From an uncultured Actinomycetes bacterium (lineage in GTDB: Bacteria; Actinomycetota; Thermoleophilia; Gaiellales; JAICJC01): a DNA stretch of 64,000 bases. Numbering within the stretch: the first letter of the stretch is position 1; each line of letters begins with the position of its first letter. The notes under the pieces are model-generated. The model was not told the origin of the DNA. It saw only the letters and a program-made list of their open reading frames with translations, and searched no databases. Positions 1 to 64,000 of this stretch are shown piece by piece. Position numbers and translations under genes: made by a program. Location: NCBI GenBank assembly GCA_963755675.1, contig CAVWLK010000040.1, positions 57,584 through 121,583 of the forward strand, given 5' to 3'.

Positions 1-1110
1 ACGATCGATCTCGCGCGCGAACTGGTGGGAGCCCGGCAGGCCCTGGACGACGGCCTGACACTGCCGAGCCACTGGTACACGGATCCCGAGATCTTCGCCC
101 TCGAGCAGCAGCGAATCTTCGGCCGTGGCTGGCAGTGTGTTGGCGAGCTGCGCGACCTCTCTCAGGTTGGGGACTACCTCACCGCGAGGATCGGCAGGGT
201 GCCCATCCTGGTTACCCGCACCGAGTCGGGCGAGCTGGCGGGCCTCGTAAACGTATGCCGTCACCGGGCTCATGAAGTCGTTCAGGGCAAAGGCTGCCGG
301 AGAACGCTGCAATGCCCGTACCACGGATGGACCTACAACCTCGACGGCACGCTACGAGCCGTGCCCCGGGCAGACAGGGAGGCGGCATTCCGTCTCTCCG
401 AGCTCAATCTCATGCCGGTGAGCGTTGAGATCTGGGAATCGTTCGTGTTTGTACGGGTGGATAAGCAACCGACACCGTTTCGCGACGTCCTGGGAGATGT
501 CCCAGCGTTGATGGCATCCTACGGGTTCGACTTCTCCGAGCTCGAGCACCGAAAGCGCATCGAATACGAGCTGGCGGCGAACTGGAAGGTCTACGTCGAA
601 AACAGCATCGAGTGTTATCACTGCCCAGTCGCGCATGCCGAACTCTCAAGCGTCGTCGAATGCGTCCGGACGTGTATCGCCTCCAGGCTGACGGATACGT
701 GATCAGCCATCAGAGCCAAGGCTGCGCGACCAGGCGCGCAGCAACGGCCGCATCGGCCCGTTGATGGAGCAGCGCGCAGATGTACCGGAGTTTCTGTTCT
801 TCTACGTGTGGCCGAGCTTCATGATCGCACCGTCACCGAAGCGACTATGGGTAGGTCGTATGGAGCGGTCAGCCCCGGGTTGACCCGAGTGGTCACTGAC
901 TTCTACTTCGAGCCAGGCGTTGAAGAAGAGCTCGTCGAAGAGTCGGCCGCATTCAGCGACCGAGTGCTCGAGGAGGATGGGGCCTGGTCGAGTCCGTTTC
1001 AGCGCGGCCTCGCGTCCCAAGCGGTACCGTTCGGCCGTCTGCTTCCCCAGAGCGAGTCGTTGCTTCGGCACTTCCAAGGGCTGGTCCACACCGCTTTGAC
1101 CACCGAGTAG
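1..1110 (+). pseudogene. Rieske-type aromatic ring-hydroxylating oxygenase alpha subunit, frame-disrupted; 5' end may lie outside the window
   Basis: Frame 1 is open from nt 1. Rieske motif CRHRAH...CPYHGW and catalytic-domain ENSIECYHCPVAH are present. The homologous reading then drifts to frame 3 (~655, DVYRLQADGYVISHQ), to frame 2 (~718, PEFLFFYVWPSFMIA) and back to frame 1 (~840, ORF 808..1110). Confidence 0.8.
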
Positions 1111-1210
1111 GCTTTCCCCCCTGAGGCGGCGCGGCCTAACCGCGCGATTCGCCCAGGAATTCTGCAACAACTCTTGGAATCCTTCTGGAAGAGAAGAAGA
1201 GAACCAAGAG

Positions 1211-1283
1211 AGCGGACGACGGGTCTCGAACCCGCGACCTTCGGCTTGGGAAGCCAACGCTCTACCAACTGAGCTACGTCCGC
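1211..1283 (-). tRNA. tRNA-Gly (anticodon CCC)
   Basis: The reverse complement GCGGACGTAGCTCAGTTGGTAGAGCGTTGGCTTCCCAAGCCGAAGGTCGCGGGTTCGAGACCCGTCGTCCGCT folds as a cloverleaf. It has a 7-bp acceptor stem GCGGACG/CGTCCGC, anticodon loop TTCCCAA and T-loop TTCGAGA. No CCA is encoded. Confidence 0.93.
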
Positions 1284-1336
1284 GCGAAAACCCGTGGCAA
1301 GCTACCCCACGTCAACGGGCAGGTGAAGAGCCTAGC

Positions 1337-3597
1337 TCACCGACTCGTCGTTAGACGGCGAATGGGATCGGCGGGAAGCGTGAGTCGCATGCGCGCTCCT
1401 TGGCTTGGGCGCGGAGTCGATCGTGAGCACAACCACCCGGCCAGCCGGGCGCGCTCCGATGGTCGTGTCCAGTCCCAGGTGCATCCGGCTGCGCTCCCGT
1501 GTCAAGCGCTCCCTGAACGTCGAATCCGACTCTCGTCATCGTCCACGTCGAACACGATCGTGTCGCCTGCCTGGCATAGCCACGAATCGAGAGCCTCGAG
1601 GCGCGGCTGTGCTTGCGGGCGTTGACGATCAGCTCGCGTACGCAGCGGTAGACGATCGTCTCGGTGGTGGTCGACTGGCGGGGAAGATCGATGTCCAGCT
1701 CGAGTGTCGACCAGGGCCCGTCCGCCGCCACTTCGGACAACGCCGAGGTGACGCCGGCGCTGTCGAGGATCTGAGGTCGCATTTCGAACATCAGACGGCG
1801 CGTGCGTTCCAAGCCGGCGGCGAGCATCGGCTCGAACTTGGCGAGCTGCGGCACGTCGCGTCTGAGCATCTGCACCTTCATCAGCAGCGCCGTCATCAGC
1901 TGCACGGTGTCATCGTGAAGCTCGGCCGCGATCCTCGCCTGTTCCGCCTCGACAGCGTTCACCATCGTGGCCATCACCTCTCGGCTGCGCCGTTCCGCCG
2001 CGTGAAGCGCCGTCGTGTCGATCATCGCGCCCTCGACCGCCGTCACCTCGGCGCCCGAGCCGCGCACAGACCGGGCCATCAGCTGGACGTGGCGCTCTTG
2101 GCCGTCAGGGCGAAGCATCCGCACGTGCACGTCGTAAGAATCGGCCCGCCCGGCGTAGACCGCGCCGATCGCCTGTTGCGAAACCGCGAGGTCGTCGGGG
2201 TGGATCATGCTCAGCCGCTCGGCCGCTGACATCGAAAGCCACTGCTCCGGGCTCAACCCCATGATCGCTTCGAGCTGCGGGCTGACGTACAGCGGAGCGC
2301 CCGACGGCTCGGTCACAAACGTGACCAACGGAATCTGCTCGACCAGCGTCTGGTAGAGGTGGCGTTGACGGTCCCGGTCGGCCTCCGCGTTCACCTGGTC
2401 GGTGATGTCTCGGATGATGCCCTGCCGCCACAGCGGCACCCCCGTGTCGTCGGTGACGAGCGTCATCTCGTCGCTGATCCAGCGGTACGAGCCGTCCGCG
2501 TGGCGTATCCGATACGTGATCAGACACTCGAGGCTGCCCACCGCCGCTGCTGTTTCGGTCACGTGCAGGATCGACCCGACGTCGTCAGGGTGGGCGAACT
2601 GCTCGTACCACTGCCGTTCGCCAACGGGGGCAAACCACTGCTCCGGCGTGTAGCCGAACATCGTTCCAAGCTGCGGGCTGACGTAGAACCCCTGCGCGCC
2701 GTCGGGGCTGTCGCGATAGGTCACCATCGGCATCCGCTCGACGAGCGTCTGGTAGATCTGACGCTGCTCCTCGAGCGCTTCGCTCGCGCGAAGCTGGTCG
2801 GTGATGTCCTCGCCGATGCCGGCCACCGCCCACACACGCCCCTGATCGTCATGCACCGGCGTGTTCGACCAGGTCATCAGCCGCACCTCTCCGTCACGGG
2901 TTAGCAGCGGCACCGCGACGTCGTGAGGACTGAAGATGCCCTTCTCTTTTAGGTCGCGGTAGAAGCGATCCTCGCCCTCACGCTGGTCGGCTGGGACCAG
3001 CAGGTCAAGCCAGCGGGCACCGACCAGCTCGTCGACCTCATAGCCGGTCAGCCGCGCCAGGTACTCGTTGGCGAACACGATCGTCGAGTCGCCATCGGTG
3101 ATCGTCGCGGCCAGCTGCACATCCTCGAGCAGCGAGCGGAATCGCTGCTCTGACTCGGCCGGCGGCTCCGAGAGCAGCCCCGGCACCCGACGCTGCGCGG
3201 TGACGTCTCGAAACAGCGATCCCACGCCGATGACTCGTCCGCGCTCGCGAACGGGAAAGTAGGTGCTATCGAACGCTGCGATTCCCGACAGACCTCCGGT
3301 GGCACCGGTGACGCTTTGGCCTTCGAGCGTCTCGCCGGTTTCGAGCATGCGTCGCAGTCGCTCGGCGACCACATCGGCGAGGTCTGGCATCACCTGCCAG
3401 AGGGTCAGCCCGACCGGATTTCGACCATGGGCGCGTTCCAGGAACCGATTCGCATACGTATAGCGCAGGTCGCGGTCGAACAGGGCGATGCCGATCGGCG
3501 CTTCATCTGCGAGCAGGCCGAGCAACGCGATATCGATTCCGTCTACGGCGGCGAGACGTAACGCGTCGGACGCCGACCCATGCGTGCCTGGTGTCAC
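1337..3597 (-). pseudogene. Cytoplasmic multi-PAS sensor histidine kinase (HisKA_3 + HATPase_c); ATPase domain frame-disrupted
   Basis: Based on ORF 1351..4041. It has several PAS-like modules, H-box AELHDDTVQLMTALL and N-box RELIVNARKHS. The last ~250 nt need about 6 frame switches to follow the paralog at 6708..9401 (DTIVFDVDDDGVGFDV, RMHLGLDTTI, ERARLAG, LTIDSAP, GARMRLTLPADP), which puts the stop at 1337. The start is placed at GTG 3597 because 3634..4152 on the other strand is convincingly coding. Confidence 0.8.
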
Positions 3598-3633
3598 ATC
3601 GGGTTGATCGGCCACCAGTATGCGCGAATGTAG

Positions 3634-4152
3634 GTGACTTCGCCGGCCACGCTGCGGCCTCTCGTGACCGCCCGCAGGCCGGTAGAATTGCCCCGAATCG
3701 TGGACATCAACGCACAGCTGAGACGGGAGTACGAGCAGGAGCATCTGCTGATGCGCCTGCTGCTCACGGTGGTCGGCGCCACCGTTGCGATCGTCGGCTC
3801 GTTCATGGCTTGGACACACGGTCTGGCGAACACAGCCGGGCCGATCACCGAAGGCAGGATCGGCGGCGACGGCAAGTACACCGCGATGCTTGCCCTCGCC
3901 GTGCTCGCCTGCACAGCCTGGTACGTCGCTCGTCCCTCCCGCCGGTCGGCCCTTGTCACCACGATCGCCTCGGCGATCCTGTTCGTCGTCAGCGTGGGCG
4001 AGTGGATGTCCGTCTCGGACTACGTCCAGAGCGTCAACCATGACAACGGGCTGTTCGCGACCGCCAGCGTCGCGGCCGGGAGTTGGATCGTGATGCTGGG
4101 CGCATCATTGGCGCTCGCCGGATCGATCTGGACGATGCGAATCGATCGCTAG
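3634..4152 (+). CDS. Hypothetical integral membrane protein (about 4 TM segments)
   Basis: 172-aa ORF with hydrophobic stretches LLLTVVGATVAIVGSFMAW, AMLALAVLACTAWYV, LVTTIASAILFVVSV and AAGSWIVMLGASLALAGSIW. An alternative start is ATG 3751. Confidence 0.6.
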   Translation: MTSPATLRPLVTARRPVELPRIVDINAQLRREYEQEHLLMRLLLTVVGATVAIVGSFMAWTHGLANTAGPITEGRIGGDGKYTAMLALAVLACTAWYVARPSRRSALVTTIASAILFVVSVGEWMSVSDYVQSVNHDNGLFATASVAAGSWIVMLGASLALAGSIWTMRIDR

Positions 4153-4164
4153 GCCTTCGGCCTA
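4150..4164. terminator. Short hairpin formed by the two convergent stop codons (TAGGCC-TTCG-GGCCTA)
   Basis: 6-bp stem with a TTCG tetraloop. TAG 4150-4152 ends the plus-strand gene and CTA 4162-4164 is the stop of the minus-strand gene. There is no U-tract, so terminator function is uncertain. Confidence 0.3.
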
Positions 4165-5109
4165 CAGAACCAACACCACCTTGCCCTGGCCGCTACCGGT
4201 CTCGACCCGCTCGTGGGCCTTGGCCGCGTCCTCCAGCGGCAGCAGCTCGTCGACCAACGGCCTCACACCATGGACCCTCACCTGCTCCGCCAGCGCATCG
4301 AGCGCCTCCCGCCCCGGCCGCACGAGCACCCCGATCAGCGTCATGTTGCGGTCGATCACCTCGTCGAGATCGACCGCCAGCTCGACGATCGAGCCCAGCC
4401 GGGCGCCCTCCGCCGCAACATCCAGGCTCGCCGCCAGGCAGCCGTGACCGACCAGGTCGGCAACCAGCCGAAAGTCGCCGCCGGCAAGATCGCGGGCCGC
4501 CGTCAACGCGTCCGGCTGGTGGCGGTCGACGACCACGCTCACTCCCAGCCGTTGCAGCAGCTCGTGCCTGTTGAGCGCTGCCGGTGCCGCAACCTGCACG
4601 CCGCGAGCGCGCGCGAGCTGACACAGCAGGTGACCGACGCCTCCCGCCGCGCCGTGCACCAGCATCCACTCGCCGGCCACCGGGTCGAGCCGGTCGAGCA
4701 GCTGCATGGCCGTCACACCGGCCAGCGGCATCGCTGCGACCTCCGATGGTTCGAGCTCGGCCGGCCGCCGGGCCACCAACTGCGCGTCGCACACCACCTC
4801 GTCCGCGTATGCCCCCCACCGCGTCCCGCGCACCGGTAGCAACCCCCACACCGCGTCGCCGCCGGCAAGGTCGTCCACCCCCTCGCCGACCTCCGTCACG
4901 CGCCCGGCGAACTCGTAGCCGACCACGAACGGCGCCTCCAGGCCGGCCCAGCCGGGCTCGGCGCGATTGAAGGCATCGACCGGGTTCACGCCGGCCGCCT
5001 CGACCCGCACCCGCACCTGCCCCGACGCGGCGCGGCGGACGGGCAGCTCGCCCGGCCGCATCTGCTGCACGCCACCCGAGCTCTCGACGATCATGGCCCG
5101 CACGGCCAC
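4162..5109 (-). CDS. Zinc-type alcohol dehydrogenase / NADPH:quinone oxidoreductase family (MDR)
   Basis: 315 aa with VRVEAAGVNPVD, VVGYEFAGRVTEVGEGV and the Rossmann segment LVHGAAGGVGHLLCQLA. Confidence 0.85.
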   Translation of the reverse strand: MAVRAMIVESSGGVQQMRPGELPVRRAASGQVRVRVEAAGVNPVDAFNRAEPGWAGLEAPFVVGYEFAGRVTEVGEGVDDLAGGDAVWGLLPVRGTRWGAYADEVVCDAQLVARRPAELEPSEVAAMPLAGVTAMQLLDRLDPVAGEWMLVHGAAGGVGHLLCQLARARGVQVAAPAALNRHELLQRLGVSVVVDRHQPDALTAARDLAGGDFRLVADLVGHGCLAASLDVAAEGARLGSIVELAVDLDEVIDRNMTLIGVLVRPGREALDALAEQVRVHGVRPLVDELLPLEDAAKAHERVETGSGQGKVVLVL

Positions 5110-5113
5110 CCGC

Positions 5114-5746
5114 TCAGACCTCGATCAGCTTCTCGCGGATCGCCAGCGCCACCGCCTGGGTTCGCGTGTCGGCGTCGAGCTTCCGCATCGCCGAGCGCAG
5201 ATGGGTGCGGATTGTCTCGGTCGAGAGGAACAGCTTGGCGGCGATCTCACGGCTGGCAACCCCGGATGCCATCATGCTCAGGATGTCGCGCTCGCGCTCG
5301 GTCAGCCGGGTGAGGTGGCCCAGTGCCTCGCGCGAGACCAGCTCCCCGCCGAGCGACGGGTCGACGTAAGCGCCGCCGCCGGCGACCGTCCGAACGGCGC
5401 GAATCACCTCGTCGGGGTGGGCATTCTTCAGCACGTAGCCGCGCGCGCCGATGTCCAAGCTCTTGGAGAGCTGGTGCCGCTCGCCGTACGCGGTGAAGAT
5501 GATCACGCCGATGTCGGGCTGCGCGGCGAGGATCTGCGTCGTCGCCTCCATTCCATCGATGCCGTTCCCGAGCTGGATGTCCATCAAGACCACGTCTGGG
5601 TGCCTCTTGGCGGCCATCGCCACCCCGGCCTCGCCGGACGCTGCCTCCCCAACCAGCGTCAGCTCGGGGTCGCTGCCGAGGATCAGCTTGACGCCCGCCC
5701 GCACCGCCACGTGATCGTCCACGATCATGCATCTCACCGCGCTCAC
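5114..5746 (-). CDS. NarL/LuxR-family response regulator (REC + HTH_LuxR)
   Basis: 210 aa with MIVDDH at the N-terminus, acceptor region VVLMDIQL, and C-terminal LTERERDILSMMASGVASREIAAKLFLSTETIRTHL. Confidence 0.92.
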   Translation of the reverse strand: MSAVRCMIVDDHVAVRAGVKLILGSDPELTLVGEAASGEAGVAMAAKRHPDVVLMDIQLGNGIDGMEATTQILAAQPDIGVIIFTAYGERHQLSKSLDIGARGYVLKNAHPDEVIRAVRTVAGGGAYVDPSLGGELVSREALGHLTRLTERERDILSMMASGVASREIAAKLFLSTETIRTHLRSAMRKLDADTRTQAVALAIREKLIEV

Positions 5747-5776
5747 CGCCAGATCATCGCACGCGGCGGGCGGCGA

Positions 5777-6562
5777 TCAAGCTGCGATCGAGTCGTACCC
5801 CTCCAGATCGCGAGCCAGCTTGCCGCGAATCTCGCGTGCCACCTGGCTGATGCGGGACTCCGAGACGCCCAGGAGATCGGACACGTAGCGTCCCGAACGG
5901 CCCTCCACGAACACCAGCTGGACGATCGTGCGTTCCCGCTCGTTGAGACGGCTGAGCGCCTCGCGGATCATGCCGGCACGCTCGCCGGCGAGGGCCGAAT
6001 CCTCGGGCGACGCACCGTCCGCGCCGACCGTCTCGATCAGCTGGATGGTGCCCTCGTCACCCTCTCCCACCGTCGTGTGAAGCGAAGCCACCTCGGCCCG
6101 CTCGAGCTGAGAGCTGATCGTCGTCAGCTCGGCGACGTCCGTACCCAGCGACTCCGCCAACTCCTTGAGGGTGGGCGCGCGCCGCAGCCGCTCCGCACAC
6201 TGCCGTCGTGCCGTCTCGATCTCGCGCGCTCGCTTGCGCAGCCGGCGCGGAGCCCAGTCCAGCCGTCGCAGCTCGTCGATCATGCCACCCGCGACCCGCG
6301 TCCAGGCGTACTGCTCGAACGAGGCTCCCAGGGCAGGGTCGAAACCATCCACGGACTGCACCAGCACCAACAGTCCAGCTGAGACCAGATCCTCAAGCGA
6401 GACGTGTCCCGGCGCGCGCCGCACCGTGCGGGTCGCGATGTACTTCACCAGCGGCGCGTACGACAGGATCAAACGGTCACGGGCGGCGACATCGCCGCGC
6501 GTCTTCCATTGGCGCCATAGATCCTCGGCGGCATCCGCAGACAGACGGATCTCGTCGGACAT
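5777..6562 (-). CDS. Group 3 sigma-70 family sigma factor (FliA/WhiG-like)
   Basis: ATG 6562 is preceded by AAGGAG. Region 2 reads DLVSAGLLVLVQSVDGFDPALGASFEQYAWTRVAGGMIDELRRLDWAPR. Region 4 reads LNERERTIVQLVFVEGRSGRYVSDLLGVSESRISQV. The ORF extension up to 6985 overlaps the kinase gene and looks non-coding. Confidence 0.88.
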   Translation of the reverse strand: MSDEIRLSADAAEDLWRQWKTRGDVAARDRLILSYAPLVKYIATRTVRRAPGHVSLEDLVSAGLLVLVQSVDGFDPALGASFEQYAWTRVAGGMIDELRRLDWAPRRLRKRAREIETARRQCAERLRRAPTLKELAESLGTDVAELTTISSQLERAEVASLHTTVGEGDEGTIQLIETVGADGASPEDSALAGERAGMIREALSRLNERERTIVQLVFVEGRSGRYVSDLLGVSESRISQVAREIRGKLARDLEGYDSIAA

Positions 6563-6707
6563 TGCTGTGCTCCTTGTCCCTCGCAGGATGGATGTCTGGG
6601 GTATCGGAGCCTGCCCAATGCGGCAGCCATCCTCCGCCTCGCAGAACACGGCCACCGAATCGCAGGCAACGTCTACGCCCAAACGCAGGCCAGCGCTACG
6701 CCGATTG

Positions 6708-9401
6708 TCAGGTGGCGGAGTCGCCGTTTGCTCGCGGCTGCGCTGGGAGCGAGAGCTCGATCCGCGCGCCCGCTCCGGGCGACGACTCGATGTCGAGCGA
6801 TCCGCCGACCAGGTTGAGCCGCTCGCCGGTGGCGTCCAGGCCGATGTGCATCCGCATGTGGTCGCGATCGAGAGCGCGGGCGACATCGAAGCCGACGCCG
6901 TCGTCCTCCACGACAAACCGCAGCTGGCCATCCGCCTGCCAGCCGCGGACGGACAGCCGCGACGCCTTGCTGTGCTTGCGAGCATTGATGATCAGCTCCC
7001 GGAGGGCGCGATAGGCGACCGCTTCCAGCGTGTCCGTCTGGCGGTCGACGTCGATCGCCACCTCGGCCTCATGCCACGGCCCCTCCACGGCCAGCTCGTC
7101 GATCGCCGCGCCCAGCCCGGAGCGCTGCAGCACGTGGGGCCGCAGCTCGAACATCAGCCGACGCGTCCGATCGAGCGCTGCGGTGAGCTCCTGCTCTAAC
7201 CGTTCGAGCTCTGGATCGGTGCGCATCAACATTCGTACGTGCATCAGCAGCGCGGTCATCACCTGCACCGTGTCGTCGTGCAGCTCGGTGGCGATCCGCG
7301 CGCGCTCGTCCTCGGCCGCCGTTACGAGAGCCCCCAAGACCTCGTTGCTACGCTGCTCCGCCGCGCGCAGCTCGGTCAGGTTGACCACCACCCCCTGCGT
7401 GCCCAGCACGGCACCGTCGGCGCCGCTGAGCCGTCGCGCGATGATCTGCACGTACCGCAGGGTGCCGTCTCGTGCGACCATCCTCACCGCCTCGTCGGCC
7501 GAGTCCACCTGACCGGCGAGAAGCGCCTCCTGCCGCTCGGCCATCCGCGATTGGTCATCAGGGTGGAAGATCAGCGATCTCCGCTCCAACTCGTCCATGC
7601 CTTCGAGCTCGTCCTGTGTGTAACCCAGTAACTGCTCGCACTGCGGGCTGACATACGTGGTGACACCCAGATCGTCGGTCACGTACGTCAGCACAGGCGT
7701 CTGCTCGATCAGCGTCTGGTAGCGGAGCAGATGAGCGTCCCGCTCTGCGCGAGCATTCACCTCGTCGGTCGTGTCAATCAGGATGCCCTGAACCCCCATG
7801 AGCTCCCCGTTCGCGTCCTTGAGCGTTCGTGCGATCAGGCGGACGTGGCGGGTCGAGCCGTCCGCGTGGATCATGCGCGCCGCGATGTTGTAGCCGTCGC
7901 TGCGACCCTCGTAGACGTCCCTCCCCTTGGCGAGCGTCCACTCGCGGTCGTCGGGGTGGAACCACGGCCTGCGGGACTCCGGGGTCTGTCCGCGCGCCAT
8001 CGCTTGCTCGACCGTGATACCGAGGATCTGCTCGATCTGCGGGCTGACGTAGACAGCATGCCCGTCGGTGTCGAAGACGTACGTCGCGACCGGGAGTTGT
8101 TCGATCAGGTTCTGGTAACGGAGCAGATGAGCGTCCCGTTCTGCGCGAGCATTAACCTCGTCCGTGACGTCGATCGTCACGCCCTGACTGGCAACGACGG
8201 TGCCGCTCTCATCCTTGAGAGCGCGAACGATCATCCTCACGTGGCGCTCGCTTCCGTCGGCGTGGAACTCCCGCCCTTCGAAGGTATATCCGTCGGATCG
8301 GCCCGCGTACATCTCGCGGGCCTGAGCGAGCCCACGGTCATAGTCGTCGGGGTGAAACCACGACCGCCGGCCCTCCGGAGTTCTTCCCTCCTCGAGCGCT
8401 CGCTCGGCACTAATGCCCCTAAGCGACTCGATCTGAGGACTGACATAGAGCAGGGTGTCGTCCGCACCTACCAGGTATGTGACCACCGGCAGTTGCTCGA
8501 TCAGCGTCTGGTAGCGGAGCAGATGAGCGTCCCGCTCCGCACGAGCATTGACCTCGTCCGTGACATCGATCAGCACTCCCTGAATGGCCACGATGGTGCC
8601 GCTGTCGTCTTTGAGGGCGCGGCCGATCACCCTCACGTGGCGCACGCTCCCGTCAGCGTGGAACATCCGCCCCTCGAAGGTGTACCCGTCGGCTCGGCCC
8701 TCGTACATGTCGCGAACCGGAGCGTCCCCGAGGTCGTAGTCGTCGGGGTGGAACCACGGCCTGCGGGACTCCGGGGTCTGTCCGCGCGCCATCGCTTGCT
8801 CGACCGTGATACCGAGGATCTGCTCGATCTGCGGGCTGACGTAGACAGGATGCCCGTCGGTGTCGAAGACGTACGTCGCGACCGGGAGTTGTTCGATCAG
8901 CGTCTGGTAGCGCCGTCGCTGCTCGGCCAGGTCGGCGGTGGCGGCGACCTCAGCCGTGACGTCGGACAAGAACCCCAGCATGTCCGTGCCGGACACCGGT
9001 GACTGCGACTCGCGGATCCAGATCGTGCGGCCGTCGCTGCGCTTCCAGCGAAACTGACTGGGCCGCGGATCGTCGTTCGACCGCCAGCGATCGGGATCGG
9101 CCAGGTCGTCCGGGTGGACGCGCGATCTAAACCGGAGCATGCCTTCCTCACCCAGCCACATCGCGGCCGGCTCGCCGGTCAACTGCTCCACCTGAGACGA
9201 GACGAAGGAGATGGACATGGTCTCCGTGTTCCACACGGCGACCGTCGCGGGCAGCCGGTCGATCAGCTCTTGGTAGTGCGCCGCGAGCGCGTCCCCTCCA
9301 CCCATAGGAGGCGTTCCGCGGCGGCGCACCAGCATCCAGAGCGTGACGGCCAAGGCGACCGACACGACGACGAGCAGCGCCACCAACGCCGGCGTCACCA
9401 T
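6708..9401 (-). CDS. Membrane-anchored sensor histidine kinase with five PAS modules (four in a 132-aa tandem array), HisKA_3 + HATPase_c
   Basis: Start at ATG 9401 gives the TM anchor MVTPALVALLVVVSVALAVTLWML. Three of the four tandem PAS modules are preceded by the linker DEVNARAERDAHLLRYQ.LIEQ (the first by AEQRRRYQTLIEQ). The H-box is TELHDDTVQVMTALL, followed by DDGVGFD and GGSLDIESSPGAGARIELSLP. Confidence 0.9.
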   Translation of the reverse strand: MVTPALVALLVVVSVALAVTLWMLVRRRGTPPMGGGDALAAHYQELIDRLPATVAVWNTETMSISFVSSQVEQLTGEPAAMWLGEEGMLRFRSRVHPDDLADPDRWRSNDDPRPSQFRWKRSDGRTIWIRESQSPVSGTDMLGFLSDVTAEVAATADLAEQRRRYQTLIEQLPVATYVFDTDGHPVYVSPQIEQILGITVEQAMARGQTPESRRPWFHPDDYDLGDAPVRDMYEGRADGYTFEGRMFHADGSVRHVRVIGRALKDDSGTIVAIQGVLIDVTDEVNARAERDAHLLRYQTLIEQLPVVTYLVGADDTLLYVSPQIESLRGISAERALEEGRTPEGRRSWFHPDDYDRGLAQAREMYAGRSDGYTFEGREFHADGSERHVRMIVRALKDESGTVVASQGVTIDVTDEVNARAERDAHLLRYQNLIEQLPVATYVFDTDGHAVYVSPQIEQILGITVEQAMARGQTPESRRPWFHPDDREWTLAKGRDVYEGRSDGYNIAARMIHADGSTRHVRLIARTLKDANGELMGVQGILIDTTDEVNARAERDAHLLRYQTLIEQTPVLTYVTDDLGVTTYVSPQCEQLLGYTQDELEGMDELERRSLIFHPDDQSRMAERQEALLAGQVDSADEAVRMVARDGTLRYVQIIARRLSGADGAVLGTQGVVVNLTELRAAEQRSNEVLGALVTAAEDERARIATELHDDTVQVMTALLMHVRMLMRTDPELERLEQELTAALDRTRRLMFELRPHVLQRSGLGAAIDELAVEGPWHEAEVAIDVDRQTDTLEAVAYRALRELIINARKHSKASRLSVRGWQADGQLRFVVEDDGVGFDVARALDRDHMRMHIGLDATGERLNLVGGSLDIESSPGAGARIELSLPAQPRANGDSAT
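7947..8108. repeat. Intragenic direct repeat, copy A (162 nt)
   Basis: Identical to 8739..8900 except for one base (8057 c versus 8849 g). The offset is 792 bp, which equals two PAS-module periods of 396 bp. Confidence 0.9.
8739..8900. repeat. Intragenic direct repeat, copy B (162 nt)
   Basis: Partner of 7947..8108. The intervening module at +396 bp and the sequences flanking both copies are far more diverged. Confidence 0.9.
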
Positions 9402-9438
9402 GCGCCCCCCGAGCCTGCAGCCACTCGGGCCATGCAGT

Positions 9439-9777
9439 TCACCCCTTCTTGACGCCGTGCACAGGCCGACCCAGAGCACGCCACTGCCACAGCGTGATGG
9501 TGGGGAGCCTGTCCTCGTACCGAACAATACGCGGATTTCGGCCGACCTGCGCGGCGCGCGCGGCGTGGTCGATCAGGTCGTCACGCTCCGGCGTCACGAC
9601 CACGTGGTGGCATGCGGTGATGTAGTCGAACACCTCTCCGCAGGCCGGGCAGGGCCAGGGATCGGTGTGGATCGCGTACCAGTCGCCATCCCCGGTGTCG
9701 ACTGCATCGCCGGACAGCAGGTCGGCGAGCTCGTCGACTTCGTAGACGCTCGGTGCCTCCGGAACGCTCATGCGCAC
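9439..9777 (-). CDS. Hypothetical small Cys/His-containing protein
   Basis: 112-aa ORF directly upstream of the kinase. It has an acidic N-terminus and the segment PWPCPACGEVFDYITACHH. I recognised no family. Confidence 0.5.
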   Translation of the reverse strand: MRMSVPEAPSVYEVDELADLLSGDAVDTGDGDWYAIHTDPWPCPACGEVFDYITACHHVVVTPERDDLIDHAARAAQVGRNPRIVRYEDRLPTITLWQWRALGRPVHGVKKG

Positions 9778-9801
9778 GTCAGGGTAGCAGCGGGCCGAGC
9801 A

Positions 9802-11385
9802 TCACATGCGCTCCGGCGCTGCCACGCCGACCAGGTCGAGCGAGGTGGCAATGACCTGCCTGGTCGCCTGGCAGAGCGCCAGCCGGCTCGCCTCGATCTC
9901 GGGCTCCGCCCCGATCACGCGGCACTGCTTGTAGAACTGATGGAACACCTTCGCCACCTCCTGCACATACGCCACGATCCGGTGCGGAGCTCGCCGGTCG
10001 GCCGCCTCGGCGACCAGGTCCGGGAAGCCGGCAAGCGCCTTCACCAGCTCCTCCTCGGGGGGCTCGGGCACCCACGAGGGTGACGGTCGCGGGTCGCGGG
10101 CGCCGTCGCCGGCGTTGCGCAGGATGGCCGCGATGCGCGCGTGCGCATACTGGCAGTAGTAGACGGGGTTCTCGGAGTTCTGCTGCACCAGCAGGTCGAG
10201 GTCCAGCTCGATCGGCTGGTCGTGCGAGCGCTGCACCAGCACGAACCGGGCAGCATCGACCCCAACGGCGTCGAGCAGCTCGTCCAGCGTCACCATGCGA
10301 CCGGCCCGCTTCGACATCTTGCCGCCCTTGAGGCTGACCAGCTGATAGATCTGGACGTCGACCCGGTCGGGGTCATAGCCCAGCGCCCGAGCGGCGGCCT
10401 TCAGGCGCCCGATGTAACCGTGATGGTCGGCGCCCAGCACGTAGACGGCTGCGTCGAAGCCACGGTCGAGCTTGGAGACGATGTAGGCGAGGTCGCCGGC
10501 GAAGTAGGTCGGCTCGCCGTTGCTGCGCACCAGCACGCGGTCCTTGTCGTCTCCCAACGCCTCGCTTGCGAGCCAGACGGCACCGTCCCGCTCGTACACG
10601 TGGCCGGCCGCACGCACCTTCTCGATCGCCCGCTGGACGGTGCCGTCTTCGTGCAGGGAGCGCTCCAGGAACCACGAGTCGAAGCTGACCCGAAACCGCT
10701 CCAGGGTGGCGCGGATGCGGGCCATCATCTCGTCGATGCCCGACCGTGCCCACTCCTCGACCGGCGCGTCGGGCGACAGGCCGAGCATGCTCGCGATCTC
10801 GGCCACATACTCACCCTGGTACCCGTCCTCGGGCGGCTCCTCCCCTCGTGCGCGGGCAAGCAGCGATGCGCCGAACAGCTCGATCTGGCGTCCCGTGTCG
10901 TTGAAGTAGTACTCGCGCTCGACGCTGTGTCCGGCGAAGTCGAACAGCCGCCCCAGGGCATCGCCGTAGGCGGCGTTGCGGGCGGTCGCAACCGTCATCG
11001 GGCCGGTCGGGTTGCCGCTCACGAACTCGACCTGCAGCCGCTGCGGATGAGGTGTCGCGCCGCGGCCATAGCCAGCGCCCTCGTCCAGCACGCGCCCCAC
11101 CACGTGGCCGAACCAGGACGGCCGCACCCGCAGGTTGATGAATCCCGGGCCTGCGATCTCGGCCGTGTCGATCCACGGCGACTCGAGCCCGGCCAGGATC
11201 CGCTCGGCGATCGCGCGCGGCGGCGCCGACAGCGGCTTGGCCAGCGAGAGCGCGACGGCGGTGGCGTAGTCACCGAGCGACGGATCGGACGGCCGGTCGA
11301 GCTGCACCGGCCCGCCGTCGCCGCCGGCCGCGACAACCGCGTTGCGCAGAGGTTCCGCCAGCTCGTCGAGGACGCTTCCGCTCAT
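9802..11385 (-). CDS. argS: Arginine--tRNA ligase
   Basis: Start at ATG 11385 gives 528 aa. Motifs are VSGNPTGPMTVATARNAAYGD, GADHHGYIGRLKA and the KMSK-type GKMSKRAG. The ORF extension to 11553 is not homologous. Confidence 0.93.
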   Translation of the reverse strand: MSGSVLDELAEPLRNAVVAAGGDGGPVQLDRPSDPSLGDYATAVALSLAKPLSAPPRAIAERILAGLESPWIDTAEIAGPGFINLRVRPSWFGHVVGRVLDEGAGYGRGATPHPQRLQVEFVSGNPTGPMTVATARNAAYGDALGRLFDFAGHSVEREYYFNDTGRQIELFGASLLARARGEEPPEDGYQGEYVAEIASMLGLSPDAPVEEWARSGIDEMMARIRATLERFRVSFDSWFLERSLHEDGTVQRAIEKVRAAGHVYERDGAVWLASEALGDDKDRVLVRSNGEPTYFAGDLAYIVSKLDRGFDAAVYVLGADHHGYIGRLKAAARALGYDPDRVDVQIYQLVSLKGGKMSKRAGRMVTLDELLDAVGVDAARFVLVQRSHDQPIELDLDLLVQQNSENPVYYCQYAHARIAAILRNAGDGARDPRPSPSWVPEPPEEELVKALAGFPDLVAEAADRRAPHRIVAYVQEVAKVFHQFYKQCRVIGAEPEIEASRLALCQATRQVIATSLDLVGVAAPERM

Positions 11386-11443
11386 GCGGCCATGGTAGTG
11401 GTGTGGCGTAGGATGCGCCGGAACCAACGATGGTCGGGAAAGG

Positions 11444-11797
11444 GTGGTCGGCGTGTCGGAGTCCGAATGGAACGAAGAGGAACCGCGGGAGCGCCACCTC
11501 AACATCCACTTCACCCCCGAGATCATGGCCGGCGTGTACGCCAACTTCGCCAACGTCAGCCACTCGGATTACGAGTTCACGATCACGTTCGCGCGCGTCG
11601 ACCATGAGGTCGAGGAGGACGAGGTGCCGGGCGTGGTGGTCTCCCGGGTCAACCTCTCGCCGCGCTTCATGCAGGAGTTGATCGAGGCGATGGGGGACAA
11701 CTACTCCAAGTGGCGCACCCGCGAGGGAATCAAGAACCTGCCCGAGTTCGACGGACAGGACGACGATTACGGCGGCGACGAGGACGACGAGGGGTAG
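11444..11797 (+). CDS. DUF3467-like protein with acidic C-terminal tail
   Basis: 117 aa with HFTPEIMAGVYANFANVSHSDYEFTITFARVD, which is typical of DUF3467. The tail reads DGQDDDYGGDEDDEG. Confidence 0.7.
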   Translation: MVGVSESEWNEEEPRERHLNIHFTPEIMAGVYANFANVSHSDYEFTITFARVDHEVEEDEVPGVVVSRVNLSPRFMQELIEAMGDNYSKWRTREGIKNLPEFDGQDDDYGGDEDDEG

Positions 11798-12978
11798 GCG
11801 CGGGCGACCGCGATCCGGTCCATCACGGGCGGATGGTCGAACAGCAGCCACACGGCCCAGCCTGGCGGGTCGGGGTTCGAGAGCCCGGCCAGCGCCAGCC
11901 GCTTGTTCAGCGATTCCATTCCCGCCGGGTCGTGTGTGGCACGCAGCGCGACCCAATCAGCCTCGGCCTCGATCCTGCGTGACACGAGGTTCTCGACCGG
12001 CAGCAGCAGGGTGGCCGCGGTCAGCACGCACGCCAGCACCACCGGCACCGCCGCGGCCGTCCGCGGCCGACCCGCCGTGAGGCGGTCGGCCGCCGCCAGC
12101 GCCAGCAGGATCGCCGGCAGCCCGATCACCCCGAACCAGAGCACGCCGGCCAGCGTATGCCGGCGGCTGACGTGGCCCAGCTCGTGAGCCAGCAGCGCCC
12201 TCAGCTGGTCAGGAGACTGGTCGAGCGACGTGTCGTCGACAACGACGCGCACCGTCGGCCCAAGACCGTCCACCTGCGCGTTCTCGGCCGTCGTGCGCGA
12301 CGAGGCGTCGCCGACGGTGATCGAGCGTGGGTGGGCATCCATACGCCGTTCGAGCACGGCAGCCTGGGCAGCAACCGCAGCCGGCAGCGGCCGTGTCGAG
12401 ATGAACAGTGGATCGATCACCAGCGGCTGTAGTGCCGTCAGCAACGCCACTGCCAGCCAGGCCGCGAGCGCGACGCCGAGTGCGCCGAAGCGGCGATGGG
12501 CGAGTCGCGCGACGGCGTACACCACCGCAACGGCCAGCGCCAGCAAGGCAGTCTGCAGGCCGGCGTCGTATGCCCACGCCCACCCCGACCGCAGGTCGAT
12601 GCCAACGTCCCCCGCGCGCAGGTGCTCCCAGTACTGGATCGGAAGCGCCGAAGCGATGATCACCGCCGCCACGACGAAGGCGGCCGCCACGGCCGGCAGC
12701 CGAGCGGCCTGGGCGCGGCCGCGCCAGGCGATCAGCCATGCCACTACCAGCTGGACCGCGAGCGCGGCGAGCGTCAGCAGGTAGCCTGGCTCGCGGTAGT
12801 CCTGTGCCCGCTGGATCTCGGCCTGGCTGAACACGTCGGCCGCCGGTACGGACGGTGGCGTTGGAGGAAGTTCGGCGGACGTCCACAGCCAGACGGCCAG
12901 CGCGATCAGCGGCAGGGCGAGCAGGAGGGCGCGGCGCACGTGTCGGTAGAGTACCGATCCCGTGAGAGTCGCCGTCAT
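11767..12978 (-). CDS. M48-family zinc metalloprotease, integral membrane
   Basis: HELGHVSRRH (HExxH) motif and multiple TM segments. ATG 12978 overlaps the divergent gene start by 17 nt; an alternative start is GTG 12939. Confidence 0.8.
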   Translation of the reverse strand: MTATLTGSVLYRHVRRALLLALPLIALAVWLWTSAELPPTPPSVPAADVFSQAEIQRAQDYREPGYLLTLAALAVQLVVAWLIAWRGRAQAARLPAVAAAFVVAAVIIASALPIQYWEHLRAGDVGIDLRSGWAWAYDAGLQTALLALAVAVVYAVARLAHRRFGALGVALAAWLAVALLTALQPLVIDPLFISTRPLPAAVAAQAAVLERRMDAHPRSITVGDASSRTTAENAQVDGLGPTVRVVVDDTSLDQSPDQLRALLAHELGHVSRRHTLAGVLWFGVIGLPAILLALAAADRLTAGRPRTAAAVPVVLACVLTAATLLLPVENLVSRRIEAEADWVALRATHDPAGMESLNKRLALAGLSNPDPPGWAVWLLFDHPPVMDRIAVARAYPSSSSSPP

Positions 12979-13690
12979 CTCCGATGTGCACGGAAACTTG
13001 CCCGCGCTCGAGTCGGTGCTCGCCGCAATCGAGCAGGAGGGCACGTCCGAGCTGTGGTGTCTGGGCGACCTGGTCGGCTACAACGCCGACCCTGAGGCGT
13101 GCACGCGCACCGTGGTCGGGGAGGCCGAACTCTGCCTGGCCGGAAACCACGACCTGGTCGTGAACGGCAGCGTCGACATGACGGTGTTCGCCCACGATGC
13201 GGCGGTTGCCGCGCGCTGGGCGGCGCAGACGCTGTCAGAGGAGGCGCTGAACATGCTGCGCGCGCTGTCGCCGAGCGGGCGGCGGGGTGATGTGGTGATG
13301 CACCACGCCAGCCCTCGCGACCCGGTGTGGGAGTACGTGATCGACTCGCGCACGGCGCAGCAGTGCCTGGACGTGCAGGAGTCCGACCTGTGCCTGATCG
13401 GCCACAGCCATGTGCCGCTGGCCTACACGCCGGGCGCAAACGGCCGCGCCACCGGCGGCCACATGCCGCCCACCCAGATCGAGCTGGGCGACGGCCGCTG
13501 GCTGCTCAACCCGGGCTCGGTCGGCCAGCCCCGGGACAGCGATCCGAGGGCGGCGTACATGGTGCTGGACAGCGACTCGGGCACCGCCACGTGGCGGCGG
13601 GTCGACTACGCGATCGAGCGGGCGCAGCGCGCGATCCTCGAGGCCGGGCTGCCGGCGACGCTGGCCGCGCGGCTGGCAGACGGACGTTAG
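12962..13690 (+). CDS. Metallophosphoesterase (calcineurin-like)
   Basis: 242 aa with VAVISDVHGN, LGDLVGYNADP, AGNHD and IGHSHVP. Confidence 0.88.
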   Translation: MRVAVISDVHGNLPALESVLAAIEQEGTSELWCLGDLVGYNADPEACTRTVVGEAELCLAGNHDLVVNGSVDMTVFAHDAAVAARWAAQTLSEEALNMLRALSPSGRRGDVVMHHASPRDPVWEYVIDSRTAQQCLDVQESDLCLIGHSHVPLAYTPGANGRATGGHMPPTQIELGDGRWLLNPGSVGQPRDSDPRAAYMVLDSDSGTATWRRVDYAIERAQRAILEAGLPATLAARLADGR

Positions 13691-14272
13691 CTAGGCGGTG
13701 CGCTTCGCCGGGCGTGGGGAGCGCCCGTACCCCTCACGCACCAGCTCGGCCGCGACCGTCTCACGCGCCTTGTAGATCCGCCATTTGACGGTCGCCAGCG
13801 TGGTCTCGAGCGAGTCGGCGATCTCGGCATAGCTGAGGCCGACCACGTCTCGCAGCAGCAGCGCCATCTTGAGGTCGAGCGAGAGCGCCCCGATCGCACG
13901 CCAGACCGCGTCCATCTCGTCCACCGACTCCGTCTCGACGGCGGTCACGTGCAGGTGGGCGACGACGTCGAGCTCGACCGACGGCCGGCCGCGGCGCTCG
14001 CGTGCCCGCAGCTCGTCGACCACCCGGTGTTTCGCCACCTGAAACAGCCAGGTCGTGAACTGGCAGCGCGAGTCGAAGCCGGGAAGCGCCTGGTAGACCC
14101 TCAGAAACACCTCCTGGCACATGTCCTCGGCCAGAGCACGGTCGCCCGAGAGCACCCGCGCGACGTAGTTGAACAATGGGCCCTGGTACTGGCGGACGAT
14201 GACCGCGAACGCACGCTCATCACCACGTCGTGCGAGCCGAAGGATGTCGGGATCGGGCTGCTGCAGGGCCAA
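13691..14272 (-). CDS. ECF-type sigma-70 family sigma factor
   Basis: TTG start at 14272. Region 2 reads FAVIVRQYQGPLFNYVARVL...FTTWLFQVAKHRVVDELR. Region 4 reads LLLRDVVGLSYAEIADSLETTLATVKWRIYKAR. Confidence 0.9.
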   Translation of the reverse strand: MALQQPDPDILRLARRGDERAFAVIVRQYQGPLFNYVARVLSGDRALAEDMCQEVFLRVYQALPGFDSRCQFTTWLFQVAKHRVVDELRARERRGRPSVELDVVAHLHVTAVETESVDEMDAVWRAIGALSLDLKMALLLRDVVGLSYAEIADSLETTLATVKWRIYKARETVAAELVREGYGRSPRPAKRTA

Positions 14273-14380
14273 TTTGTGTCGGGGTGGTTACGAAAACCGG
14301 ACGCACTGTACACCACTCACTAGAGGCGCATGCAAGGGCGTCAATTACACCACAATGTCTAATGCCCGCCCGTGATCAGC

Positions 14381-15877
14381 TCAAAACAGCGGCTCGAGCA
14401 GCGAGCGTCCGCTCATCGCGTCCGGCTGCTCGAGTCCCAGCAGATCGAGCACCGTCGGCGCGATATCCGCAAGCCGGCCGCCGCTCCGCAGCCGCCCATC
14501 ATGCCCGGTCATGATCAGCGGCACGGGGTTGGTGGTGTGGGCGGTGTGCGGGCGGCCGTCCGGCTCGAGCATCTGCTCCGCATTGCCATGGTCGGCGGTC
14601 ACCAGGCACACGCCTCCCGCCCGTTCGGCCGCCTCGATCACACGCCCCAGGCAGTGGTCGACGGTCTCGACCGCCTCCACCACCGCCGGGATCACGCCCG
14701 TGTGGCCGACCATGTCGGCGTTGGCGAAGTTGACCAGCCCGAAGCCGTAGCCGCCATCGCTGATGCCCGCACAGAACAGGTCGGCCACGCCCTCGGCGCT
14801 CATCTCCGGCTTCTTGTCGTAGGTGGGGACGTCGCGAGGCGAGTCGACCAGCTGCCATTGCTCGCCGCCGCTTCGCCGCTCACTGCCGCCGTCGAAGAAG
14901 TAGGTCACGTGGGGGTACTTCTCGGTCTCGGCAACGTGCAGCTGCTCGAGCCCGGCCTGCGAGATCGCCTGGGAGAGCACCTCGGTCACGGACTCGGACG
15001 GGTAGGCGACGGGTGAGGTGAAGCGGTCGGAGTACTCGGTCATCTGAACCAGGTGCGGCAGCGGTGGCTGCTCTCCGCGGTCGAAGCCGTCGAAGCCGGG
15101 GTCGAACAGCGTCTCGAACAGCTGCCGGCAGCGGTCGGGCCGGAAGTTAAAGAACACCACGGCGTCTCCCGCGGTCACGCGGCCTCGGGCCGGATCGCCG
15201 ACGACGATCGGCTCGACGAACTCGTCGGTGACGCCACGCTGATAGCCGGCTCGTAGGCTGGCGGACGGATCATCGCTGACCTCTCCCACTCCGTGCACGA
15301 TCGCGTCGTACGCGCGCTTGGTGCGGTCCCAGCGGTGGTCGCGGTCCATGCCGAAGAAGCGTCCGCACACCGTGGCCAGGTGTGGAACCCGCTCCACGAA
15401 GCCGGCCCCGCTGGTGGGCGAGACATCGCGGCCGTCGGTGAAGGCATGCACGTGGACGTGCTCCACGCCCTCGCGCTGCGCCATCTCGATCAGCGCCAGC
15501 AGGTGGTCGATATGGCTGTGAACGCCGCCGTCCGAGACCAGCCCGACAAGATGCAGCGCCGACCCGCGACCGACCTCACATGCCTCGCGCAGCACGCGAT
15601 TCTCGAACATGCCACCTGAACGCACGTCTTCAGAGATCCGCACCAGATCTTGCAGCACCACACGCCCAGCGCCGAGGTTGAGGTGGCCAACCTCGCTGTT
15701 TCCCATCTGGCCGTCCGGAAGCCCGACGGCCCGGCCGCTGGCCTCGAGCGTGGTGTGCGGCGCGCTGCTCCACAACCGGTCAAAGACGGGCGTGTCCGCC
15801 AGTTCGACGGCGTTGCCCGGGCCCGCGTCGGCCAGGCCCCAGCCGTCCAGCACGACAAGGAAGACGGGCGCGCTCAC
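14381..15877 (-). CDS. gpmI: 2,3-bisphosphoglycerate-independent phosphoglycerate mutase
   Basis: 498 aa with VLDGWG and GQMGNSEVGHLNLGAGRVV. The GTG start overlaps the tpiA stop (GTGA). Confidence 0.93.
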   Translation of the reverse strand: MSAPVFLVVLDGWGLADAGPGNAVELADTPVFDRLWSSAPHTTLEASGRAVGLPDGQMGNSEVGHLNLGAGRVVLQDLVRISEDVRSGGMFENRVLREACEVGRGSALHLVGLVSDGGVHSHIDHLLALIEMAQREGVEHVHVHAFTDGRDVSPTSGAGFVERVPHLATVCGRFFGMDRDHRWDRTKRAYDAIVHGVGEVSDDPSASLRAGYQRGVTDEFVEPIVVGDPARGRVTAGDAVVFFNFRPDRCRQLFETLFDPGFDGFDRGEQPPLPHLVQMTEYSDRFTSPVAYPSESVTEVLSQAISQAGLEQLHVAETEKYPHVTYFFDGGSERRSGGEQWQLVDSPRDVPTYDKKPEMSAEGVADLFCAGISDGGYGFGLVNFANADMVGHTGVIPAVVEAVETVDHCLGRVIEAAERAGGVCLVTADHGNAEQMLEPDGRPHTAHTTNPVPLIMTGHDGRLRSGGRLADIAPTVLDLLGLEQPDAMSGRSLLEPLF

Positions 15878-16608
15878 GCTGCCGAGAGGATGGCCAGAAA
15901 GGGATCCAGCTCGAGGCTGGCGCCGCCGATCAGGCCGCCGTCGATGTCGGGCTGGGCAAGCAGCTCAGCGGCGTTGTCGGGCTTCATGCTGCCTCCATAC
16001 TGGATCCGGATCTGCTCGCCGACCGCAGCCGGAAACAGCGAACGGATGAACGCGTGCGCCTGCTGCGCCATCTCTGGGGTGGCGGTGCGACCGGTGCCGA
16101 TCGCCCAGATCGGCTCGTACGCAATCGTCAGCAAGCGGCCACGGGTTGGGTCGCAGCCCAGGTTCACCTGGTCCGCCAGCACCTGTTCGGTCTCCCCCGC
16201 CTCACGCTGCTGCTCGCTCTCCCCCACCGCCAGGATCACGTCCAGGCCGGCGGCGAAGGCCGCGTCGACCTTGGCCGAGAGCGCGCCGTCGGTCTCGTTG
16301 AAGTACTGGCGGCGCTCGCTATGGCCGAGCAGCACGCCGTGCACTCCGATGTCGACCAGCATCGCCGCCGACACCTCACCGGTGAACGCCCCCTGAGGCT
16401 GCTGGTGCATGTTCTGCGCGTAGACGGCAAGTCGGCTGCCGCGTGCGGCGGCGACCGCCGGGGCCAGCGACGTGAACGGCACGCAGACGGCCGCCTCGAC
16501 CCGGTCGGGCAGCCGGGCGGCCAGGTCGCGCACGAACCCGCCGGTCTCGGACGCCGTCTTGTGCATCTTCCAGTTGCCCGCCACGAACGGGCGCCGGTTG
16601 GCGCTCAT
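15874..16608 (-). CDS. tpiA: Triose-phosphate isomerase
   Basis: 244 aa with FVAGNWKMHKT, GHSERR and AYEPIWAIGTG. ATGA overlap with the pgk stop. Confidence 0.94.
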   Translation of the reverse strand: MSANRRPFVAGNWKMHKTASETGGFVRDLAARLPDRVEAAVCVPFTSLAPAVAAARGSRLAVYAQNMHQQPQGAFTGEVSAAMLVDIGVHGVLLGHSERRQYFNETDGALSAKVDAAFAAGLDVILAVGESEQQREAGETEQVLADQVNLGCDPTRGRLLTIAYEPIWAIGTGRTATPEMAQQAHAFIRSLFPAAVGEQIRIQYGGSMKPDNAAELLAQPDIDGGLIGGASLELDPFLAILSAA

Positions 16609-17743
16609 GCCGCCTGCTCCAGCGCCGCCACGCCGGGCAGCGTCTTGCCCTCGAGCAGCTCGAGGGCGGCGCCGCCGCCGGTCGAGACGTGCGTGATCTG
16701 ATCGGCCACTCCGGCGACGTTGACCGCCGCCACCGAATCGCCCCCTCCCACCACCGAGACGGCTTCCGACGCAGCCACCGCGCGCGCCACCGCGAGCGTG
16801 CCCTGCGCGAACGGCTCCAGCTCGAACACGCCCATCGGGCCGTTCCAGAACACGGTCAGCGCGCCTGCCAGTCGACCGGCGTACAGCGCCGTCGTATCAG
16901 GTCCGATGTCGAGGCCCATCCAGCCGTCAGGGATCGCGTCCACCGGCACGACCTGAGTCTTGGCATCGGCGGCAAAGCGGTCCGCCACCACCACGTCCAC
17001 TGGCAGCAGCAGCTCGCAGCCGTGCTCCTTGGCGTCGGCCATCGCCCGCCGCGCCGTCTCGCGGCCTTCCTCGTCCTCCACCCGCGACGACCCGACCGGC
17101 GTGCCGCCCGCAGCCAGGAACGTGAAGGCCATCGCGCCGCCGATCAGGATCGTCTCGGCGAGCTGCGTGAAGCGGTCGATGACGCCGATCTTGTCCGTCA
17201 CCTTGACCCCGCCGATCACCACCACGAACGGGTGCTCTGGACGGTCGAGCAGGCGCGCGAAGGCGTCGAGCTCGGCCTCGAGCAGCAGCCCGGCGGCCGC
17301 GGGCAGCAGGTGGGCGACGCCCTCGGTGGATGCGTGCGCGCGGTGCGCGGCGCCGAAGGCGTCGTTGACGTAGAGGTCGGCCTCGGCGGCCAGTTCGGCC
17401 GCCAGCGAGGGATCGTTCAGCTCCTCGCGGGAATCGAAGCGCAGGTTCTCGAGCAACCGCAGGTCGCCCTGCTCCGCGCCGAACGCGACGTTGCGGTCAA
17501 GCAGCTCGGAGACGCGGTCGGCCACAGGGCGCAGCGACAGCTCGGGCTTTTGCTCGCCCGCGGGCGGCCCAGATGCGAGCACAGGATCACCCGGGCACCG
17601 CGCTCCAGCAGCAGCTCGACGGTCGGCATCGCGGCCCGGATCCGCGTGTCGTCGGAGACCCGCCCGCCGTCCAGCGGCACGTTCAGGTCCGCTCTCACCA
17701 GCACTCGCTTGCCGGCCACGTCCAGATCGCGAACGCTGCGCAC
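16605..17743 (-). pseudogene. pgk: Phosphoglycerate kinase, single frameshift (probable sequence error)
   Basis: The N-terminus [25 protein letters not shown]...CSHLGRP lies in ORF 17417..17743. The remainder ([13 protein letters not shown]...NDAFGAAHRAHAST...STGGGAALE) lies in ORF 16605..17582. The junction is at ~17565 in gccgcccgcgggcgag. Confidence 0.9.
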
Positions 17744-17750
17744 CCGAGTA

Positions 17751-18767
<1,017 letters not shown>

Positions 18768-18832
18768 TCACGGATACCCGGCCGTCAGTCTAACGACTGG
18801 CGGCTGATGGGGATCCGGGTGGAGGTCCCGGG

Positions 18833-18916
18833 GGCTTGTGGGTGACCGGCAAGATCGGGCAGCGTCAGATGGGGTCTAGGTCTGTCGCGCAAGGGATGCC
18901 AGGTCACCCACAAGCC
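18833..18916. other. Perfect 15-bp inverted repeat in the whiA-gap intergenic region
   Basis: GGCTTGTGGGTGACC (18833-18847) pairs with GGTCACCCACAAGCC (18902-18916), separated by 54 nt. It lies in the 221-bp spacer upstream of gap. Confidence 0.7.
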
Positions 18917-18973
18917 TTACCCTCCTATCATCGGGGGTGGGGTGAAATGCTCCTACCCCCACTCGGGGGATCT

Positions 18974-19882
18974 TTAGGATTCTGTAAAGAAAATAAGGGT
19001 TTTCATGCGACGAGCGACCGCCGACTTGGTCAGCTGAGGCGTCGCGCGCTCCCCCAGTTCGGCCATCGAACTGGACGGATAGCGCATCCGGAGCTCGGCC
19101 ACCTGACGCAGTCCCGGTTCGAGCTGGTCGAGGTCGAGCTGTGCGATCGCCTCCCGCTGGCGGTGCGCGGCGGCGCTCGCCCGGCCCAGGTTTGCGCGGT
19201 CACAGTTGGTCAGCCGGTTGGCCGCCTCGCGGGTTGCGCTGATCACCTCGGCCTCCTCGAACGAGAGCACGGCGTCGTGCGCGCCGATGTGGGCGAGCAG
19301 GTCGCGCACGCCCTCGCGTGACTTGATGTACGCAACGGCGTGGCTCTTCCGCTCGGCGGTGCGAACCGGGATCCCGTCGCGGGCGGCGGTCTCGGCCACG
19401 GCAAGGGCGCCGTCCAGCTCAGAGGTACGCAGCTCGAGGTGCGCCGGCCGCCGCGGCGGCGACACCGATCCGGCCGCCACGAACGCGCCCCGCAGGTACG
19501 CGCCCCGGCAGCAGACCCGGGTCAGCAGCCGCCCCGGCGGCCTCGGCAGCGGCGCCAGAGCTGTCGACAGGACGCCCGCCTCGTGCAGCAGCTGCAGCGT
19601 GGTCCCGCCGGCGATCCGCAGCCGGACACGGTTTCTGCGTTCGAAGCGGTGCTCGCGGAAGGTGAGGATCTCGCAGTCGGCGCCCCGCTCGCGCAGCAGC
19701 CGGAAGGCGAGCCGGGCGGCAGCGGGGTCGGCCAGCTCGGCCACGACCGCCAGCTCGCCGCCGGACCGCACCTGCAGGCTGCCGGCGTGGCGGATCAGCC
19801 CCGACAGGAAGGCCAGCCGGCAGCAGGCCTTTGCGGGAGGATGCTCCACCAGCTCGTGGCGGACGTCCTCACTGAAGCTCAT
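18974..19882 (-). CDS. whiA: DNA-binding sporulation/cell-division regulator WhiA
   Basis: Start at ATG 19882 gives 303 aa. Motifs are MSFSEDVRHEL...CCRLAFLSGLIRHAGSL, the LAGLIDADG-like core, and the C-terminal HTH AELRMRYPSSSMAELGE. It overlaps the yvcK end by 14 nt. Confidence 0.9.
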   Translation of the reverse strand: MSFSEDVRHELVEHPPAKACCRLAFLSGLIRHAGSLQVRSGGELAVVAELADPAAARLAFRLLRERGADCEILTFREHRFERRNRVRLRIAGGTTLQLLHEAGVLSTALAPLPRPPGRLLTRVCCRGAYLRGAFVAAGSVSPPRRPAHLELRTSELDGALAVAETAARDGIPVRTAERKSHAVAYIKSREGVRDLLAHIGAHDAVLSFEEAEVISATREAANRLTNCDRANLGRASAAAHRQREAIAQLDLDQLEPGLRQVAELRMRYPSSSMAELGERATPQLTKSAVARRMKTLIFFTES

Positions 19883-20849
19883 CCGAGGGCTTCCATCGCG
19901 AGAGCCGCACCAGCGTCCGTCCCAGCTTGTCGGCATCGTGCTGCCACTCGCCGGCCAGCCGACCGCCGAAGACACGCACGTTAAGGCGCCGCAGCCCGCC
20001 GCGGTCGACCGGCACCGGCACCCCGTGCTCGGCTCGGTTGCGGCTGACCAGTACGGCGTCCACCAGATCGTCGCCGACGTGTTCGTAGATCCGCGCGACG
20101 TGGTCGGAGGCGCGGTAGCCCTCCGTCTCACCCGATTGCTGCAGCAGGTTGCAGACGTAGATGCGGGGCACCTTCGCCATCCGCACGGCCTCGCGGATCC
20201 CCGGCACCAGCAGGGGCGGCAGCGTGCTCGTGAACAGGCTGCCGGGTCCCATGACGATCAGCTCAGCGCGCTCGATCGCCTGCAGCGCGCGCGGGTGGGC
20301 GCGCACGTCGGGCGGGTCGAGCATTACTCGCCGGATGCTGGCGCCGTCCGCCGCCAGCGCCGTCTCGCCGCGCACCGTGCGGCCGTCGTCCATCTCTGCC
20401 ACCAGCTCGACGATGTCCGTCGTGCTCGGCACCACCCGGCCCGCCACCGCAAGCACCCGCGCCGACTCCGAGACGGCCTGGTCGAAGCTGCCCAGCAGGT
20501 CGGTCAGCCCGGCCAGGAAGAGGTTGCCGAAGCTGTGCCCGGCAAGCTCGCCGGTGGTGAAGCGGTGCTCGAACAGCTGACCGACCAGCGACTCGTCCTC
20601 GGCCAACGCCGAGAGGCAGTGGCGGACGTCGCCCGGAGCGGGCATGCCGAAGTCGCGTCGCAGCCGCCCGGAGCTGCCGCCATCGTCGGTGGTGGTGACG
20701 ACCGCCGTCACGCTGCCGATGTGCTTGAGCCCGCGCAGGATCATGGAGAGACCCGTGCCGCCGCCCAGACAGACGATCCGCACCCGGTTTCGCGATCGGC
20801 GCGAACCGACCAGCTCGATCGGGCGCGGCTGCTCGGGGATCAGCGGCAT
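19869..20849 (-). CDS. yvcK: YvcK/CofD-like gluconeogenesis factor family protein
   Basis: 326 aa with RIVCLGGGTGLSMILRGLK and AVVTTTDDGGSSGRLRRDFGMPAPGDVRHCL. Confidence 0.9.
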   Translation of the reverse strand: MPLIPEQPRPIELVGSRRSRNRVRIVCLGGGTGLSMILRGLKHIGSVTAVVTTTDDGGSSGRLRRDFGMPAPGDVRHCLSALAEDESLVGQLFEHRFTTGELAGHSFGNLFLAGLTDLLGSFDQAVSESARVLAVAGRVVPSTTDIVELVAEMDDGRTVRGETALAADGASIRRVMLDPPDVRAHPRALQAIERAELIVMGPGSLFTSTLPPLLVPGIREAVRMAKVPRIYVCNLLQQSGETEGYRASDHVARIYEHVGDDLVDAVLVSRNRAEHGVPVPVDRGGLRRLNVRVFGGRLAGEWQHDADKLGRTLVRLSRWKPSDELQ

Positions 20850-20916
20850 CGGGCCACACTAGATGGTTGATTTCGTGTTCGTCGAGTGAACATGGAATCA
20901 ACCATCTTGACCCTCT

Positions 20917-22780
20917 TCAACCGGTCTTGTGGAGGGCGGCGTGGATCTGGCGCCCGACCTTGGGCGGCAGTCCGGGGACGCTCTCGAGCTGCTCGCGGCC
21001 GGCCGCAGTCAGCGCCTGACCGGTGCCGAAGTGCTCCATCAGCAGCTTGCGCCGGGCCGGCCCCACTCCGGGCAGGTCGTCGAAGATCGAGTCCACCGCC
21101 GCACGCGCCCGCCTCTGGCGGTGGAAGCCGACCGCGAACCGGTGCGCCTCGTCGCGGATCCGCTGCAGTAGCTGCAGGCCGGCCGACCCGCGTTCGAGCA
21201 TCACCGGCGCCGGACGGCCCGGGCAGATACACCTCCTCCTCGCGCTTTGCGAGGGCGATCACGGCCACCCGCGGCAGGTCGTGGACGGACATCGCCTTGA
21301 GCGCAGCGCCCAGCTGTCCCTTGCCGCCGTCGATCACGACCAGGTTGGGCGTGCTCGCGAAGCTGGCGTCGAACTCCTGCGCGGTCGCGCCGTGCATGCG
21401 GGCGAAGCGCCGGCCCGACAGCCTCGGCCATGCTGGCGAAATCGTCCTGGCCGCGCTCGTGGCGGATCGTGAACTTGCGATAGTCGGAACGCTTGGCGAC
21501 CGCTTCCTCGAACACCACCATCGAGGCCACGCGGTTCGACTCGCCCAGGTTGGAGATGTCGAAGCACTCGATCCGCACCGGCAGCGCCTCCAGGTTGAGG
21601 TGCTCGCGCAGCTCCTCGAGCGCCTCGACGCGACGGGCGCGCGTGCGCTGCGCGACCAGCCGGTCGTGCTCGAGCGCCATCTCGGCGTTTCGCCGCGCGA
21701 GCTCGACCAGCCGGCGCTTCTCGCCCCGCTGGGCGATCCTCGCCTCGACCGCCGAGGTGCGCCGCTCCGACAGGTACAGGGCAAGCAGGTCAGCATCCTC
21801 AAAAGCCGGGCGGCAGGAACACCTGGCGCGGGATGGCGACCTGGCCGCCGTAGTACTCGATCGCGAACCCCCACAGCACGTCGGATTCACTCTCCCCACC
21901 CGCGTTGTCCAGGTAGAAGCTGCGGCGGTCGGCCAGGCGGCCGTCGCGGAGCTGGAACAGCTGCACGTTGGCGGTGTTCTCGGACACCGCCACGGCGAGC
22001 ACGTCGCCGGTCTGCGAGCCGACGTGATCGGCGACCTGGCGCTCTGCCAGATGCCGCACGGCGGTCAGCCGGTTGCGGTAGCGGGCGGCCTCCTCGTACT
22101 CATGCGCAGCCGATGCCTCCTTCATCTGAGCTTCCAACCGCCGCTCGAGCGGGCGCACCCGCCCCGACAGGAACTCGACCACGCCCTCGATCACCGCCGC
22201 GTAGTCCTCTTGCGAGATCAATGCCACGCAGGGCGCCGCGCAGCGGCCGATGTGGTAGTCCAGGCAGGGCACGCCCGACCGCCGGCCCGGCTCCGGTCCC
22301 TCACACGGCCGATACGGAAACACACGGTTCAGCACGTCCAGCGTCTCGCGCACCTTGCGTGCGCTGGAGTACGGGCCGAAGTACAGCACCCCTTTGCGGT
22401 GGCGCTCGCGCGTGAACATCACGCGCGGGTACTCGTCAGCCACGGTCACGGCGATGTACGGGTAGGACTTGTCGTCGCGCAGACGGATGTTGAACGGCGG
22501 CCGGTGGCGCTTGATCAGGTTCTGTTCCAGCAGCAGGGCCTCGTGCTCTCCGCCGGCGCCTACGAAACTCGATCTCCGCGATCCGCTCGACCAGCTCCGC
22601 CGTCTTGACCGTCGAGTACGCCTCGCGGCGGAAGTACGACTGCACCCGCTTTCGCAGCGACTTCGCCTTGCCGACGTACAGCACCTCGCCGTCGCGGCCG
22701 TGAAACAGGTACACGCCGGGAGAGTCGGGCAGCGCCCGCAGTTGGGCGTCAAGTCGCTCGCTGAGCGCGTTGGAGGGCAT
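20917..22780 (-). pseudogene. uvrC: Excinuclease ABC subunit C, about 4 frameshifts (probable sequence errors)
   Basis: GIY-YIG N-terminus [29 protein letters not shown], followed by [30 protein letters not shown] and IECFDISNLGE. The C-terminal HhH reads [20 protein letters not shown]. Frame switches occur at ~22566 (ttt run), ~21803 (aaaa run), ~21415 (ccc run) and ~21218. Confidence 0.9.
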
Positions 22781-22811
22781 CCACTGATCGTAGCCGTGGA
22801 GTGGCCACGGC

Positions 22812-24644
22812 TTACCAGGGGGTGGGGATGGCGTCGACGACTGACTTGGCGCCGTCCACCACGGTGGACGCGACCGACGCGGCGACCCGCACCGGCGCCG
22901 TCTGCACACGCCAGGCGAGATCGAGCGCACGTCCGCCGGCCGACAGCGCCGCCCGGCACCAGCCGGGATGACGAACGAGGTAACCGGCCGCGCACAGCGT
23001 TGCACCGGTCGCAATCAGGGCGAGCCCCACCGGTGGCACGACCGAGGTGGCAGCGCCCAGCGCAAGCATCGATCCACCCGTCATCAGGCCGGCCGTGGTG
23101 GTTGCGCTTCCCACCGCCATCAGGCCGTAGGCGATCCGGTCGCGGGTGCGGCGGGCGGTGTATGCCTGGGCCGTGAACATGCCCGTCGAAAGCGCCCCAC
23201 CGAGCACGCTGAAGCGCGCTGCCCAGAGCCCGGCTCCCGTGAGCTCGACGCCGGCCGTGCCAACCGCCGAGATCAGGTCGCGGGTGCTGGACGCGGCATC
23301 CCAGACCGTGCCGGCGAGGTTGGTGCCGTCCCGCCAGTCTGGGTCGGGGAGCAGCGCACCGACGCCGCTGAGTCCGAAGCGGGCGAGGTGACGGATGCCG
23401 GCCGCGGCCTGCAGCGGCATCGCTCGGCCGCGCTCCCCCAGCTGCGCCGCCACCGACTCGCCGGCGCTTAGAACGGTGCCCACGCGATCGAGCGCTGAGA
23501 CGTTGCCGTGATTCGGTCGAGCCGCAAGCGCGCCGGCGGCGCGGACGGCAACCGGGGGAACGCCAGGTTCAGGGCCGCCGCCCGCCTCCCGCTCCTGCAC
23601 GGCTCTCAGGCGCACCCGGCTGGAAAGTGCAAGCCCAGAACCGCTGGCCCGGGACAGCACAAGTGCAGCGGCAGACCCGTCGCCCAGCTGGTCGGCCAGA
23701 GCATCGACCAGCGATCCGGCGCGCCGTGCCTGAGCGGCGGCCAACGCCGCTGCGGCGGTGTCGGGGTCGGCTGCCAGCCCCATATCGATCTCGGCTCGCA
23801 GCACGTGGCTCGGCACCTGGTGGCGGCGCGCGGCCGCGGCCTCGCGGTCGTCCGGTGGTGAAGCACCACTCGCGATCAGCCTTCCGAACCCGTCCCAGCT
23901 TCCGTCCTCGATCGGCGCGTAGCCGACCACGGCACCGGTGTGGGGCGCGGCGAGCACGAGGCCCTGGCCGGCGTAGATGCCAACGTGGTACGGGGCGCCG
24001 GCCGTTGCACCGGCGAAGACGAGGTCACCTGGCAACAGGTCGGAGGCGGCGATGTGCCGGGCGAGCTCCCAGAGGCCGTCCGCCGTCGGCCGCCCGGGAA
24101 GCGGCGCGCCGGCGGCCGAGTAGGCGAAGTCGACCAGACCGCTGCAGTCGAACCCGCCCTCCGCCCGGCTCTCACCACCCCAGACGTAGGGCCACCCCAC
24201 CTGGGCGGCTGCGGCGGCCACCACCGCACCACGACCGTCGAGTCCGGACAGGTCGACCGGCCGGAACGATCCCGCCGGCAGTTCGGCCGAGAACAGCACC
24301 TCTGCTGCGGCCGTGGCCAGAACCGCGCGGCCTTCGGCGCCGTCCACCGCCACCGTCACCTGAACGGTGGACGGAAGGCCGCCGGCCTCGATCAGCCGAA
24401 GCGACCGAAGCCCGGCGCCGTTGGCCCTGGCCGAGCTGCTGGCGGCCGCCGTCAGCGCCTGTGCGGACGCCGACGGATCGGCGGCCAGCGAGCGGGCCGC
24501 CGCCAGCGCGGCCTGGTCGGCCGCTCGCTGCCCGGCCGCTCCCGCGCGGTCGATATGGCCCAGCGTCACCACCAGCACCCCTGCCAGCGCCAACGCCAGC
24601 AGCAGTCCGCAGGCGGCGACGGAGATCTGACCCCGCTCGGTCAC
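22812..24644 (-). CDS. Rv3654c-type TadE-like N-terminal anchor fused to an NlpC/P60 peptidoglycan hydrolase domain and a C-terminal multi-TM region
   Basis: GTG 24644 overlaps the upstream stop (GTGA). The N-terminus reads [26 protein letters not shown]...[15 protein letters not shown]. The NlpC/P60 triad context is [15 protein letters not shown] and APHTGAVV. The last ~120 aa carry three hydrophobic segments ([62 protein letters not shown]). Confidence 0.75.
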
Positions 24645-24937
24645 GGCCGGATCGTGGTCGTGATTGTCTCCGCCGACGGGCCGCCGGGTAACGCCAGCGG
24701 AAGCGGCACCCGCACCACCAGCCGGTCGCCGTGTAACTCGATCGACGCCCGCGCTTTCAGCGCCGGTGGGATCGGCCGCCCCTCGGCGGCCAGCACGGCC
24801 GCCTGATCGGCGATCCGCTCGGCCTCGACGCGGGTGCGGGCGACGGCCAGCAGTTGGACGACGGCGATCGCCACCAGCGCCAGCAGAGCGCAGCCGGCCA
24901 CGATCTCGACGCTCGCCTGGCCGCGATCGCGGCTCAC
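24641..24937 (-). CDS. TadE-like pseudopilin family protein
   Basis: GTG 24937 overlaps the upstream stop (GTGA). The N-terminus VSRDRGQASVEIVAGCALLALVAIAVVQLLAV is typical of TadE. 98 aa. Confidence 0.7.
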   Translation of the reverse strand: MSRDRGQASVEIVAGCALLALVAIAVVQLLAVARTRVEAERIADQAAVLAAEGRPIPPALKARASIELHGDRLVVRVPLPLALPGGPSAETITTTIRP

Positions 24938-25266
24938 TGACGCACGACCTCGGCATCCGCCGCGAGTGTGACGTCGAGGCCGGGGATGACGGCCGGGACC
25001 CGCAGCGTGACGCGCACCCGGCCCTCGCCGTCGGTCACGCTCAGCCCTCGGCGCATCGATCCCGGCACAGCCGCCGACGCCGCGGGCAGCGGCGGCAGGC
25101 CGACCATCTCGGCATGCGCGGCAGCGCGGGCGGCGTGCGCCGCCGACACGGACGTCCACCCGGCCAGCAGAGCCTGCCAGCACGCCAGCGCGGCCAGCAG
25201 CAGAATGGGCAGCAGCGCCACCGTTTCGATCGATGCCTGGCCGCGCTGGCGGCGGGAATTCGTCAT
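24934..25266 (-). CDS. TadE-like pseudopilin family protein
   Basis: 110 aa. The N-terminus reads RRQRGQASIETVALLPILLLAALACWQALLAGW. Confidence 0.75.
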   Translation of the reverse strand: MTNSRRQRGQASIETVALLPILLLAALACWQALLAGWTSVSAAHAARAAAHAEMVGLPPLPAASAAVPGSMRRGLSVTDGEGRVRVTLRVPAVIPGLDVTLAADAEVVRQ

Positions 25267-25354
25267 GCGCTCACGCTACGGCCGCCCGCCGTCACGAAAC
25301 CAGCCCCACCACGTGCCAAAACCGTCACGACAGGCGCTTGCTACCATCGCAGCC

Positions 25355-26107
25355 ATGAGCGAGATGAACGGAGCGGCGGGGAACAACTCGGCCGGCGAGG
25401 ATCGCCAGTTCGTGCACTTCTCGTTCTACAAGCTCGACCGCGCCTTCCGGCTGCTGCCGGAGCAGGAACGAGAGGCCGCGCTGGCCGAGTTTGCGGCGAT
25501 CGTGGACGACCACGGCAGCCGCTTCCCGATCCGCGCATACACGATGTTCGGCATCCGCCCGGATGCTGACTTCATGCTGTGGAAGGTCTCGGAACGGCTG
25601 GAGGATTTCCAGGAGCTGGCAACGGCGCTCCACGCATCGCCGCTGGGGCCGCACCTCGAGACGCCCTACGCCTACCTCTCGATGACGCGGCGATCCCAGT
25701 ACGTGAAGGGCGAGGGGCGCTCGATGCACAAGCGCGGGCGGATCATGTGGGACTCCGATTCGAAGTACCTGCTGATCTACCCGATGGTCAAGACCCGCGC
25801 CTGGTACCAGCTCTCGAAGCCCGCCCGGCAGGGGATCATGAACGAGCACATCGCCACCGGCCACAAGTTTCCGACCGTCAAGATCAACACCACGTACTCG
25901 TTCGGCATCGACGACCAGGAGTTCGTGGTCGCGTTCGAGACCGACTTCGTGGGCGACTTCCTCGACCTGATGATGACGCTGCGCGAGACCGAGGCAAGCC
26001 GCTACACCGAGCGCGACACGCCGATCTTCACCTGCTCGTCAGGCGATATCCGGTCGGTGCTGGCGACGCTGGGGGCGGCCGCGGCGACCGCTCCGGTGGA
26101 CGCGTAG
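25355..26107 (+). CDS. hemQ: Coproheme decarboxylase / chlorite dismutase family (HemQ/ChdC)
   Basis: Start at ATG 25355 gives 250 aa. Motifs are FVHFSFYKLD, YLLIYPMVKTRAWYQL, MNEHIATGHKF and FVVAFETD. Confidence 0.88.
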   Translation: MSEMNGAAGNNSAGEDRQFVHFSFYKLDRAFRLLPEQEREAALAEFAAIVDDHGSRFPIRAYTMFGIRPDADFMLWKVSERLEDFQELATALHASPLGPHLETPYAYLSMTRRSQYVKGEGRSMHKRGRIMWDSDSKYLLIYPMVKTRAWYQLSKPARQGIMNEHIATGHKFPTVKINTTYSFGIDDQEFVVAFETDFVGDFLDLMMTLRETEASRYTERDTPIFTCSSGDIRSVLATLGAAAATAPVDA

Positions 26108-26117
26108 CCGCGGCGAG

Positions 26118-26933
26118 TTGACGGCTCCCCGCCATCGCGTCGCCGTCGTCACGGGCACTTCGTCCGGCTTTGGCCGCGACACCGCCACGCGCTTGGTGGA
26201 GATGGGCTGGACGGTGATCGGGACGGTGCGAGGAGCCGCTGCCGACGCGCCCCAAGGCTCGGAACCGGCGCGGCTCGACCTGCGCGCCGAGGACGAGATT
26301 GCCACACTTGGCCGCACGGTCAACCTTCAGCACAAGCGGTTGGACGCGCTCGTGTGCAACGCCGGCTACTTCCAGGGCGGGCCGCTGGAGGAGATCTCAT
26401 CGCAGGAGATGCGCGAACAGTTAGAGGTGAATCTGGTCGGGACGCTGGCGTTGGTGCGTGAGCTGCTGCCCGCGCTGCGGAAGGCGCGCGGCGTGGTGGT
26501 GCTGGTGTCGAGCATCTCGGGCCGGTTCGGCTCAGCCGGATTCGGCGCCTACTGCGCGTCCAAGTGGGGCCTTGGCGGAGCCGGTGAGTCGCTGGCCGAG
26601 GAGCTGGAGCCGGACGGCGTCCGGGTGGTGATCGTGGAGCCGGAGCTGTTCGCCGGCACCGAGATCGGCGACAAGTGCCGGATGCCGGCGGCCGCCGATC
26701 TGCACGGGCACTACCGCCAGGTGCACGAGGATCTGCGCGAGTTCATCGACACCGCGCAGGAGAAGGGCGCGGCGCCCGAGATCGCGGTCGACGCGATCGT
26801 TCGTGCCGCGACCCGCCGCGGCGCGCCGCTCCACCTGCCGGTGGGCAACGACGCGTTCCGCTGGCTGCGCGAGCAGGCCGACGCCGCCCACGCCGAGCTC
26901 GACCGGGCCGAACGCTTTCTGTCCAGTAGCTAG
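26118..26933 (+). CDS. Short-chain dehydrogenase/reductase (SDR)
   Basis: TTG start. Motifs are VAVVTGTSSGFG, NAG and YCASKWG. Confidence 0.88.
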   Translation: MTAPRHRVAVVTGTSSGFGRDTATRLVEMGWTVIGTVRGAAADAPQGSEPARLDLRAEDEIATLGRTVNLQHKRLDALVCNAGYFQGGPLEEISSQEMREQLEVNLVGTLALVRELLPALRKARGVVVLVSSISGRFGSAGFGAYCASKWGLGGAGESLAEELEPDGVRVVIVEPELFAGTEIGDKCRMPAAADLHGHYRQVHEDLREFIDTAQEKGAAPEIAVDAIVRAATRRGAPLHLPVGNDAFRWLREQADAAHAELDRAERFLSSS

Positions 26934-27211
26934 GCCGTCGCGCTGAAGCGCACCGCGGCACGCTCGCGTGCGCGCTCGATCTCGCGCGCCCGATCCTTGG
27001 GCGGCGAGTGCGTGACCAGCTCGCTCAGGAGCTGAGCCGAGGCGGCCGTGACCGACTCGACCGCCCGCGCAAAGGCCTCCTCGTTGTCACGCGACGGCTT
27101 TGACATGCCGCTGATCTTGCGCACGTACTGCAGCGCGGCGTCGTGGACGTCGTCGGCGGTGGCCGGCGGCTCGTAGTTATGAAGGGGTCTGATGTTTCTG
27201 CACATGGGCAT
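26930..27211 (-). CDS. DUF2277-like protein
   Basis: MCRNIRPLHNYEPPATADDVHDAALQYVRKISGMSKPS is typical of DUF2277. The probable true start is ATG 27205. Confidence 0.65.
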   Translation of the reverse strand: MPMCRNIRPLHNYEPPATADDVHDAALQYVRKISGMSKPSRDNEEAFARAVESVTAASAQLLSELVTHSPPKDRAREIERARERAAVRFSATA

Positions 27212-27247
27212 CAGCTTAGCCCGAGCTTCAGCCTTCCATCCGGCCGC

Positions 27248-27628
27248 CTACAGGTAGTAGCGCTTCGACTCGTTCCAGGCGTAGTACATCGCGAACAGGC
27301 CGCCGAAGAACATCGCGATCAGCGGCACCTCGAACGAACCAAGGCTGATCAGGTTGAACTGGGCCAGCGAGTAGAGCGCGGCGGCGACGGTGACGGCGCC
27401 GAGGCCGCCGTAGAGGATCGCCCGCTGCTTGTCGGGCATCAGCGAGATCGCCATCCGGTTGCGTTGATACCAGGCGTAGCCGAAGTACCACAGCAGGCAG
27501 ATGAAGATCAGTGCGAACGCGCCCTGGATCGCGGCCAGGATCCCCGACGACACGCTCCAGAAGATGGTCGCTACGGCGGCCACCGCGATGATGATCGCAA
27601 ACCCGCGAATCGTGTCCCGTTCAGGCAT
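27248..27628 (-). CDS. Hypothetical membrane protein (4 TM)
   Basis: 126-aa hydrophobic ORF. Its ATG shares one base with the upstream stop (TGATG). Confidence 0.6.
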   Translation of the reverse strand: MPERDTIRGFAIIIAVAAVATIFWSVSSGILAAIQGAFALIFICLLWYFGYAWYQRNRMAISLMPDKQRAILYGGLGAVTVAAALYSLAQFNLISLGSFEVPLIAMFFGGLFAMYYAWNESKRYYL

Positions 27629-27987
27629 CAGGCCGGCCCTGTCATGTACGCGCGCACCCCAAGCGCGGCCACGATCGCCGATCCGACCGCGAAGTACAAG
27701 AGGTTCTTCCGTCCGTCCTCACCTCGCAAAGCATAAGGGTAAGCGATCGCCAGCAGCGGGAGCAGCCCATAGGCGAAGTGCAGCTTGTCCCCCGGCCGGT
27801 GTCCCTGCGAGAGCAGCACCAGCCCGAGTGTGGCCTGGGCGATCACCGACGTCTGTGCCAGCGCCAACGAGTGCATATAGAAGCGGCCGGGAGGCGCGTT
27901 TCGGCGGTAGGCGACGAAGCCCCATGCGGCCACCGCGGCATTGGAGAGGATCAGCAGCGACCCCACCAGCATGTGCACCTCGGGCAT
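27628..27987 (-). CDS. Hypothetical membrane protein
   Basis: Start at ATG 27987 gives 119 aa with 3-4 hydrophobic segments. The annotated ORF extension to 28371 overlaps the MFS gene. Confidence 0.55.
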   Translation of the reverse strand: MPEVHMLVGSLLILSNAAVAAWGFVAYRRNAPPGRFYMHSLALAQTSVIAQATLGLVLLSQGHRPGDKLHFAYGLLPLLAIAYPYALRGEDGRKNLLYFAVGSAIVAALGVRAYMTGPA

Positions 27988-28001
27988 CGCCGACCACGCT
28001 A

Positions 28002-29216
28002 TCAGGCAGCTTCCAGCGGACGCCGCAGCCACGGCGCAACTGCCGCCAGCACGAGCGCGGCGGCGATAATCAAACCGGCCAGCAGCATGAACCCCGCGCG
28101 GGCGCCGCCGTTCTCGATCAGCGGACCGATCGCGATCGCCGCTGCCACCTGCAGCACCGTTGTCGAGATGCCGAAGGCGGCCGCCGTTCGACCCATCACC
28201 GCCCCCGGCACGATCCGCATCAGCGTTGCGTTCGCCGTCACGCGGAAGGCCGACGAGCAGAATCCGATCGCGGCGGTCATCGCAAATACGACCCCCAGCC
28301 GCTGTGGCTCCAGCATGAACGCGAGGTAGCCCGCGATCAGGCCGACAAGCAGGGTGGACATTGCCGCCCACTCGCCCAGCCGAACCACGATCAGCGCGGC
28401 CAGGAAACCCGCCGCGAGTGCACCCACCCCGTACATCATGTCGGCGATGCCGTAGACGGTCGAACCGCGTTCCAGCACTCGCAGGACGTACGTGACGAGC
28501 ACGACGTTCGAGGTGATCGTTGCCACGGTGGGCACGATGCTGACGACACCGAACGCAGCCACGGCTGGGTACGAGCGCAGGTATCGCACGCCCTCGCTCA
28601 GCATCGCCAGCATCGGCGCATGCGCCGCCGCAGGCATGGAGCGGTGCCGAACGGCGGCGAGCGCAAGGGCGGATACGGCGTAGGTGCCGGCGTCGATCGT
28701 CAGCACCGCCGCCAGGCCCAGATGCTCGAGCGCGTATCCCGCCACCGCCGCCCCGGTGACGTTGCCGAGCTGGGTCGTCACCTCGCTGAGGCCGTTCGCC
28801 GCCACCAGGTACTCGCCGCTGACGATCTCCTGCAGGAAGGCGATAATGGCCGGGAAGAACAGCGCAAAGCCGAGCCCTGTGACGAACGCCGAGCAGTAGA
28901 TTGCGAGCAGCGGCGGATCCCCGAACCAGGATATGGCCGCCAAGGAGCCCAGCGACAGCAGCCGCACCAGGTCAGCGGCGATCGCCACCACGCGGCGCGG
29001 GAAGCGGTCGGCGATGGGGCCGGACAGCGGGTAGGCAACCAGGCCGGCGCTGAGCGCAACGCCGTAGAACGCACCCACCGCAGAGGCCGATCCGGTGCGA
29101 TCGAGCAGGTACCAGTTGAGCGCCACCAGTGACAGCCCGGAGCCGAAGAACGAGAGCGCCTCGCCGAGGAAATACAGTCGGAAGTCTCGATCGCGCAGGG
29201 GTACCAACGGGTTCAT
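28002..29216 (-). CDS. MFS transporter
   Basis: Start at ATG 29216 gives 404 aa with about 12 TM segments. The N-terminus reads LRDRDFRLYFLGEALSFFGSGLSLVALNWYLL. Confidence 0.85.
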   Translation of the reverse strand: MNPLVPLRDRDFRLYFLGEALSFFGSGLSLVALNWYLLDRTGSASAVGAFYGVALSAGLVAYPLSGPIADRFPRRVVAIAADLVRLLSLGSLAAISWFGDPPLLAIYCSAFVTGLGFALFFPAIIAFLQEIVSGEYLVAANGLSEVTTQLGNVTGAAVAGYALEHLGLAAVLTIDAGTYAVSALALAAVRHRSMPAAAHAPMLAMLSEGVRYLRSYPAVAAFGVVSIVPTVATITSNVVLVTYVLRVLERGSTVYGIADMMYGVGALAAGFLAALIVVRLGEWAAMSTLLVGLIAGYLAFMLEPQRLGVVFAMTAAIGFCSSAFRVTANATLMRIVPGAVMGRTAAAFGISTTVLQVAAAIAIGPLIENGGARAGFMLLAGLIIAAALVLAAVAPWLRRPLEAA

Positions 29217-29235
29217 CGCGGGTACAGTAGGCGCC

Positions 29236-29712
29236 GTGAACGAGATCGGACAGCCGGCGCCCGACTTCTCGCTGGAGTCAGACTCGGGCGAGACGATCAC
29301 GCGCGAGAGCCTGCGCGGGCGCCCCGCCGTCGTCTACTTCTACCCCAAGGATGACACGCCCGGCTGCACCCGCCAGGCCTGTGCCATCCGCGACAACTGG
29401 GCCGAGTTCGAGCGCCTCGGTGCAACAGTGATCGGTGTCAGTCCGCAGTCCGTCGAGTCGCATCGCCGGTTCAGAGAGAAGTACTCGCTGCCGTTCTCGC
29501 TGCTGGCCGACACCGACCACGCCATGGCCGAGGCCTATGGCGTCTGGGTCGAGAAGACGAACTACGGCAAGCGGTACATGGGCATCAACCGCTCCGGCTT
29601 CGTGATTGACGCCGAGGGCAGGCTGGCGGCCGTCAAGCGCGGCATCAAGCCCGACGACCACTCGGACTGGGCGCTGGCCGCGGTCGAGCAACTCGTCACC
29701 ACCTCCGCCTGA
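29236..29712 (+). CDS. bcp: Thioredoxin-dependent peroxiredoxin Bcp
   Basis: Start at GTG 29236 gives 158 aa. Motifs are GQPAPDFSL and VVYFYPKDDTPGCTRQAC. Confidence 0.9.
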   Translation: MNEIGQPAPDFSLESDSGETITRESLRGRPAVVYFYPKDDTPGCTRQACAIRDNWAEFERLGATVIGVSPQSVESHRRFREKYSLPFSLLADTDHAMAEAYGVWVEKTNYGKRYMGINRSGFVIDAEGRLAAVKRGIKPDDHSDWALAAVEQLVTTSA

Positions 29713-29716
29713 TCGC

Positions 29717-30953
29717 ATGCTCGACCGGCGCCCGGTCGCATCCGGGTACGATCCCGCCGCCGTGCCAAGCCGCCCCCTCCCCCTCGCCGGCCTTCGTGTG
29801 CTCGACCTCACGCAGGTGCTGGCGGGCCCGTTTTGCACGATGATGCTGGGCGACCTGGGCGCCGACGTGATCAAAGTCGAGCGCCCGGGAGAGGGCGACG
29901 GCAGCCGCCGCTGGGGACCGCCGTTTCGCGGCGGCGAGAGCGCCTACTTCATGCAGGTGAACCGCAACAAGCGGTCGATCGCAGTCGACCTCGGCGACGA
30001 GTCCGGCCGCGAGGTCGTGCGGCGATTGATCGTGCGGGCGGACGTGGTGCTGCACAACTTCCTGCCGGCGGCGGCCGCGCGCTACGGCGTCGACGCGGAG
30101 GCGGTGCGGGAGCTCAACCCGCGGGCGGTGCACTGCACGATCGCCGGCTATCCGTCGGACGGACCGGACGCCGAGCGGCCGGGCTACGACTTCCTGATGC
30201 AGGGCATCGGCGGCATCATGAGCATCACCGGCGAGCCGGAAGGTGAACCGATGAAGGTGGCCGTTGCCATCTCCGACATCGTGGCCGGCTTATTCGCCAG
30301 CTCGGCGGTGGTGGCGCCTTGTTCGAGCGCGGCGTCGACGGAGAGGGGAAGCCTGCGAGGTATCGCTGCTGGATGCGCAGGTTGCCTGGCTCGCCAACAG
30401 GGCCGGCGACTGGCTGATCAGCGGCATCGAGCCGCAGCGGCTGGGCAACGCCCACCCCTCGATCGTGCCCTACGAGACGTTCCATGCCGCGGACGGATAC
30501 ATCAACCTGGCCGTCGGCACCGACGATCACTTCCGCCGCTTCTGCCGCGAGGCCGGTCGCGACGACCTCGCCGACGACCCCCGCTGGCAGACGAACGCCG
30601 GCCGCGTTGAGGGGCGCGAAGAGTTGGTGCCGGAGCTGCAGGCATTGATCGCGGGACGCACCGTGTCGGAGTGGACGGCGGTGCTGGAGCGAGCCCACGT
30701 GCCCGGCGGGCCGGTGCTGACGATCCCCGAGGTGTTCGCCGGCCCGGCCGCGCACATGGTGGAGACGACCGAACACCCGACCGCCGGAGAGATCCAGCTG
30801 GTGCGCTCGCCGATGCGGTTCGAGGATGAGCGACCGGGCAGCCGCCTGCCGCCGCCGGCACTGGGCGAGCATGCCGCCGAGGTGCTGGCCGAGCTCGACT
30901 ACTCCGACGATGAGGCATCGCACCTGCTGACAGGCGCCTGCAAGCCTCGCTAG
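29717..30953 (+). pseudogene. Family III CoA-transferase (CaiB/BaiF), frame-disrupted
   Basis: LAGLRVLDLTQVLAGPFCTMMLGDLGADVIKVERP lies in ORF 29606..30610. The continuation GEACEVSLLDAQVAWLAN...LGEHAAEVLAEL lies in ORF 30264..30953. The frame changes occur at ~30318-30345. Confidence 0.85.
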
Positions 30954-30969
30954 AATCCCGGCTCCACAC

Positions 30970-31053
30970 GCGGATGTGGCGGAATTGGTAGACGCGCACG
31001 GTTCAGGTCCGTGTGGCCGTAAGGTCGTGGAGGTTCAAGTCCTCTCATCCGCA
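30970..31053 (+). tRNA. tRNA-Leu (anticodon CAG)
   Basis: GCGGATGTGGCGGAATTGGTAGACGCGCACGGTTCAGGTCCGTGTGGCCGTAAGGTCGTGGAGGTTCAAGTCCTCTCATCCGCA has a long variable arm, acceptor stem GCGGATG/CATCCGC and anticodon loop TTCAGGT. Confidence 0.93.
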
Positions 31054-31379
31054 CTGCTCCAGGGCGCAAGGCTGCGTCAAGACGACATAATGGCGCTACC
31101 TCGGGCGGTTGTCAGGCCCGGGCTGGCAGGACTGGAGCCCTCGCCTAGACCAGCCGCTCGGCCGGGGCACCAACTTCCGGGTTAGTGCGTTGGCAGTGGA
31201 CGGGAAACAGAGAGAAGATTCGCCTGCCCAGGATCCGCCATCCGCTGTCAATCTCCTCAGTTGTCTGCTGCGAAACCGAGTTTCGGGATTGTGCCAGTGA
31301 CATAGTTGCATGCCAGCGGTCGCTTGACGCCCTAGTCCGGTTGGTTGAATCCCCCAGCTAAAAAAGGGAACATGGAGCG

Positions 31380-31925
31380 ATGATTGCGCCCGCCCCGGCC
31401 AGCCGCGCACCTGCTTACTGGCTCCGCACATTTGTAGCCGCTTGCGTGCTAGCGGTGGCTCTCGGCGTGATCACCCTAGTGACCGACGACTCGCCTGCCC
31501 GGCTGACCGTGAAGGGAATCGGCGACGGCCCAGTCGCTCCCGGCCCGGACAACAGTGGCGTCACCGACGGGGGCGTTGCGGGCACCGGCCACTTCACCTT
31601 CGGCGGCGCACTCAACGACGCCGGTCGATACACCGACTACCGCACCGTCACCGGTCAAATCGCCACGGTGCGCAAAGTGCTGGTCACCACTGAGGGAACC
31701 ATCGGGATGACCCTCACCATCCATCTGGGCCGCAACGTTTCGCCGCCCTGGACAATTACCTCAGCGACGGGAGCCTACGCCGGCCTCCACGGCAAGGGAA
31801 CCGTCACGGTCGACAGTATCAAGCCGACCCGTACACGTTCGCCATGGTGGGCACAGTCTCGCGCTAGATGCCCGGCGGTTGGTTCTGAGAGAGCGCCGGA
31901 TCGCGAGCCTGAGCGGGTGTTGTGA
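31380..31925 (+). CDS. Hypothetical membrane-anchored or secreted protein
   Basis: The ATG is preceded by GGAGCG. An N-terminal hydrophobic anchor (FVAACVLAVALGVITLV) is followed by a Gly/Thr-rich domain (GHFTFGGALNDAGRYTDY...ATGAYAGLHGKGTVTV). A 1-nt shift at ~31812 would give ...YQADPYTFAMVGTVSR with a stop at 31867, so the 3' end is uncertain. Confidence 0.5.
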   Translation: MIAPAPASRAPAYWLRTFVAACVLAVALGVITLVTDDSPARLTVKGIGDGPVAPGPDNSGVTDGGVAGTGHFTFGGALNDAGRYTDYRTVTGQIATVRKVLVTTEGTIGMTLTIHLGRNVSPPWTITSATGAYAGLHGKGTVTVDSIKPTRTRSPWWAQSRARCPAVGSERAPDREPERVL

Positions 31926-32355
31926 ACGCCGTGAGGGGCGAAGAATTTGAGGACTCGTCGGTTGCAGGTGATCCTTCTCGCCTGGCTATACGGATCCGAA
32001 CGTGAAAAACGCCCGCCGGTACATGGTGCCCACACAGCTCGCCGCGTCGGTGAGCACCCTGGCGGATTCGTGGACGGTGATCCAGTTTTACCGATTGGTA
32101 AACGGATCCCAGGGTAGCGCCACGACGGCTTCGGGACTCCCCGCGTGGGGACTGCACGAGCACCGATCCTCGCCGCCACTGGAGCCACCTGCCTGAGGAT
32201 TATTGCTACGCGGACTTCCAAGCGTTTGTCGAGGCGATCCCGCCGGGGTGATTGATGCCTCGCCCGCCGAGATCGCGACGCTCTATGGCCGAGCCGGAGT
32301 AGCTTCCGGCGCTTCCTGATCCCGCCTCGGTGTGTTCGCGTTCGCCGAGAGTGGA

Positions 32356-32667
32356 TCACGAAGGACGCACCCTCCACGCATAGGCGACGAACGCCGCCAA
32401 TGTGCCCATGGCGAGGTTCGTGATGAAGGGGATCGGAAGCAGCGTCAGAGCGATCGGGGCGTTGGCCCCAGAACTCGACTCAATGACCTGAATCATCATC
32501 GCAGCGATAACGGCGCCACAGGCGAGGCCGATGGTAGCGCCGGCCAGAAGTGCGATCGCCGGGGGCGCACCGAATCGGGCGAGCTTGCCACCGGCAGGCG
32601 TCGCGAGAAACAGGCCAGGCGCGCCGAGGAATGCTGCCAAGAGAACCAGATTGACGAGAGCGGACAT
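32356..32667 (-). CDS. Hypothetical small membrane protein (3 TM)
   Basis: 103-aa hydrophobic ORF. I recognised no family. Confidence 0.5.
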   Translation of the reverse strand: MSALVNLVLLAAFLGAPGLFLATPAGGKLARFGAPPAIALLAGATIGLACGAVIAAMMIQVIESSSGANAPIALTLLPIPFITNLAMGTLAAFVAYAWRVRPS

Positions 32668-32844
32668 GCTGCGAGTATCAGCAGGCGCTTGGTGCCGGCG
32701 TCGGGGGCATCCCTACGTCATGCGCTGAACGTTGGTAGCCGGCGGGAAGGGGTCTGGCCCCCTCCCGTGCCGCAGCCCAGTTCACACCCCCCACCACCGT
32801 GCCTGGCACCGGGGCAGGTATACGGCCCGCGTTAGACTGAGCGC

Positions 32845-33136
32845 GTGGCGATGTTCCTGCTCGTACTCCACCGCGCCGGCCCGCAGTGGCAATCCGGACT
32901 GCCGCTCGAGCAGCAGTCCGGATGGGAAGAACACGCGGCGTTCATGGACGAGTTGGTCGACTCCGGCTTCGTCGTGCTCGGCGGCCCGCTGGGGGACGAG
33001 TTCCGTGTGGTGCACGCGATCGAGGCGGAATCGGAGGAGGCCGTGCGCGCAACGCTTGCGCTCGACCCCTGGCAGTCGTCCCACCTCGTGATCGACTCCA
33101 TCGATCCGTGGACGATGCCGGCTCGACGGTCGCTGA
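32845..33136 (+). pseudogene. YciI-like (YCII domain) protein, probable 1-nt insertion near the 3' end
   Basis: MFLLVLHRAGPQW...EEHAAFMDELVDSGFVVLGGPLGDEFRVVHAIEAESEEAVRATLALDPW. Removing one base at ~33119 gives ...DPWTMRLDGR with a stop at 33134-33136. The annotated ORF instead runs on to 33429 in non-coding-looking sequence. Confidence 0.65.
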
Positions 33137-33425
33137 GCGCCGCCTGCTCTCCGCAAACTGCGAACTTGCCGCTTGCGCGGTCACGGCGCGGCCACTACCG
33201 TGCTGCGCCCGTGCATCCCTCGCCTGACGACCATCGCCCCCTGCAGACGCCACCCATCCCGAGCCGCCCAGAAGCTGGCTTGCGGTGGTCGCATTGCTCG
33301 AGCAGCGCGGCTTCGATGAGCTCGTGCGCCTCCGGCGACGACCCGTTCCCCCGGAGGACGACGGCCGCTGATCCGATTTCGGATCACACCCACAAATACC
33401 GCAAAACGGCGAGGGCGCGGCGAGT

Positions 33426-33923
33426 GTGATTGAGGGAAGATGCTCCAATGGGCGTGAATCACTCCACCAGCCGCAGCGCCGTCCGGCTCGCGCTAGTCAC
33501 CAATCCCCCTCCCGCTCACCGGACAAGCCCACCGGTGTGCCGGCGGGGCTGCGGCTACTTCGCTCACTCGACCGCTCCGTGCTCGAGACCGCACGTGACG
33601 TCAACCTCCGTCCGATGGAGCTCTACGCCTTGCTCCTGCTCAGCGACTGCCCCAACGGTGAGGCCGTGAACACCAGAGTTCTGGCCGACCTGCTCGCCGC
33701 CAGCCAGAGCCAGGCCAAGCAGATCGCGCTGCGCCTGGCCGCCAGGGGCTACGTGCACCGACGCGGCTCGCAGGGACGCACGTGGCTGACCCACGAAGGT
33801 CGCAAGCTGGCACAACACGCCGGCGACGTGCTCGAGGACGAGATGGCACGCCGCCTGGGCGATATCGACCGTCACGTGCTGGCGCTCGGCGCAGCGACGC
33901 TGACCGCGCTCGCCGCCGTCTAG
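33426..33923 (+). CDS. MarR-family transcriptional regulator
   Basis: LRPMELYALLLLSD...VNTRVLADLLAASQSQAKQIALRLAARGYVHR forms the winged HTH. The start is uncertain; an alternative is GTG 33537. Confidence 0.8.
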   Translation: MIEGRCSNGRESLHQPQRRPARASHQSPSRSPDKPTGVPAGLRLLRSLDRSVLETARDVNLRPMELYALLLLSDCPNGEAVNTRVLADLLAASQSQAKQIALRLAARGYVHRRGSQGRTWLTHEGRKLAQHAGDVLEDEMARRLGDIDRHVLALGAATLTALAAV

Positions 33924-33936
33924 CCTCAGGCGCACC

Positions 33937-34656
33937 ATGTCCCCGTCCAGCCGCCCCACCATCGGGATCACGAGCTACTGGGCACCCGTCACGCTGGGAA
34001 GCTGGCGGGCCGGCGCCACGGTCACCTTCCAGGGCTACATCGAAGGAACGCGGCTGGCCGGCGGTCGACCGATCGTGATTCCGGCCGACCCGCACCTGAT
34101 CGACCATCCGGAAGAGATGATCGAGATGGTGGACGGAATCGTGTTCGTCGGTGGTGACGACGTGGCGCCCGAGGAGTACGGGGCGGACCGGCACGCCCGC
34201 ACCGGCCCGCGCCACGAGCGGCGCGACGCGGTCGAGCTGGCGCTGGCGCGCTGCGCGCTCGAACGCGACGTCCCGTTGCTCGCGATCTGCCGCGGATTCC
34301 AGCTGCTGAACGTCGCCCGTGGGGGAACGCTCGTCCAGCATCTCGACGACGTGCTCGATCAGGCCCCGCACCGCGCCGACGACACCACCTACGGCCGCCA
34401 CGAGGTGACCACAGTGGATGGCACTCGCCTGCGGCAGATCGTGGGCGAGCGCGCCGAGGTGTTCTCACACCACCACCAGGGCGTCGAACGGGTCGGCGAT
34501 GGGCTGGTGGCAGCGGCACACGCCCACGACGGCATCGTTGAGGGCGTGGAGGATCCCACCCGCCGGTTCGCGGTCGGCGTGCTCTGGCACCCTGACGCCG
34601 AGCCGGATACGGGCGGCGCATCGCTGTTCGAGGCGCTGGTATCGTCCGCCCGATGA
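33937..34656 (+). CDS. Class I glutamine amidotransferase-like gamma-glutamyl hydrolase (peptidase C26, PuuD-like)
   Basis: 239 aa with IGITSY, GIVFVGGDDV, LLAICRGFQLLNVARGGTL, HHQG and GVLWHPD. Confidence 0.85.
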   Translation: MSPSSRPTIGITSYWAPVTLGSWRAGATVTFQGYIEGTRLAGGRPIVIPADPHLIDHPEEMIEMVDGIVFVGGDDVAPEEYGADRHARTGPRHERRDAVELALARCALERDVPLLAICRGFQLLNVARGGTLVQHLDDVLDQAPHRADDTTYGRHEVTTVDGTRLRQIVGERAEVFSHHHQGVERVGDGLVAAAHAHDGIVEGVEDPTRRFAVGVLWHPDAEPDTGGASLFEALVSSAR

Positions 34657-35915
34657 GCAGGTTGTGGCATCCGTTCGCCGACATGGCGACCGTCAAGGAC
34701 GGCGAGTTCGTCGTGGCCCGCGGCGAGGGTGCGCGGGTGTGGGACGAGCAGGGCCGCGAGTACGTCGACGCCAAGGGCGGACTCTGGTACTGCGCCGTCG
34801 GCCACGGCAGGGGTGAGATCGCAGACGCCGCCGCCGCGCAGATGCGTGAGCTGGCCGGCTACGACATCTTCGGCTCGACCGCCAACCGGCCGGCCCTCGA
34901 GCTGGCCGATCGCGTCTCGGCCTTGGCGCCGTTCGCCGACGGTGCAGTGTTCTTCGGCAGCGGCGGTTCGGACGCCGTCGACACGGCCGGCAAGCTCGCG
35001 CTCCGCTACTGGCACGCCATGGGACGCCCGCAGAAGCGCACGATCGTCCACCGCGAGCGCAGCTACCACGGCATGAACGCGTACGGCACCAGCCTCGCGG
35101 GCATCCCCGCCAACCGCGAGGGCATTGGAACGCTGGTGCCGGACACGGCATCGGTCGGCACCGACGACACCGCAGCGCTCGAGCGCCTGTTCGAGCAGAG
35201 CGGCGACTCGATCGCCGCCTTCATCGGCGAGCCCGTGATCGGCGCCGGCGGCATCTTCCACCCAGCACCCGGGTACTGGCAACGGGTGCAGGAGCTGTGC
35301 GAGGCCCACGACGTGCTGCTGATCGCCGACGAGGTGATCTGTGGCTTCGGCCGGCTGGGCACATGGTTCGGCTGCCACCGCTTCGGCATCACGCCCGACA
35401 TCATCACCTGCGCCAAGGGGATCACCTCCGGCTACCTGCCCTTGGGAGCCGTCGTGGTGGCGCCGCGGGTGCAGGAGCCGTTCTGGAGCACCCCAGGTCA
35501 GGCGATGTTCCGCCATGGCTACACCTACTCCGGCCACCCCAGCGTCTGCGCGGCCGCCCTCGCCAACCTCGACATCCTCGAGCGTGAGGGCCTGCTCGAG
35601 CGGGTGGCGCGACTGGAGCCCGTGCTCGCTGATGCGATGCGGCCGCTGGTCGACCTGCCCCTGGTGAGCGAGGTGCGCAGCGGCGTCGGCCTGCTGGCTG
35701 CGATCGAGATCGACGGCCAGGCGCGCGCGGCCGATCCCGGCCTGGTCGACCGGATCGTCACAGGATGCCGCGATCGCGGAGTGCTCACGAGGGGCCTGGC
35801 GGGCCACTCCCTGCAGGTGTCGCCGCCGTTTGTGATCGGCGAGGACGAGATCGCGCGGATCGCCACGGTGTTTGCCGAGACGCTGTCAGGCGTGTCGGTG
35901 AAGACCGGCGTGTAG
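34653..35915 (+). CDS. Class III (omega) aminotransferase
   Basis: 420 aa with an ATGA overlap to the upstream gene. Motifs are YCAVGHGR, FFGSGGSDAVD, LIADEVICGFGRLG and ITCAKGITSGYLPLG (the PLP lysine). Confidence 0.9.
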   Translation: MSRLWHPFADMATVKDGEFVVARGEGARVWDEQGREYVDAKGGLWYCAVGHGRGEIADAAAAQMRELAGYDIFGSTANRPALELADRVSALAPFADGAVFFGSGGSDAVDTAGKLALRYWHAMGRPQKRTIVHRERSYHGMNAYGTSLAGIPANREGIGTLVPDTASVGTDDTAALERLFEQSGDSIAAFIGEPVIGAGGIFHPAPGYWQRVQELCEAHDVLLIADEVICGFGRLGTWFGCHRFGITPDIITCAKGITSGYLPLGAVVVAPRVQEPFWSTPGQAMFRHGYTYSGHPSVCAAALANLDILEREGLLERVARLEPVLADAMRPLVDLPLVSEVRSGVGLLAAIEIDGQARAADPGLVDRIVTGCRDRGVLTRGLAGHSLQVSPPFVIGEDEIARIATVFAETLSGVSVKTGV

Positions 35916-36161
35916 CCGATCGCCCAGCGCGTGCAGACCGTGCTCGTAGTGGTGTGCCAGCCGCGACGGCAGTCGTAGCGCCGCCACGATCACGCCCAGG
36001 CTGACCACAAGCGGGATCAACGCCGAGGCCGCCACGGTCCACGTGAACGTCTGCTCGCCGGCCACCACGGCCAGCCACACCGGCCACAGCATCACCGCCA
36101 TCACACCCACCAGCGCGAGCGCGAGACCCCTGCTCGACTCTCCTCGATGGTCGTCGTTCAT
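35886..36161 (-). CDS. Hypothetical small membrane protein
   Basis: ATG 36161 overlaps the CBS gene stop (ATGA). 91 aa with two hydrophobic segments. Confidence 0.5.
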   Translation of the reverse strand: MNDDHRGESSRGLALALVGVMAVMLWPVWLAVVAGEQTFTWTVAASALIPLVVSLGVIVAALRLPSRLAHHYEHGLHALGDRLHAGLHRHA

Positions 36162-36607
36162 GACGACTCCTCTCTGCGACCGCTGGCGGCGGCCAGCATC
36201 TCGCGGGCCGTTGCGGTACCTGCCGGATCGAGCCGCAGCACCGCTTCGGCCATCGCGAACAGATCGCGCAGCGAGATGATGCCGGCCACCATGCCGTCCT
36301 CGCCCACGGGCAGGTGTCGTGCCTTGAGTCGCTTCATCGTGTCCGCTGCCCAGATCACGTCGGCGTCGGGCGGCGCCATCGTCACGTTTCGGGTCATCAG
36401 GTCGCCGACCCGCCGCTCGCGGACGTCGTCGCCCGCGGCGAACACGCGCAGCAGGTCGCGTTCGGTGAAGATGCCGACCAGCCTCGGACCCTCCAGCACC
36501 AGGCATGCGCCAACGCCGCGCTTGTCCATCGTCACGGCCGCCTCAACGACGGTCGCCGTGGGATCGCAGCTGACCAGGTCGGTCTGCATGATCTCGTCGA
36601 CACGCAC
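36158..36607 (-). CDS. CBS domain pair protein
   Basis: 149 aa with two CBS motifs (VGACLVLEGPRLVGIFTERDLL and HLPVGEDGMVAGIISLRDL). Confidence 0.85.
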   Translation of the reverse strand: MRVDEIMQTDLVSCDPTATVVEAAVTMDKRGVGACLVLEGPRLVGIFTERDLLRVFAAGDDVRERRVGDLMTRNVTMAPPDADVIWAADTMKRLKARHLPVGEDGMVAGIISLRDLFAMAEAVLRLDPAGTATAREMLAAASGRREESS

Positions 36608-36702
36608 TTGTATCTCCTGCCACGAGTTTCCACCCGTGTTGTATCACAGCGCGCTGGACAACCCATGGCCGGCCCCCAGGAGGGGCCGGCCATGGCAGGT
36701 TC

Positions 36703-38237
36703 TCAGATAGTGGTGTCGGGCGGCGCGGGCGAGAAGTCGAGATTCTCGTCCAGCGGTGCAACGCCGTGGTGGGCCCGAGCGTATGCAGCCGCGTTTCTGA
36801 CGTTCTCCGCACGGAAGATCCGGACGATGCCGAACCAGATCGCCGACAACACCACGGTACCCAGCGCCCAGTACAGCGCCAGCCAGTTCAGGTTGGTCGT
36901 GTCATGTGGCTTTGGATCGAGCGCCCCATAGAACCCAAGAATGGGCGTCGCGATGGCAACCAGCACCACGAGGTACTGCCACCATACGGCTCGACTGATC
37001 ACCAGCAGTCTGATCGCAGCGATCGCCAGGAACAGGTACACGAGCTCCACCGCAAACGATCCGGCCGTGGCCGCGACCAGGAAAGCCGCGAACTCACGAG
37101 ACGGCAGACCCTGAGGGCCCACGAAGCGGTCGAGTGTGTGGCTGTAAAGGCCAAGCAAGATCAGCCCGCCGCCCCCGACGGCGACGACCAGGTTGCCGAC
37201 CCAGGGGGTGTTGTGCCGCGAGGTCTTGGCGAAAAAGGACGGCAAAGCCCGTCCCTACCGAGCGCAAAGTATCCTCGGCCGATGGTGACGCAGATTGCGA
37301 GAGCCAGCGCGGTGGCGTCCAGGATCACGACCAGATCGATGATCGTCGCGAACCACGAGCCGACGTATTCGGTCGCCACCTTGTCCAAAGCGGCAGGGTC
37401 AAAGGCCCATCCTCCGGCGTCCACGACCGTCTTGCCAAGCCCAATCGATATGGAGTACGCCATCAGGACGAAGAAGGCGGCGGACGCTGCCACCGTCCCG
37501 AGCAGGGCACGTGGAATCGATCTGGTCGGGTCGTGGCTTTCTTCGCCGATCGAAGCGGCTGCCTCGAAGCCGACGAACAGCAGGATGCCAAGCATCACAC
37601 CGTTGAAGACGGTTCGAACGGACGTCGTTCCCGGGTCGAAGACCGAGAGCGTGTTGCCGTCCGCCCCGCCCTGGACGATGATCGCGACCGCCAGAATCAG
37701 CATCGGGGTGAACGACACTGCGGCGAACGCGAGCATGGCGCCAATCGCGATTCGCACACCGATGTAGTTGAGGATGAGTACGAGGGCCAGGAAGAGCAAC
37801 GCCAACAGCCACCAGGCTGGAATCGTCGACGTTGAAATGTGCGCCACCCAGAATCCCTGGGTGAGAATCCCAAGGCCCAGATAGATCCCGCCACCGCCCA
37901 GGAACAAGGTTCCGGTGAAGAAGATGCCGGCAGCGAAGATGCCGATCGCGGGGTGCGCCCCCTGCGTGAGGTACTCGTACACCGCGCCCGCCCCCTGGTA
38001 CAAACGTGCGAAGAGCGCGAGCGAGTAGGCGATCGCCAGCACGCCCAGGCCGGCTATCAGCACGCTCAGGGGGGTGTTGAAGCCTGCGCCGTTGATCGGG
38101 TTGGAGACGAAGCTCAGAACGATCGCCGTCGAGAACATCGGGCCGATCGCCAATGCCTGCGCGACCGCGGCCAGCGTTCCCAGTCGACGCTCGCCGAGTT
38201 CGCCTCCTGCGGCCGGCACAGGTGCGGCCTCTGACAT
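36703..38237 (-). pseudogene. APC-family amino acid/polyamine permease, one frameshift
   Basis: ATG 38237 is preceded by GAGGAGGG. The N-terminal part lies in ORF 37161..38333 and the C-terminal part in ORF 36703..37245. The junction is at ~37245 (FALGRDGL / LPSFFAKTSRHNTPWVGN). Confidence 0.85.
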
Positions 38238-38324
38238 GACACCCTCCTCGGTCGGGTTACAACTTGGATACATTCGCATCCCGGCCGGATGGCTGTCAAG
38301 CGGTCGTTCCGGCAGGGGGCGCGC

Positions 38325-38352
38325 TTGACCCAACCTGACGATCGCGTAATGT
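38325..38352 (+). promoter_or_regulatory. Candidate sigma-70-type promoter: TTGACC-16 nt-TAATGT
   Basis: -35 at 38325-38330 and -10 at 38347-38352. The GntR ATG at 38364 is 11 nt downstream of the -10, implying a very short leader or none. Confidence 0.4.
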
Positions 38353-38363
38353 ATGCAAAGACC

Positions 38364-39029
38364 ATGAGCGCCCAGCCGACCGCCTCACCTCCCGGGCCAC
38401 TGCAGATCCAGAGCGTGGTCGACCACGTCTATGCGGCGCTGCGCGAGCGGATCCTCTCCGGCGACCTTGCGCGAGGCACCAGGCTGCGACAGGCGATGCT
38501 GGCCGACGAGTTGGGCGTTTCACGCACGCCGCTTCGTGAGGCACTTCGGCGGCTGGCGACCGAGGGCCTGGTGGAGTTCTCGCCCAACCGTGGGGCGACC
38601 GTATCGGAGCTCGACTTCGGCGACATGCGGCATGCGTGGTCGGCACGCGTCGCGCTCGAGCCGGGGGCCGCCCGCCTGGCCGCCGAGCGGCAAGACCCGG
38701 CCTCGATCGCGGCCATGCGAGCCGCGATCGAGATGCAGCGGCAGGCGGGCGGCGACAGGATCGAGAGCTTCGCTGCGAACCGCGCCTTCCACCTCGCCCT
38801 CGCGGCCGCCTCAGGCAATCCGCACCTGACCCGGTTCGCCGAGATGCTGTGGGTGCCCCGCATCGGCGTGCCGATCTACCAGGCCCAGGCGGCCGAGCCC
38901 GCCGGGCCGCAGGCGTGGGCGCACGAGCACGACTCGATCGTGGATGCGATCGAAGCCGGTGACGAGAACCTGGCTGAGCGGCTGACGCGCAAGCACATTG
39001 CGGCGCACCCGCCGGTGCACCCGGCATGA
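38364..39029 (+). CDS. GntR-family regulator (FadR-type, FCD domain)
   Basis: RLRQAMLADELGVSRTPLREALRRLATEGLV forms the HTH, followed by a helical C-terminal FCD-like domain. ORF 38289..39029; ATG 38364 is preferred because ATG 38349 lies inside the putative -10. Confidence 0.85.
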   Translation: MSAQPTASPPGPLQIQSVVDHVYAALRERILSGDLARGTRLRQAMLADELGVSRTPLREALRRLATEGLVEFSPNRGATVSELDFGDMRHAWSARVALEPGAARLAAERQDPASIAAMRAAIEMQRQAGGDRIESFAANRAFHLALAAASGNPHLTRFAEMLWVPRIGVPIYQAQAAEPAGPQAWAHEHDSIVDAIEAGDENLAERLTRKHIAAHPPVHPA

Positions 39030-40625
39030 ATGATCTGCTGGTGACCGGTGCTGAGGTGCGGACGCTCGATCCCGAGCGGCCCTTCGCAAACGCGATCGCG
39101 ATCCGCGATGGCGTGATCGTGGCCGTCGGTGACAACGCCGAGGCCCGCGCAGCCTGCCGTTCCGGCGTCGAGACGATCGACGCTCGCGGCATCGCGATCG
39201 TGCCCGGCCTGACGGACAGCCACATCCACTCGTTCGTCGGAGCGCTCGAGACGCAGGGCGCGGATCTGGCCGGCGCCGCCACGGTGGACGAGGTCCGCGA
39301 TCGCCTGGCGGCCGAGCGGCGGCGGTGCGGCGACGGCCAGTGGGTCACGGGGCACTCGCTCGAGTATCGCGTGTTCGACGACATCGAGGCTTCGGGAGAG
39401 CTGTTCGCGGATGCCGTCGGCGGCAACCCGGCGCTGCTCACCTTCTTCGACTTCCACACCGCCCTCGCCACTCCCCCGGCGCTGGCCGCAGCCGGCATCA
39501 CCGGCGCCCGCAGCTTCGAGGACGCCTCCGAGATCGTGTGCAGGCCGGACGGCCGCCCCACCGGCGAGCTGCGCGAGAACGCCGTCCAGCTGGTCGTGAC
39601 GGTGATGCCCGAGCCGAGCGACGAGCGACGGCTGGAGCTGATCGCAAACGGGCTGGCGGCCATGAACCGGGTCGGGTTGACAGCCGCTCACATGATGGAC
39701 GGCACGCTGGCCACCCCGGACGAGTGCCGTGCGCTGGAAGGCAGCGGGCGCCTCGGCCTGCGCCAGGTGGTGCCCTTCACGGTGCACCCGACGATGGACG
39801 ACGAGGAGATCGACGAGGCCATCGCGGCCGGCGCCCAGAGCGGGCGGCTCTGGCGGTCAGGGTGGGCGAAGCTGTTCATCGACGGCGTTGTCGAGCCCGG
39901 CACGGCATGGCTGGAGACGCCGGATACGCACGGCAAGGGCAGCGAGCCGAACTGGCCCGATCCGGAACGCTACGCCGATGTGATCCGCCGGTTTGCCGCG
40001 GCCGGCGCGCCGTCCATCACCCACGCGATCGGCGACCGCGCCGTCCGCTGCGCACTGGACGCCTACCGTGCCGCCGGCCCTGTCGACGCGCGGACCGCAT
40101 CGCGTCGAGCACATCGAGACGATGCAGGATGACCAGCTGCCGCGGTTCGCTGCCGAGGGCGTGGTCGCCTCGCAGCAGGCTCTGCACCTGCAGTGGATGA
40201 GGCCCGATCTCTCGGATCCCTGGAGCCAGGCGCTGGGGCCCGAGCGCTGTGCGCGCGGGTTCCGCACGGCCGAACTGCGCCGCTCCGGCGCGGTGCTGGC
40301 GCTGGGATCCGACTGGCCGGTGGCCGGCTTCGACCCGCGGATCGGGATGGCCTGGGCGCGCCTGCGGCGCCGGCCCGGCGACCGCTCGGCCGATGCGTAC
40401 GGACGGCACCAACGCCTGACGGCGCTCGAGGCCCTGGAGGGCTACACGACCCAGGCGGCGCTGGCGGTCAGCGACCACGCCGTGGCGGGCCGCATCGCCC
40501 CCGGTTACCGCGGCGATCTCAGCGGCTTCGCCCATGACCCGGTCGAGTGCGACGCCGACGACCTGCCCGAGCTGCCGGTGCTGCTGACGGTGGTGGACGG
40601 CAAGGTGGTGTGGCGGGCGGAGTAG
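39026..40625 (+). pseudogene. Amidohydrolase-3 family metal-dependent hydrolase (YtcJ-like), one frameshift
   Basis: ATGA overlap with the GntR gene. Motifs in the first frame are VPGLTDSHIHSF and ITHAIGDRAV. After ~40085 the frame changes (GPHRVEHIETMQDDQL...LALGSDWPV...GKVVWRAE). Confidence 0.85.
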
Positions 40626-40660
40626 GGCCGCTCACGGAGTGAAGCCTCGCTGCGGGCGTA

Positions 40661-40738
40661 AGGGGTCAGACCCCTGCGGGGTCAGACCCCGGTCGAACTC
40701 GCATTGTTGGGGTCTGACCCCGAACGGGGTCTGACCCC
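40661..40738. repeat. REP-like palindromic element: two GGGGTCAGACCCC units, an 18-nt spacer, then two GGGGTCTGACCCC units
   Basis: 13-bp palindromes at 40662-40674, 40678-40690, 40709-40721 and 40726-40738. The two halves are inverted repeats of each other. The element sits between convergent genes. Confidence 0.85.
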
Positions 40739-40775
40739 TCCCCGCCTGGCGACAGGCCGCCCGGAGAGCGGCCCC

Positions 40776-41606
40776 CTACCGCTCCAGCGCGACCGTGTTC
40801 GACAGCGTCCCCACTCCCGACACGGTGACGTCCACCACGTCGCCGTCGGCCAGGTACAGCGGCGGCACACGGGAATCACCGACGCCGCCGGGAGTGCCGG
40901 TGGCGATCACGTCGCCGGCTTGCAGCGTCATGCCCTTCGACAGGTAGACGATCAGCTCGACGATCGAGAAGATCAGGTTGCGGGTGTTGGACGCCTGGCG
41001 CTGCTCGCCGTTGACGGACGTGGCGACGTCGATGTCGGCGAGGTCGACGCCGTCGGCAGTGACCACGCACGGCCCCATCGGCGCGAACGTGTCGAAGCTC
41101 TTGCCGAGCGTGAACTGGCGAAGCGGGGTCTCGAGCTGCGCTCGGCGGCCGGACACGTCGTGGAAGGCGCTGATGCCGCCCACCGCGGCCCGCGCCGTCG
41201 CCTCATCCGCCCGGTAGACATCGCGACCGAGCACCACCGCCACCTCGCCCTCGTAGTCCGGCCGCGTCTCTTCGCGGGGGATCACGATCGGATGGCGGTG
41301 ACCGGTCAACGACGTCGCCCACTTGGCAAACACCACCGGCACAGGAGGGATCTCGAGCTCGGACTCCTCGGCGTGATCGCGGTAGTTGAGCCCGATCGCC
41401 ATCAGCTTGACGGGCACCGTGGGATGGAGCAGCCGCACCTCCTCGGCGGGATGCGCGAGGCCGGAGGCATCGGCGATCTGCTGCCAACCCTCGGGGCTGG
41501 GCACGAAGCCGAGCGGGCCTGCCTGGCCGGCGTCGTACACCACCTCGCCCTCGAGCCTGCCCAGCTTGACCGCGCCGGATGGGTCGACGAATCGTGCCGC
41601 CCTCAT
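40776..41606 (-). CDS. Fumarylacetoacetate hydrolase (FAH) family protein
   Basis: Start at ATG 41606 gives 276 aa. Motifs are IGLNYRDHAEE, PDYEGEVAVVLG, TFAPMGP and GDVIATGTPGGVG. Confidence 0.88.
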   Translation of the reverse strand: MRAARFVDPSGAVKLGRLEGEVVYDAGQAGPLGFVPSPEGWQQIADASGLAHPAEEVRLLHPTVPVKLMAIGLNYRDHAEESELEIPPVPVVFAKWATSLTGHRHPIVIPREETRPDYEGEVAVVLGRDVYRADEATARAAVGGISAFHDVSGRRAQLETPLRQFTLGKSFDTFAPMGPCVVTADGVDLADIDVATSVNGEQRQASNTRNLIFSIVELIVYLSKGMTLQAGDVIATGTPGGVGDSRVPPLYLADGDVVDVTVSGVGTLSNTVALER

Positions 41607-41989
41607 CGGCCCTGCTCCGTCCGCAGCACCTTGAGAGCGTTGATCGCACGCGGGAAGCCGGCGTACGGTGCCGTCTGCAGGATCGTCTCCTCGATCTCCT
41701 GCCAGGGCACGTCGATCGCCCGCAGCGCGCGGATGTGCGCGGCAACCTGCGGTTCGGAGCCGCCGATCGTCGTCAGCACCGCCACGATGATCAGCTCGCG
41801 CTCGCGGGCCGTGAGGCCGTCGCGGGTGTGCACCTCGCCGAACACCCAGTCCACCAGCCAATCGCCCATCGGGCTGCCCATCCGCTCGATGAACGCCTCC
41901 CCACCGGGCTCGTCGCCGAGCTGGGCAAGCCGTTCGAGGCCACGCTCGTGGCGGGTCTGCTGCTGCATCTCGTCCTCCCGTTCGGTCAT
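41603..41989 (-). CDS. Carboxymuconolactone decarboxylase (CMD/AhpD-like) family protein
   Basis: 128 aa with LTARERELIIVAVLTTIGGSEPQVAAHIRAL and QTAPYAGFPRAINAL. ATGA overlap with the FAH gene. Confidence 0.8.
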   Translation of the reverse strand: MTEREDEMQQQTRHERGLERLAQLGDEPGGEAFIERMGSPMGDWLVDWVFGEVHTRDGLTARERELIIVAVLTTIGGSEPQVAAHIRALRAIDVPWQEIEETILQTAPYAGFPRAINALKVLRTEQGR

Positions 41990-42023
41990 CGCGCAACTCT
42001 AGACCCGGTCATGATCCCGGCGC

Positions 42024-42052
42024 TTGACCGTCGGCGAACAAGCGCATATTGT
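42024..42052 (+). promoter_or_regulatory. Candidate sigma-70-type promoter: TTGACC-17 nt-TATTGT
   Basis: -35 at 42024-42029 and -10 at 42047-42052. GTG 42061 lies 8 nt after the -10, which is compatible with a leaderless transcript. It shares the 10-mer GCGCTTGACC with the candidate promoter at 38321-38330. Confidence 0.4.
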
Positions 42053-42915
42053 ATCCAATCGTGGCCGAGCGACGAGTTCGTGTCGGGGTCGATGGCTCGC
42101 CCAGCTGGGGTCGGCTGGACGGTGACGGCGTGCTGCTCGACTCGGGAATCCGCCTGTCCCAGACAGATGCCGAGTTCCTGGCACCGGTCGAACCCAGCAA
42201 GATCATCGCCACCCACCTCACGTACCGGAGCCGCGTCGAGGAGTACGCAGCGCGCACGCCGGCCGAGCCCTCGTACTTCATGAAGCCCCCCACCACGCTG
42301 AACGGCCATCTCGGAGTGCTTCGGCGTCCGCGTGGCGCCCGCTTCCTCAACTACGAGGGAGAGGTGGCGGTCGTCGTCAGCCGCCGCATGCACGGCGTGC
42401 CCGAGCGCGACGTGCTCTCGTACGTCGCCGGCTACGCCTGCGCCAACGACGTCGGCCTGCATGACTTCCGCCATGCCGATCGCGGGTCGATGCTGCGGGT
42501 CAAGGGCCAGGACGGCTTCTGCCCGATCGGCCCGGAGCTCGTGCCCGCCGAAGAGTTCGACCCCACCGGCTTCGAGCTGCGAACGTACCTGAACGGCGAA
42601 GTAGTGCAGCACGGCAGCGCCGCCGACCTGATCTGGCCGATCTCCTACCTGCTGGCCGACCTCTGCCGCCTGATCACCCTCGAACCGGGCGATGTCGTGC
42701 TCTCGGGCACGCCTGCGAACTCGCGGCCGATGGAGCCTGGCGACCAGGTCGAAGTCGAGATCTCCGGGCTGGGCCGGCTCACGAACACCGTCGTCGAGTG
42801 GGACGTCGACCTGTCCGGGCCCGGCGACCAGCTCCAGGTATCGGCGAACACGCTGCACGTCGCGCTGGCAATGCCCGAGGACGAGGCCGAGCGGGTCGTG
42901 GCCGCGGAGCGGCCC
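42049..42915 (+). CDS. FAH family protein (HpaG/HpcE-like isomerase/decarboxylase type)
   Basis: IIATHLTYRSR, LNYEGEVAVVVS, DGFCPIGP and GDVVLSGTPANSRP. The start is TTG 42049 or GTG 42061. No in-frame stop occurs before the dioxygenase start, so the 3' boundary is uncertain. Confidence 0.8.
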
Positions 42916-43855
42916 GTGATCCAGCTGCGGCGCGATCGACCACGTCTGCCTGCGGGTCGCCGACCTCGACGAGGCCATCGCCGCTGGACGGTGCAGTTCG
43001 GGCTCACCGAGGGAGGAGAGGATCGGCCATCACGCTACCTGCGCTGCGGCTATGAGCCGTACTCGCTGGAGCTGATCGCCTCCGGCGACCCCGGGACACG
43101 ACCACACGGGCGTGGGAGCTGCGGCGAGGCTGCTCGCTCGACGACGCCGCTCGCCACCTCGAGTCACCACGGCATCGCCTACGAGCACCGCGACGGCGCG
43201 CTGCATCTCAACGACCTGGACGGCAACGGGCTCGAGATCGCCCCCTTCAACCCACCGCCGGATGCGCGGCCGCCGGTCGCCCGCAGCACCAGCACGCTGC
43301 CGGGCTGCGCCCGCGCAAGCTGGGACACGTCAACCTGCTGACGACCGACCTGGACGCCCAGACCGCGTTCTACACCGACGTGTTGGGCATGCGCATCTCC
43401 GACAGCGCTCGGCAGCGCCGGCAACTGGTTCACGATCAACCCCGACCACCACGCGATGGCACTCGTGCAATTCGACTACGCGCACTTCCACCACTTGGCC
43501 TGGGAGTTCGTCGACTGGGGCGAGCTGCGGGTGCTGTTCGACCACCTCGGCCAGCACGGACGCTGGCTCGGTGTGGGGTCCGCTGCGCCACGGCCTGGCG
43601 CAGAACCTCTGCGCCTACGTGCGGATTCCCGAGGAGGAGCTGATCGTCGAGTGCTACTGCGACATGGAGCAGGTCGAGCCCGACCACGAGCCACGCGAGT
43701 GGCCTGACGACCGCCACTCCTCCAACGTCTGGGGCATCCTGCCGCCTCGCTCCTACTTCCGCTTCGACGCGGAGGCGATCCGCTACGAGCGCGAGGGACT
43801 CGAGGCCAAGGGCCATGCGCTGCCACCGTTGACACCAGAGATGATGGAGGACCTG
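42916..43855 (+). pseudogene. Type I extradiol ring-cleavage dioxygenase (VOC superfamily, catechol/homoprotocatechuate 2,3-dioxygenase-like), about 7 frame switches
   Basis: Pieced together across three frames: IDHVCLRVADLDEAIARWTVQFGL, YSLELIASGDPG, WELRRGCSLDDAARHLESHGIAYEH, LGHVNLLTTDLDAQTAFYTDVLGMRISD, HHAMALVQFDYAHFHHLAWEF and WGPLRHGLAQNLCAYVRIPEEELIVECYCDME. Both boundaries are approximate. Confidence 0.75.
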
Positions 43856-45332
43856 ATGGCGACCGTCGAGACCCAGAAGACACCGTCGCCGCCCGCACCG
43901 GCAGCAGTTCCTGGACGGGCTGCGGGGCGACGCCCGCGAGATCTGGCTGAACGGCGAGAAGATCACCCATCCGCTCGACCATCCGCAGCTGTGCGGCGGC
44001 GGCCGAGACGATGGCGCGGGTCTACGACCTGCAGCACGAGCACGCCGTCGAGATGCTGGCGCCCTCGCCCGACGACGGCCGGCTGGTCAACGTCACCCAC
44101 CTGATCCCGCGCCGCAGGAGGACCTCGAGCGGCGTCGGCGGGCGATCGAGCTGACCGCCGCGTTGACCGGCGGGCATGATGGGCCGTACGCCCGACTACC
44201 TGAACGTCACGTTCGCCTGCTTCGCCGGCGCGCTCCGACGTGTGGGCGCGGCGCGGCAACGAGCAGGGCGCTGCCAACCTCGTCGCCTACCAGAAGCGGA
44301 TGCGCGACCGCGACCTCTCGACCACCCACTCGATCATGAACCCGCAGGTCGATCGCAGCAAGCCCGAGGCCGAGCAGGCGGCCGGCGAGGTGGCCCTGCA
44401 CAAGGTCGGCGAGACCGAGAACCACATCACCGTCCGCGGCGCCCGCATGCTGGCGACACTCGCGCCCTACGCCGACGAGCTGACGATCTACCCCGGCTCG
44501 GACATCCGGCCCCAGGACGGCAACTACGCGCTCTCGTTCGCGATGCCGATGGGCACGCCGGGGCTCAAGTTCATCTGCCGCGACTCGCTACTCCAAGCAG
44601 CGCAGCCGCTTCGACTACCCGCTCTCGTCGCGGTTCGACGAGATGGACGCCGTCGTCATCTTCGACGACGTGGAGGTGCCCAAGGAGAGGCTGTTCCTGT
44701 GCGGCGACACCGACGCCTATTCCGAGGTGATCACCGACACCGGCTGGCGCGGCCACATCATGCACCAGGCGTTCACCCGCGCCTACGTCAAGCTGTCGTT
44801 CGCGCTCGGCCTCGGCCATCTGATCGCCAACACCACCGGCGTCGTGCGGTTCGACCACATCCAGGAGAAGCTGGGACAGATCTGGAACATGACCGAGCTG
44901 ACCCGTTCGGCACTCGTCTCGGCCGAGGCCGGCTCGGCGCTGGACGACGGCGGCGTCTGGTACCCGGACGACAGGCCGTTCCTGGCGCTACGGGGCGAGA
45001 TGCCGAAGTGGCTGCCCTACATCAACGAGCTGCTGCAGCTGATCGGTGGCGGGGGCTACATGTGCACGCCGTCCGAGGCAGACCTGAAGGGCCCGTTGGC
45101 CGACCAGATCGCGAAGTACTACCAGGCAGCCGGTGCCGACGCCGAGCGCCGGATCCGCCTGTTCAGGCTCGCCTGGGACTACATCGGCAGCGATCTGGGC
45201 GGCCGCGGCGAGCTGTACGAGCGCTTCTACCTGTCCGACTCCTACCGGATGACGGCGCTGGCATACAAGATCGCCGACAAGTCGTTCGCCGAGTCGCTGG
45301 TCGAGCAGTTCCTGACCGAGGAGACGGCGTGA
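43856..45332 (+). pseudogene. hpaB: 4-hydroxyphenylacetate 3-monooxygenase oxygenase component family (HpaB-type), about 6 frame switches
   Basis: ATG 43856 follows GGAGG. Segments are FLDGLRGDAREIWLNGEKITHPLDHP, AAAETMARVYDLQHEH, MMGRTPDYLNVTFACFAG, STTHSIMNPQVDRSK, HITVRGARMLATLAPYADEL and the intact tail in ORF 44643..45332. Frame switches occur at ~43905, 43997, 44110, 44175, 44235 and 44588. Confidence 0.8.
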
Positions 45333-46114
45333 GCCGCGGCTACTCGCTGCCGCTCTCGCCGGGCGGCACCGCCTCGATCATCCCGTCGCCGCCGTGGCAC
45401 TACGTGGGCGACTTCCTGGTGATCGAGTACTGGGCCGACCCCGACGCCGTGGCGGCGGTGTTGCCGAGGGGCTGAGCCGTACGCCGACGACCCCGGCCGC
45501 TGCGCCGCGCTGTTCGTCGACTGGCAGTCGTGCTCGGACTGCCGGCGACGGAGCTGCTCGACCCGGTGCGCGGCCAGTACAAGGAGTTCTTCATCGTGGT
45601 GAACGCGATGCTCGGCGCCGAGCACGTCACGAGCTGCCCCTACATCTGGGTCGATCGCGACTTCGCGCTGATCCGTGGCTGGATCCAGGGCTTCCCCAAG
45701 AAGCTGGGTCGAGGTGCACATGACGCGCAGCTTCGGGCTCGACTGCAAGGCCGAGGGCCGCAGCTTCGCCGGCACGCTGGCGGCCACGGACGGCTGCTGG
45801 CGGAGGGATCGGTGACGCCCGAGCAGGTGAGCGAGAGCGGGCCGACTCACAACGATCCGCCGCTGATCAACCGTCCGCCACTTTCCCCGTTTGGCCGCCG
45901 GCCGGTGGCAGGACGCCGCCCTCCACGAGCTGGTGCGGGCGCGAAGCAGCGACCGGTCGATCTCGGACATCCACGAGGGGTCGGCGACGCTCGGCTGCAC
46001 GATGCGCCGGGGGAGGAGCACGCCGAGCTGGCGCCGGTTCGGGTCGGCAAGGGCTTCCGGTTCCAGTTCGCCTACACGGTCGATGACCTGGAGACGGTGC
46101 GGGAGCTGGCGTGA
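45329..46114 (+). pseudogene. Acetoacetate decarboxylase (ADC) family protein, about 7 frame switches
   Basis: GTGA overlap with the hpaB stop. Segments are SPPWHYVGDFLVIEYWADPDAVAAVLP, GQYKEFFIVVNAMLGAEHVTSCPYIWVDRDFALIRGWIQGFPKKLG and GKGFRFQFAYTVDDLETVREL. The intervening pieces lie in other frames. Confidence 0.65.
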
Positions 46115-46799
46115 GCCGCGCGGCCCTGGTCACCGGCGGCGGCAGCGGGATCGGCATGGTGATCGCGGCGCGGCTGGCCGCGGACGGCTGGGGGGTGTGC
46201 GTGGCAGGGCGGCGGGAGCAGCCGCTGCGTGCCTCCGGTCGCGCCTGGACGGCCGGGGACATGGGCCTGCCCGCCGACGCCGAGCGGATCGTGGCCGAAG
46301 CGGTGGCCGCTCTGGGCGGGCTCGACCTGCTGGTCTGCAACGCCGGCATCTCGCGCCCGGGCACGGTGCTGGAGCAAACACCGGAGGGCTGGGACGAGCT
46401 GATGCGCACCAACCTGACTGGTGTCTTTCTGACCTGCCGTGCCGCCCTCCCCCACTTGCTGGAGCGACGTGGCTCGATCGTCACGATCGGCTCGGCTGCC
46501 GGCCGTCGGGCCTCGACCGAGTCGGCCGCCTACTGCACGTCCAAGGCCGGGCTGGCGATGCTGACCCAGTGTCTGGCCATCGACCACGGCCCCCGGGCGT
46601 GCGCGCCAACTGCGTGGCGCCCGGCTGGGTGCGTACCGACATGGCCGACCACAGCATGGAACTGAGGGCACAGGCCGCAGGCACGACCCGCGAGCAGGCC
46701 TATGCTGAGGCCATGCGCAACGTGCCGCTGCGACGGGCGAGCTCGGCCGAGGAGGTTGCCGGGCTGGTGGCATGGCTGGCCGGCCCCGAAGCGGCCTAG
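46111..46799 (+). pseudogene. Short-chain dehydrogenase/reductase, one frameshift
   Basis: GTGA overlap with the upstream gene. Motifs are ALVTGGGSGIG, NAGI and YCTSKAG. The frame changes at the ccccc/ggg run at ~46596 to give VRANCVAPGWVRTDM...AWLAGPEAA. Confidence 0.85.
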
Positions 46800-46871
46800 G
46801 TTACACGGCACCGTGATCGCGGTCGACGGGGGAGCCGAAATCGTCGACACAGCCAGTCTGGCGGCGTCGGG

Positions 46872-48313
46872 ATGAGCACGATCACCGTCTCGCCCGACCA
46901 CTTCATCGGCGGCCGGCGGGTGCCCGGGGACACGACCTTCACCGACATCAGCCCGATCGACCAGAGCGTGCTGGCCGAGGTCGCCCGCGGCGGCCCGCGC
47001 GAGACCGCGATGGCCGTGGACGCGGCCCGCCGGGCGTTCCCGGACTGGGCGGCGCTCGGCGCCGCCGGGCGAGCCGTCCACCTTCGGCGGCTGGCCGATC
47101 TGATCGACGAGAACGTCGAGCGCATCGCCACGGTCGAGTGCCTCGACATGGCGATGCTCGAGCGATCGCTGAAGGCCCGCGTGATCGCGCGAGGCGCGCG
47201 CAACTACCGCGCCTATGCCGATCTGGCCGAGGCGTACGAGGAACGCAGCTGGAGCTCCAACGGCACCGAGAACCGCGTGCTTCGGATGCCCAGCGGACCG
47301 GCGGCGGTGATCACGCCCTGGAACGCCCCCTTCATGCTGTCGACGTGGAAGACCGCGCCCGGGCTGGCGGCCGGCTGCACGGTGGTGCTGAAGCCGCCGG
47401 AGTGGGCGCCGCTGTCGTGCTCGCTGCTGGCCGATCTGACCGCCGAGGCAGAGTTGCCGGCGGGCGTCTTCAACATCGTCCAGGGCATCGGCGAGGAGGC
47501 CGGCGCCGCGCTCGTAGCGCGACCCTGGGTTGCGCCGGATCAGCTTCACCGGGTCGCCCGAGACGGGACGCCACATCGGCCGGGCGGCTGCCGCGAACAT
47601 CGTGCCCTTCACCGCCGAGCTGGGCGGCAAGGGGCCGTTGATCGTGTTCGCGGACAGCGATCTGGATGCGGCCGCGCGCCAAGGCGTCCGGCCAGTACGA
47701 CGACGCCGGCCAGGTCTGTCTGGCGGGCACCCGGCTGCTGGTCGAGGAGTCGGTGCGCGATGGCTTCCTGGAGCGCTTCCACGCCGGCGTCGACGCGCAG
47801 GTGCTGGGTGACCCGCGCGACGACTCCACCACCATCTCGCCGCTGATCCACCCTGACCACCTGTCCCGCGTGGAGGGATTCGTCGAGCGGGCGCGCCAGA
47901 ACGGTGACCGCATCGTGCGCGGCGGCAAGCGGGCCGAGATCGGCGGCCTATGGTACGAGCCCACCCTGGTCGAGCCGGCGTCGAACGAGTCCGAGATCGT
48001 GCAGCGCGAGGTGTTCGGCCCCGTACTGACGTTCCAGACGTTCCGCGACGAGGCGGAGGCGGTGTCGCTCGCGAACTCGACCGCCTACGGCCTCTCGGCG
48101 ATCATCTACACCGGCTCGCGGGAACGGGCGGAGCGGGTGGGCCGCGCCGTGCGGGCGGGCACCGTGTGGGTGAACTGCTTCCTGGTGCGCGACCTGACGG
48201 CGCCCTTCGGCGGCGTCGGCATCAGCGGCATCGGTCGCGAGGGTGGCGACTACGCTCTCGACTTCTACTCCGACCTGAAGACGCTGCAGATCCTCGACGG
48301 AAGCACGGCATGA
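46872..48313 (+). pseudogene. NAD(P)-dependent aldehyde dehydrogenase (HpaE/semialdehyde dehydrogenase-like), two frameshifts
   Basis: VITPWNAPFMLSTWKTAPGLAAGCTVVLKP is followed by ISFTGSPETGRHIG...FTAELGGKGP in a second frame (~47525). GQVCLAGTRLLV...EIVQREVFGPVL then follows in a third frame (~47680). Confidence 0.88.
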
Positions 48314-49563
48314 ACCGGGTGACTACTCTCTCTGATGTCTACCTCGACAACGCTGCCTTCGCAGAGCGCGTGCCCCATGAGACGTTCGCGGTGATGCGGG
48401 ACGAGGCTCCGGTGCACTGGTACGACTGGGAGCACGGCAAAGGTTTCTGGTGCATCACTCGCTACGACGACATCGTCGCGGCGATGAAGGACTGGCGCAC
48501 GTTCTCGTCCGAGACCGGTGCCACCGCCCTGGAGGACCTCGACCCGGACCAGATCGAGGCCCGCAAGTCGATGCTCGATACCGATCCGCCCAAGCACTCG
48601 AGCCTGCGCGCGATCGTGAACAAGGGGTTCACGCCCCGCGCCGTGGCGGCTTACGAGGATCTGCTGCGCGAGCTGACCCGCTCGATCCTCGACCAGGCAC
48701 TGCCGATGGGCGAGTTCGACTTCATCGAGGAGGTCGCCAAGCAGCTGCCGATCCAGGTGCTGTGCCGGATCCTGGGCGTGCCGCTGCAGGACGACGAGCA
48801 GCTGATCGCGTGGGGCGACAAGATGATCGGCAACACCGATCCTGATCTGGGCGGCCTGCATCCCGCCAGCCCGGAGAGCGCCGAGTACCGGCTCTACCCG
48901 TTCCGCAGCCCTTACGCGATGGAGGTGTTCCAGTACGGCCATCGCATTGCCGCCGTCCGCCGAGACGACCCCAAGGACGACCTCGTCTCGAAGCTGGTGA
49001 CGTGGGAGGACGAGGACGGAAAACGGCTGACCGAGCAGGAGTTCGACACGATGTTCCTGCTGCTGGTGGTGGCCGGCAACGAGACCACCCGCCAGTCGAT
49101 CGCCCACGGAATGAAGGTGCTGATGGACAACCCCGACGCGATGCGCCGGCTGCGCGACGATCCCGGGCTGATGCCGACGGCGGTCGAGGAGATCATGCGC
49201 TGGTCGTCGCCCGTGATCCACTTCAGGCGTACGGCCACCGTCGATACGGAGATGCACGGGACGCGCATCGCGGCCGGCGACAAGGTCGTGCTGTGGCTGA
49301 TTTCGGGCAACTACGACGAGCGCCAGTTTCCGGAGCCGCTGCGGTTCGACATCGAGCGGCGCCCTAACAACCACGTCACGTTCGGCCGCGGCGGCCCTCA
49401 CTTCTGCCTCGGAGCGCACCTCGCGAAGCTGGAGACGAAGGTGTTGTTCGAGGAGCTGCTGCCGCGGCTCGGATCGATCGAGCAGACCGGGCCGGCGCGG
49501 CGGGTCGAGTCGAACTTCACGAACGCGTACAAGTCGATGCCGGTGCGGGTCACCGGCGCATGA
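48310..49563 (+). CDS. Cytochrome P450
   Basis: ATG 48310 overlaps the ALDH stop (ATGA). 417 aa with I-helix LLLVVAGNETTR, EXXR motif EEIMRW and heme loop FGRGGPHFCLGAHLA. Confidence 0.92.
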   Translation: MNRVTTLSDVYLDNAAFAERVPHETFAVMRDEAPVHWYDWEHGKGFWCITRYDDIVAAMKDWRTFSSETGATALEDLDPDQIEARKSMLDTDPPKHSSLRAIVNKGFTPRAVAAYEDLLRELTRSILDQALPMGEFDFIEEVAKQLPIQVLCRILGVPLQDDEQLIAWGDKMIGNTDPDLGGLHPASPESAEYRLYPFRSPYAMEVFQYGHRIAAVRRDDPKDDLVSKLVTWEDEDGKRLTEQEFDTMFLLLVVAGNETTRQSIAHGMKVLMDNPDAMRRLRDDPGLMPTAVEEIMRWSSPVIHFRRTATVDTEMHGTRIAAGDKVVLWLISGNYDERQFPEPLRFDIERRPNNHVTFGRGGPHFCLGAHLAKLETKVLFEELLPRLGSIEQTGPARRVESNFTNAYKSMPVRVTGA

Positions 49564-49605
49564 GGTCATGAGACACTGACGAAGCACTCTCGGAAAGGGC
49601 GGTAG

Positions 49606-50934
49606 ATGGCAGACAGCAAGCTGGCCGAGCTCGAGCGCAGGGGCGTGACGACGATCCGCATCTGCTATCCCGACCTGCACGGCATCTGCCGCGGCAAGGA
49701 GTTTCCGGCCGCCTTCTTCGAGCACCTCGTGGACGACGGAGCGGCGCACTGCGAGGCGATCATGACCGTGGATCTGCGCCACAACGTGGTGGCCGGCTTC
49801 GAGCACGGATTCCAGGACATCGTTGCCCGGCCCGACGTCACGACGCTCGCACAGGTGCCGTGGGATCCGGCAGTGGCGTGGTGCATCGCCGATCTCGCCA
49901 GGATGGACGGCTCGGAGTTCGGCGTCGACTCGCGCGGCGTGCTGAGGCGAGCGGTGGCGGAGTTCACTGCGGAGGGACTGGTGCCGGTGATGGGCCCGGA
50001 GCTCGAGTTCTATCTCTGCCAGGCCGACCCCGAGGCGCCGAACGGCTACTCGCGCTACGTGAACAACGATAGCCACGTCTACACGGTGGGAGCCGTTGCC
50101 GATCCGCGCGGCGTGCTGCGCCAGATGATGCACGCCTGCGCCGACCTTGGGCTGGGCGCGTACGCCGCCAACCACGAGTACGGACGCTCGCAGTACGAGA
50201 TCAACCTGCGCCACTCCGAGGCGCTCGACGCCGCCGACCGCGCCTTCCTGTTCAAGACCACGGTGAAGGAGATGGCGGCCGTGAACGGCCTGCTGGCGAC
50301 CTTCATCGGCAAGCCGTTCAACGACGACGAGGGCTCGGGGTTCCACCTCCACCTGTCCCTGGGCGACGAGACCGGCGCCAACCTGCTGAACGGCGACGGG
50401 CCGGAGGGGCTCTCGCCGCTCGCCCACCACTTCCTGGCCGGCCTGCTCGAACATGGCCCGGCGCTGATGGCGTTCTTCAACCCCACGACCAACGCCTATC
50501 ACCGCATCACTGAGGAGGCGCTGGTGCCGACGCTGGTCAGCTGGGGCCACGACAACCGGCTGTGCATGGCTCGCGTCCCGCGCGAGCGGGGCAAGGCCAC
50601 GCGGATCGAGCTGCGGCTCGGCGACGGGTCGTCGAACCCCTACCTGGCAACCGCCGCGGCGCTGTTCGCAGGGCTGGACGGTATCCGCCGCAAGCTGGAT
50701 CCGCCGGAGCCGTTCGAGGGACTGATCTACGAACAGCCCGCCGCCGAGGAGTGCACACCGCTGCCGCGCACCTTCGATGCGGCGATCGAGGCGCTGGACG
50801 GCGACACGCTGATCAAGGAGGCGATGGGCGAGGAGCTGGTCAACACCTTCCTGACGATCAAGGCGGCGGAGCTCGAACGGTGCAAGAAATGGGTCACCGA
50901 CTGGGAGTTCCGCGAGTACACGCACCACCTGTGA
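49606..50934 (+). CDS. Glutamine synthetase family protein (gamma-glutamyl-amine ligase-like, GlnA3/PuuA type)
   Basis: 442 aa. An N-terminal beta-grasp (TIRICYPDLHGICRGKEF) is followed by catalytic-domain motifs GPELEFYL, NHEYGRSQYEINL, GSGFHLHLSL, NAYHR and TRIELRLGDGSSNPYL. Confidence 0.88.
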   Translation: MADSKLAELERRGVTTIRICYPDLHGICRGKEFPAAFFEHLVDDGAAHCEAIMTVDLRHNVVAGFEHGFQDIVARPDVTTLAQVPWDPAVAWCIADLARMDGSEFGVDSRGVLRRAVAEFTAEGLVPVMGPELEFYLCQADPEAPNGYSRYVNNDSHVYTVGAVADPRGVLRQMMHACADLGLGAYAANHEYGRSQYEINLRHSEALDAADRAFLFKTTVKEMAAVNGLLATFIGKPFNDDEGSGFHLHLSLGDETGANLLNGDGPEGLSPLAHHFLAGLLEHGPALMAFFNPTTNAYHRITEEALVPTLVSWGHDNRLCMARVPRERGKATRIELRLGDGSSNPYLATAAALFAGLDGIRRKLDPPEPFEGLIYEQPAAEECTPLPRTFDAAIEALDGDTLIKEAMGEELVNTFLTIKAAELERCKKWVTDWEFREYTHHL

Positions 50935-52115
50935 GCGCGATCTCCTCGTTTGCCGAGTCGGTCACCGTCGAGGATCTGGAACGCGATCCGTACCCGATCT
51001 ACGCCCGCCTGCGCTCGGACGCGCCGGTCTGCCACATTCCGGCCGTCGCACTGACGCTGGTCACGCGCTGGGACGACGTCCAGCACGTCGCCCGCCACCC
51101 GCACCTGTTCACGGCGGACGTTGCGTCCTCGCCGCTCACGCGCACTCTCGGCCAGAACATGCTGACGCTCGACGGTGAGCGCCAGAAACGGATCCGCGCG
51201 ACGATCGACCCGTCGATGCGGCCGCGGCGGGTGGAGCAGTACGCGCCGGACGTGATCCTGCCGATCGCCGAGCGGCACCTCGCGGCGCTGCAAGATCGCG
51301 GCGGCGGCGAGTTGATGGCGGAGTACTGCGAGCCGGTCTCGGTGCTTGCGCTGGGAGCCGTGATGGGGCTGGGTGACGTCGACGCCGACACGCTTCGACG
51401 CTGGTTCGGATCGCTGGCGCTGGGCGGCGCCAACTTCGAATCGGATCCGGCCAAGCAGGCGATCGCCGACGCGGCGAGCGCGGAGGTCGACAGCCGGGTG
51501 ATGCCACTGCTCGAACGGCTCGAAGCCGAGCCAGATGACAGCGTGCTGTCGCAGATGCTGCACATCGATCCGCCCACGGGCGGCCGGCTGTCCAAGGCGG
51601 AGGTGTTGGCCAACCTGAAGCTGATCCTGCTGGGCGGCATGCAGGAGCCTGGACATGCGCTCGGCATCACGCTGTGGGCGCTACTCACTCATCCTGAGGC
51701 GCTGGCCGAGGTGCGCGGCGATCCCGGCATGCTCGCCTCCGCGATCGAGGAGGCGCTGCGCTGGCACTCCCCGGTCGGCACGCAGACGCGCCAGGTGACG
51801 GAGCGGACGCAGATCGCCGGCGTGGAGCTGGAGCCGGGGACGGTGGTTGCGGCCGTGCTGGCATCGGCCAACCGCGATGAGCGGCACTGGAGCGATCCGG
51901 AGCGCTTCGATGTCCATCGCAGCGGCGCCCACGCCGGATTCGGACTTGGCGCGCATCACTGCGCGGGTGCGCCGCTGGCCCGCAACGAGGTGCTGTTGCC
52001 GTTGCGGCTGCTGCTGGAGCGGCTGCCCACGCTACGGCTCGACCCAGCCCACACGGTGGAGCTGTCGGGCTGGGAGTTCCGCGCGCCGCTCGCCCTGCAC
52101 GCACGATGGGACTGA
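50931..52115 (+). CDS. Cytochrome P450
   Basis: GTG 50931 overlaps the upstream stop (GTGA). 394 aa with ILLGGMQEPGH, EEALRW and heme loop GFGLGAHHCAGAPLA. Confidence 0.9.
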   Translation: MSAISSFAESVTVEDLERDPYPIYARLRSDAPVCHIPAVALTLVTRWDDVQHVARHPHLFTADVASSPLTRTLGQNMLTLDGERQKRIRATIDPSMRPRRVEQYAPDVILPIAERHLAALQDRGGGELMAEYCEPVSVLALGAVMGLGDVDADTLRRWFGSLALGGANFESDPAKQAIADAASAEVDSRVMPLLERLEAEPDDSVLSQMLHIDPPTGGRLSKAEVLANLKLILLGGMQEPGHALGITLWALLTHPEALAEVRGDPGMLASAIEEALRWHSPVGTQTRQVTERTQIAGVELEPGTVVAAVLASANRDERHWSDPERFDVHRSGAHAGFGLGAHHCAGAPLARNEVLLPLRLLLERLPTLRLDPAHTVELSGWEFRAPLALHARWD

Positions 52116-52426
52116 CGGTGGCTGACTGGAAAACAGTCGCCGAAAGCGACGAACTGCCGGACGGCGAGATGATCGAGGTCGACAACCGCGGCGAGCCGCT
52201 GGTGATCGCGCGCGCGGCCGGCGGCCTGTACGCGTTCGAAGGCTGGTGCACGCATGAGGAGTGCCCGCTCTCGCAGGGCCAGTTGACCGAGCACCGGCTC
52301 GAGTGCTACTGCCATGGCGCAGTGTTCGACGTCCGCACCGGCGAGGCGCTAGTCGGGCCGGCCGTGGCTTCGCTCGAGACCTACCCCGTGCGCGAGCAGG
52401 ACGGCGAGATCCAGGTCGAGATGTAG
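52106..52426 (+). CDS. Rieske-type [2Fe-2S] ferredoxin
   Basis: 106 aa with CTHEECPL...CYCHGAVFDVRTGE. It overlaps the P450 3' end by 10 nt. Confidence 0.88.
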   Translation: MGLTVADWKTVAESDELPDGEMIEVDNRGEPLVIARAAGGLYAFEGWCTHEECPLSQGQLTEHRLECYCHGAVFDVRTGEALVGPAVASLETYPVREQDGEIQVEM

Positions 52427-52429
52427 GCG

Positions 52430-53419
52430 CTAAGCAGCGCGGCCGCGGCCGCGCTGCTTGACGTCGTACATGGCGAGATCCGCGGCGCGGATCAGTTCAT
52501 CGCCGGTCGCGGCGTTGTCAGGGAAGATTGCGGCGCCGACGCTACCGGCAACCTCCAGCCAAACGCCCTCGACGTCGACAGGTAGGTGCAGCTGTGCTTG
52601 CACGCGGTCGTACAGCACGTCCAGCGCGTCTCTGTCGGTCCCGGCCAGGCTGACAATCATCAGGAACTCGTCACCGCCCAGGCGCGCGACCACGTCGCCG
52701 CCGCGCGCGGCCGCGGAGAGGCGGTTGCCCACAGCCCGCAGCACCGCGTCTCCGGCCGCGTGGCCATGGCGGTCGTTGATCTGCTTGAAGCCGTCGAGGT
52801 CGATGAACAACACCGCCACGGACGACCCCTCGCGTCGGGCGCGGTCCAGCGCGACGTCGAGGTGCTCCTGGAACTGTGCCCGGTTCGGCAGCCCGGTCAG
52901 GTGATCGTGGTAGGCGAGGTGAGCGAGCCGTCTGTGGGCCTCCGCCAGCTGCTCCTCGACGCGGTGGCGATCGGTGATGTCGGTCACGATCCCGTCCACC
53001 AGCAGCCTGCCGTCGTCCGTCGCGCGGGGCACGCACCGCTCCCAGACCCAGCGGGTGGCGCCGTCGAAGCCCACCAGCCGATACTCGGTCTCGGTCGCCT
53101 CTCCCTTGTAGAGCGCCGGGAAGCCCGCCTCGTACGCCTGCCGGTCGTCGGGGTGGATGCAGGACTCCCATGCCAGTTCCTGATCCATGCCCTCGGGGAC
53201 GCCACCCAGCAGGCTGTCCAGCGCCTGGCCTATCCAGACGTGGCAGACGTAGTCGAGCTCGCCCAGCATCTCCATCTCGTACATGTGCACGCCGGCGGAC
53301 GCGGCCACGCGCCGGAGCAGCGCGGCCATGGCGGCATCCTGATCAGGGGGTTCAACTGGGGGCATCGGTCGATCCGCGAACGGGTCACGGTTTGCATCGG
53401 CTGATACACGCTCGATCAT
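52430..53419 (-). CDS. PAS domain-containing diguanylate cyclase (GGDEF)
   Basis: Start at ATG 53419 gives 329 aa. PAS motifs are CIHPDDRQAYEAGF...EYRLVGFDGATRWV. The GGDEF domain reads HDHLTGLPNR...LFIDLDGFKQINDRHGHAAGD...ARLGGDEFLMI. Confidence 0.9.
   Translation of the reverse strand: MIERVSADANRDPFADRPMPPVEPPDQDAAMAALLRRVAASAGVHMYEMEMLGELDYVCHVWIGQALDSLLGGVPEGMDQELAWESCIHPDDRQAYEAGFPALYKGEATETEYRLVGFDGATRWVWERCVPRATDDGRLLVDGIVTDITDRHRVEEQLAEAHRRLAHLAYHDHLTGLPNRAQFQEHLDVALDRARREGSSVAVLFIDLDGFKQINDRHGHAAGDAVLRAVGNRLSAAARGGDVVARLGGDEFLMIVSLAGTDRDALDVLYDRVQAQLHLPVDVEGVWLEVAGSVGAAIFPDNAATGDELIRAADLAMYDVKQRGRGRAA
52432..52459. terminator. Perfect 28-bp palindrome (bidirectional terminator-like hairpin) at convergent gene ends
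   Basis: AAGCAGCGCGGCCGCGGCCGCGCTGCTT is its own reverse complement. It starts 6 nt after the ferredoxin stop and overlaps the last codons (KQRGRGRAA) of the minus-strand GGDEF gene. Confidence 0.55.
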
Positions 53420-53454
53420 GAGGCCCTGGGGTGTGAGCTGGCGGCGGCTCGGTG

Positions 53455-53533
53455 AGGGGTCAGACCCCTGCGGGGTCAGACCCCGGTGCCACTTGTCCGG
53501 TGCCAGGCAACGCGGCACGCGGTGCCTGGCACC
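53455..53533. repeat. Second copy of the REP-like element, joined to a GGTGCC(A/T)GGCACC palindrome pair
   Basis: 53455-53487 is identical to 40661-40693 (33 nt: AGGGGTCAGACCCCTGCGGGGTCAGACCCCGGT). It is followed by GGTGCCAGGCA (53499-53509) and the perfect palindrome GGTGCCTGGCACC (53521-53533). Confidence 0.85.
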
Positions 53534-53580
53534 ATCGAGCCGCGACCCTGCGACGCGAGTGGCCGCTCCATCCCGATGTC

Positions 53581-54714
53581 TCAGCCCCGCCGCTCGAGCG
53601 CCATCGCCGCGGCGTAGGCGGCTCGCACGTCGCCCTCGTTCCAGGCGTGCGGATTCACGGTGAGGCAGTAGTCGGCCAGCGAGAGCTCGACCAGCCGATC
53701 GATGTGGCGATCCTCCACCCCCGCCTCGCGCAGCGTCGGCAGACCGATCTCGGCCAGCAGCCGCCCAACTGCGCGGATTGCCCGCGAACCGTCGCCGGAG
53801 CCGTCCGCCGGCTCGCCCAGCGCGTCAGCCACACGCTCCAGCCGCTCCGAGCACTCGGGCCGGTTGATTTCCAGCGTCTCGGCCAGCACCAGGCCGACCG
53901 TCAGGCCATGAGGCAGGCCCAGCGTCGAGCCGATCGAGTGGCCCAGCGCGTGGTCGGCGCCGCAGTCGGACAGGTTCATGGCCAGACCCGCCATCAGGCT
54001 GCCGAGGCTCATCTCCGTCCTGGCCTCCCGGTCGCCGCCGTCGGCGACGGCGCGGCCGAGGCCGGCGGCGACGTGGCGGCACGCCTCGAGCCCGATCGCC
54101 ACCGAGAGCGGATTGCCGTTCGAGACGATCACCCCGCCGATCGCCTGGGCGAGTGCGTCCGCCCCCGTCCAAGCCGTCGCATCGCGCGGAAGGCCCAGGG
54201 TGAGCAGTGGGTCGACCACGGCGTCCTGCGCCCGCATCAGAGGATGGGCGGCACCCAGCTTGCGACCGTGCTCGACGTCCACGACCACCGCACCGCCCGA
54301 GACCTCGCTCCCTGTGCCGGACGTGGTGGGAACCGTGATCAACTCGATGCGCGGCGGCACCACGTCGACCTCGCCGGCCACGAAGCGCTGGAACGGTTCC
54401 GCCTGGTCCGCGACCAGCCGCGCGGCCTTCGCCAGGTCGAGAGCCGAGCCGCCGCCGACGGCCAGGATCACCTGCGGCGCGAACTCGGCCACGCGCTCGG
54501 CCGCGGCCGCGATCAGCTCAAAGGTGGGCTCGCCCGACGGCTTGGCCAAGAGCTCGAGTCCCGCCGTCGCGGCCGCCACGGCCGGGATCGCGGCCACCGG
54601 CCCCTCGATGATCGCAAGCGCTCGGCGACCGCCGATCAACTCCGGAATCTGCTCCGCGGCCCCCTCGCCAAACCGGATCCGCACCGGCAGGTGGGCGGCG
54701 AACGCCGGGATCAC
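53581..54714 (-). CDS. Iron-containing (group III) alcohol dehydrogenase
   Basis: 377 aa with AVGGGSALDLAKA and metal-site histidines in GADHALGHSIG. Confidence 0.88.
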   Translation of the reverse strand: MIPAFAAHLPVRIRFGEGAAEQIPELIGGRRALAIIEGPVAAIPAVAAATAGLELLAKPSGEPTFELIAAAAERVAEFAPQVILAVGGGSALDLAKAARLVADQAEPFQRFVAGEVDVVPPRIELITVPTTSGTGSEVSGGAVVVDVEHGRKLGAAHPLMRAQDAVVDPLLTLGLPRDATAWTGADALAQAIGGVIVSNGNPLSVAIGLEACRHVAAGLGRAVADGGDREARTEMSLGSLMAGLAMNLSDCGADHALGHSIGSTLGLPHGLTVGLVLAETLEINRPECSERLERVADALGEPADGSGDGSRAIRAVGRLLAEIGLPTLREAGVEDRHIDRLVELSLADYCLTVNPHAWNEGDVRAAYAAAMALERRG

Positions 54715-55265
54715 TACCCGGCGCTCCGGAACTGGCCGCGCAGCCGTTCCATGCCAGCAAATCCGCTCTCGATCAGGGGTGTGGTCAGCGTGGCATCGCC
54801 GTAGCGGTACGCGTACGCGGCCAGCTGCGCCGGGTCGTGGAAGTACGCCAGCCGAAGCGTGAGCCCGAATGCGGGCTCGATCTCGAACGCGATGATGCGG
54901 AAGCCGAGCTTCAGCTTCGGCACCAGCACGGCGTTGTTGCCGACGCCGTGCTCGCTCAGGATGCGCTCGAATCCAAGCTCGGCGGTGTAGGCGATCACAC
55001 GCCGCACGATCTCGGTGTAGAGCCCCTGGCCCTGGTGATCGGGATGCACCTGGGCATGCGTCATCAGGTACGCGGCACCCGACTGCTGGCGGCCGCTGAA
55101 CAGCGCCACCGGCTGGCCTCCCTCGCGGACGACCCAGTTCTCGGTCAGGCGGCTGCCACCCTCCGACTCCACCACCCGCTCACGCCGTGCGCGATCGTCC
55201 TCGCCGCACAGCTGGTCGAAGTCGAAGTACACCTCGGGCGGCCAGTGTTCTCGCCACATCGGCAC
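54714..55265 (-). CDS. GNAT-family N-acetyltransferase
   Basis: 183 aa. The acetyl-CoA region reads VHPDHQGQGLYTEIVRRVIAYTAELGF. The in-frame sequence upstream of GTG 55265 (DGWAWANPIRERHFGPPLLGRFALERVTEGEYW) looks coding but has no start codon, so the N-terminus is uncertain. Confidence 0.75.
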   Translation of the reverse strand: MPMWREHWPPEVYFDFDQLCGEDDRARRERVVESEGGSRLTENWVVREGGQPVALFSGRQQSGAAYLMTHAQVHPDHQGQGLYTEIVRRVIAYTAELGFERILSEHGVGNNAVLVPKLKLGFRIIAFEIEPAFGLTLRLAYFHDPAQLAAYAYRYGDATLTTPLIESGFAGMERLRGQFRSAG

Positions 55266-55403
55266 CCAGCGCGACCAGTACTCGCCCTCCGTGACCCGCT
55301 CCAGCGCGAAGCGCCCCAGCAGCGGAGGCCCGAAGTGCCGCTCGCGGATCGGGTTCGCCCATGCCCAGCCGTCGTCCCTATCACGAGCCTAGCAAGGCGG
55401 GAT

Positions 55404-57456
55404 CTAGGGGCCGTGCACGATCGCGCCCAGATCGGGCCTGCCGGTCGCGGTCACGGGGACAAAGTCGAAGCCGTCGGGGATGTGCAGGTAGCCGTGCGCG
55501 GTGCCCCCGATGCCGCGGTGCCCGTAGTGCCAGACGATGCGCTGGGTGGCGGGATCGATGACCACGATCCGGTCGTTGTAATCGTCGACGACGATGATCT
55601 TGCCGTTCGGCAGCATCGCCGCAAGGCTCGGGTGGTCGAGTTGGGCGGCGGCATCCCGGGCCTTGTAGCGCCATATCAGGCGGCCGCTGTGGCGGTCAAT
55701 GATCACCACCCCGCCCGGGCTCGAGTAGTCCGCGAGCAGGATGTTGCCGTTCAGCGTCAGCTGGGGATCCGACGGATAGGCCACGGGAGCGTGCAGGCTG
55801 CGCACGAGCTTGCCACCCAGCGTGATCTCGTCGACCCATGATCCGTAGATCTCGGAAACGAGGATGTTGCCGTTCGGCAGCGGGGTGTCTCCGTTGGGAG
55901 AGCCCAGGCCGGCCGGTGGGTTGTGGACGCAGTACCCAGGGCGGCCGATCGATCGCACGACGCGCTTGCCCGGATCTCCAGCAGCCGGCAGTTCTTGTCG
56001 TCCGAGACGATCACCAGCCCGTTTCGCAGCTTGTAGGCGTCGTCCGGCGTGTTCAGGTACCCCGGGCCGGAGCCGGCGACACCGGAATGCCCGTAGCTCC
56101 AGATCAGCCTGCCGGACGGGTAGGCGATCTGCACGATGTCGTGGTTGTCCTCCTCGTTGGAGATGATCGACCGGGTGCCCGGCACGAAGAACGCGTCGTC
56201 GTCGAATGAGAGCCGGCGCTGTCCGGGCCGACTGGGGTAGCGCCAGATGATGCGGTGGGAGGGGTTGACGATCAGCATCCGGTTGTTGCCACGGTCGGCA
56301 ATCAGCAGGTCACCTGGCAGCGGACCGCTGAACTTGGCCGGCACGGCGTGGATCTCGGCGTCGCGGGAGCGGCGGACGCCGGCCTCACGTCGACCTGCAG
56401 CACCGCCGAGGTCGGTCCGCTGCCGTCGTTGCCGCCCACCACCACCAACCGGCCTCCGACACCCGCCACGCCGGCGTCGGACAGCGGCCGGGACAGGTGT
56501 GCGACGACGCTCGCCGCCCCCGAGGGGCTCACCGCGATCACCGATGAGGTGGGGGCGCCGTCCGACCCGAGCCCTCCAACCACGTACATCACTCCCCCAA
56601 GCGTTCCAGCCGACGCATGCATCAGCGGATGCGGCAGCGAACCGACGCGCCTGACCGAGCCGCTGGATGGTGAGAACCGGTACACCGCGTCGCTCGCTCC
56701 ATGCTCCGTGCGCCCGCCGGCGATCATCACGTCCCGGCCCACAGATGCCACGGCGGCGTACCGCAGCGCGACGGGCAGACGGCCGACGACTCGCACCCGC
56801 GTCCCTGTCACCGCCTCGATCCGGCTTGACCACGAGCTCCCCGTATAGCCGCCGACGACGTAGGCCGTGTCGCCGATGGTTGCCACCGCGAGGTCGGAGA
56901 GCGGCGTGGGCAAGAGGGCCACCGTCCGGGTCACGCCGCTGGCGGGGTCGAAGCGGGCGATTGCCGGATAGCTCTGGCTCTGCCCTCCTCCCAAAATCAG
57001 GAGCCGGCCGCCGGTCGTGGCGGCCGCGGCGTCATGGATCGCAACCGGCAGTGCGCCGGCCCGTGACACCCTGCTGCCGCGCAGGACGCTCACCGTCGCC
57101 GTCGAGGCGCCCGATGAGTCGAGGCCGCCGAAGGCATACACCCTGTCGCCAAGGGCGGTGACAGCCGCGTCCTGGACAGGCTGGGCGAGGCTCGCGATTC
57201 TTCGTACGCGAACGACAGTCTTCGGATCCCTATGGGCGGCCGGCGGATCGGTGGTGGTGGACGGCCGGGGCGTGCCGGATGAGTACGCGACGCGAGCCGC
57301 ACGGCCGTCGCCACTCGACCGCGCCGCAATCAGGTAGCCGCCCCCGGAGGCCACGAGGATGGCGACCAACACCGCCACGGCAACCGCCCGCCGGCGGCGA
57401 ACCCGCGCCCGACGGGCGGAACGCTCGGGGCCGGAAGGTCGCTGGCCGGGGGTCAC
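55404..57456 (-). pseudogene. Membrane-anchored double beta-propeller protein (Kelch repeats + NHL/ASST-like repeats), two frameshifts
   Basis: An N-terminal TM anchor (AVAVAVLVAILVASGGGYLIA) is followed by Kelch-like blades (VYAFGG, LLILGG, AYVVGG, VMIAGG, MYVVGG, LVVVGG). After ~56380 comes a second propeller (LLIADRGNNRMLIVNPSHRIIWRY, LVIVSDDKNCRLLEI). After ~55970 the reading continues in ORF 55404..55958 (IIVVDDYNDRIVVIDPATQRIVWHY). Confidence 0.75.
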
Positions 57457-57545
57457 CCGGTGGACGCTATCTCGAAAAGATGAACGAGCTCACATTCTGG
57501 CTGGTGAGAGCGTAACGACGGCAGGATGCGAGAGACTACGTCGCC

Positions 57546-58253
57546 ATGGAGACGCTCGAGCTGACACCTCTCAGCGGCAGCTATGCCGCCACGCGGGACG
57601 CCCTCCACCGGCTGGCCGTGTACGTGATCTCTCCCGCGCAACGGGTCGTCAACGGCGAGATCATCCTCCGCTCCTCCCCGGGCGGTTTCGCCACCGCGAT
57701 GCTGCCTGACGGCCAGATCCGTGTGGACGGCACAGACCTGGTCGCGGAGCGAAGTGGCCAGGCGCGGCGCACGGCGATCACAACGCTGAACGAGATGGCT
57801 GCGTTCGTGGGCATCGAGCCCGACGTGGGCCAGCAGGAGCAGTTCGACGTTCCGCCGTATGGCGATCTCGATCAGCTGCTTTCGGTCGACGCCGCCGGCG
57901 CCGCGGGTCTGGCGGAGTGGTACGCGTTCACGACCGGTCTCCTAGAGTCGCTGCGGGCGGACGCCGGGCCCCAGGACGACGTCTCGCCGGTCAGGATCTG
58001 GCCGGAGCACTTCGATGCCGCCATCGACCTCGGTGACCAAGCAGCGGACCGCCGCGGCACGTACGGCGGCTCGCCCGGCGACCGCCATCACGATCAGCCC
58101 TACCTGTACGTCTCTCCCTGGGCGGGCCGGATCGATGAGTTCTTCGGAGATCCCACGTTCAACGGCGCCTCTCTGACCCACACCGAGATCATGGCCGGCG
58201 CCGATCCGGCCGCCTTCCTGCGCGAGGGGCGGCGCCGCATCACGGAGCACTGA
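57546..58253 (+). CDS. Conserved-looking hypothetical protein
   Basis: 235-aa ORF with protein-like composition (IWPEHFDAAIDLG, HDQPYLYVSPW). I am not confident of any family assignment. Confidence 0.55.
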   Translation: METLELTPLSGSYAATRDALHRLAVYVISPAQRVVNGEIILRSSPGGFATAMLPDGQIRVDGTDLVAERSGQARRTAITTLNEMAAFVGIEPDVGQQEQFDVPPYGDLDQLLSVDAAGAAGLAEWYAFTTGLLESLRADAGPQDDVSPVRIWPEHFDAAIDLGDQAADRRGTYGGSPGDRHHDQPYLYVSPWAGRIDEFFGDPTFNGASLTHTEIMAGADPAAFLREGRRRITEH

Positions 58254-58256
58254 GGC

Positions 58257-58700
58257 TCAGACCCGGTCAACCTCGCCTGCTTCCAGCAGGCCGCCCAGCA
58301 CCACGCCAAAGACCAGGTGCCCGGCGACTTCCTGCGCGGCAGCGCGCGGGTTGGACGCGAGCGGCGGCCAGCGCCCGCTTCGAACGTCCGGATGCAGCCG
58401 ATCGACGATCGCCATCGCGGGCCAGAGGGCGGCGTTTTCGACCTGGGCAGCGAGGACGGCCGCCCGGATCCCGCGTCCGCCGAGCCGGTCGAAGAGGATG
58501 CCGAAGACCGCGCCGTTGGCCACGTGCACCGCCAGCCCCACCGGCAGCCAGAGACGCTCCGGCGCAAGCAGCCCGCCGACGAGGCGAAGCTCGCGATGCG
58601 TTCCCCCGCCCAGCGCCCGGCGGATGGCGGGCTCGGCCACGACCCACGCTGTGGCCGCGGCGGCTCCGGCGGCGGCCGCGCGCACGGTGCGATTCTGCAT
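58257..58700 (-). CDS. Hypothetical membrane protein
   Basis: Start at ATG 58700 gives 147 aa with 3-4 hydrophobic segments. Confidence 0.5.
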   Translation of the reverse strand: MQNRTVRAAAAGAAAATAWVVAEPAIRRALGGGTHRELRLVGGLLAPERLWLPVGLAVHVANGAVFGILFDRLGGRGIRAAVLAAQVENAALWPAMAIVDRLHPDVRSGRWPPLASNPRAAAQEVAGHLVFGVVLGGLLEAGEVDRV

Positions 58701-58813
58701 AGGCAACGCAGTATACGGTCCGCTGATCTGGACCACATCGCGCTGCGTGTCAGATTGCCAGCGATTGCCTTCCATCCCGGAGCATGGGACAATGCAGGCA
58801 GAAAGGCACACTC

Positions 58814-60274
58814 ATGGCCCCCGAACGCCATGGCTCCCTGACCGACGCTCTCGCAGCAGCCACACTGGCGCGGTCCGGGTTTCCATGGGAGGCCCTGCTG
58901 GAGGCCGTGCCGGCCGCGTTCTACGTCGACCGGATCGATGGCACCTCGCTGTGGGCGAGTCCCAACCTGGAGGCGATCATTGGCTGTACGCAGGACGACT
59001 GGGCGAGCGGCTACGACGCCTGGCTCGACCGCATCCATCCCGATGACCGGGCCGCCGCGCAGATCTCACTCGTCCAGTTTCTCGAGACCGGCAGCCCGCA
59101 GAGCGGCGAGTATCGGGTCGTGCTGCCGGACGGTCGCGTGCGCTGGATTCACGATCGGGCGCTGCTGATCGACCACGGCGACGGCGAGGAGCCGCTGATG
59201 CACGGCGTGCTGGTCGACGTGACCGAGCAGCGCACGGCCAGGGAGGTCGACGAGCGGGTCGGCCGTCTGTTTGAGAAGCTGATCGAGCACGCCCGCGAGG
59301 CGGTCACGATCGTGGATGCCCGCGGCGTCGTGATCTATCAGAATCCGTCGATGGGAGCTGTGGTGGGCAGAGCTCCGGAGTGGTTCGAGGGCCGCACCCC
59401 GCTCGACCTGATGCCGCCCGAGGACGCCGCCCGCGGGCGTGAGATCCTAGCCAAGCTTGCCGGCCGGCCGGGGGCCCAGCTGCCGGGCGAGTTCCGGCTG
59501 AAGCACGCCGATGGTTCCTGGCGCGTCGTCGAAGGTGTCGCAACCAACCTCCTGCACGACCCGGCCGTGCGCGGGATCGTGCTCAACTACCGCGACGTCA
59601 CCGACGAGCGCGATCGCCAGGCGCTCAGGGAGACGTGGATCGAGGGCATCATCAACGCCGAGGCGGCGCAGCGATCGCGAATCGCCGGGGAACTGCACGA
59701 CGACACGATCCAGGTGATGACAGCCTCGCTGGTCGAGCTCGATCGCACCGAGCGCCACCTCCGCGAGGGCGACGTGGAGGCTGCACGGCAAACGATCGCA
59801 AGTGCTCGCAAGGTGCTCCAGGCGGCCACGGAGCGAACCCGCAGGTTGACGTTCGAGCTGCGGCCACAGCTGCTCGACGCGGCTGGCCTGGGCGCCGCCA
59901 TCCGCGACATCGCAGACGCGCTGGCCCGCGACACCGGTGCCAACGTGACGGTCAGGACGCGCCTCACCCGGCATCCGCCGATGATCGAGACGCTCGCCTA
60001 CCGGACGATCCGCGAAGCGCTGATCAACATCCGCAGGCACGCGAACGCGAAGAACGTGAGCATCCGAGTCACCGAACGCCGCGGCGAACTGGTGGCGGTG
60101 ATCAGCGATGACGGACGGGGCTTCAGGCCGGGCCGGCGGTCGGCCACCTCGACTCACTTCGGGGTCGACAGCGCTCGCGCCAGAGTGCAGGCGGCAGGCG
60201 GCCGGTTCGAGATCTCCTCCGTGCCGGGTGAGGGGACGTCGGTCGAGTTCCACATCCCCCTGCGACGTTCGTAG
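58814..60274 (+). CDS. PAS-domain sensor histidine kinase (HisKA_3 + HATPase_c), no adjacent response regulator
   Basis: Two PAS modules (RIHPDDRAAAQ...EYRVVLPDGRVRWIH and VTIVDARGVVIYQNPS), H-box GELHDDTIQVMTASL, N-box REALINIRRHANA, then DDGRGF and GGRFEISSVPGEGTSVEFHIP. Confidence 0.9.
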   Translation: MAPERHGSLTDALAAATLARSGFPWEALLEAVPAAFYVDRIDGTSLWASPNLEAIIGCTQDDWASGYDAWLDRIHPDDRAAAQISLVQFLETGSPQSGEYRVVLPDGRVRWIHDRALLIDHGDGEEPLMHGVLVDVTEQRTAREVDERVGRLFEKLIEHAREAVTIVDARGVVIYQNPSMGAVVGRAPEWFEGRTPLDLMPPEDAARGREILAKLAGRPGAQLPGEFRLKHADGSWRVVEGVATNLLHDPAVRGIVLNYRDVTDERDRQALRETWIEGIINAEAAQRSRIAGELHDDTIQVMTASLVELDRTERHLREGDVEAARQTIASARKVLQAATERTRRLTFELRPQLLDAAGLGAAIRDIADALARDTGANVTVRTRLTRHPPMIETLAYRTIREALINIRRHANAKNVSIRVTERRGELVAVISDDGRGFRPGRRSATSTHFGVDSARARVQAAGGRFEISSVPGEGTSVEFHIPLRRS

Positions 60275-60940
60275 CGGCGACCGTTCACGCGCCGGTCCAT
60301 GACAAGCGCGGCACGCATCCGGTCGATCGCCCCGTCAGACACGCCCAGCTTGGCCAGGTGCGCCACCAGCTCGGCGCGCGCCTCCGGCCAGCGGCCGCTC
60401 AGCCATGCCCACAGACCGAGGCCGTCGATCAGGCGCGCCAGCAGCCTGGCCTCGAGCGCCACGTCCATCTCGCGGATCGCGCCCGCCTCGCGGGTGCGCT
60501 CGAGCACCGCTCGGATTTCCTGCTCCCAGAGCGCGTCGGTCTCGATCAGCTGGGAAGCGAAGTCGGGGTCGCGAGCCGCGTATGTCCACATCTCACACCA
60601 CAGACGCCACTCGCCGCGGCGCTTGGCGTCGTCGGGCAGCGCCGCCCAGACCAGTGCCTCAAGCTGCCGCTCGGGGGACTCCGCGCGCTGGATCGCTGCG
60701 CGCACCGCGGCAATCCAATCATGGGATGCCTCCACGAACGCTTCCACGATCACCGCCTGTTTATCGGGGAAGTAGTGGGTGACGACGCCGGTGGTGAAGC
60801 CGCCCCTCTGCCGCGATGTCGCGGAGGGTGGTCGCCTCGAGGCCTCGTTCGCTGATCGCCCGCCGAGCGGCGTCACACACGTCGCGGCGCCGGCGTTGGG
60901 AGCGGGTGGACCGCTCGGAGGTGGAGGGTGCTGACGACAT
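60154..60940 (-). pseudogene. TetR-family transcriptional regulator, one frameshift
   Basis: The HTH AARRAISERGLEATTLRDIAAE lies in ORF 60761..61273. After ~60806 the reading continues as GFTTGVVTHYFPDKQAV... in ORF 60154..60876. The annotated 3' end overlaps the kinase gene by 121 nt, so the true stop is uncertain. Confidence 0.8.
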
Positions 60941-61227
60941 CGGTGCTGGGACCGAGGGTATCAACACGTTGCGAGTGCCGCCAGAAATCGTCGTCAGCAG
61001 TCGACCGGGGCGGCGAAGTCGGCGGGCGCCGCCTTCCGGCTGACACGCGCTCGCGCCGGTCGAGTCTTGCCTTGGTGGTACGTGCAGCGCGTCCGTCCAA
61101 CCGGCCTCGGCCAGCCGCGGAACCTCCCAATCGTCCGCGATGCGGGGTGGGCTGCCCGTAATATTGGCGATGGGGCATTCTGCTCTACTCGTCGCGTTCA
61201 TAAGCAGGTTGTTAAGGAGCGAGGCAC

Positions 61228-62009
61228 ATGGATCTTGGCCTGAGCGGCTGCGTGGCAACGGTGGGTGGGGCATCGTCGGGGATGGGCCGAGCGGTGGCTA
61301 TCTCACTCGCCCGTGAGGGGTGCAACGTCGCCCTGTTCGCCCGCCGGCAGGAGCTGCTAGACGAGGCCGTGGCCGAAATCGAGGCTCTCGGCAGCGGTGC
61401 GCGAGGGCTTGCCGTGGCCGGTGACTCGGCTGATCCGGCCGACCTCGCGAGACTCGTCGATCGCACGCTGGAGACGTTCGGGCGGCTCGACATCGTCGTC
61501 AACAACACCGGCGGCCCGCCGGCGGGAGGGTTCGCGGACTTCGACGACGAGCAGTGGCGGCAAGCCTGGGAGCTGACGCTGATGTCGGCGCTGCGGCTGA
61601 CGCGGCTGGCCTTGCCCGCGCTGCGAAAGAGTGGCCGCGGCCGCGTCGTCAACATCACCTCGTCAACCGTGAAAGAGCCGAGCGAAGGGCTCGTGCTGTC
61701 CAACGCCTACCGCCCCGGGGTGATCGGCTGGGCCAAGAACTGTCTCAGGATGAGGGCCCGAATGGCATCACCGTCAACTCGATCGCGCCGGGCTTCATCG
61801 ACACCGAGCGCATGAAGCGGCTCTACGCGATGGGCGACGATCCGGCCGCCGCGCGAAGCGCCGACGAAGCCGCCATCCCGCTGCGCCGCTTCGGCGGCCC
61901 AGACGAGATCGGAGACGCCGTCGCCTTCCTCTGCTCGCAGCGTGCCGCCTACATCAGCGGCATCACGCTGCTGATCGACGGTGGCCTGGCGAAGGGGTTG
62001 CTGAGCTGA
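61228..62009 (+). pseudogene. Short-chain dehydrogenase/reductase (FabG-like), one frameshift
   Basis: The ATG is preceded by AAGGAG. Motifs are ATVGGASSGMGRA and NNTGGPP. The frame changes at ~61735 to give NGITVNSIAPGFIDTE...ISGITLLIDGG. Confidence 0.85.
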
Positions 62010-62034
62010 GACTCGAGCGCGTCCCTGGCGCCGA

Positions 62035-62953
62035 TCAGGACACTTCGGCCACCCACAGCATCGGATCACCTGCGCCGAGATCGTCGACGCCTGCGTCGAT
62101 CAGCGCGCCACAGACGAGGGTGCGGCGATGCGCGGCGAACGTGAGCACGTGGGCGATCATGCCGCCGTAGGTGAAGACGCGGGGAGGATCGCAGACGGTC
62201 TCGACGAACGTCTCATCGAGGCGCCCCTCGTCCGCGATCTCGCGTACTTGAAGAAGGAACGCCGGCCCCACCTCAGCCAACCGCGCCTGCATGCTCTCGA
62301 TGCTCTCGTTGCGCTCGACCGAGAAGTCGTAGTCGCGTTCATGGGTCGATGCGTCCCACATCGCCAGCTGGCCGACCAACCTCGACAACAGCGAGCGAAG
62401 GGTGGGATCGGAATCGATGCCATCCACCGAAAGCTCGACCGGAGCGTCGAGCACGTCGTCGGGCAGACCCTGCGCGCGCTCGATCATCTCGCCAACCAGC
62501 CACACGTGGTGCTCGACCATCCGGGTCAGCAGGTCCATGGCAGTCACCTTTCTGTCGCCGGAGATGCGAAGGCTCCCCGGAGGATTGAAGTGCACGCCGC
62601 TCGGCGCATCGATGCGAAACGGCGCCGGCCGCTGCCGCCAGAGCGACGGCGGCAGCCCATAGGCTCGGCTGAAGGCACGCGTGAACGCCTCGTGCGACGA
62701 GTAGCCGGCCTCCAGCGCGACATCGAGCAGCTCGCTCTGGGTGGTGAGCAGCGAGTGAGCGGCCCGTTCGAGCAGCACCCGCCGTCGCAGCGCCGCGGGC
62801 GGCTCCCCGGCTGGGGCGGCTGAGACGAGCCGATCGAAGTGGAACCGCGACAGGTGCAGCCGCGCCGCCAGCGCCTCACCCGTCGCTGTGGGTCATCGAG
62901 CGTCTCAGCCAAGGTTCCACGAAGCGGGCGAAGGTGTCGTGCGACCGGTTCAT
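62035..62953 (-). pseudogene. AraC-family regulator with C-terminal DinB-like domain, two frameshifts near the 5' end
   Basis: ATG 62953 (MNRSHDTFARFVE) is followed by LAETLDDP in a second frame. GEALAARLHLSRFHFDRLV...LDVALEAGYSSHEAFTRAFSRAYGLPPS then follows in the main frame. The C-terminal half reads DLLTRMVEHHVWLVGEMIERA. Confidence 0.8.
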
Positions 62954-63139
62954 CTCCGTGATGGTGCCACCACGGATGGACTCGCGCTTGATCGAGTTTG
63001 CTGACCTGCCGGATCGGAGGCGATCCAGTCTTCCGTAGTTTCCCTCGCGCAATCCCGTGTCTCCACTGATGGCGGGACGGCTCCCAGCGCCAAGAATCGA
63101 GCCGGAGACATCTTTCTCCATGTTCAAAAGGAGGTTGTC

Positions 63140-64000
63140 ATGTCCACCTTCGAAGCGGGCGAGGCCACCGTCCGCCCAAAGCTCAAGCGCTCCCTTGGAC
63201 TGTGGATGGCCACCGCCCTGGTGGTCGGCAACATGGTCGGCTCGGGCGTATTCGGCTGCCCGTCCTCGCTGGCTCCACCGGGCCGATCTCACTGGTTGGG
63301 TGTCACCGGAGCGGGTGCGATCCTGCTGGCTCTCGTATTCGCGAACCTCGGTCGCGCGTATCCGCAGACCGGTGGCCCGTACGCATACCCGCGCCGCGCG
63401 TTCGGCGACTTCGCCGGGTTCTGGACGGCATGGGGTTACTGGATCGCCGCCTGGGCCGGTAACGCCGCCATCGCGACCATCTTCGTTGCCTACGCGAGCG
63501 TCTTCTGGCCGCGGCTGGCGACCGACAACGTGGTCGCGTTCACACTCGGCCTGTCGGTGATCTGGCTGCTGACGCTGGTCAACATCGCGGGCGTCCGCGA
63601 GTCGGGCATCGTCCAACTGGTCACGACCGTGCTCAAGTTCGTGCCGCTGCTGCTGATCGGCCTGATCGGCCTCTTCTACATGAAGAGCGGCAACTTCACG
63701 CCGTTCGACCCCAACCACGTCCCCTGATCGGCCACTGGCACGCGATCACCTTTGCGGCCACGCTGACCCTGTGGGCGTTCCTGGGCCTCGAGTCGGCGAC
63801 CATCCCGGCCGAGGAGGTCAAGAACCCGACCAAGACGCTGCCGCGGGCGACCGTCCTCGGCACCGTGGCCACGACCGCCCTCTACGTGCTCGCCACCGTG
63901 AGCATCATGGGCGTGATCCCGGCGGCGACGCTGTCCGGCTCCGAGGCACCGTTCGCGGATGCCGCACGGCAGATCTTCGGATCGACCGTGCTGGGCGTCT
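63140..64000 (+). pseudogene. APC-family amino acid permease, frame-disrupted; 3' end beyond the window
   Basis: The ATG is preceded by AAAGGAGG. The N-terminus reads LKRSLGLWMATALVVGNMVGSGVF. There is a local excursion to another frame at ~63256-63300 (RLPVLAGSTGPISLVGW). GGPYAY... follows. A shift at ~63725 then gives GHWHAITFAATLTLWAFLGLESATIPAEEVKNP, which continues to nt 64000. Confidence 0.85.

Follow-up and report, generated by a model that had tools for sequence, protein, structure and literature searches.

A conserved Thermoleophilia gene cluster that may couple gamma-glutamylation of an aromatic amine to P450 oxidation and ring cleavage

What does a glutamine synthetase (GS)-like gene do between two cytochrome P450 genes, with a Rieske-type ferredoxin gene behind them? 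The four genes lie in a 64,000-nucleotide stretch of DNA (the window) from a Gaiellales bacterium, class Thermoleophilia. A preliminary description proposed that the ligase gamma-glutamylates an amine, possibly an aromatic one, which the P450s then hydroxylate. Our analysis indicates that the cluster most likely joins a glutamate tag to an aromatic amine, oxidizes the product by P450 and breaks the ring.

The four genes and their operon

The four open reading frames are intact and closely packed, as first described, and their translations contain no internal stops:

48310..49563, + strand: P450a, CYP124/125-clan cytochrome P450, intact (Pfam p450, 1.7e-26)
49606..50934, + strand: GS-like gamma-glutamyl ligase (predicted glutamate-amine ligase), intact (Pfam Gln-synt_C, 2.1e-101)
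50931..52115, + strand: P450b, CYP255-like aromatic O-demethylase-type P450, intact (Pfam p450, 2.2e-24)
52106..52426, + strand: Rieske-type [2Fe-2S] ferredoxin (BphF/TodB/HcaC-like), intact (Pfam Rieske, 1.3e-21)

The ATGA at 48310-48313 is a real overlap, but it joins the stop of an upstream aldehyde dehydrogenase (ALDH) to the start of P450a and does not couple two of the four genes. The P450a stop at 49563 is separated from the GS start at 49606 by a 42-nt spacer containing GGAAAGGG, a ribosome-binding-like motif. At the GTGA (50931-50934) the GS stop does overlap the GTG start of P450b. The reported 10-nt overlap of P450b and the Rieske gene holds if the latter starts at ATG 52106; orthologues align from GTG 52118, 3 nt past the P450b stop, so the overlap is plausible rather than certain. 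Both P450s keep the heme-cysteine loop (FGRGGPHFCLGAHLA at aa 358-372 of P450a, GFGLGAHHCAGAPLA at aa 336-350 of P450b), and the ferredoxin has the Rieske-type motifs CTHEECPL (aa 48-55) and CYCHGAVF (aa 67-74).

The four genes form the distal end of a long + strand operon (about 42.0-52.4 kb), itself part of a conserved catabolic supercluster of ~19 kb (33.9-52.4 kb) that stands in a chromosomal housekeeping context in this genome. A single operon is indicated because its genes overlap or abut and the sole promoter-like site lies ahead of the first gene; a scan of 41.5-53.8 kb gave one sigma-70-like match in all. From sequence, the other genes were identified at the family level as follows:

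33904..34656, + strand: PuuD-like gamma-glutamyl amidase (Peptidase_C26; Pfam PF07722, 6.5e-58)
34596..35915, + strand: class-III (omega) aminotransferase (Pfam Aminotran_3, 1.1e-82)
36778..38234, - strand: APC-family amine/amino-acid permease, frame-broken here (tblastn with the permease of related locus L037, 50% identity, two overlapping pieces)
38235..39029, + strand: GntR/FCD-family regulator (Pfam GntR and FCD; homologues in 48 related loci)
38978..40625, + strand: Amidohydro_3 amidohydrolase, one frameshift near 40.09 kb (two ORFs, Pfam PF07969 1-310 and 299-471)
40779..41606, - strand: HpaG-like FAA-hydrolase family protein, divergent from the operon (tblastn, 69% to the gene of related locus L002)
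41603..41998, - strand: carboxymuconolactone-decarboxylase (CMD)-family protein (Pfam CMD; tblastn, 80% to the L002 CMD)
42024..42052, + strand: sigma-70-like promoter match, by consensus alone and so weak evidence, in the divergent intergenic region ahead of the operon
42040..42900, + strand: HpaG-like FAA-hydrolase family protein, first operon gene (Pfam FAA_hydrolase, 1.2e-55; tblastn, 83%, single piece)
42985..43831, + strand: type I extradiol dioxygenase (Glyoxalase fold), frame-broken (tblastn, split between frames 1 and 2)
43902..45332, + strand: HpaB-like flavin-dependent phenol 3-hydroxylase, frame-broken over 3 frames (Pfam; tblastn)
45338..46105, + strand: acetoacetate-decarboxylase (ADC)-family, MppR-like protein, with indels (tblastn)
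46111..46869, + strand: short-chain dehydrogenase (SDR), frame-broken (Pfam; tblastn)
46872..48313, + strand: HpaE-like ALDH, two frameshifts at about 47526 and 47677 (two ORFs, Pfam Aldedh 7-206 and 260-460)
53581..54714, - strand: Fe-dependent alcohol dehydrogenase, convergent neighbour (Pfam Fe-ADH; downstream in 24/26 Gaiellales-type loci)

Homoprotocatechuate-type genes thus do lie directly upstream, but the dioxygenase, HpaB, ADC, SDR and ALDH genes are each broken over two or three frames. The 1-nt indels that riddle these genes are probably assembly errors; if real, they could leave this genome without a working pathway, and the broken ring-cleavage genes count against the reading that we prefer. 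In L002 the dioxygenase orthologue matches NCBIfam HpaD at 3e-26, far under the cutoff, the HpaB orthologue matches Thermus HpaB (2yyg) at 1e-104, the ADC orthologue matches Pfam ADC at 2e-55 and NCBIfam MppR at 7e-65 (under cutoff), and the ALDH has HpaE as its top NCBIfam match (509 bits against a cutoff of 638). The FAA protein at 40779..41606 matches the NCBIfam HpaG C-terminal domain (5e-46, under cutoff). The HpaB-like protein retains the catalytic R, Y and H; its carboxylate ligands S197-T198 are replaced by G-S. 4-HPA hydroxylases have S-T and alkylphenol hydroxylases H-Y, and the protein matches neither.

The hydrolase and aminotransferase at 33.9-35.9 kb, cited earlier as supporting context, have the Pfam identities given to them and are members of this conserved supercluster in both Gaiellales and Solirubrobacterales. 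The best NCBIfam match of the hydrolase is gamma-glutamyl-GABA hydrolase, under cutoff. The aminotransferase groups with NCBIfam omega-aminotransferase subfamilies that fit GABA or aromatic amines alike, which also counts against the preferred reading. The L037 permease protein matches Pfam AA_permease_2 (4.4e-26), with permease homologues in 36 loci, and the Amidohydro_3 gene keeps its position in L002, L006, L094, L100 and L123.

The ligase and the two P450s

The GS-like protein is not a housekeeping GlnA, since it scores below every NCBIfam equivalog cutoff (GlnA, GmaS and PuuA included) and has lost the ammonium site while keeping its catalytic residues. In the alignment D50, S53, Y179 and E327 become C, I, V and L, and N264 is also substituted; the metal, ATP and glutamate residues E129, E131, E212, E220, H269, H271, R321, R339, R344, E357 and R359 are retained. 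Around Y179 and E327 the sequence is HVYTV and ALVPT, near the QVYSV and MYVPT of PuuA; what these residues do in GlnA3 and PauA7 has been described (PMC5403932). Among solved proteins the best match is a genuine GS, that of Methanothermococcus (9e-73), with GmaS next (1e-63); the best NCBIfam score is to the type III/GmaS model, and NpaA1 (8wwu) is a detectable homologue (4e-53).

P450a has the AGNETT I-helix, EIMR and heme-loop motifs, and its closest characterised relatives are CYP124 and CYP125. The substrates of these enzymes are lipids and sterols, hydroxylated at terminal methyl groups, rather than aromatic amides, a chemistry that counts against the preferred reading.

The nearest solved relatives of P450b are SyoA and GcoA (1e-80 to 1e-76; 40.9% and 37.1% identity, respectively), and its I-helix GGMQEPGH (aa 235-242) fits GGxQExxH with the QE pair. 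This motif defines the chemistry of CYP255, a family of guaiacol, alkylguaiacol and syringol O-demethylases (PMC11842817). The proposal that both P450s are hydroxylases therefore needs amending for P450b, which on its CYP255 placement and QE pair is more likely a demethylase yielding a catechol. CYP255 enzymes are known to act on free guaiacols and are served by three-domain reductases instead of Rieske ferredoxins; this too counts against the preferred reading. The ferredoxin beside P450b has dioxygenase ferredoxins as its best matches, and in L006 it stays next to P450a-GS although P450b is missing, both of which we count in favour of that reading. A Rieske-type partner is unusual for a P450, as had been remarked, but has a precedent in SpFdx4, which supports the P450 DoxA (PMC12979805). 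In agreement with the preliminary description, no ferredoxin reductase was found in the window by tblastn, for which the queries were HcaD of E. coli and the reductase from the Streptomyces canus cluster, or by Pfam scans of large ORFs, though one of another type could sit in a short or broken ORF. The Thermoleophilia loci encode none near the cluster, a further point against.

Conservation of the cluster

The 79 GTDB loci that hold a relative all come from Thermoleophilia, and the cluster, conserved among uncultured soil actinobacteria, is very widespread in soil members of the class. Of 62 testable Thermoleophilia loci, 58 have the GS-P450a pair inside a ring-cleavage cluster of homoprotocatechuate type, and no more than about 3 kb separates P450a from GS in 25/25 loci of Gaiellales type and 33/37 of Solirubrobacterales type. 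Of the other genes, HpaB occurs in 63/65 loci, the dioxygenase in 61/63 and ADC in 59/62; the SDR is found in 15/29 Gaiellales-type and 37/39 Solirubrobacterales-type loci. Because the pair is nearly always embedded among HpaB, extradiol dioxygenase, HpaE-like and HpaG-like genes, a substrate of aromatic type naturally suggests itself. The pair also occurs in Streptomyces canus and Embleya (P450 52-56% identical), so that GS and P450a make up a conserved core extending to Streptomyces. The order of the two genes is opposite between Gaiellales-type and Solirubrobacterales-type loci, and adjacency in two opposite orders, over two Thermoleophilia orders and Streptomycetaceae, would be difficult to account for if the two were not functionally coupled.

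The four-gene arrangement is kept in related genomes, but it is divisible, with P450b and the Rieske gene forming an accessory restricted to Gaiellales (about 80% of loci). P450b occurs in 26/33 loci of Gaiellales type and in 0/41 of Solirubrobacterales type; the Rieske gene is present in 27/32 Gaiellales-type loci and absent from all Solirubrobacterales and Streptomyces versions. Three loci (L006, L028 and L079) have the Rieske gene adjoining GS without P450b, which is cleanly absent from the P450a-GS-Rieske order of L006, and five loci lack both genes.

The amidase (C26), aminotransferase (AT3), permease and GntR genes are co-conserved, and the order C26-AT3-permease-GntR-Amidohydro-FAA1-CMD-FAA2-dioxygenase-HpaB is kept in the Gaiellales-type contigs L094, L100, L101 and L123. 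In Solirubrobacterales loci C26 is within the cluster in 20/35 and the aminotransferase in 30/36. Neighbours of the pair in S. canus and Embleya are an ADC-family gene, ALDH genes, an FAA hydrolase and an HcaD-type reductase, with a dioxygenase annotated only in S. canus, which also has the permease; the Streptomyces versions are on plasmids. In both S. lunaelactis and Embleya the PuuD-like gene is directly preceded by a second ALDH gene, and the S. lunaelactis copy has PuuC as its top NCBIfam match (554 bits, under cutoff). The S. lunaelactis cluster holds GS, permease, PuuD-like, PuuC-like and ring-cleavage genes, with no P450 and no HpaB. Most Thermoleophilia clusters encode a single ALDH, which counts against the preferred reading.

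A proposed route and its alternatives

We consider it somewhat better than an even chance that the supercluster carries out gamma-glutamylation-dependent catabolism of an arylethylamine-type compound; the substrate, the action of the P450s on its glutamylated version and the sequence of steps are what we infer from the gene content. The APC permease would import the amine (phenylethylamine, tyramine, dopamine or methoxylated relatives, or possibly an aromatic amino acid), and the ligase would use ATP to join it to the glutamate gamma-carboxyl, masking the amine. The masked compound would then be oxygenated to a catechol: P450a, as the ligase's putative obligate partner, would hydroxylate the ligase product, the HpaB-like flavin monooxygenase would add the ortho hydroxyl, and the CYP255-like P450b, where present, would remove an aryl O-methyl group as formaldehyde. 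Electrons would reach the P450(s) through the Rieske ferredoxin from a reductase encoded elsewhere. The extradiol dioxygenase, HpaE-like ALDH, HpaG-like FAA-family enzymes and MppR-like ADC-family enzyme would degrade the ring, through whose cleavage the glutamyl mask may persist, before the PuuD-like amidase removed the glutamyl group and the class-III aminotransferase disposed of the released amine.

It is unlikely, though worth weighing, that both P450s instead act on non-nitrogenous aromatics feeding a homoprotocatechuate-type pathway. P450a, which belongs to an omega-hydroxylase clan and lies beside an SDR and an ALDH, would hydroxylate alkylphenol side chains, which the SDR and ALDH would then carry on to 4-hydroxyphenylacetate, and P450b, gained or lost as a cassette and of a family known on free guaiacols (PMC11842817), would demethylate homovanillate or alkylguaiacol to a catechol. 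On this view the ligase, C26 amidase and aminotransferase would deal with a different amine, or with the nitrogen, and have no more than a regulon in common with the P450s. Rhodococcus alkylphenol and alkylguaiacol pathways do employ an HpaB-family hydroxylase, an extradiol dioxygenase and CYP255 (PMC6710988). Against this stand the GS-P450a adjacency in both orders, the SDR missing from half of Gaiellales loci, the S. lunaelactis set of amine and ring-cleavage genes that has neither P450 nor HpaB, and an HpaB-like protein of neither the 4-HPA nor the alkylphenol type.

We think it very improbable that a ring-bound nitrogen (aniline, aminophenol or aminophenylacetate) is gamma-glutamylated as by TdnQ/AtdA1/NpaA1 and the anilide oxidatively deaminated by Rieske-fed P450s in place of a Rieske dioxygenase. 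The ligase and class-I amidotransferase-like (C26) hydrolase resemble TdnQ and TdnT, the ferredoxin is of dioxygenase type and NpaA1 (PMC11335346) is a homologue, but the ligase is nearer to archaeal GS, GmaS and PuuA-type profiles than to NpaA1. Oxygenase alpha/beta subunits are missing from the neighbourhood of the cluster, and the window has a single HcaE-like ORF, at 76-732, about 48 kb away; the Rieske gene is confined to Gaiellales, and the aminotransferase and PuuC-like ALDH would be left without a role.

There is, if anything, less to be said for a genuine GS or GmaS that assimilates ammonium or methylamine and captures pathway nitrogen without activating a substrate: its solved matches and top NCBIfam model point that way, yet every score is under the curated cutoffs, D50, S53, Y179 and the E327 flap are replaced, and the gene is co-conserved with a PuuD-like amidase and permease and always clusters with catabolic, not nitrogen-regulation, genes. 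Least probable of all is synthesis of a metabolite from tyrosine or DOPA, gamma-glutamylated or ring-cleaved, on the model of the routes that lead by extradiol cleavage of DOPA to alkylprolines or betalamic acid. The MppR-like enzyme (of a family known from enduracididine biosynthesis), the Streptomyces plasmids and the GS-like carriers of natural-product pathways might suggest such a use, but it sits badly with a cluster so common in soil Thermoleophilia, chromosomal here, accompanied by no NRPS, PKS or tailoring genes, and containing the set typical of catabolism (HpaE-, HpaG-, PuuC- and PuuD-like proteins, aminotransferase, permease and GntR).

We did not find glutamyl tagging, P450 oxidation and ring cleavage described in combination in the literature. 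The Puu, Ipu and aniline pathways represent the known gamma-glutamylation-dependent kind, and the catabolic route preferred here would be a variant of that kind with P450s.

Gene content and conservation of the cluster

Comparison across related genomes showed, at the level of protein families and gene linkage, a predicted ligase other than a normal glutamine synthetase (GS), a constant cytochrome P450 partner, a PuuD-like amidase, a class-III aminotransferase (AT3), an APC permease and a GntR regulator gene, all tied to genes for phenol hydroxylation and extradiol cleavage. We consider it somewhat probable that an arylethylamine-type substrate would be glutamylated by this set, oxygenated while masked and degraded at the ring, with the glutamyl group then removed. 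The four genes that the preliminary description had called intact all translate at its coordinates in this window of about 70% G+C, and each assignment is backed by a Pfam match.

The four target genes
48310-49563, + strand: cytochrome P450 (P450a), 417 aa; Pfam p450, 1.7e-26; clean translation
49606-50934, + strand: GS-like protein, 442 aa; Pfam Gln-synt_C, 2.1e-101; clean translation
50931-52115, + strand: cytochrome P450 (P450b), 394 aa, GTG start; Pfam p450, 2.2e-24; clean translation
52106-52426, + strand: Rieske protein, 106 aa; Pfam Rieske, 1.3e-21; clean translation

The heme-cysteine loops described for both P450s, and the CxH and CxxH ligands of the Rieske protein, were recovered by a motif check. 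The overlaps cited for tight coupling of the four genes are also in place, with the correction that the ATGA at 48310 links the upstream aldehyde dehydrogenase (ALDH) gene to P450a. The reported 10-nt overlap between P450b and the Rieske gene exists with ATG 52106 as the start, whereas orthologue alignments begin at GTG 52118. The sole sigma-70-like promoter match in 41.5-53.8 kb lies at 42024-42052, ahead of the first + strand gene, and a convergent GGDEF gene begins 3 nt past the Rieske stop; these features place the four genes at the end of a single long operon.

The surroundings are ordinary chromosome, with genes at 9802-20858 (-) and 24941-26107 (+) for arginyl-tRNA synthetase, an M48 peptidase, an ECF sigma factor, iPGM, pgk, gap, CofD and a chlorite-dismutase-family (HemQ-like) protein. 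PAS histidine kinases are encoded at two places, 6708-9572 and 58727-60274, and a second APC-family permease fragment (AA_permease_2, 7.7e-28) lies near the window end at 63005-63727 (+). In 24/26 Gaiellales-type loci the operon is closely followed by the gene for an Fe-dependent alcohol dehydrogenase (53581-54714, -, in the window), and a PhzF-family gene frequently accompanies it. In the window the PAS-GGDEF diguanylate cyclase gene (52430-53518, -) sits between the dehydrogenase gene and the Rieske gene, as in the closest relative, L001, and unlike most relatives.

A scan of one genome per GTDB species for relatives of the GS-like protein returned 79 loci, all in the class Thermoleophilia, with identities of 70-92% in Gaiellales and 57-62% in Solirubrobacterales; the closest relatives, at 89-92%, are encoded in Gaiellales MAGs, and a look-up of the exact protein sequence gave no entry. 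The operon proteins of L002, an intact Gaiellales relative, were then mapped on all of these loci by tblastn.

Loci encoding each operon protein, among loci with enough flank to judge
P450a: Gaiellales-type 25/25; Solirubrobacterales-type 33/37
HpaB: Gaiellales-type 28/28; Solirubrobacterales-type 35/37
Extradiol dioxygenase: Gaiellales-type 27/27; Solirubrobacterales-type 34/36
Acetoacetate-decarboxylase family (ADC): Gaiellales-type 27/27; Solirubrobacterales-type 32/35
ALDH: Gaiellales-type 21/21; Solirubrobacterales-type 31/35
P450b: Gaiellales-type 26/33; Solirubrobacterales-type 0/41
Rieske: Gaiellales-type 27/32; Solirubrobacterales-type 0/41

The gene order is P450a-GS in Gaiellales and GS-(permease)-P450a in Solirubrobacterales, where the gap between GS and P450a goes down to 59 nt. 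L006, an Illumina-assembled MAG, has P450a-GS-Rieske with P450b precisely missing; L025, L026, L033, L034 and L040 are missing both P450b and the Rieske gene, and L028 and L079 have GS followed by Rieske. From this pattern GS and P450a emerge as the conserved core, and P450b and the Rieske gene are accessory. The expectation that relatives would keep the four-gene arrangement thus stands for the GS-P450a core, in both orders, and for P450b and Rieske in most Gaiellales-type loci and no Solirubrobacterales-type locus. The SDR gene at 46111-46869, between the ADC and ALDH genes, is another variable element of the operon: it is in the window, L001 and L002, while L005 and L006, the closest relatives assembled from Illumina reads, do not have it, nor do roughly half of the Gaiellales loci (L005, L006 and L008-L013 listed).

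The same adjacency bears on a reading in which the P450s are independent funnels serving non-nitrogenous aromatics. Its persistence in two gene orders and three lineages speaks against this, and we regard such funnels as unlikely.

The genes at 33.9-35.9 kb, previously described as a PuuD-like hydrolase and an aminotransferase, do encode a Peptidase_C26 protein (C26; 33% identity with E. coli PuuD) and a class-III aminotransferase, and their order with the cluster is kept in relatives. On the Gaiellales side, checked by a metagenome scan with the window's C26 protein, the order C26-AT3-permease(-)-GntR-Amidohydro_3-FAA1(-)-CMD(-)-FAA2-dioxygenase-HpaB (FAA, FAA-hydrolase family; CMD, carboxymuconolactone-decarboxylase family) is kept in L094, L100, L101 and L123 and in part in L093, L095, L096 and L103, and the unit therefore spans about 19 kb, from 33.9 to 52.4 kb. 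Solirubrobacterales loci carry C26 (20/35 loci) and AT3 (30/36) inside the cluster, as in L037, with the order C26-ADC-FAA2-AT3-GntR / FAA1, CMD / dioxygenase-HpaB-SDR-GS-permease-P450a. A luciferase-like (F420/flavin-dependent LLM) monooxygenase gene follows the P450a orthologue in 29/36 Solirubrobacterales clusters and in none of the Gaiellales versions; entries for it comprise L037 14236-15468, 31 other Solirubrobacterales loci and L087 692-1615, and one is also in the Streptomyces canus cluster.

Three cultured strains carry related clusters. On a plasmid of S. canus NBC_00633 a GS gene (44%; product WP_331722281.1) is followed by a P450 gene whose product is 52% identical to P450a; divergent from this pair are genes for a small ferredoxin, an HcaD-type reductase, an ADC-family protein, an ALDH, a LigB-type 3,4-dihydroxyphenylacetate dioxygenase and an FAA hydrolase, and the cluster also has an APC permease and a second P450 that is accompanied by a ferredoxin of its own. 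Embleya sp. NBC_00896 has GS, P450a (56%), two ALDHs, of which the second adjoins the C26 amidase gene, C26, ADC, an FAA hydrolase and a reductase. Plasmid pSLUN1 of S. lunaelactis MM109 has GS, a permease, ADC, a dioxygenase, an FAA hydrolase and an ALDH, with no P450, HpaB or aminotransferase within ±10 kb; a second ALDH gene, whose best NCBIfam match is PuuC, is directly upstream of a PuuD-like gene. A consistent second PuuC-like ALDH was not borne out when the Thermoleophilia clusters were checked.

The P450s, the Rieske ferredoxin and the GS-like ligase

P450a carries canonical motifs (AGNETT, EIMR as ExxR, and the heme loop). Its matches among natural proteins are CYP124, CYP268, CYP126 and CYP125, at 1e-83 to 1e-76 (CYP124 2e-83, CYP125 about 1e-76); the best match, much stronger at 4e-122, is the reconstructed ancestor CYP125MRCA (PMC12100521), which is not a natural member. 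Relative to CYP124 and CYP125MRCA, P450a has an extra loop of about 9-12 residues within aa 189-201. A search for P450a homologues gave close Gaiellales-type relatives only, and no wider view.

The alignments of P450b to SyoA and GcoA (1e-80 to 1e-76) run over the full length, and about 396 aligned positions give an identity of 40.9% to the former and 37.1% to the latter; the references used were retyped from HMMER alignments, and the values are borderline against the CYP family threshold applied, at least 40% identity. The sequence GGMQEPGH at aa 235-242 is an exact Gly-Gly-x-Gln-Glu-x-x-His I-helix. In the CYP255 aromatic O-demethylases a GGxQExxH I-helix takes the place of the acid-alcohol pair and is required for activity (PMC11842817).

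The ferredoxin is of Rieske type, as first described: along with the Pfam match it has ligand motifs CxH and CxxH at aa 48-50 and 67-70 and resembles dioxygenase ferredoxins of the BphF/TodB/HcaC type (PDB matches 5bok, 2qpz, 3dqy and 1fqt), with AndAb and HcaC as best NCBIfam models, both under cutoff. There is no cognate Rieske oxygenase or FAD reductase in the cluster, and the adjacent P450s are the only oxygenases there that would accept electrons from a ferredoxin. Since its gene occurs independently of P450b, the Rieske ferredoxin may also serve P450a. No reductase or conventional ferredoxin turned up in the window or the related loci when HcaD and the S. canus reductase and ferredoxins served as queries, bar one match at the edge of L048, in keeping with the earlier remark that the window has no ferredoxin reductase. 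For the P450 DoxA, support by a Rieske-type ferredoxin, SpFdx4, has been demonstrated (PMC12979805). The sole Rieske oxygenase-like sequence in the window is an ORF at 76-732 (+), about 48 kb from the ferredoxin gene and 30% identical to HcaE, the E. coli Rieske oxygenase alpha subunit (7.8e-24).

An aniline-type pathway would call for oxygenase subunits, and there are none here; the ligase is distant from NpaA1 of the naphthylamine pathway, and most versions of the cluster are without a Rieske gene, so that we give this possibility little credence.

Among solved proteins the GS-like protein is closest to an archaeal GS (9e-73) and then to two gamma-glutamylmethylamide synthetases (GmaS; 1e-63), with NpaA1 farther away (4e-53). 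It reached no NCBIfam equivalog cutoff, scoring 328 bits against 470 for GmaS/type III, 294 against 429 for GlnA (TIGR00653) and 280 against 650 for PuuA (NF045547). Residues were read from an alignment with E. coli GlnA, E. coli PuuA and the solved GS and GmaS sequences. The metal, ATP and glutamate ligands are all kept (E129, E131, E212, E220, G265, H269, H271, R321, R339, R344, E357 and R359). The residues for ammonium specificity are changed: S53 to I, Y179 to V, E327 of the flap to L, N264 to E, and D50 to C, of which D50 is the least securely aligned because a D stands close by in a pairwise HMMER alignment. Around Y179 and E327 the sequence is HVYTV and ALVPT, where PuuA has QVYSV and MYVPT. 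How D50, Y179 and the E327 flap contribute to the ammonium specificity of true GS has been described, and that account is the source of the site-loss criterion used here (PMC5403932).

The C26 amidase and APC permease genes are co-conserved with the GS-like gene, a context expected of a gamma-glutamyl-amine ligase. The GS-like protein is a predicted glutamate-amine ligase of the GS superfamily and not a housekeeping GS, a function ruled out by the NCBIfam cutoffs and the active-site residues; the proposed separation from housekeeping GlnA is thus upheld, both by the score under the TIGR00653 cutoff and by the replaced ammonium-site residues. That it is a true GS or a GmaS is scarcely credible, with the ammonium site lost and the scores under the cutoffs. 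A second, more distant GS-like gene (37-42% identity) occurs in some Solirubrobacterales loci (L044, L064, L074 and L082), in L044 (15071-18869) between a P450b-like gene (34%) and the P450a orthologue, which hints at paralogous ligase/P450 modules.

Ring-cleavage genes and a predicted route for arylethylamines

By family, the upstream genes match HpaB (Thermus type), HpaD, HpaE and HpaG best, every one under its equivalog cutoff (NCBIfam bits: HpaB-1 426 against 480, HpaE 509 against 638, HpaD 92 against 321, HpaG C-terminal domain 157-194 against 276). The HpaB-like protein matches PDB entry 2yyg at 1e-104, an ADC-family (MppR-like) enzyme occupies the place of the HpaH hydratase and HpaI aldolase, and no HpaC reductase was seen. 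The predicted pathway resembles Hpa but is not demonstrably the same. Arg, Tyr and His, the catalytic residues, are kept in the HpaB-like protein, which has Gly-Ser in place of the Ser197-Thr198 pair that in Thermus HpaB holds the carboxylate of 4-hydroxyphenylacetate (PMC6710988). This Gly-Ser lies in the motif YPGSDIRPQ, conserved in more than 60 loci of both orders, and at the carboxylate site it fits a substrate related to, and not identical with, 4-hydroxyphenylacetate.

An alkylphenol/alkylguaiacol (Aph/Agc) pathway, suggested by the combination of an HpaB-family hydroxylase, an extradiol dioxygenase and a CYP255-like P450, is not favoured. The cluster hydroxylase is nearest to Thermus HpaB and is without the H-Y pair of AphA, PheA and NphA, and the Aph/Agc scheme gives no role to the ligase, amidase, permease or aminotransferase.

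Five genes of the window, those for the dioxygenase, HpaB, ADC, SDR and ALDH, are split over several frames, with about 30 isolated 1-nt indels in 42.9-47.7 kb relative to L006; most are insertions, and they are not in homopolymers. The four target genes (48300-52430) have no frame-changing indels relative to L006, and the indel density changes sharply near 48 kb. Nucleotide identity to L006 is 85.5% in the indel-rich region versus 85.0% in the clean region, and the in-frame HpaB pieces overlap without conflict and are 87-92% identical to orthologues. Other genes broken in frame are a CoA-transferase family III gene (29265-30885, +, three frames), the APC permease gene (36778-38234, -) and Amidohydro_3 (about 40090, +), and the closest relative, L001, has fragmented gene calls too. 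Because identity is equal on both sides, the HpaB pieces match orthologues, frames are broken elsewhere and L001 is fragmented, we read the upstream indels as consensus errors and not gene decay; pseudogenisation of these genes was judged the less likely cause. Taken as a whole, the window has the look of an error-prone assembly. Minus-strand genes in 21000-25000 are likewise broken across frames.

On the arylethylamine reading, an arylethylamine-type compound would be imported and then gamma-glutamylated. The masked compound would be oxygenated to a catechol, with P450a and HpaB hydroxylating it and P450b demethylating methoxylated analogues, after which the ring would be degraded and the amidase would remove the glutamyl group. 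Glutamylation blocks the only nitrogen of a monoamine, and would therefore be sensible only as a protecting group during work elsewhere in the molecule, here the ring. A biosynthetic use of the cluster is the least probable reading of all, given its catabolic gene set and housekeeping chromosomal context.

A stronger version of this model, in which the amine stays gamma-glutamylated through both ring hydroxylation and extradiol cleavage, is possible but rather doubtful. Here gamma-Glu-phenylethylamine, gamma-Glu-tyramine or a methoxy analogue would be converted to gamma-Glu-dopamine by P450a, the HpaB-like enzyme and P450b, and the Hpa-like enzymes together with the MppR-like aldolase-dehydratase would yield pyruvate and gamma-glutamyl-gamma-aminobutyraldehyde. 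These are the products that carbon bookkeeping on the Hpa pathway gives for a CH2-CH2-NH-Glu side chain, and the aldehyde is the exact substrate of the PuuC, PuuD and PuuE steps. It would enter a Puu-type lower pathway through an ALDH, the PuuD-like amidase, GABA and the aminotransferase.

The free amines of DOPA- or dopamine-derived ring-fission products and quinones cyclise spontaneously, yielding aminochromes, betalamic acid and alkylproline precursors; a glutamyl mask would block cyclisation of the amine onto a quinone or a ring-fission aldehyde. Retention of the mask would explain the S. lunaelactis cluster without P450 and HpaB, the pairs of ALDH and then PuuD-like genes in S. lunaelactis (with its PuuC-like ALDH) and Embleya, and the placing of the PuuD-like gene in one operon with lower-pathway genes in Solirubrobacterales. 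It is also consistent with the replaced carboxylate ligands in the conserved HpaB motif and with the scores of all the Hpa-like enzymes under their equivalog cutoffs.

Gamma-glutamylation is already known for polyamines, ethanolamine, isopropylamine and anilines; here the tagging logic appears joined to P450 oxygenation and homoprotocatechuate-type ring cleavage, in a fusion kept by two orders of soil actinobacteria that are abundant and almost wholly uncultured. Should this be confirmed, it would be a route by which these bacteria draw carbon and nitrogen from arylethylamines of plant, animal and microbial origin (phenylethylamine, tyramine, dopamine, methoxytyramines). Retention of the mask through cleavage, if true, would make this an undescribed meta-cleavage pathway for catecholamines and arylethylamines that is common in soil Thermoleophilia and also occurs in Streptomyces. 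A masked amine would neither poison the P450 heme nor let ring-fission products cyclise. The putative CYP255-type O-demethylase and the CYP125-clan P450 may be able to use a Rieske ferredoxin and to act on substrates with an amide tag, which would be of interest for lignin-aromatic and amine biocatalysis. The cultured strains with orthologous clusters, S. canus NBC_00633, Embleya sp. NBC_00896 and S. lunaelactis MM109, make the model testable.

Comparison with known systems

No description of this cluster was found in a literature search that reached few subscription-journal papers. In the Ipu pathway of Pseudomonas sp. KIE171, attributed to de Azevedo Wasch and colleagues in 2002 (a paper cited in PMC10832564), a GS-like ligase reportedly gamma-glutamylates a monoamine, a P450 system oxidises the amide and a hydrolase later removes the glutamyl group. 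To our knowledge Ipu is the only well-known case of a GS-like ligase and a P450 acting in sequence, and by analogy it is the closest precedent for the order of ligase and then P450 predicted here. At the level of genes, the ligase, P450, ferredoxin and gamma-glutamyl hydrolase of the Ipu-type set are all encoded in the conserved supercluster; the reductase is missing from the window's cluster and present in the S. canus and Embleya versions. Unlike the present cluster, Ipu acts on a small alkylamine, whose product is released as alaninol, and is without ring-cleavage genes, a second, CYP255-type P450 or a Rieske ferredoxin. In both the Ipu and GlnA4 pathways the glutamyl group protects the nitrogen during reactions at another part of the molecule, as we propose for the arylethylamine.

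With the E. coli Puu pathway (PuuP, PuuA, PuuB, PuuC, PuuD and PuuE) the cluster shares an APC permease, a ligase with PuuA-like Y179 and E327 regions, a C26 amidase and AT3, and the Streptomyces and Embleya versions add a second ALDH beside the amidase, the S. lunaelactis copy scoring best on PuuC. It differs in having no PuuB-type oxidase, in the low PuuA score of its ligase (280 bits against the cutoff of 650) and in its fusion to P450s and to genes for aromatic hydroxylation and extradiol cleavage. The Streptomyces enzymes GlnA2, GlnA3 and GlnA4 (PMC5403932, PMC6529630, PMC8998196) are likewise actinobacterial GS-like proteins that keep the catalytic core, have lost the ammonium site and take the first step of amine catabolism; compared by description, they act on polyamines and ethanolamine and have no linkage to P450 or ring-cleavage genes.

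The aniline and 1-naphthylamine systems, in which TdnQ, AtdA1 or NpaA1 works with an amidotransferase-like protein and a Rieske oxygenase (PMC11335346), are similar in three respects, gamma-glutamylation of an aromatic amine before oxygenation and a catechol product for ring cleavage (both predicted here) and a Rieske-type electron carrier; they differ in that P450s here replace the Rieske oxygenase subunits and in the distance of the ligase from NpaA1 (4e-53). The Hpa (4-hydroxyphenylacetate/homoprotocatechuate) pathway provides the best matches for the ring-cleavage enzymes (HpaB, HpaD, HpaE and HpaG), whereas here all of them score under cutoff, the HpaB ligands are changed and an ADC-family enzyme stands in for HpaH/HpaI. 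Like AgcA among the CYP255 enzymes GcoA, AgcA and SyoA (PMC11842817), P450b is found in an aromatic meta-cleavage context. Unlike them, it has no adjoining multi-domain reductase of the GcoB/AgcB/SyoB type, its gene directly follows that of a GS-like ligase and precedes that of a Rieske ferredoxin, and its identity to the members is only at the 40% family threshold.

By analogy, the cluster follows the logic known from gamma-glutamylation in the Puu, Ipu, GlnA4 and aniline pathways. Judged from the predicted proteins, it differs from them in its fusion to an Hpa-like meta-cleavage pathway, in a CYP125-clan P450 that constantly accompanies the ligase, in an add-on CYP255-type putative demethylase, and in a Rieske-type ferredoxin where a small ferredoxin or a GcoB-type reductase is usual.
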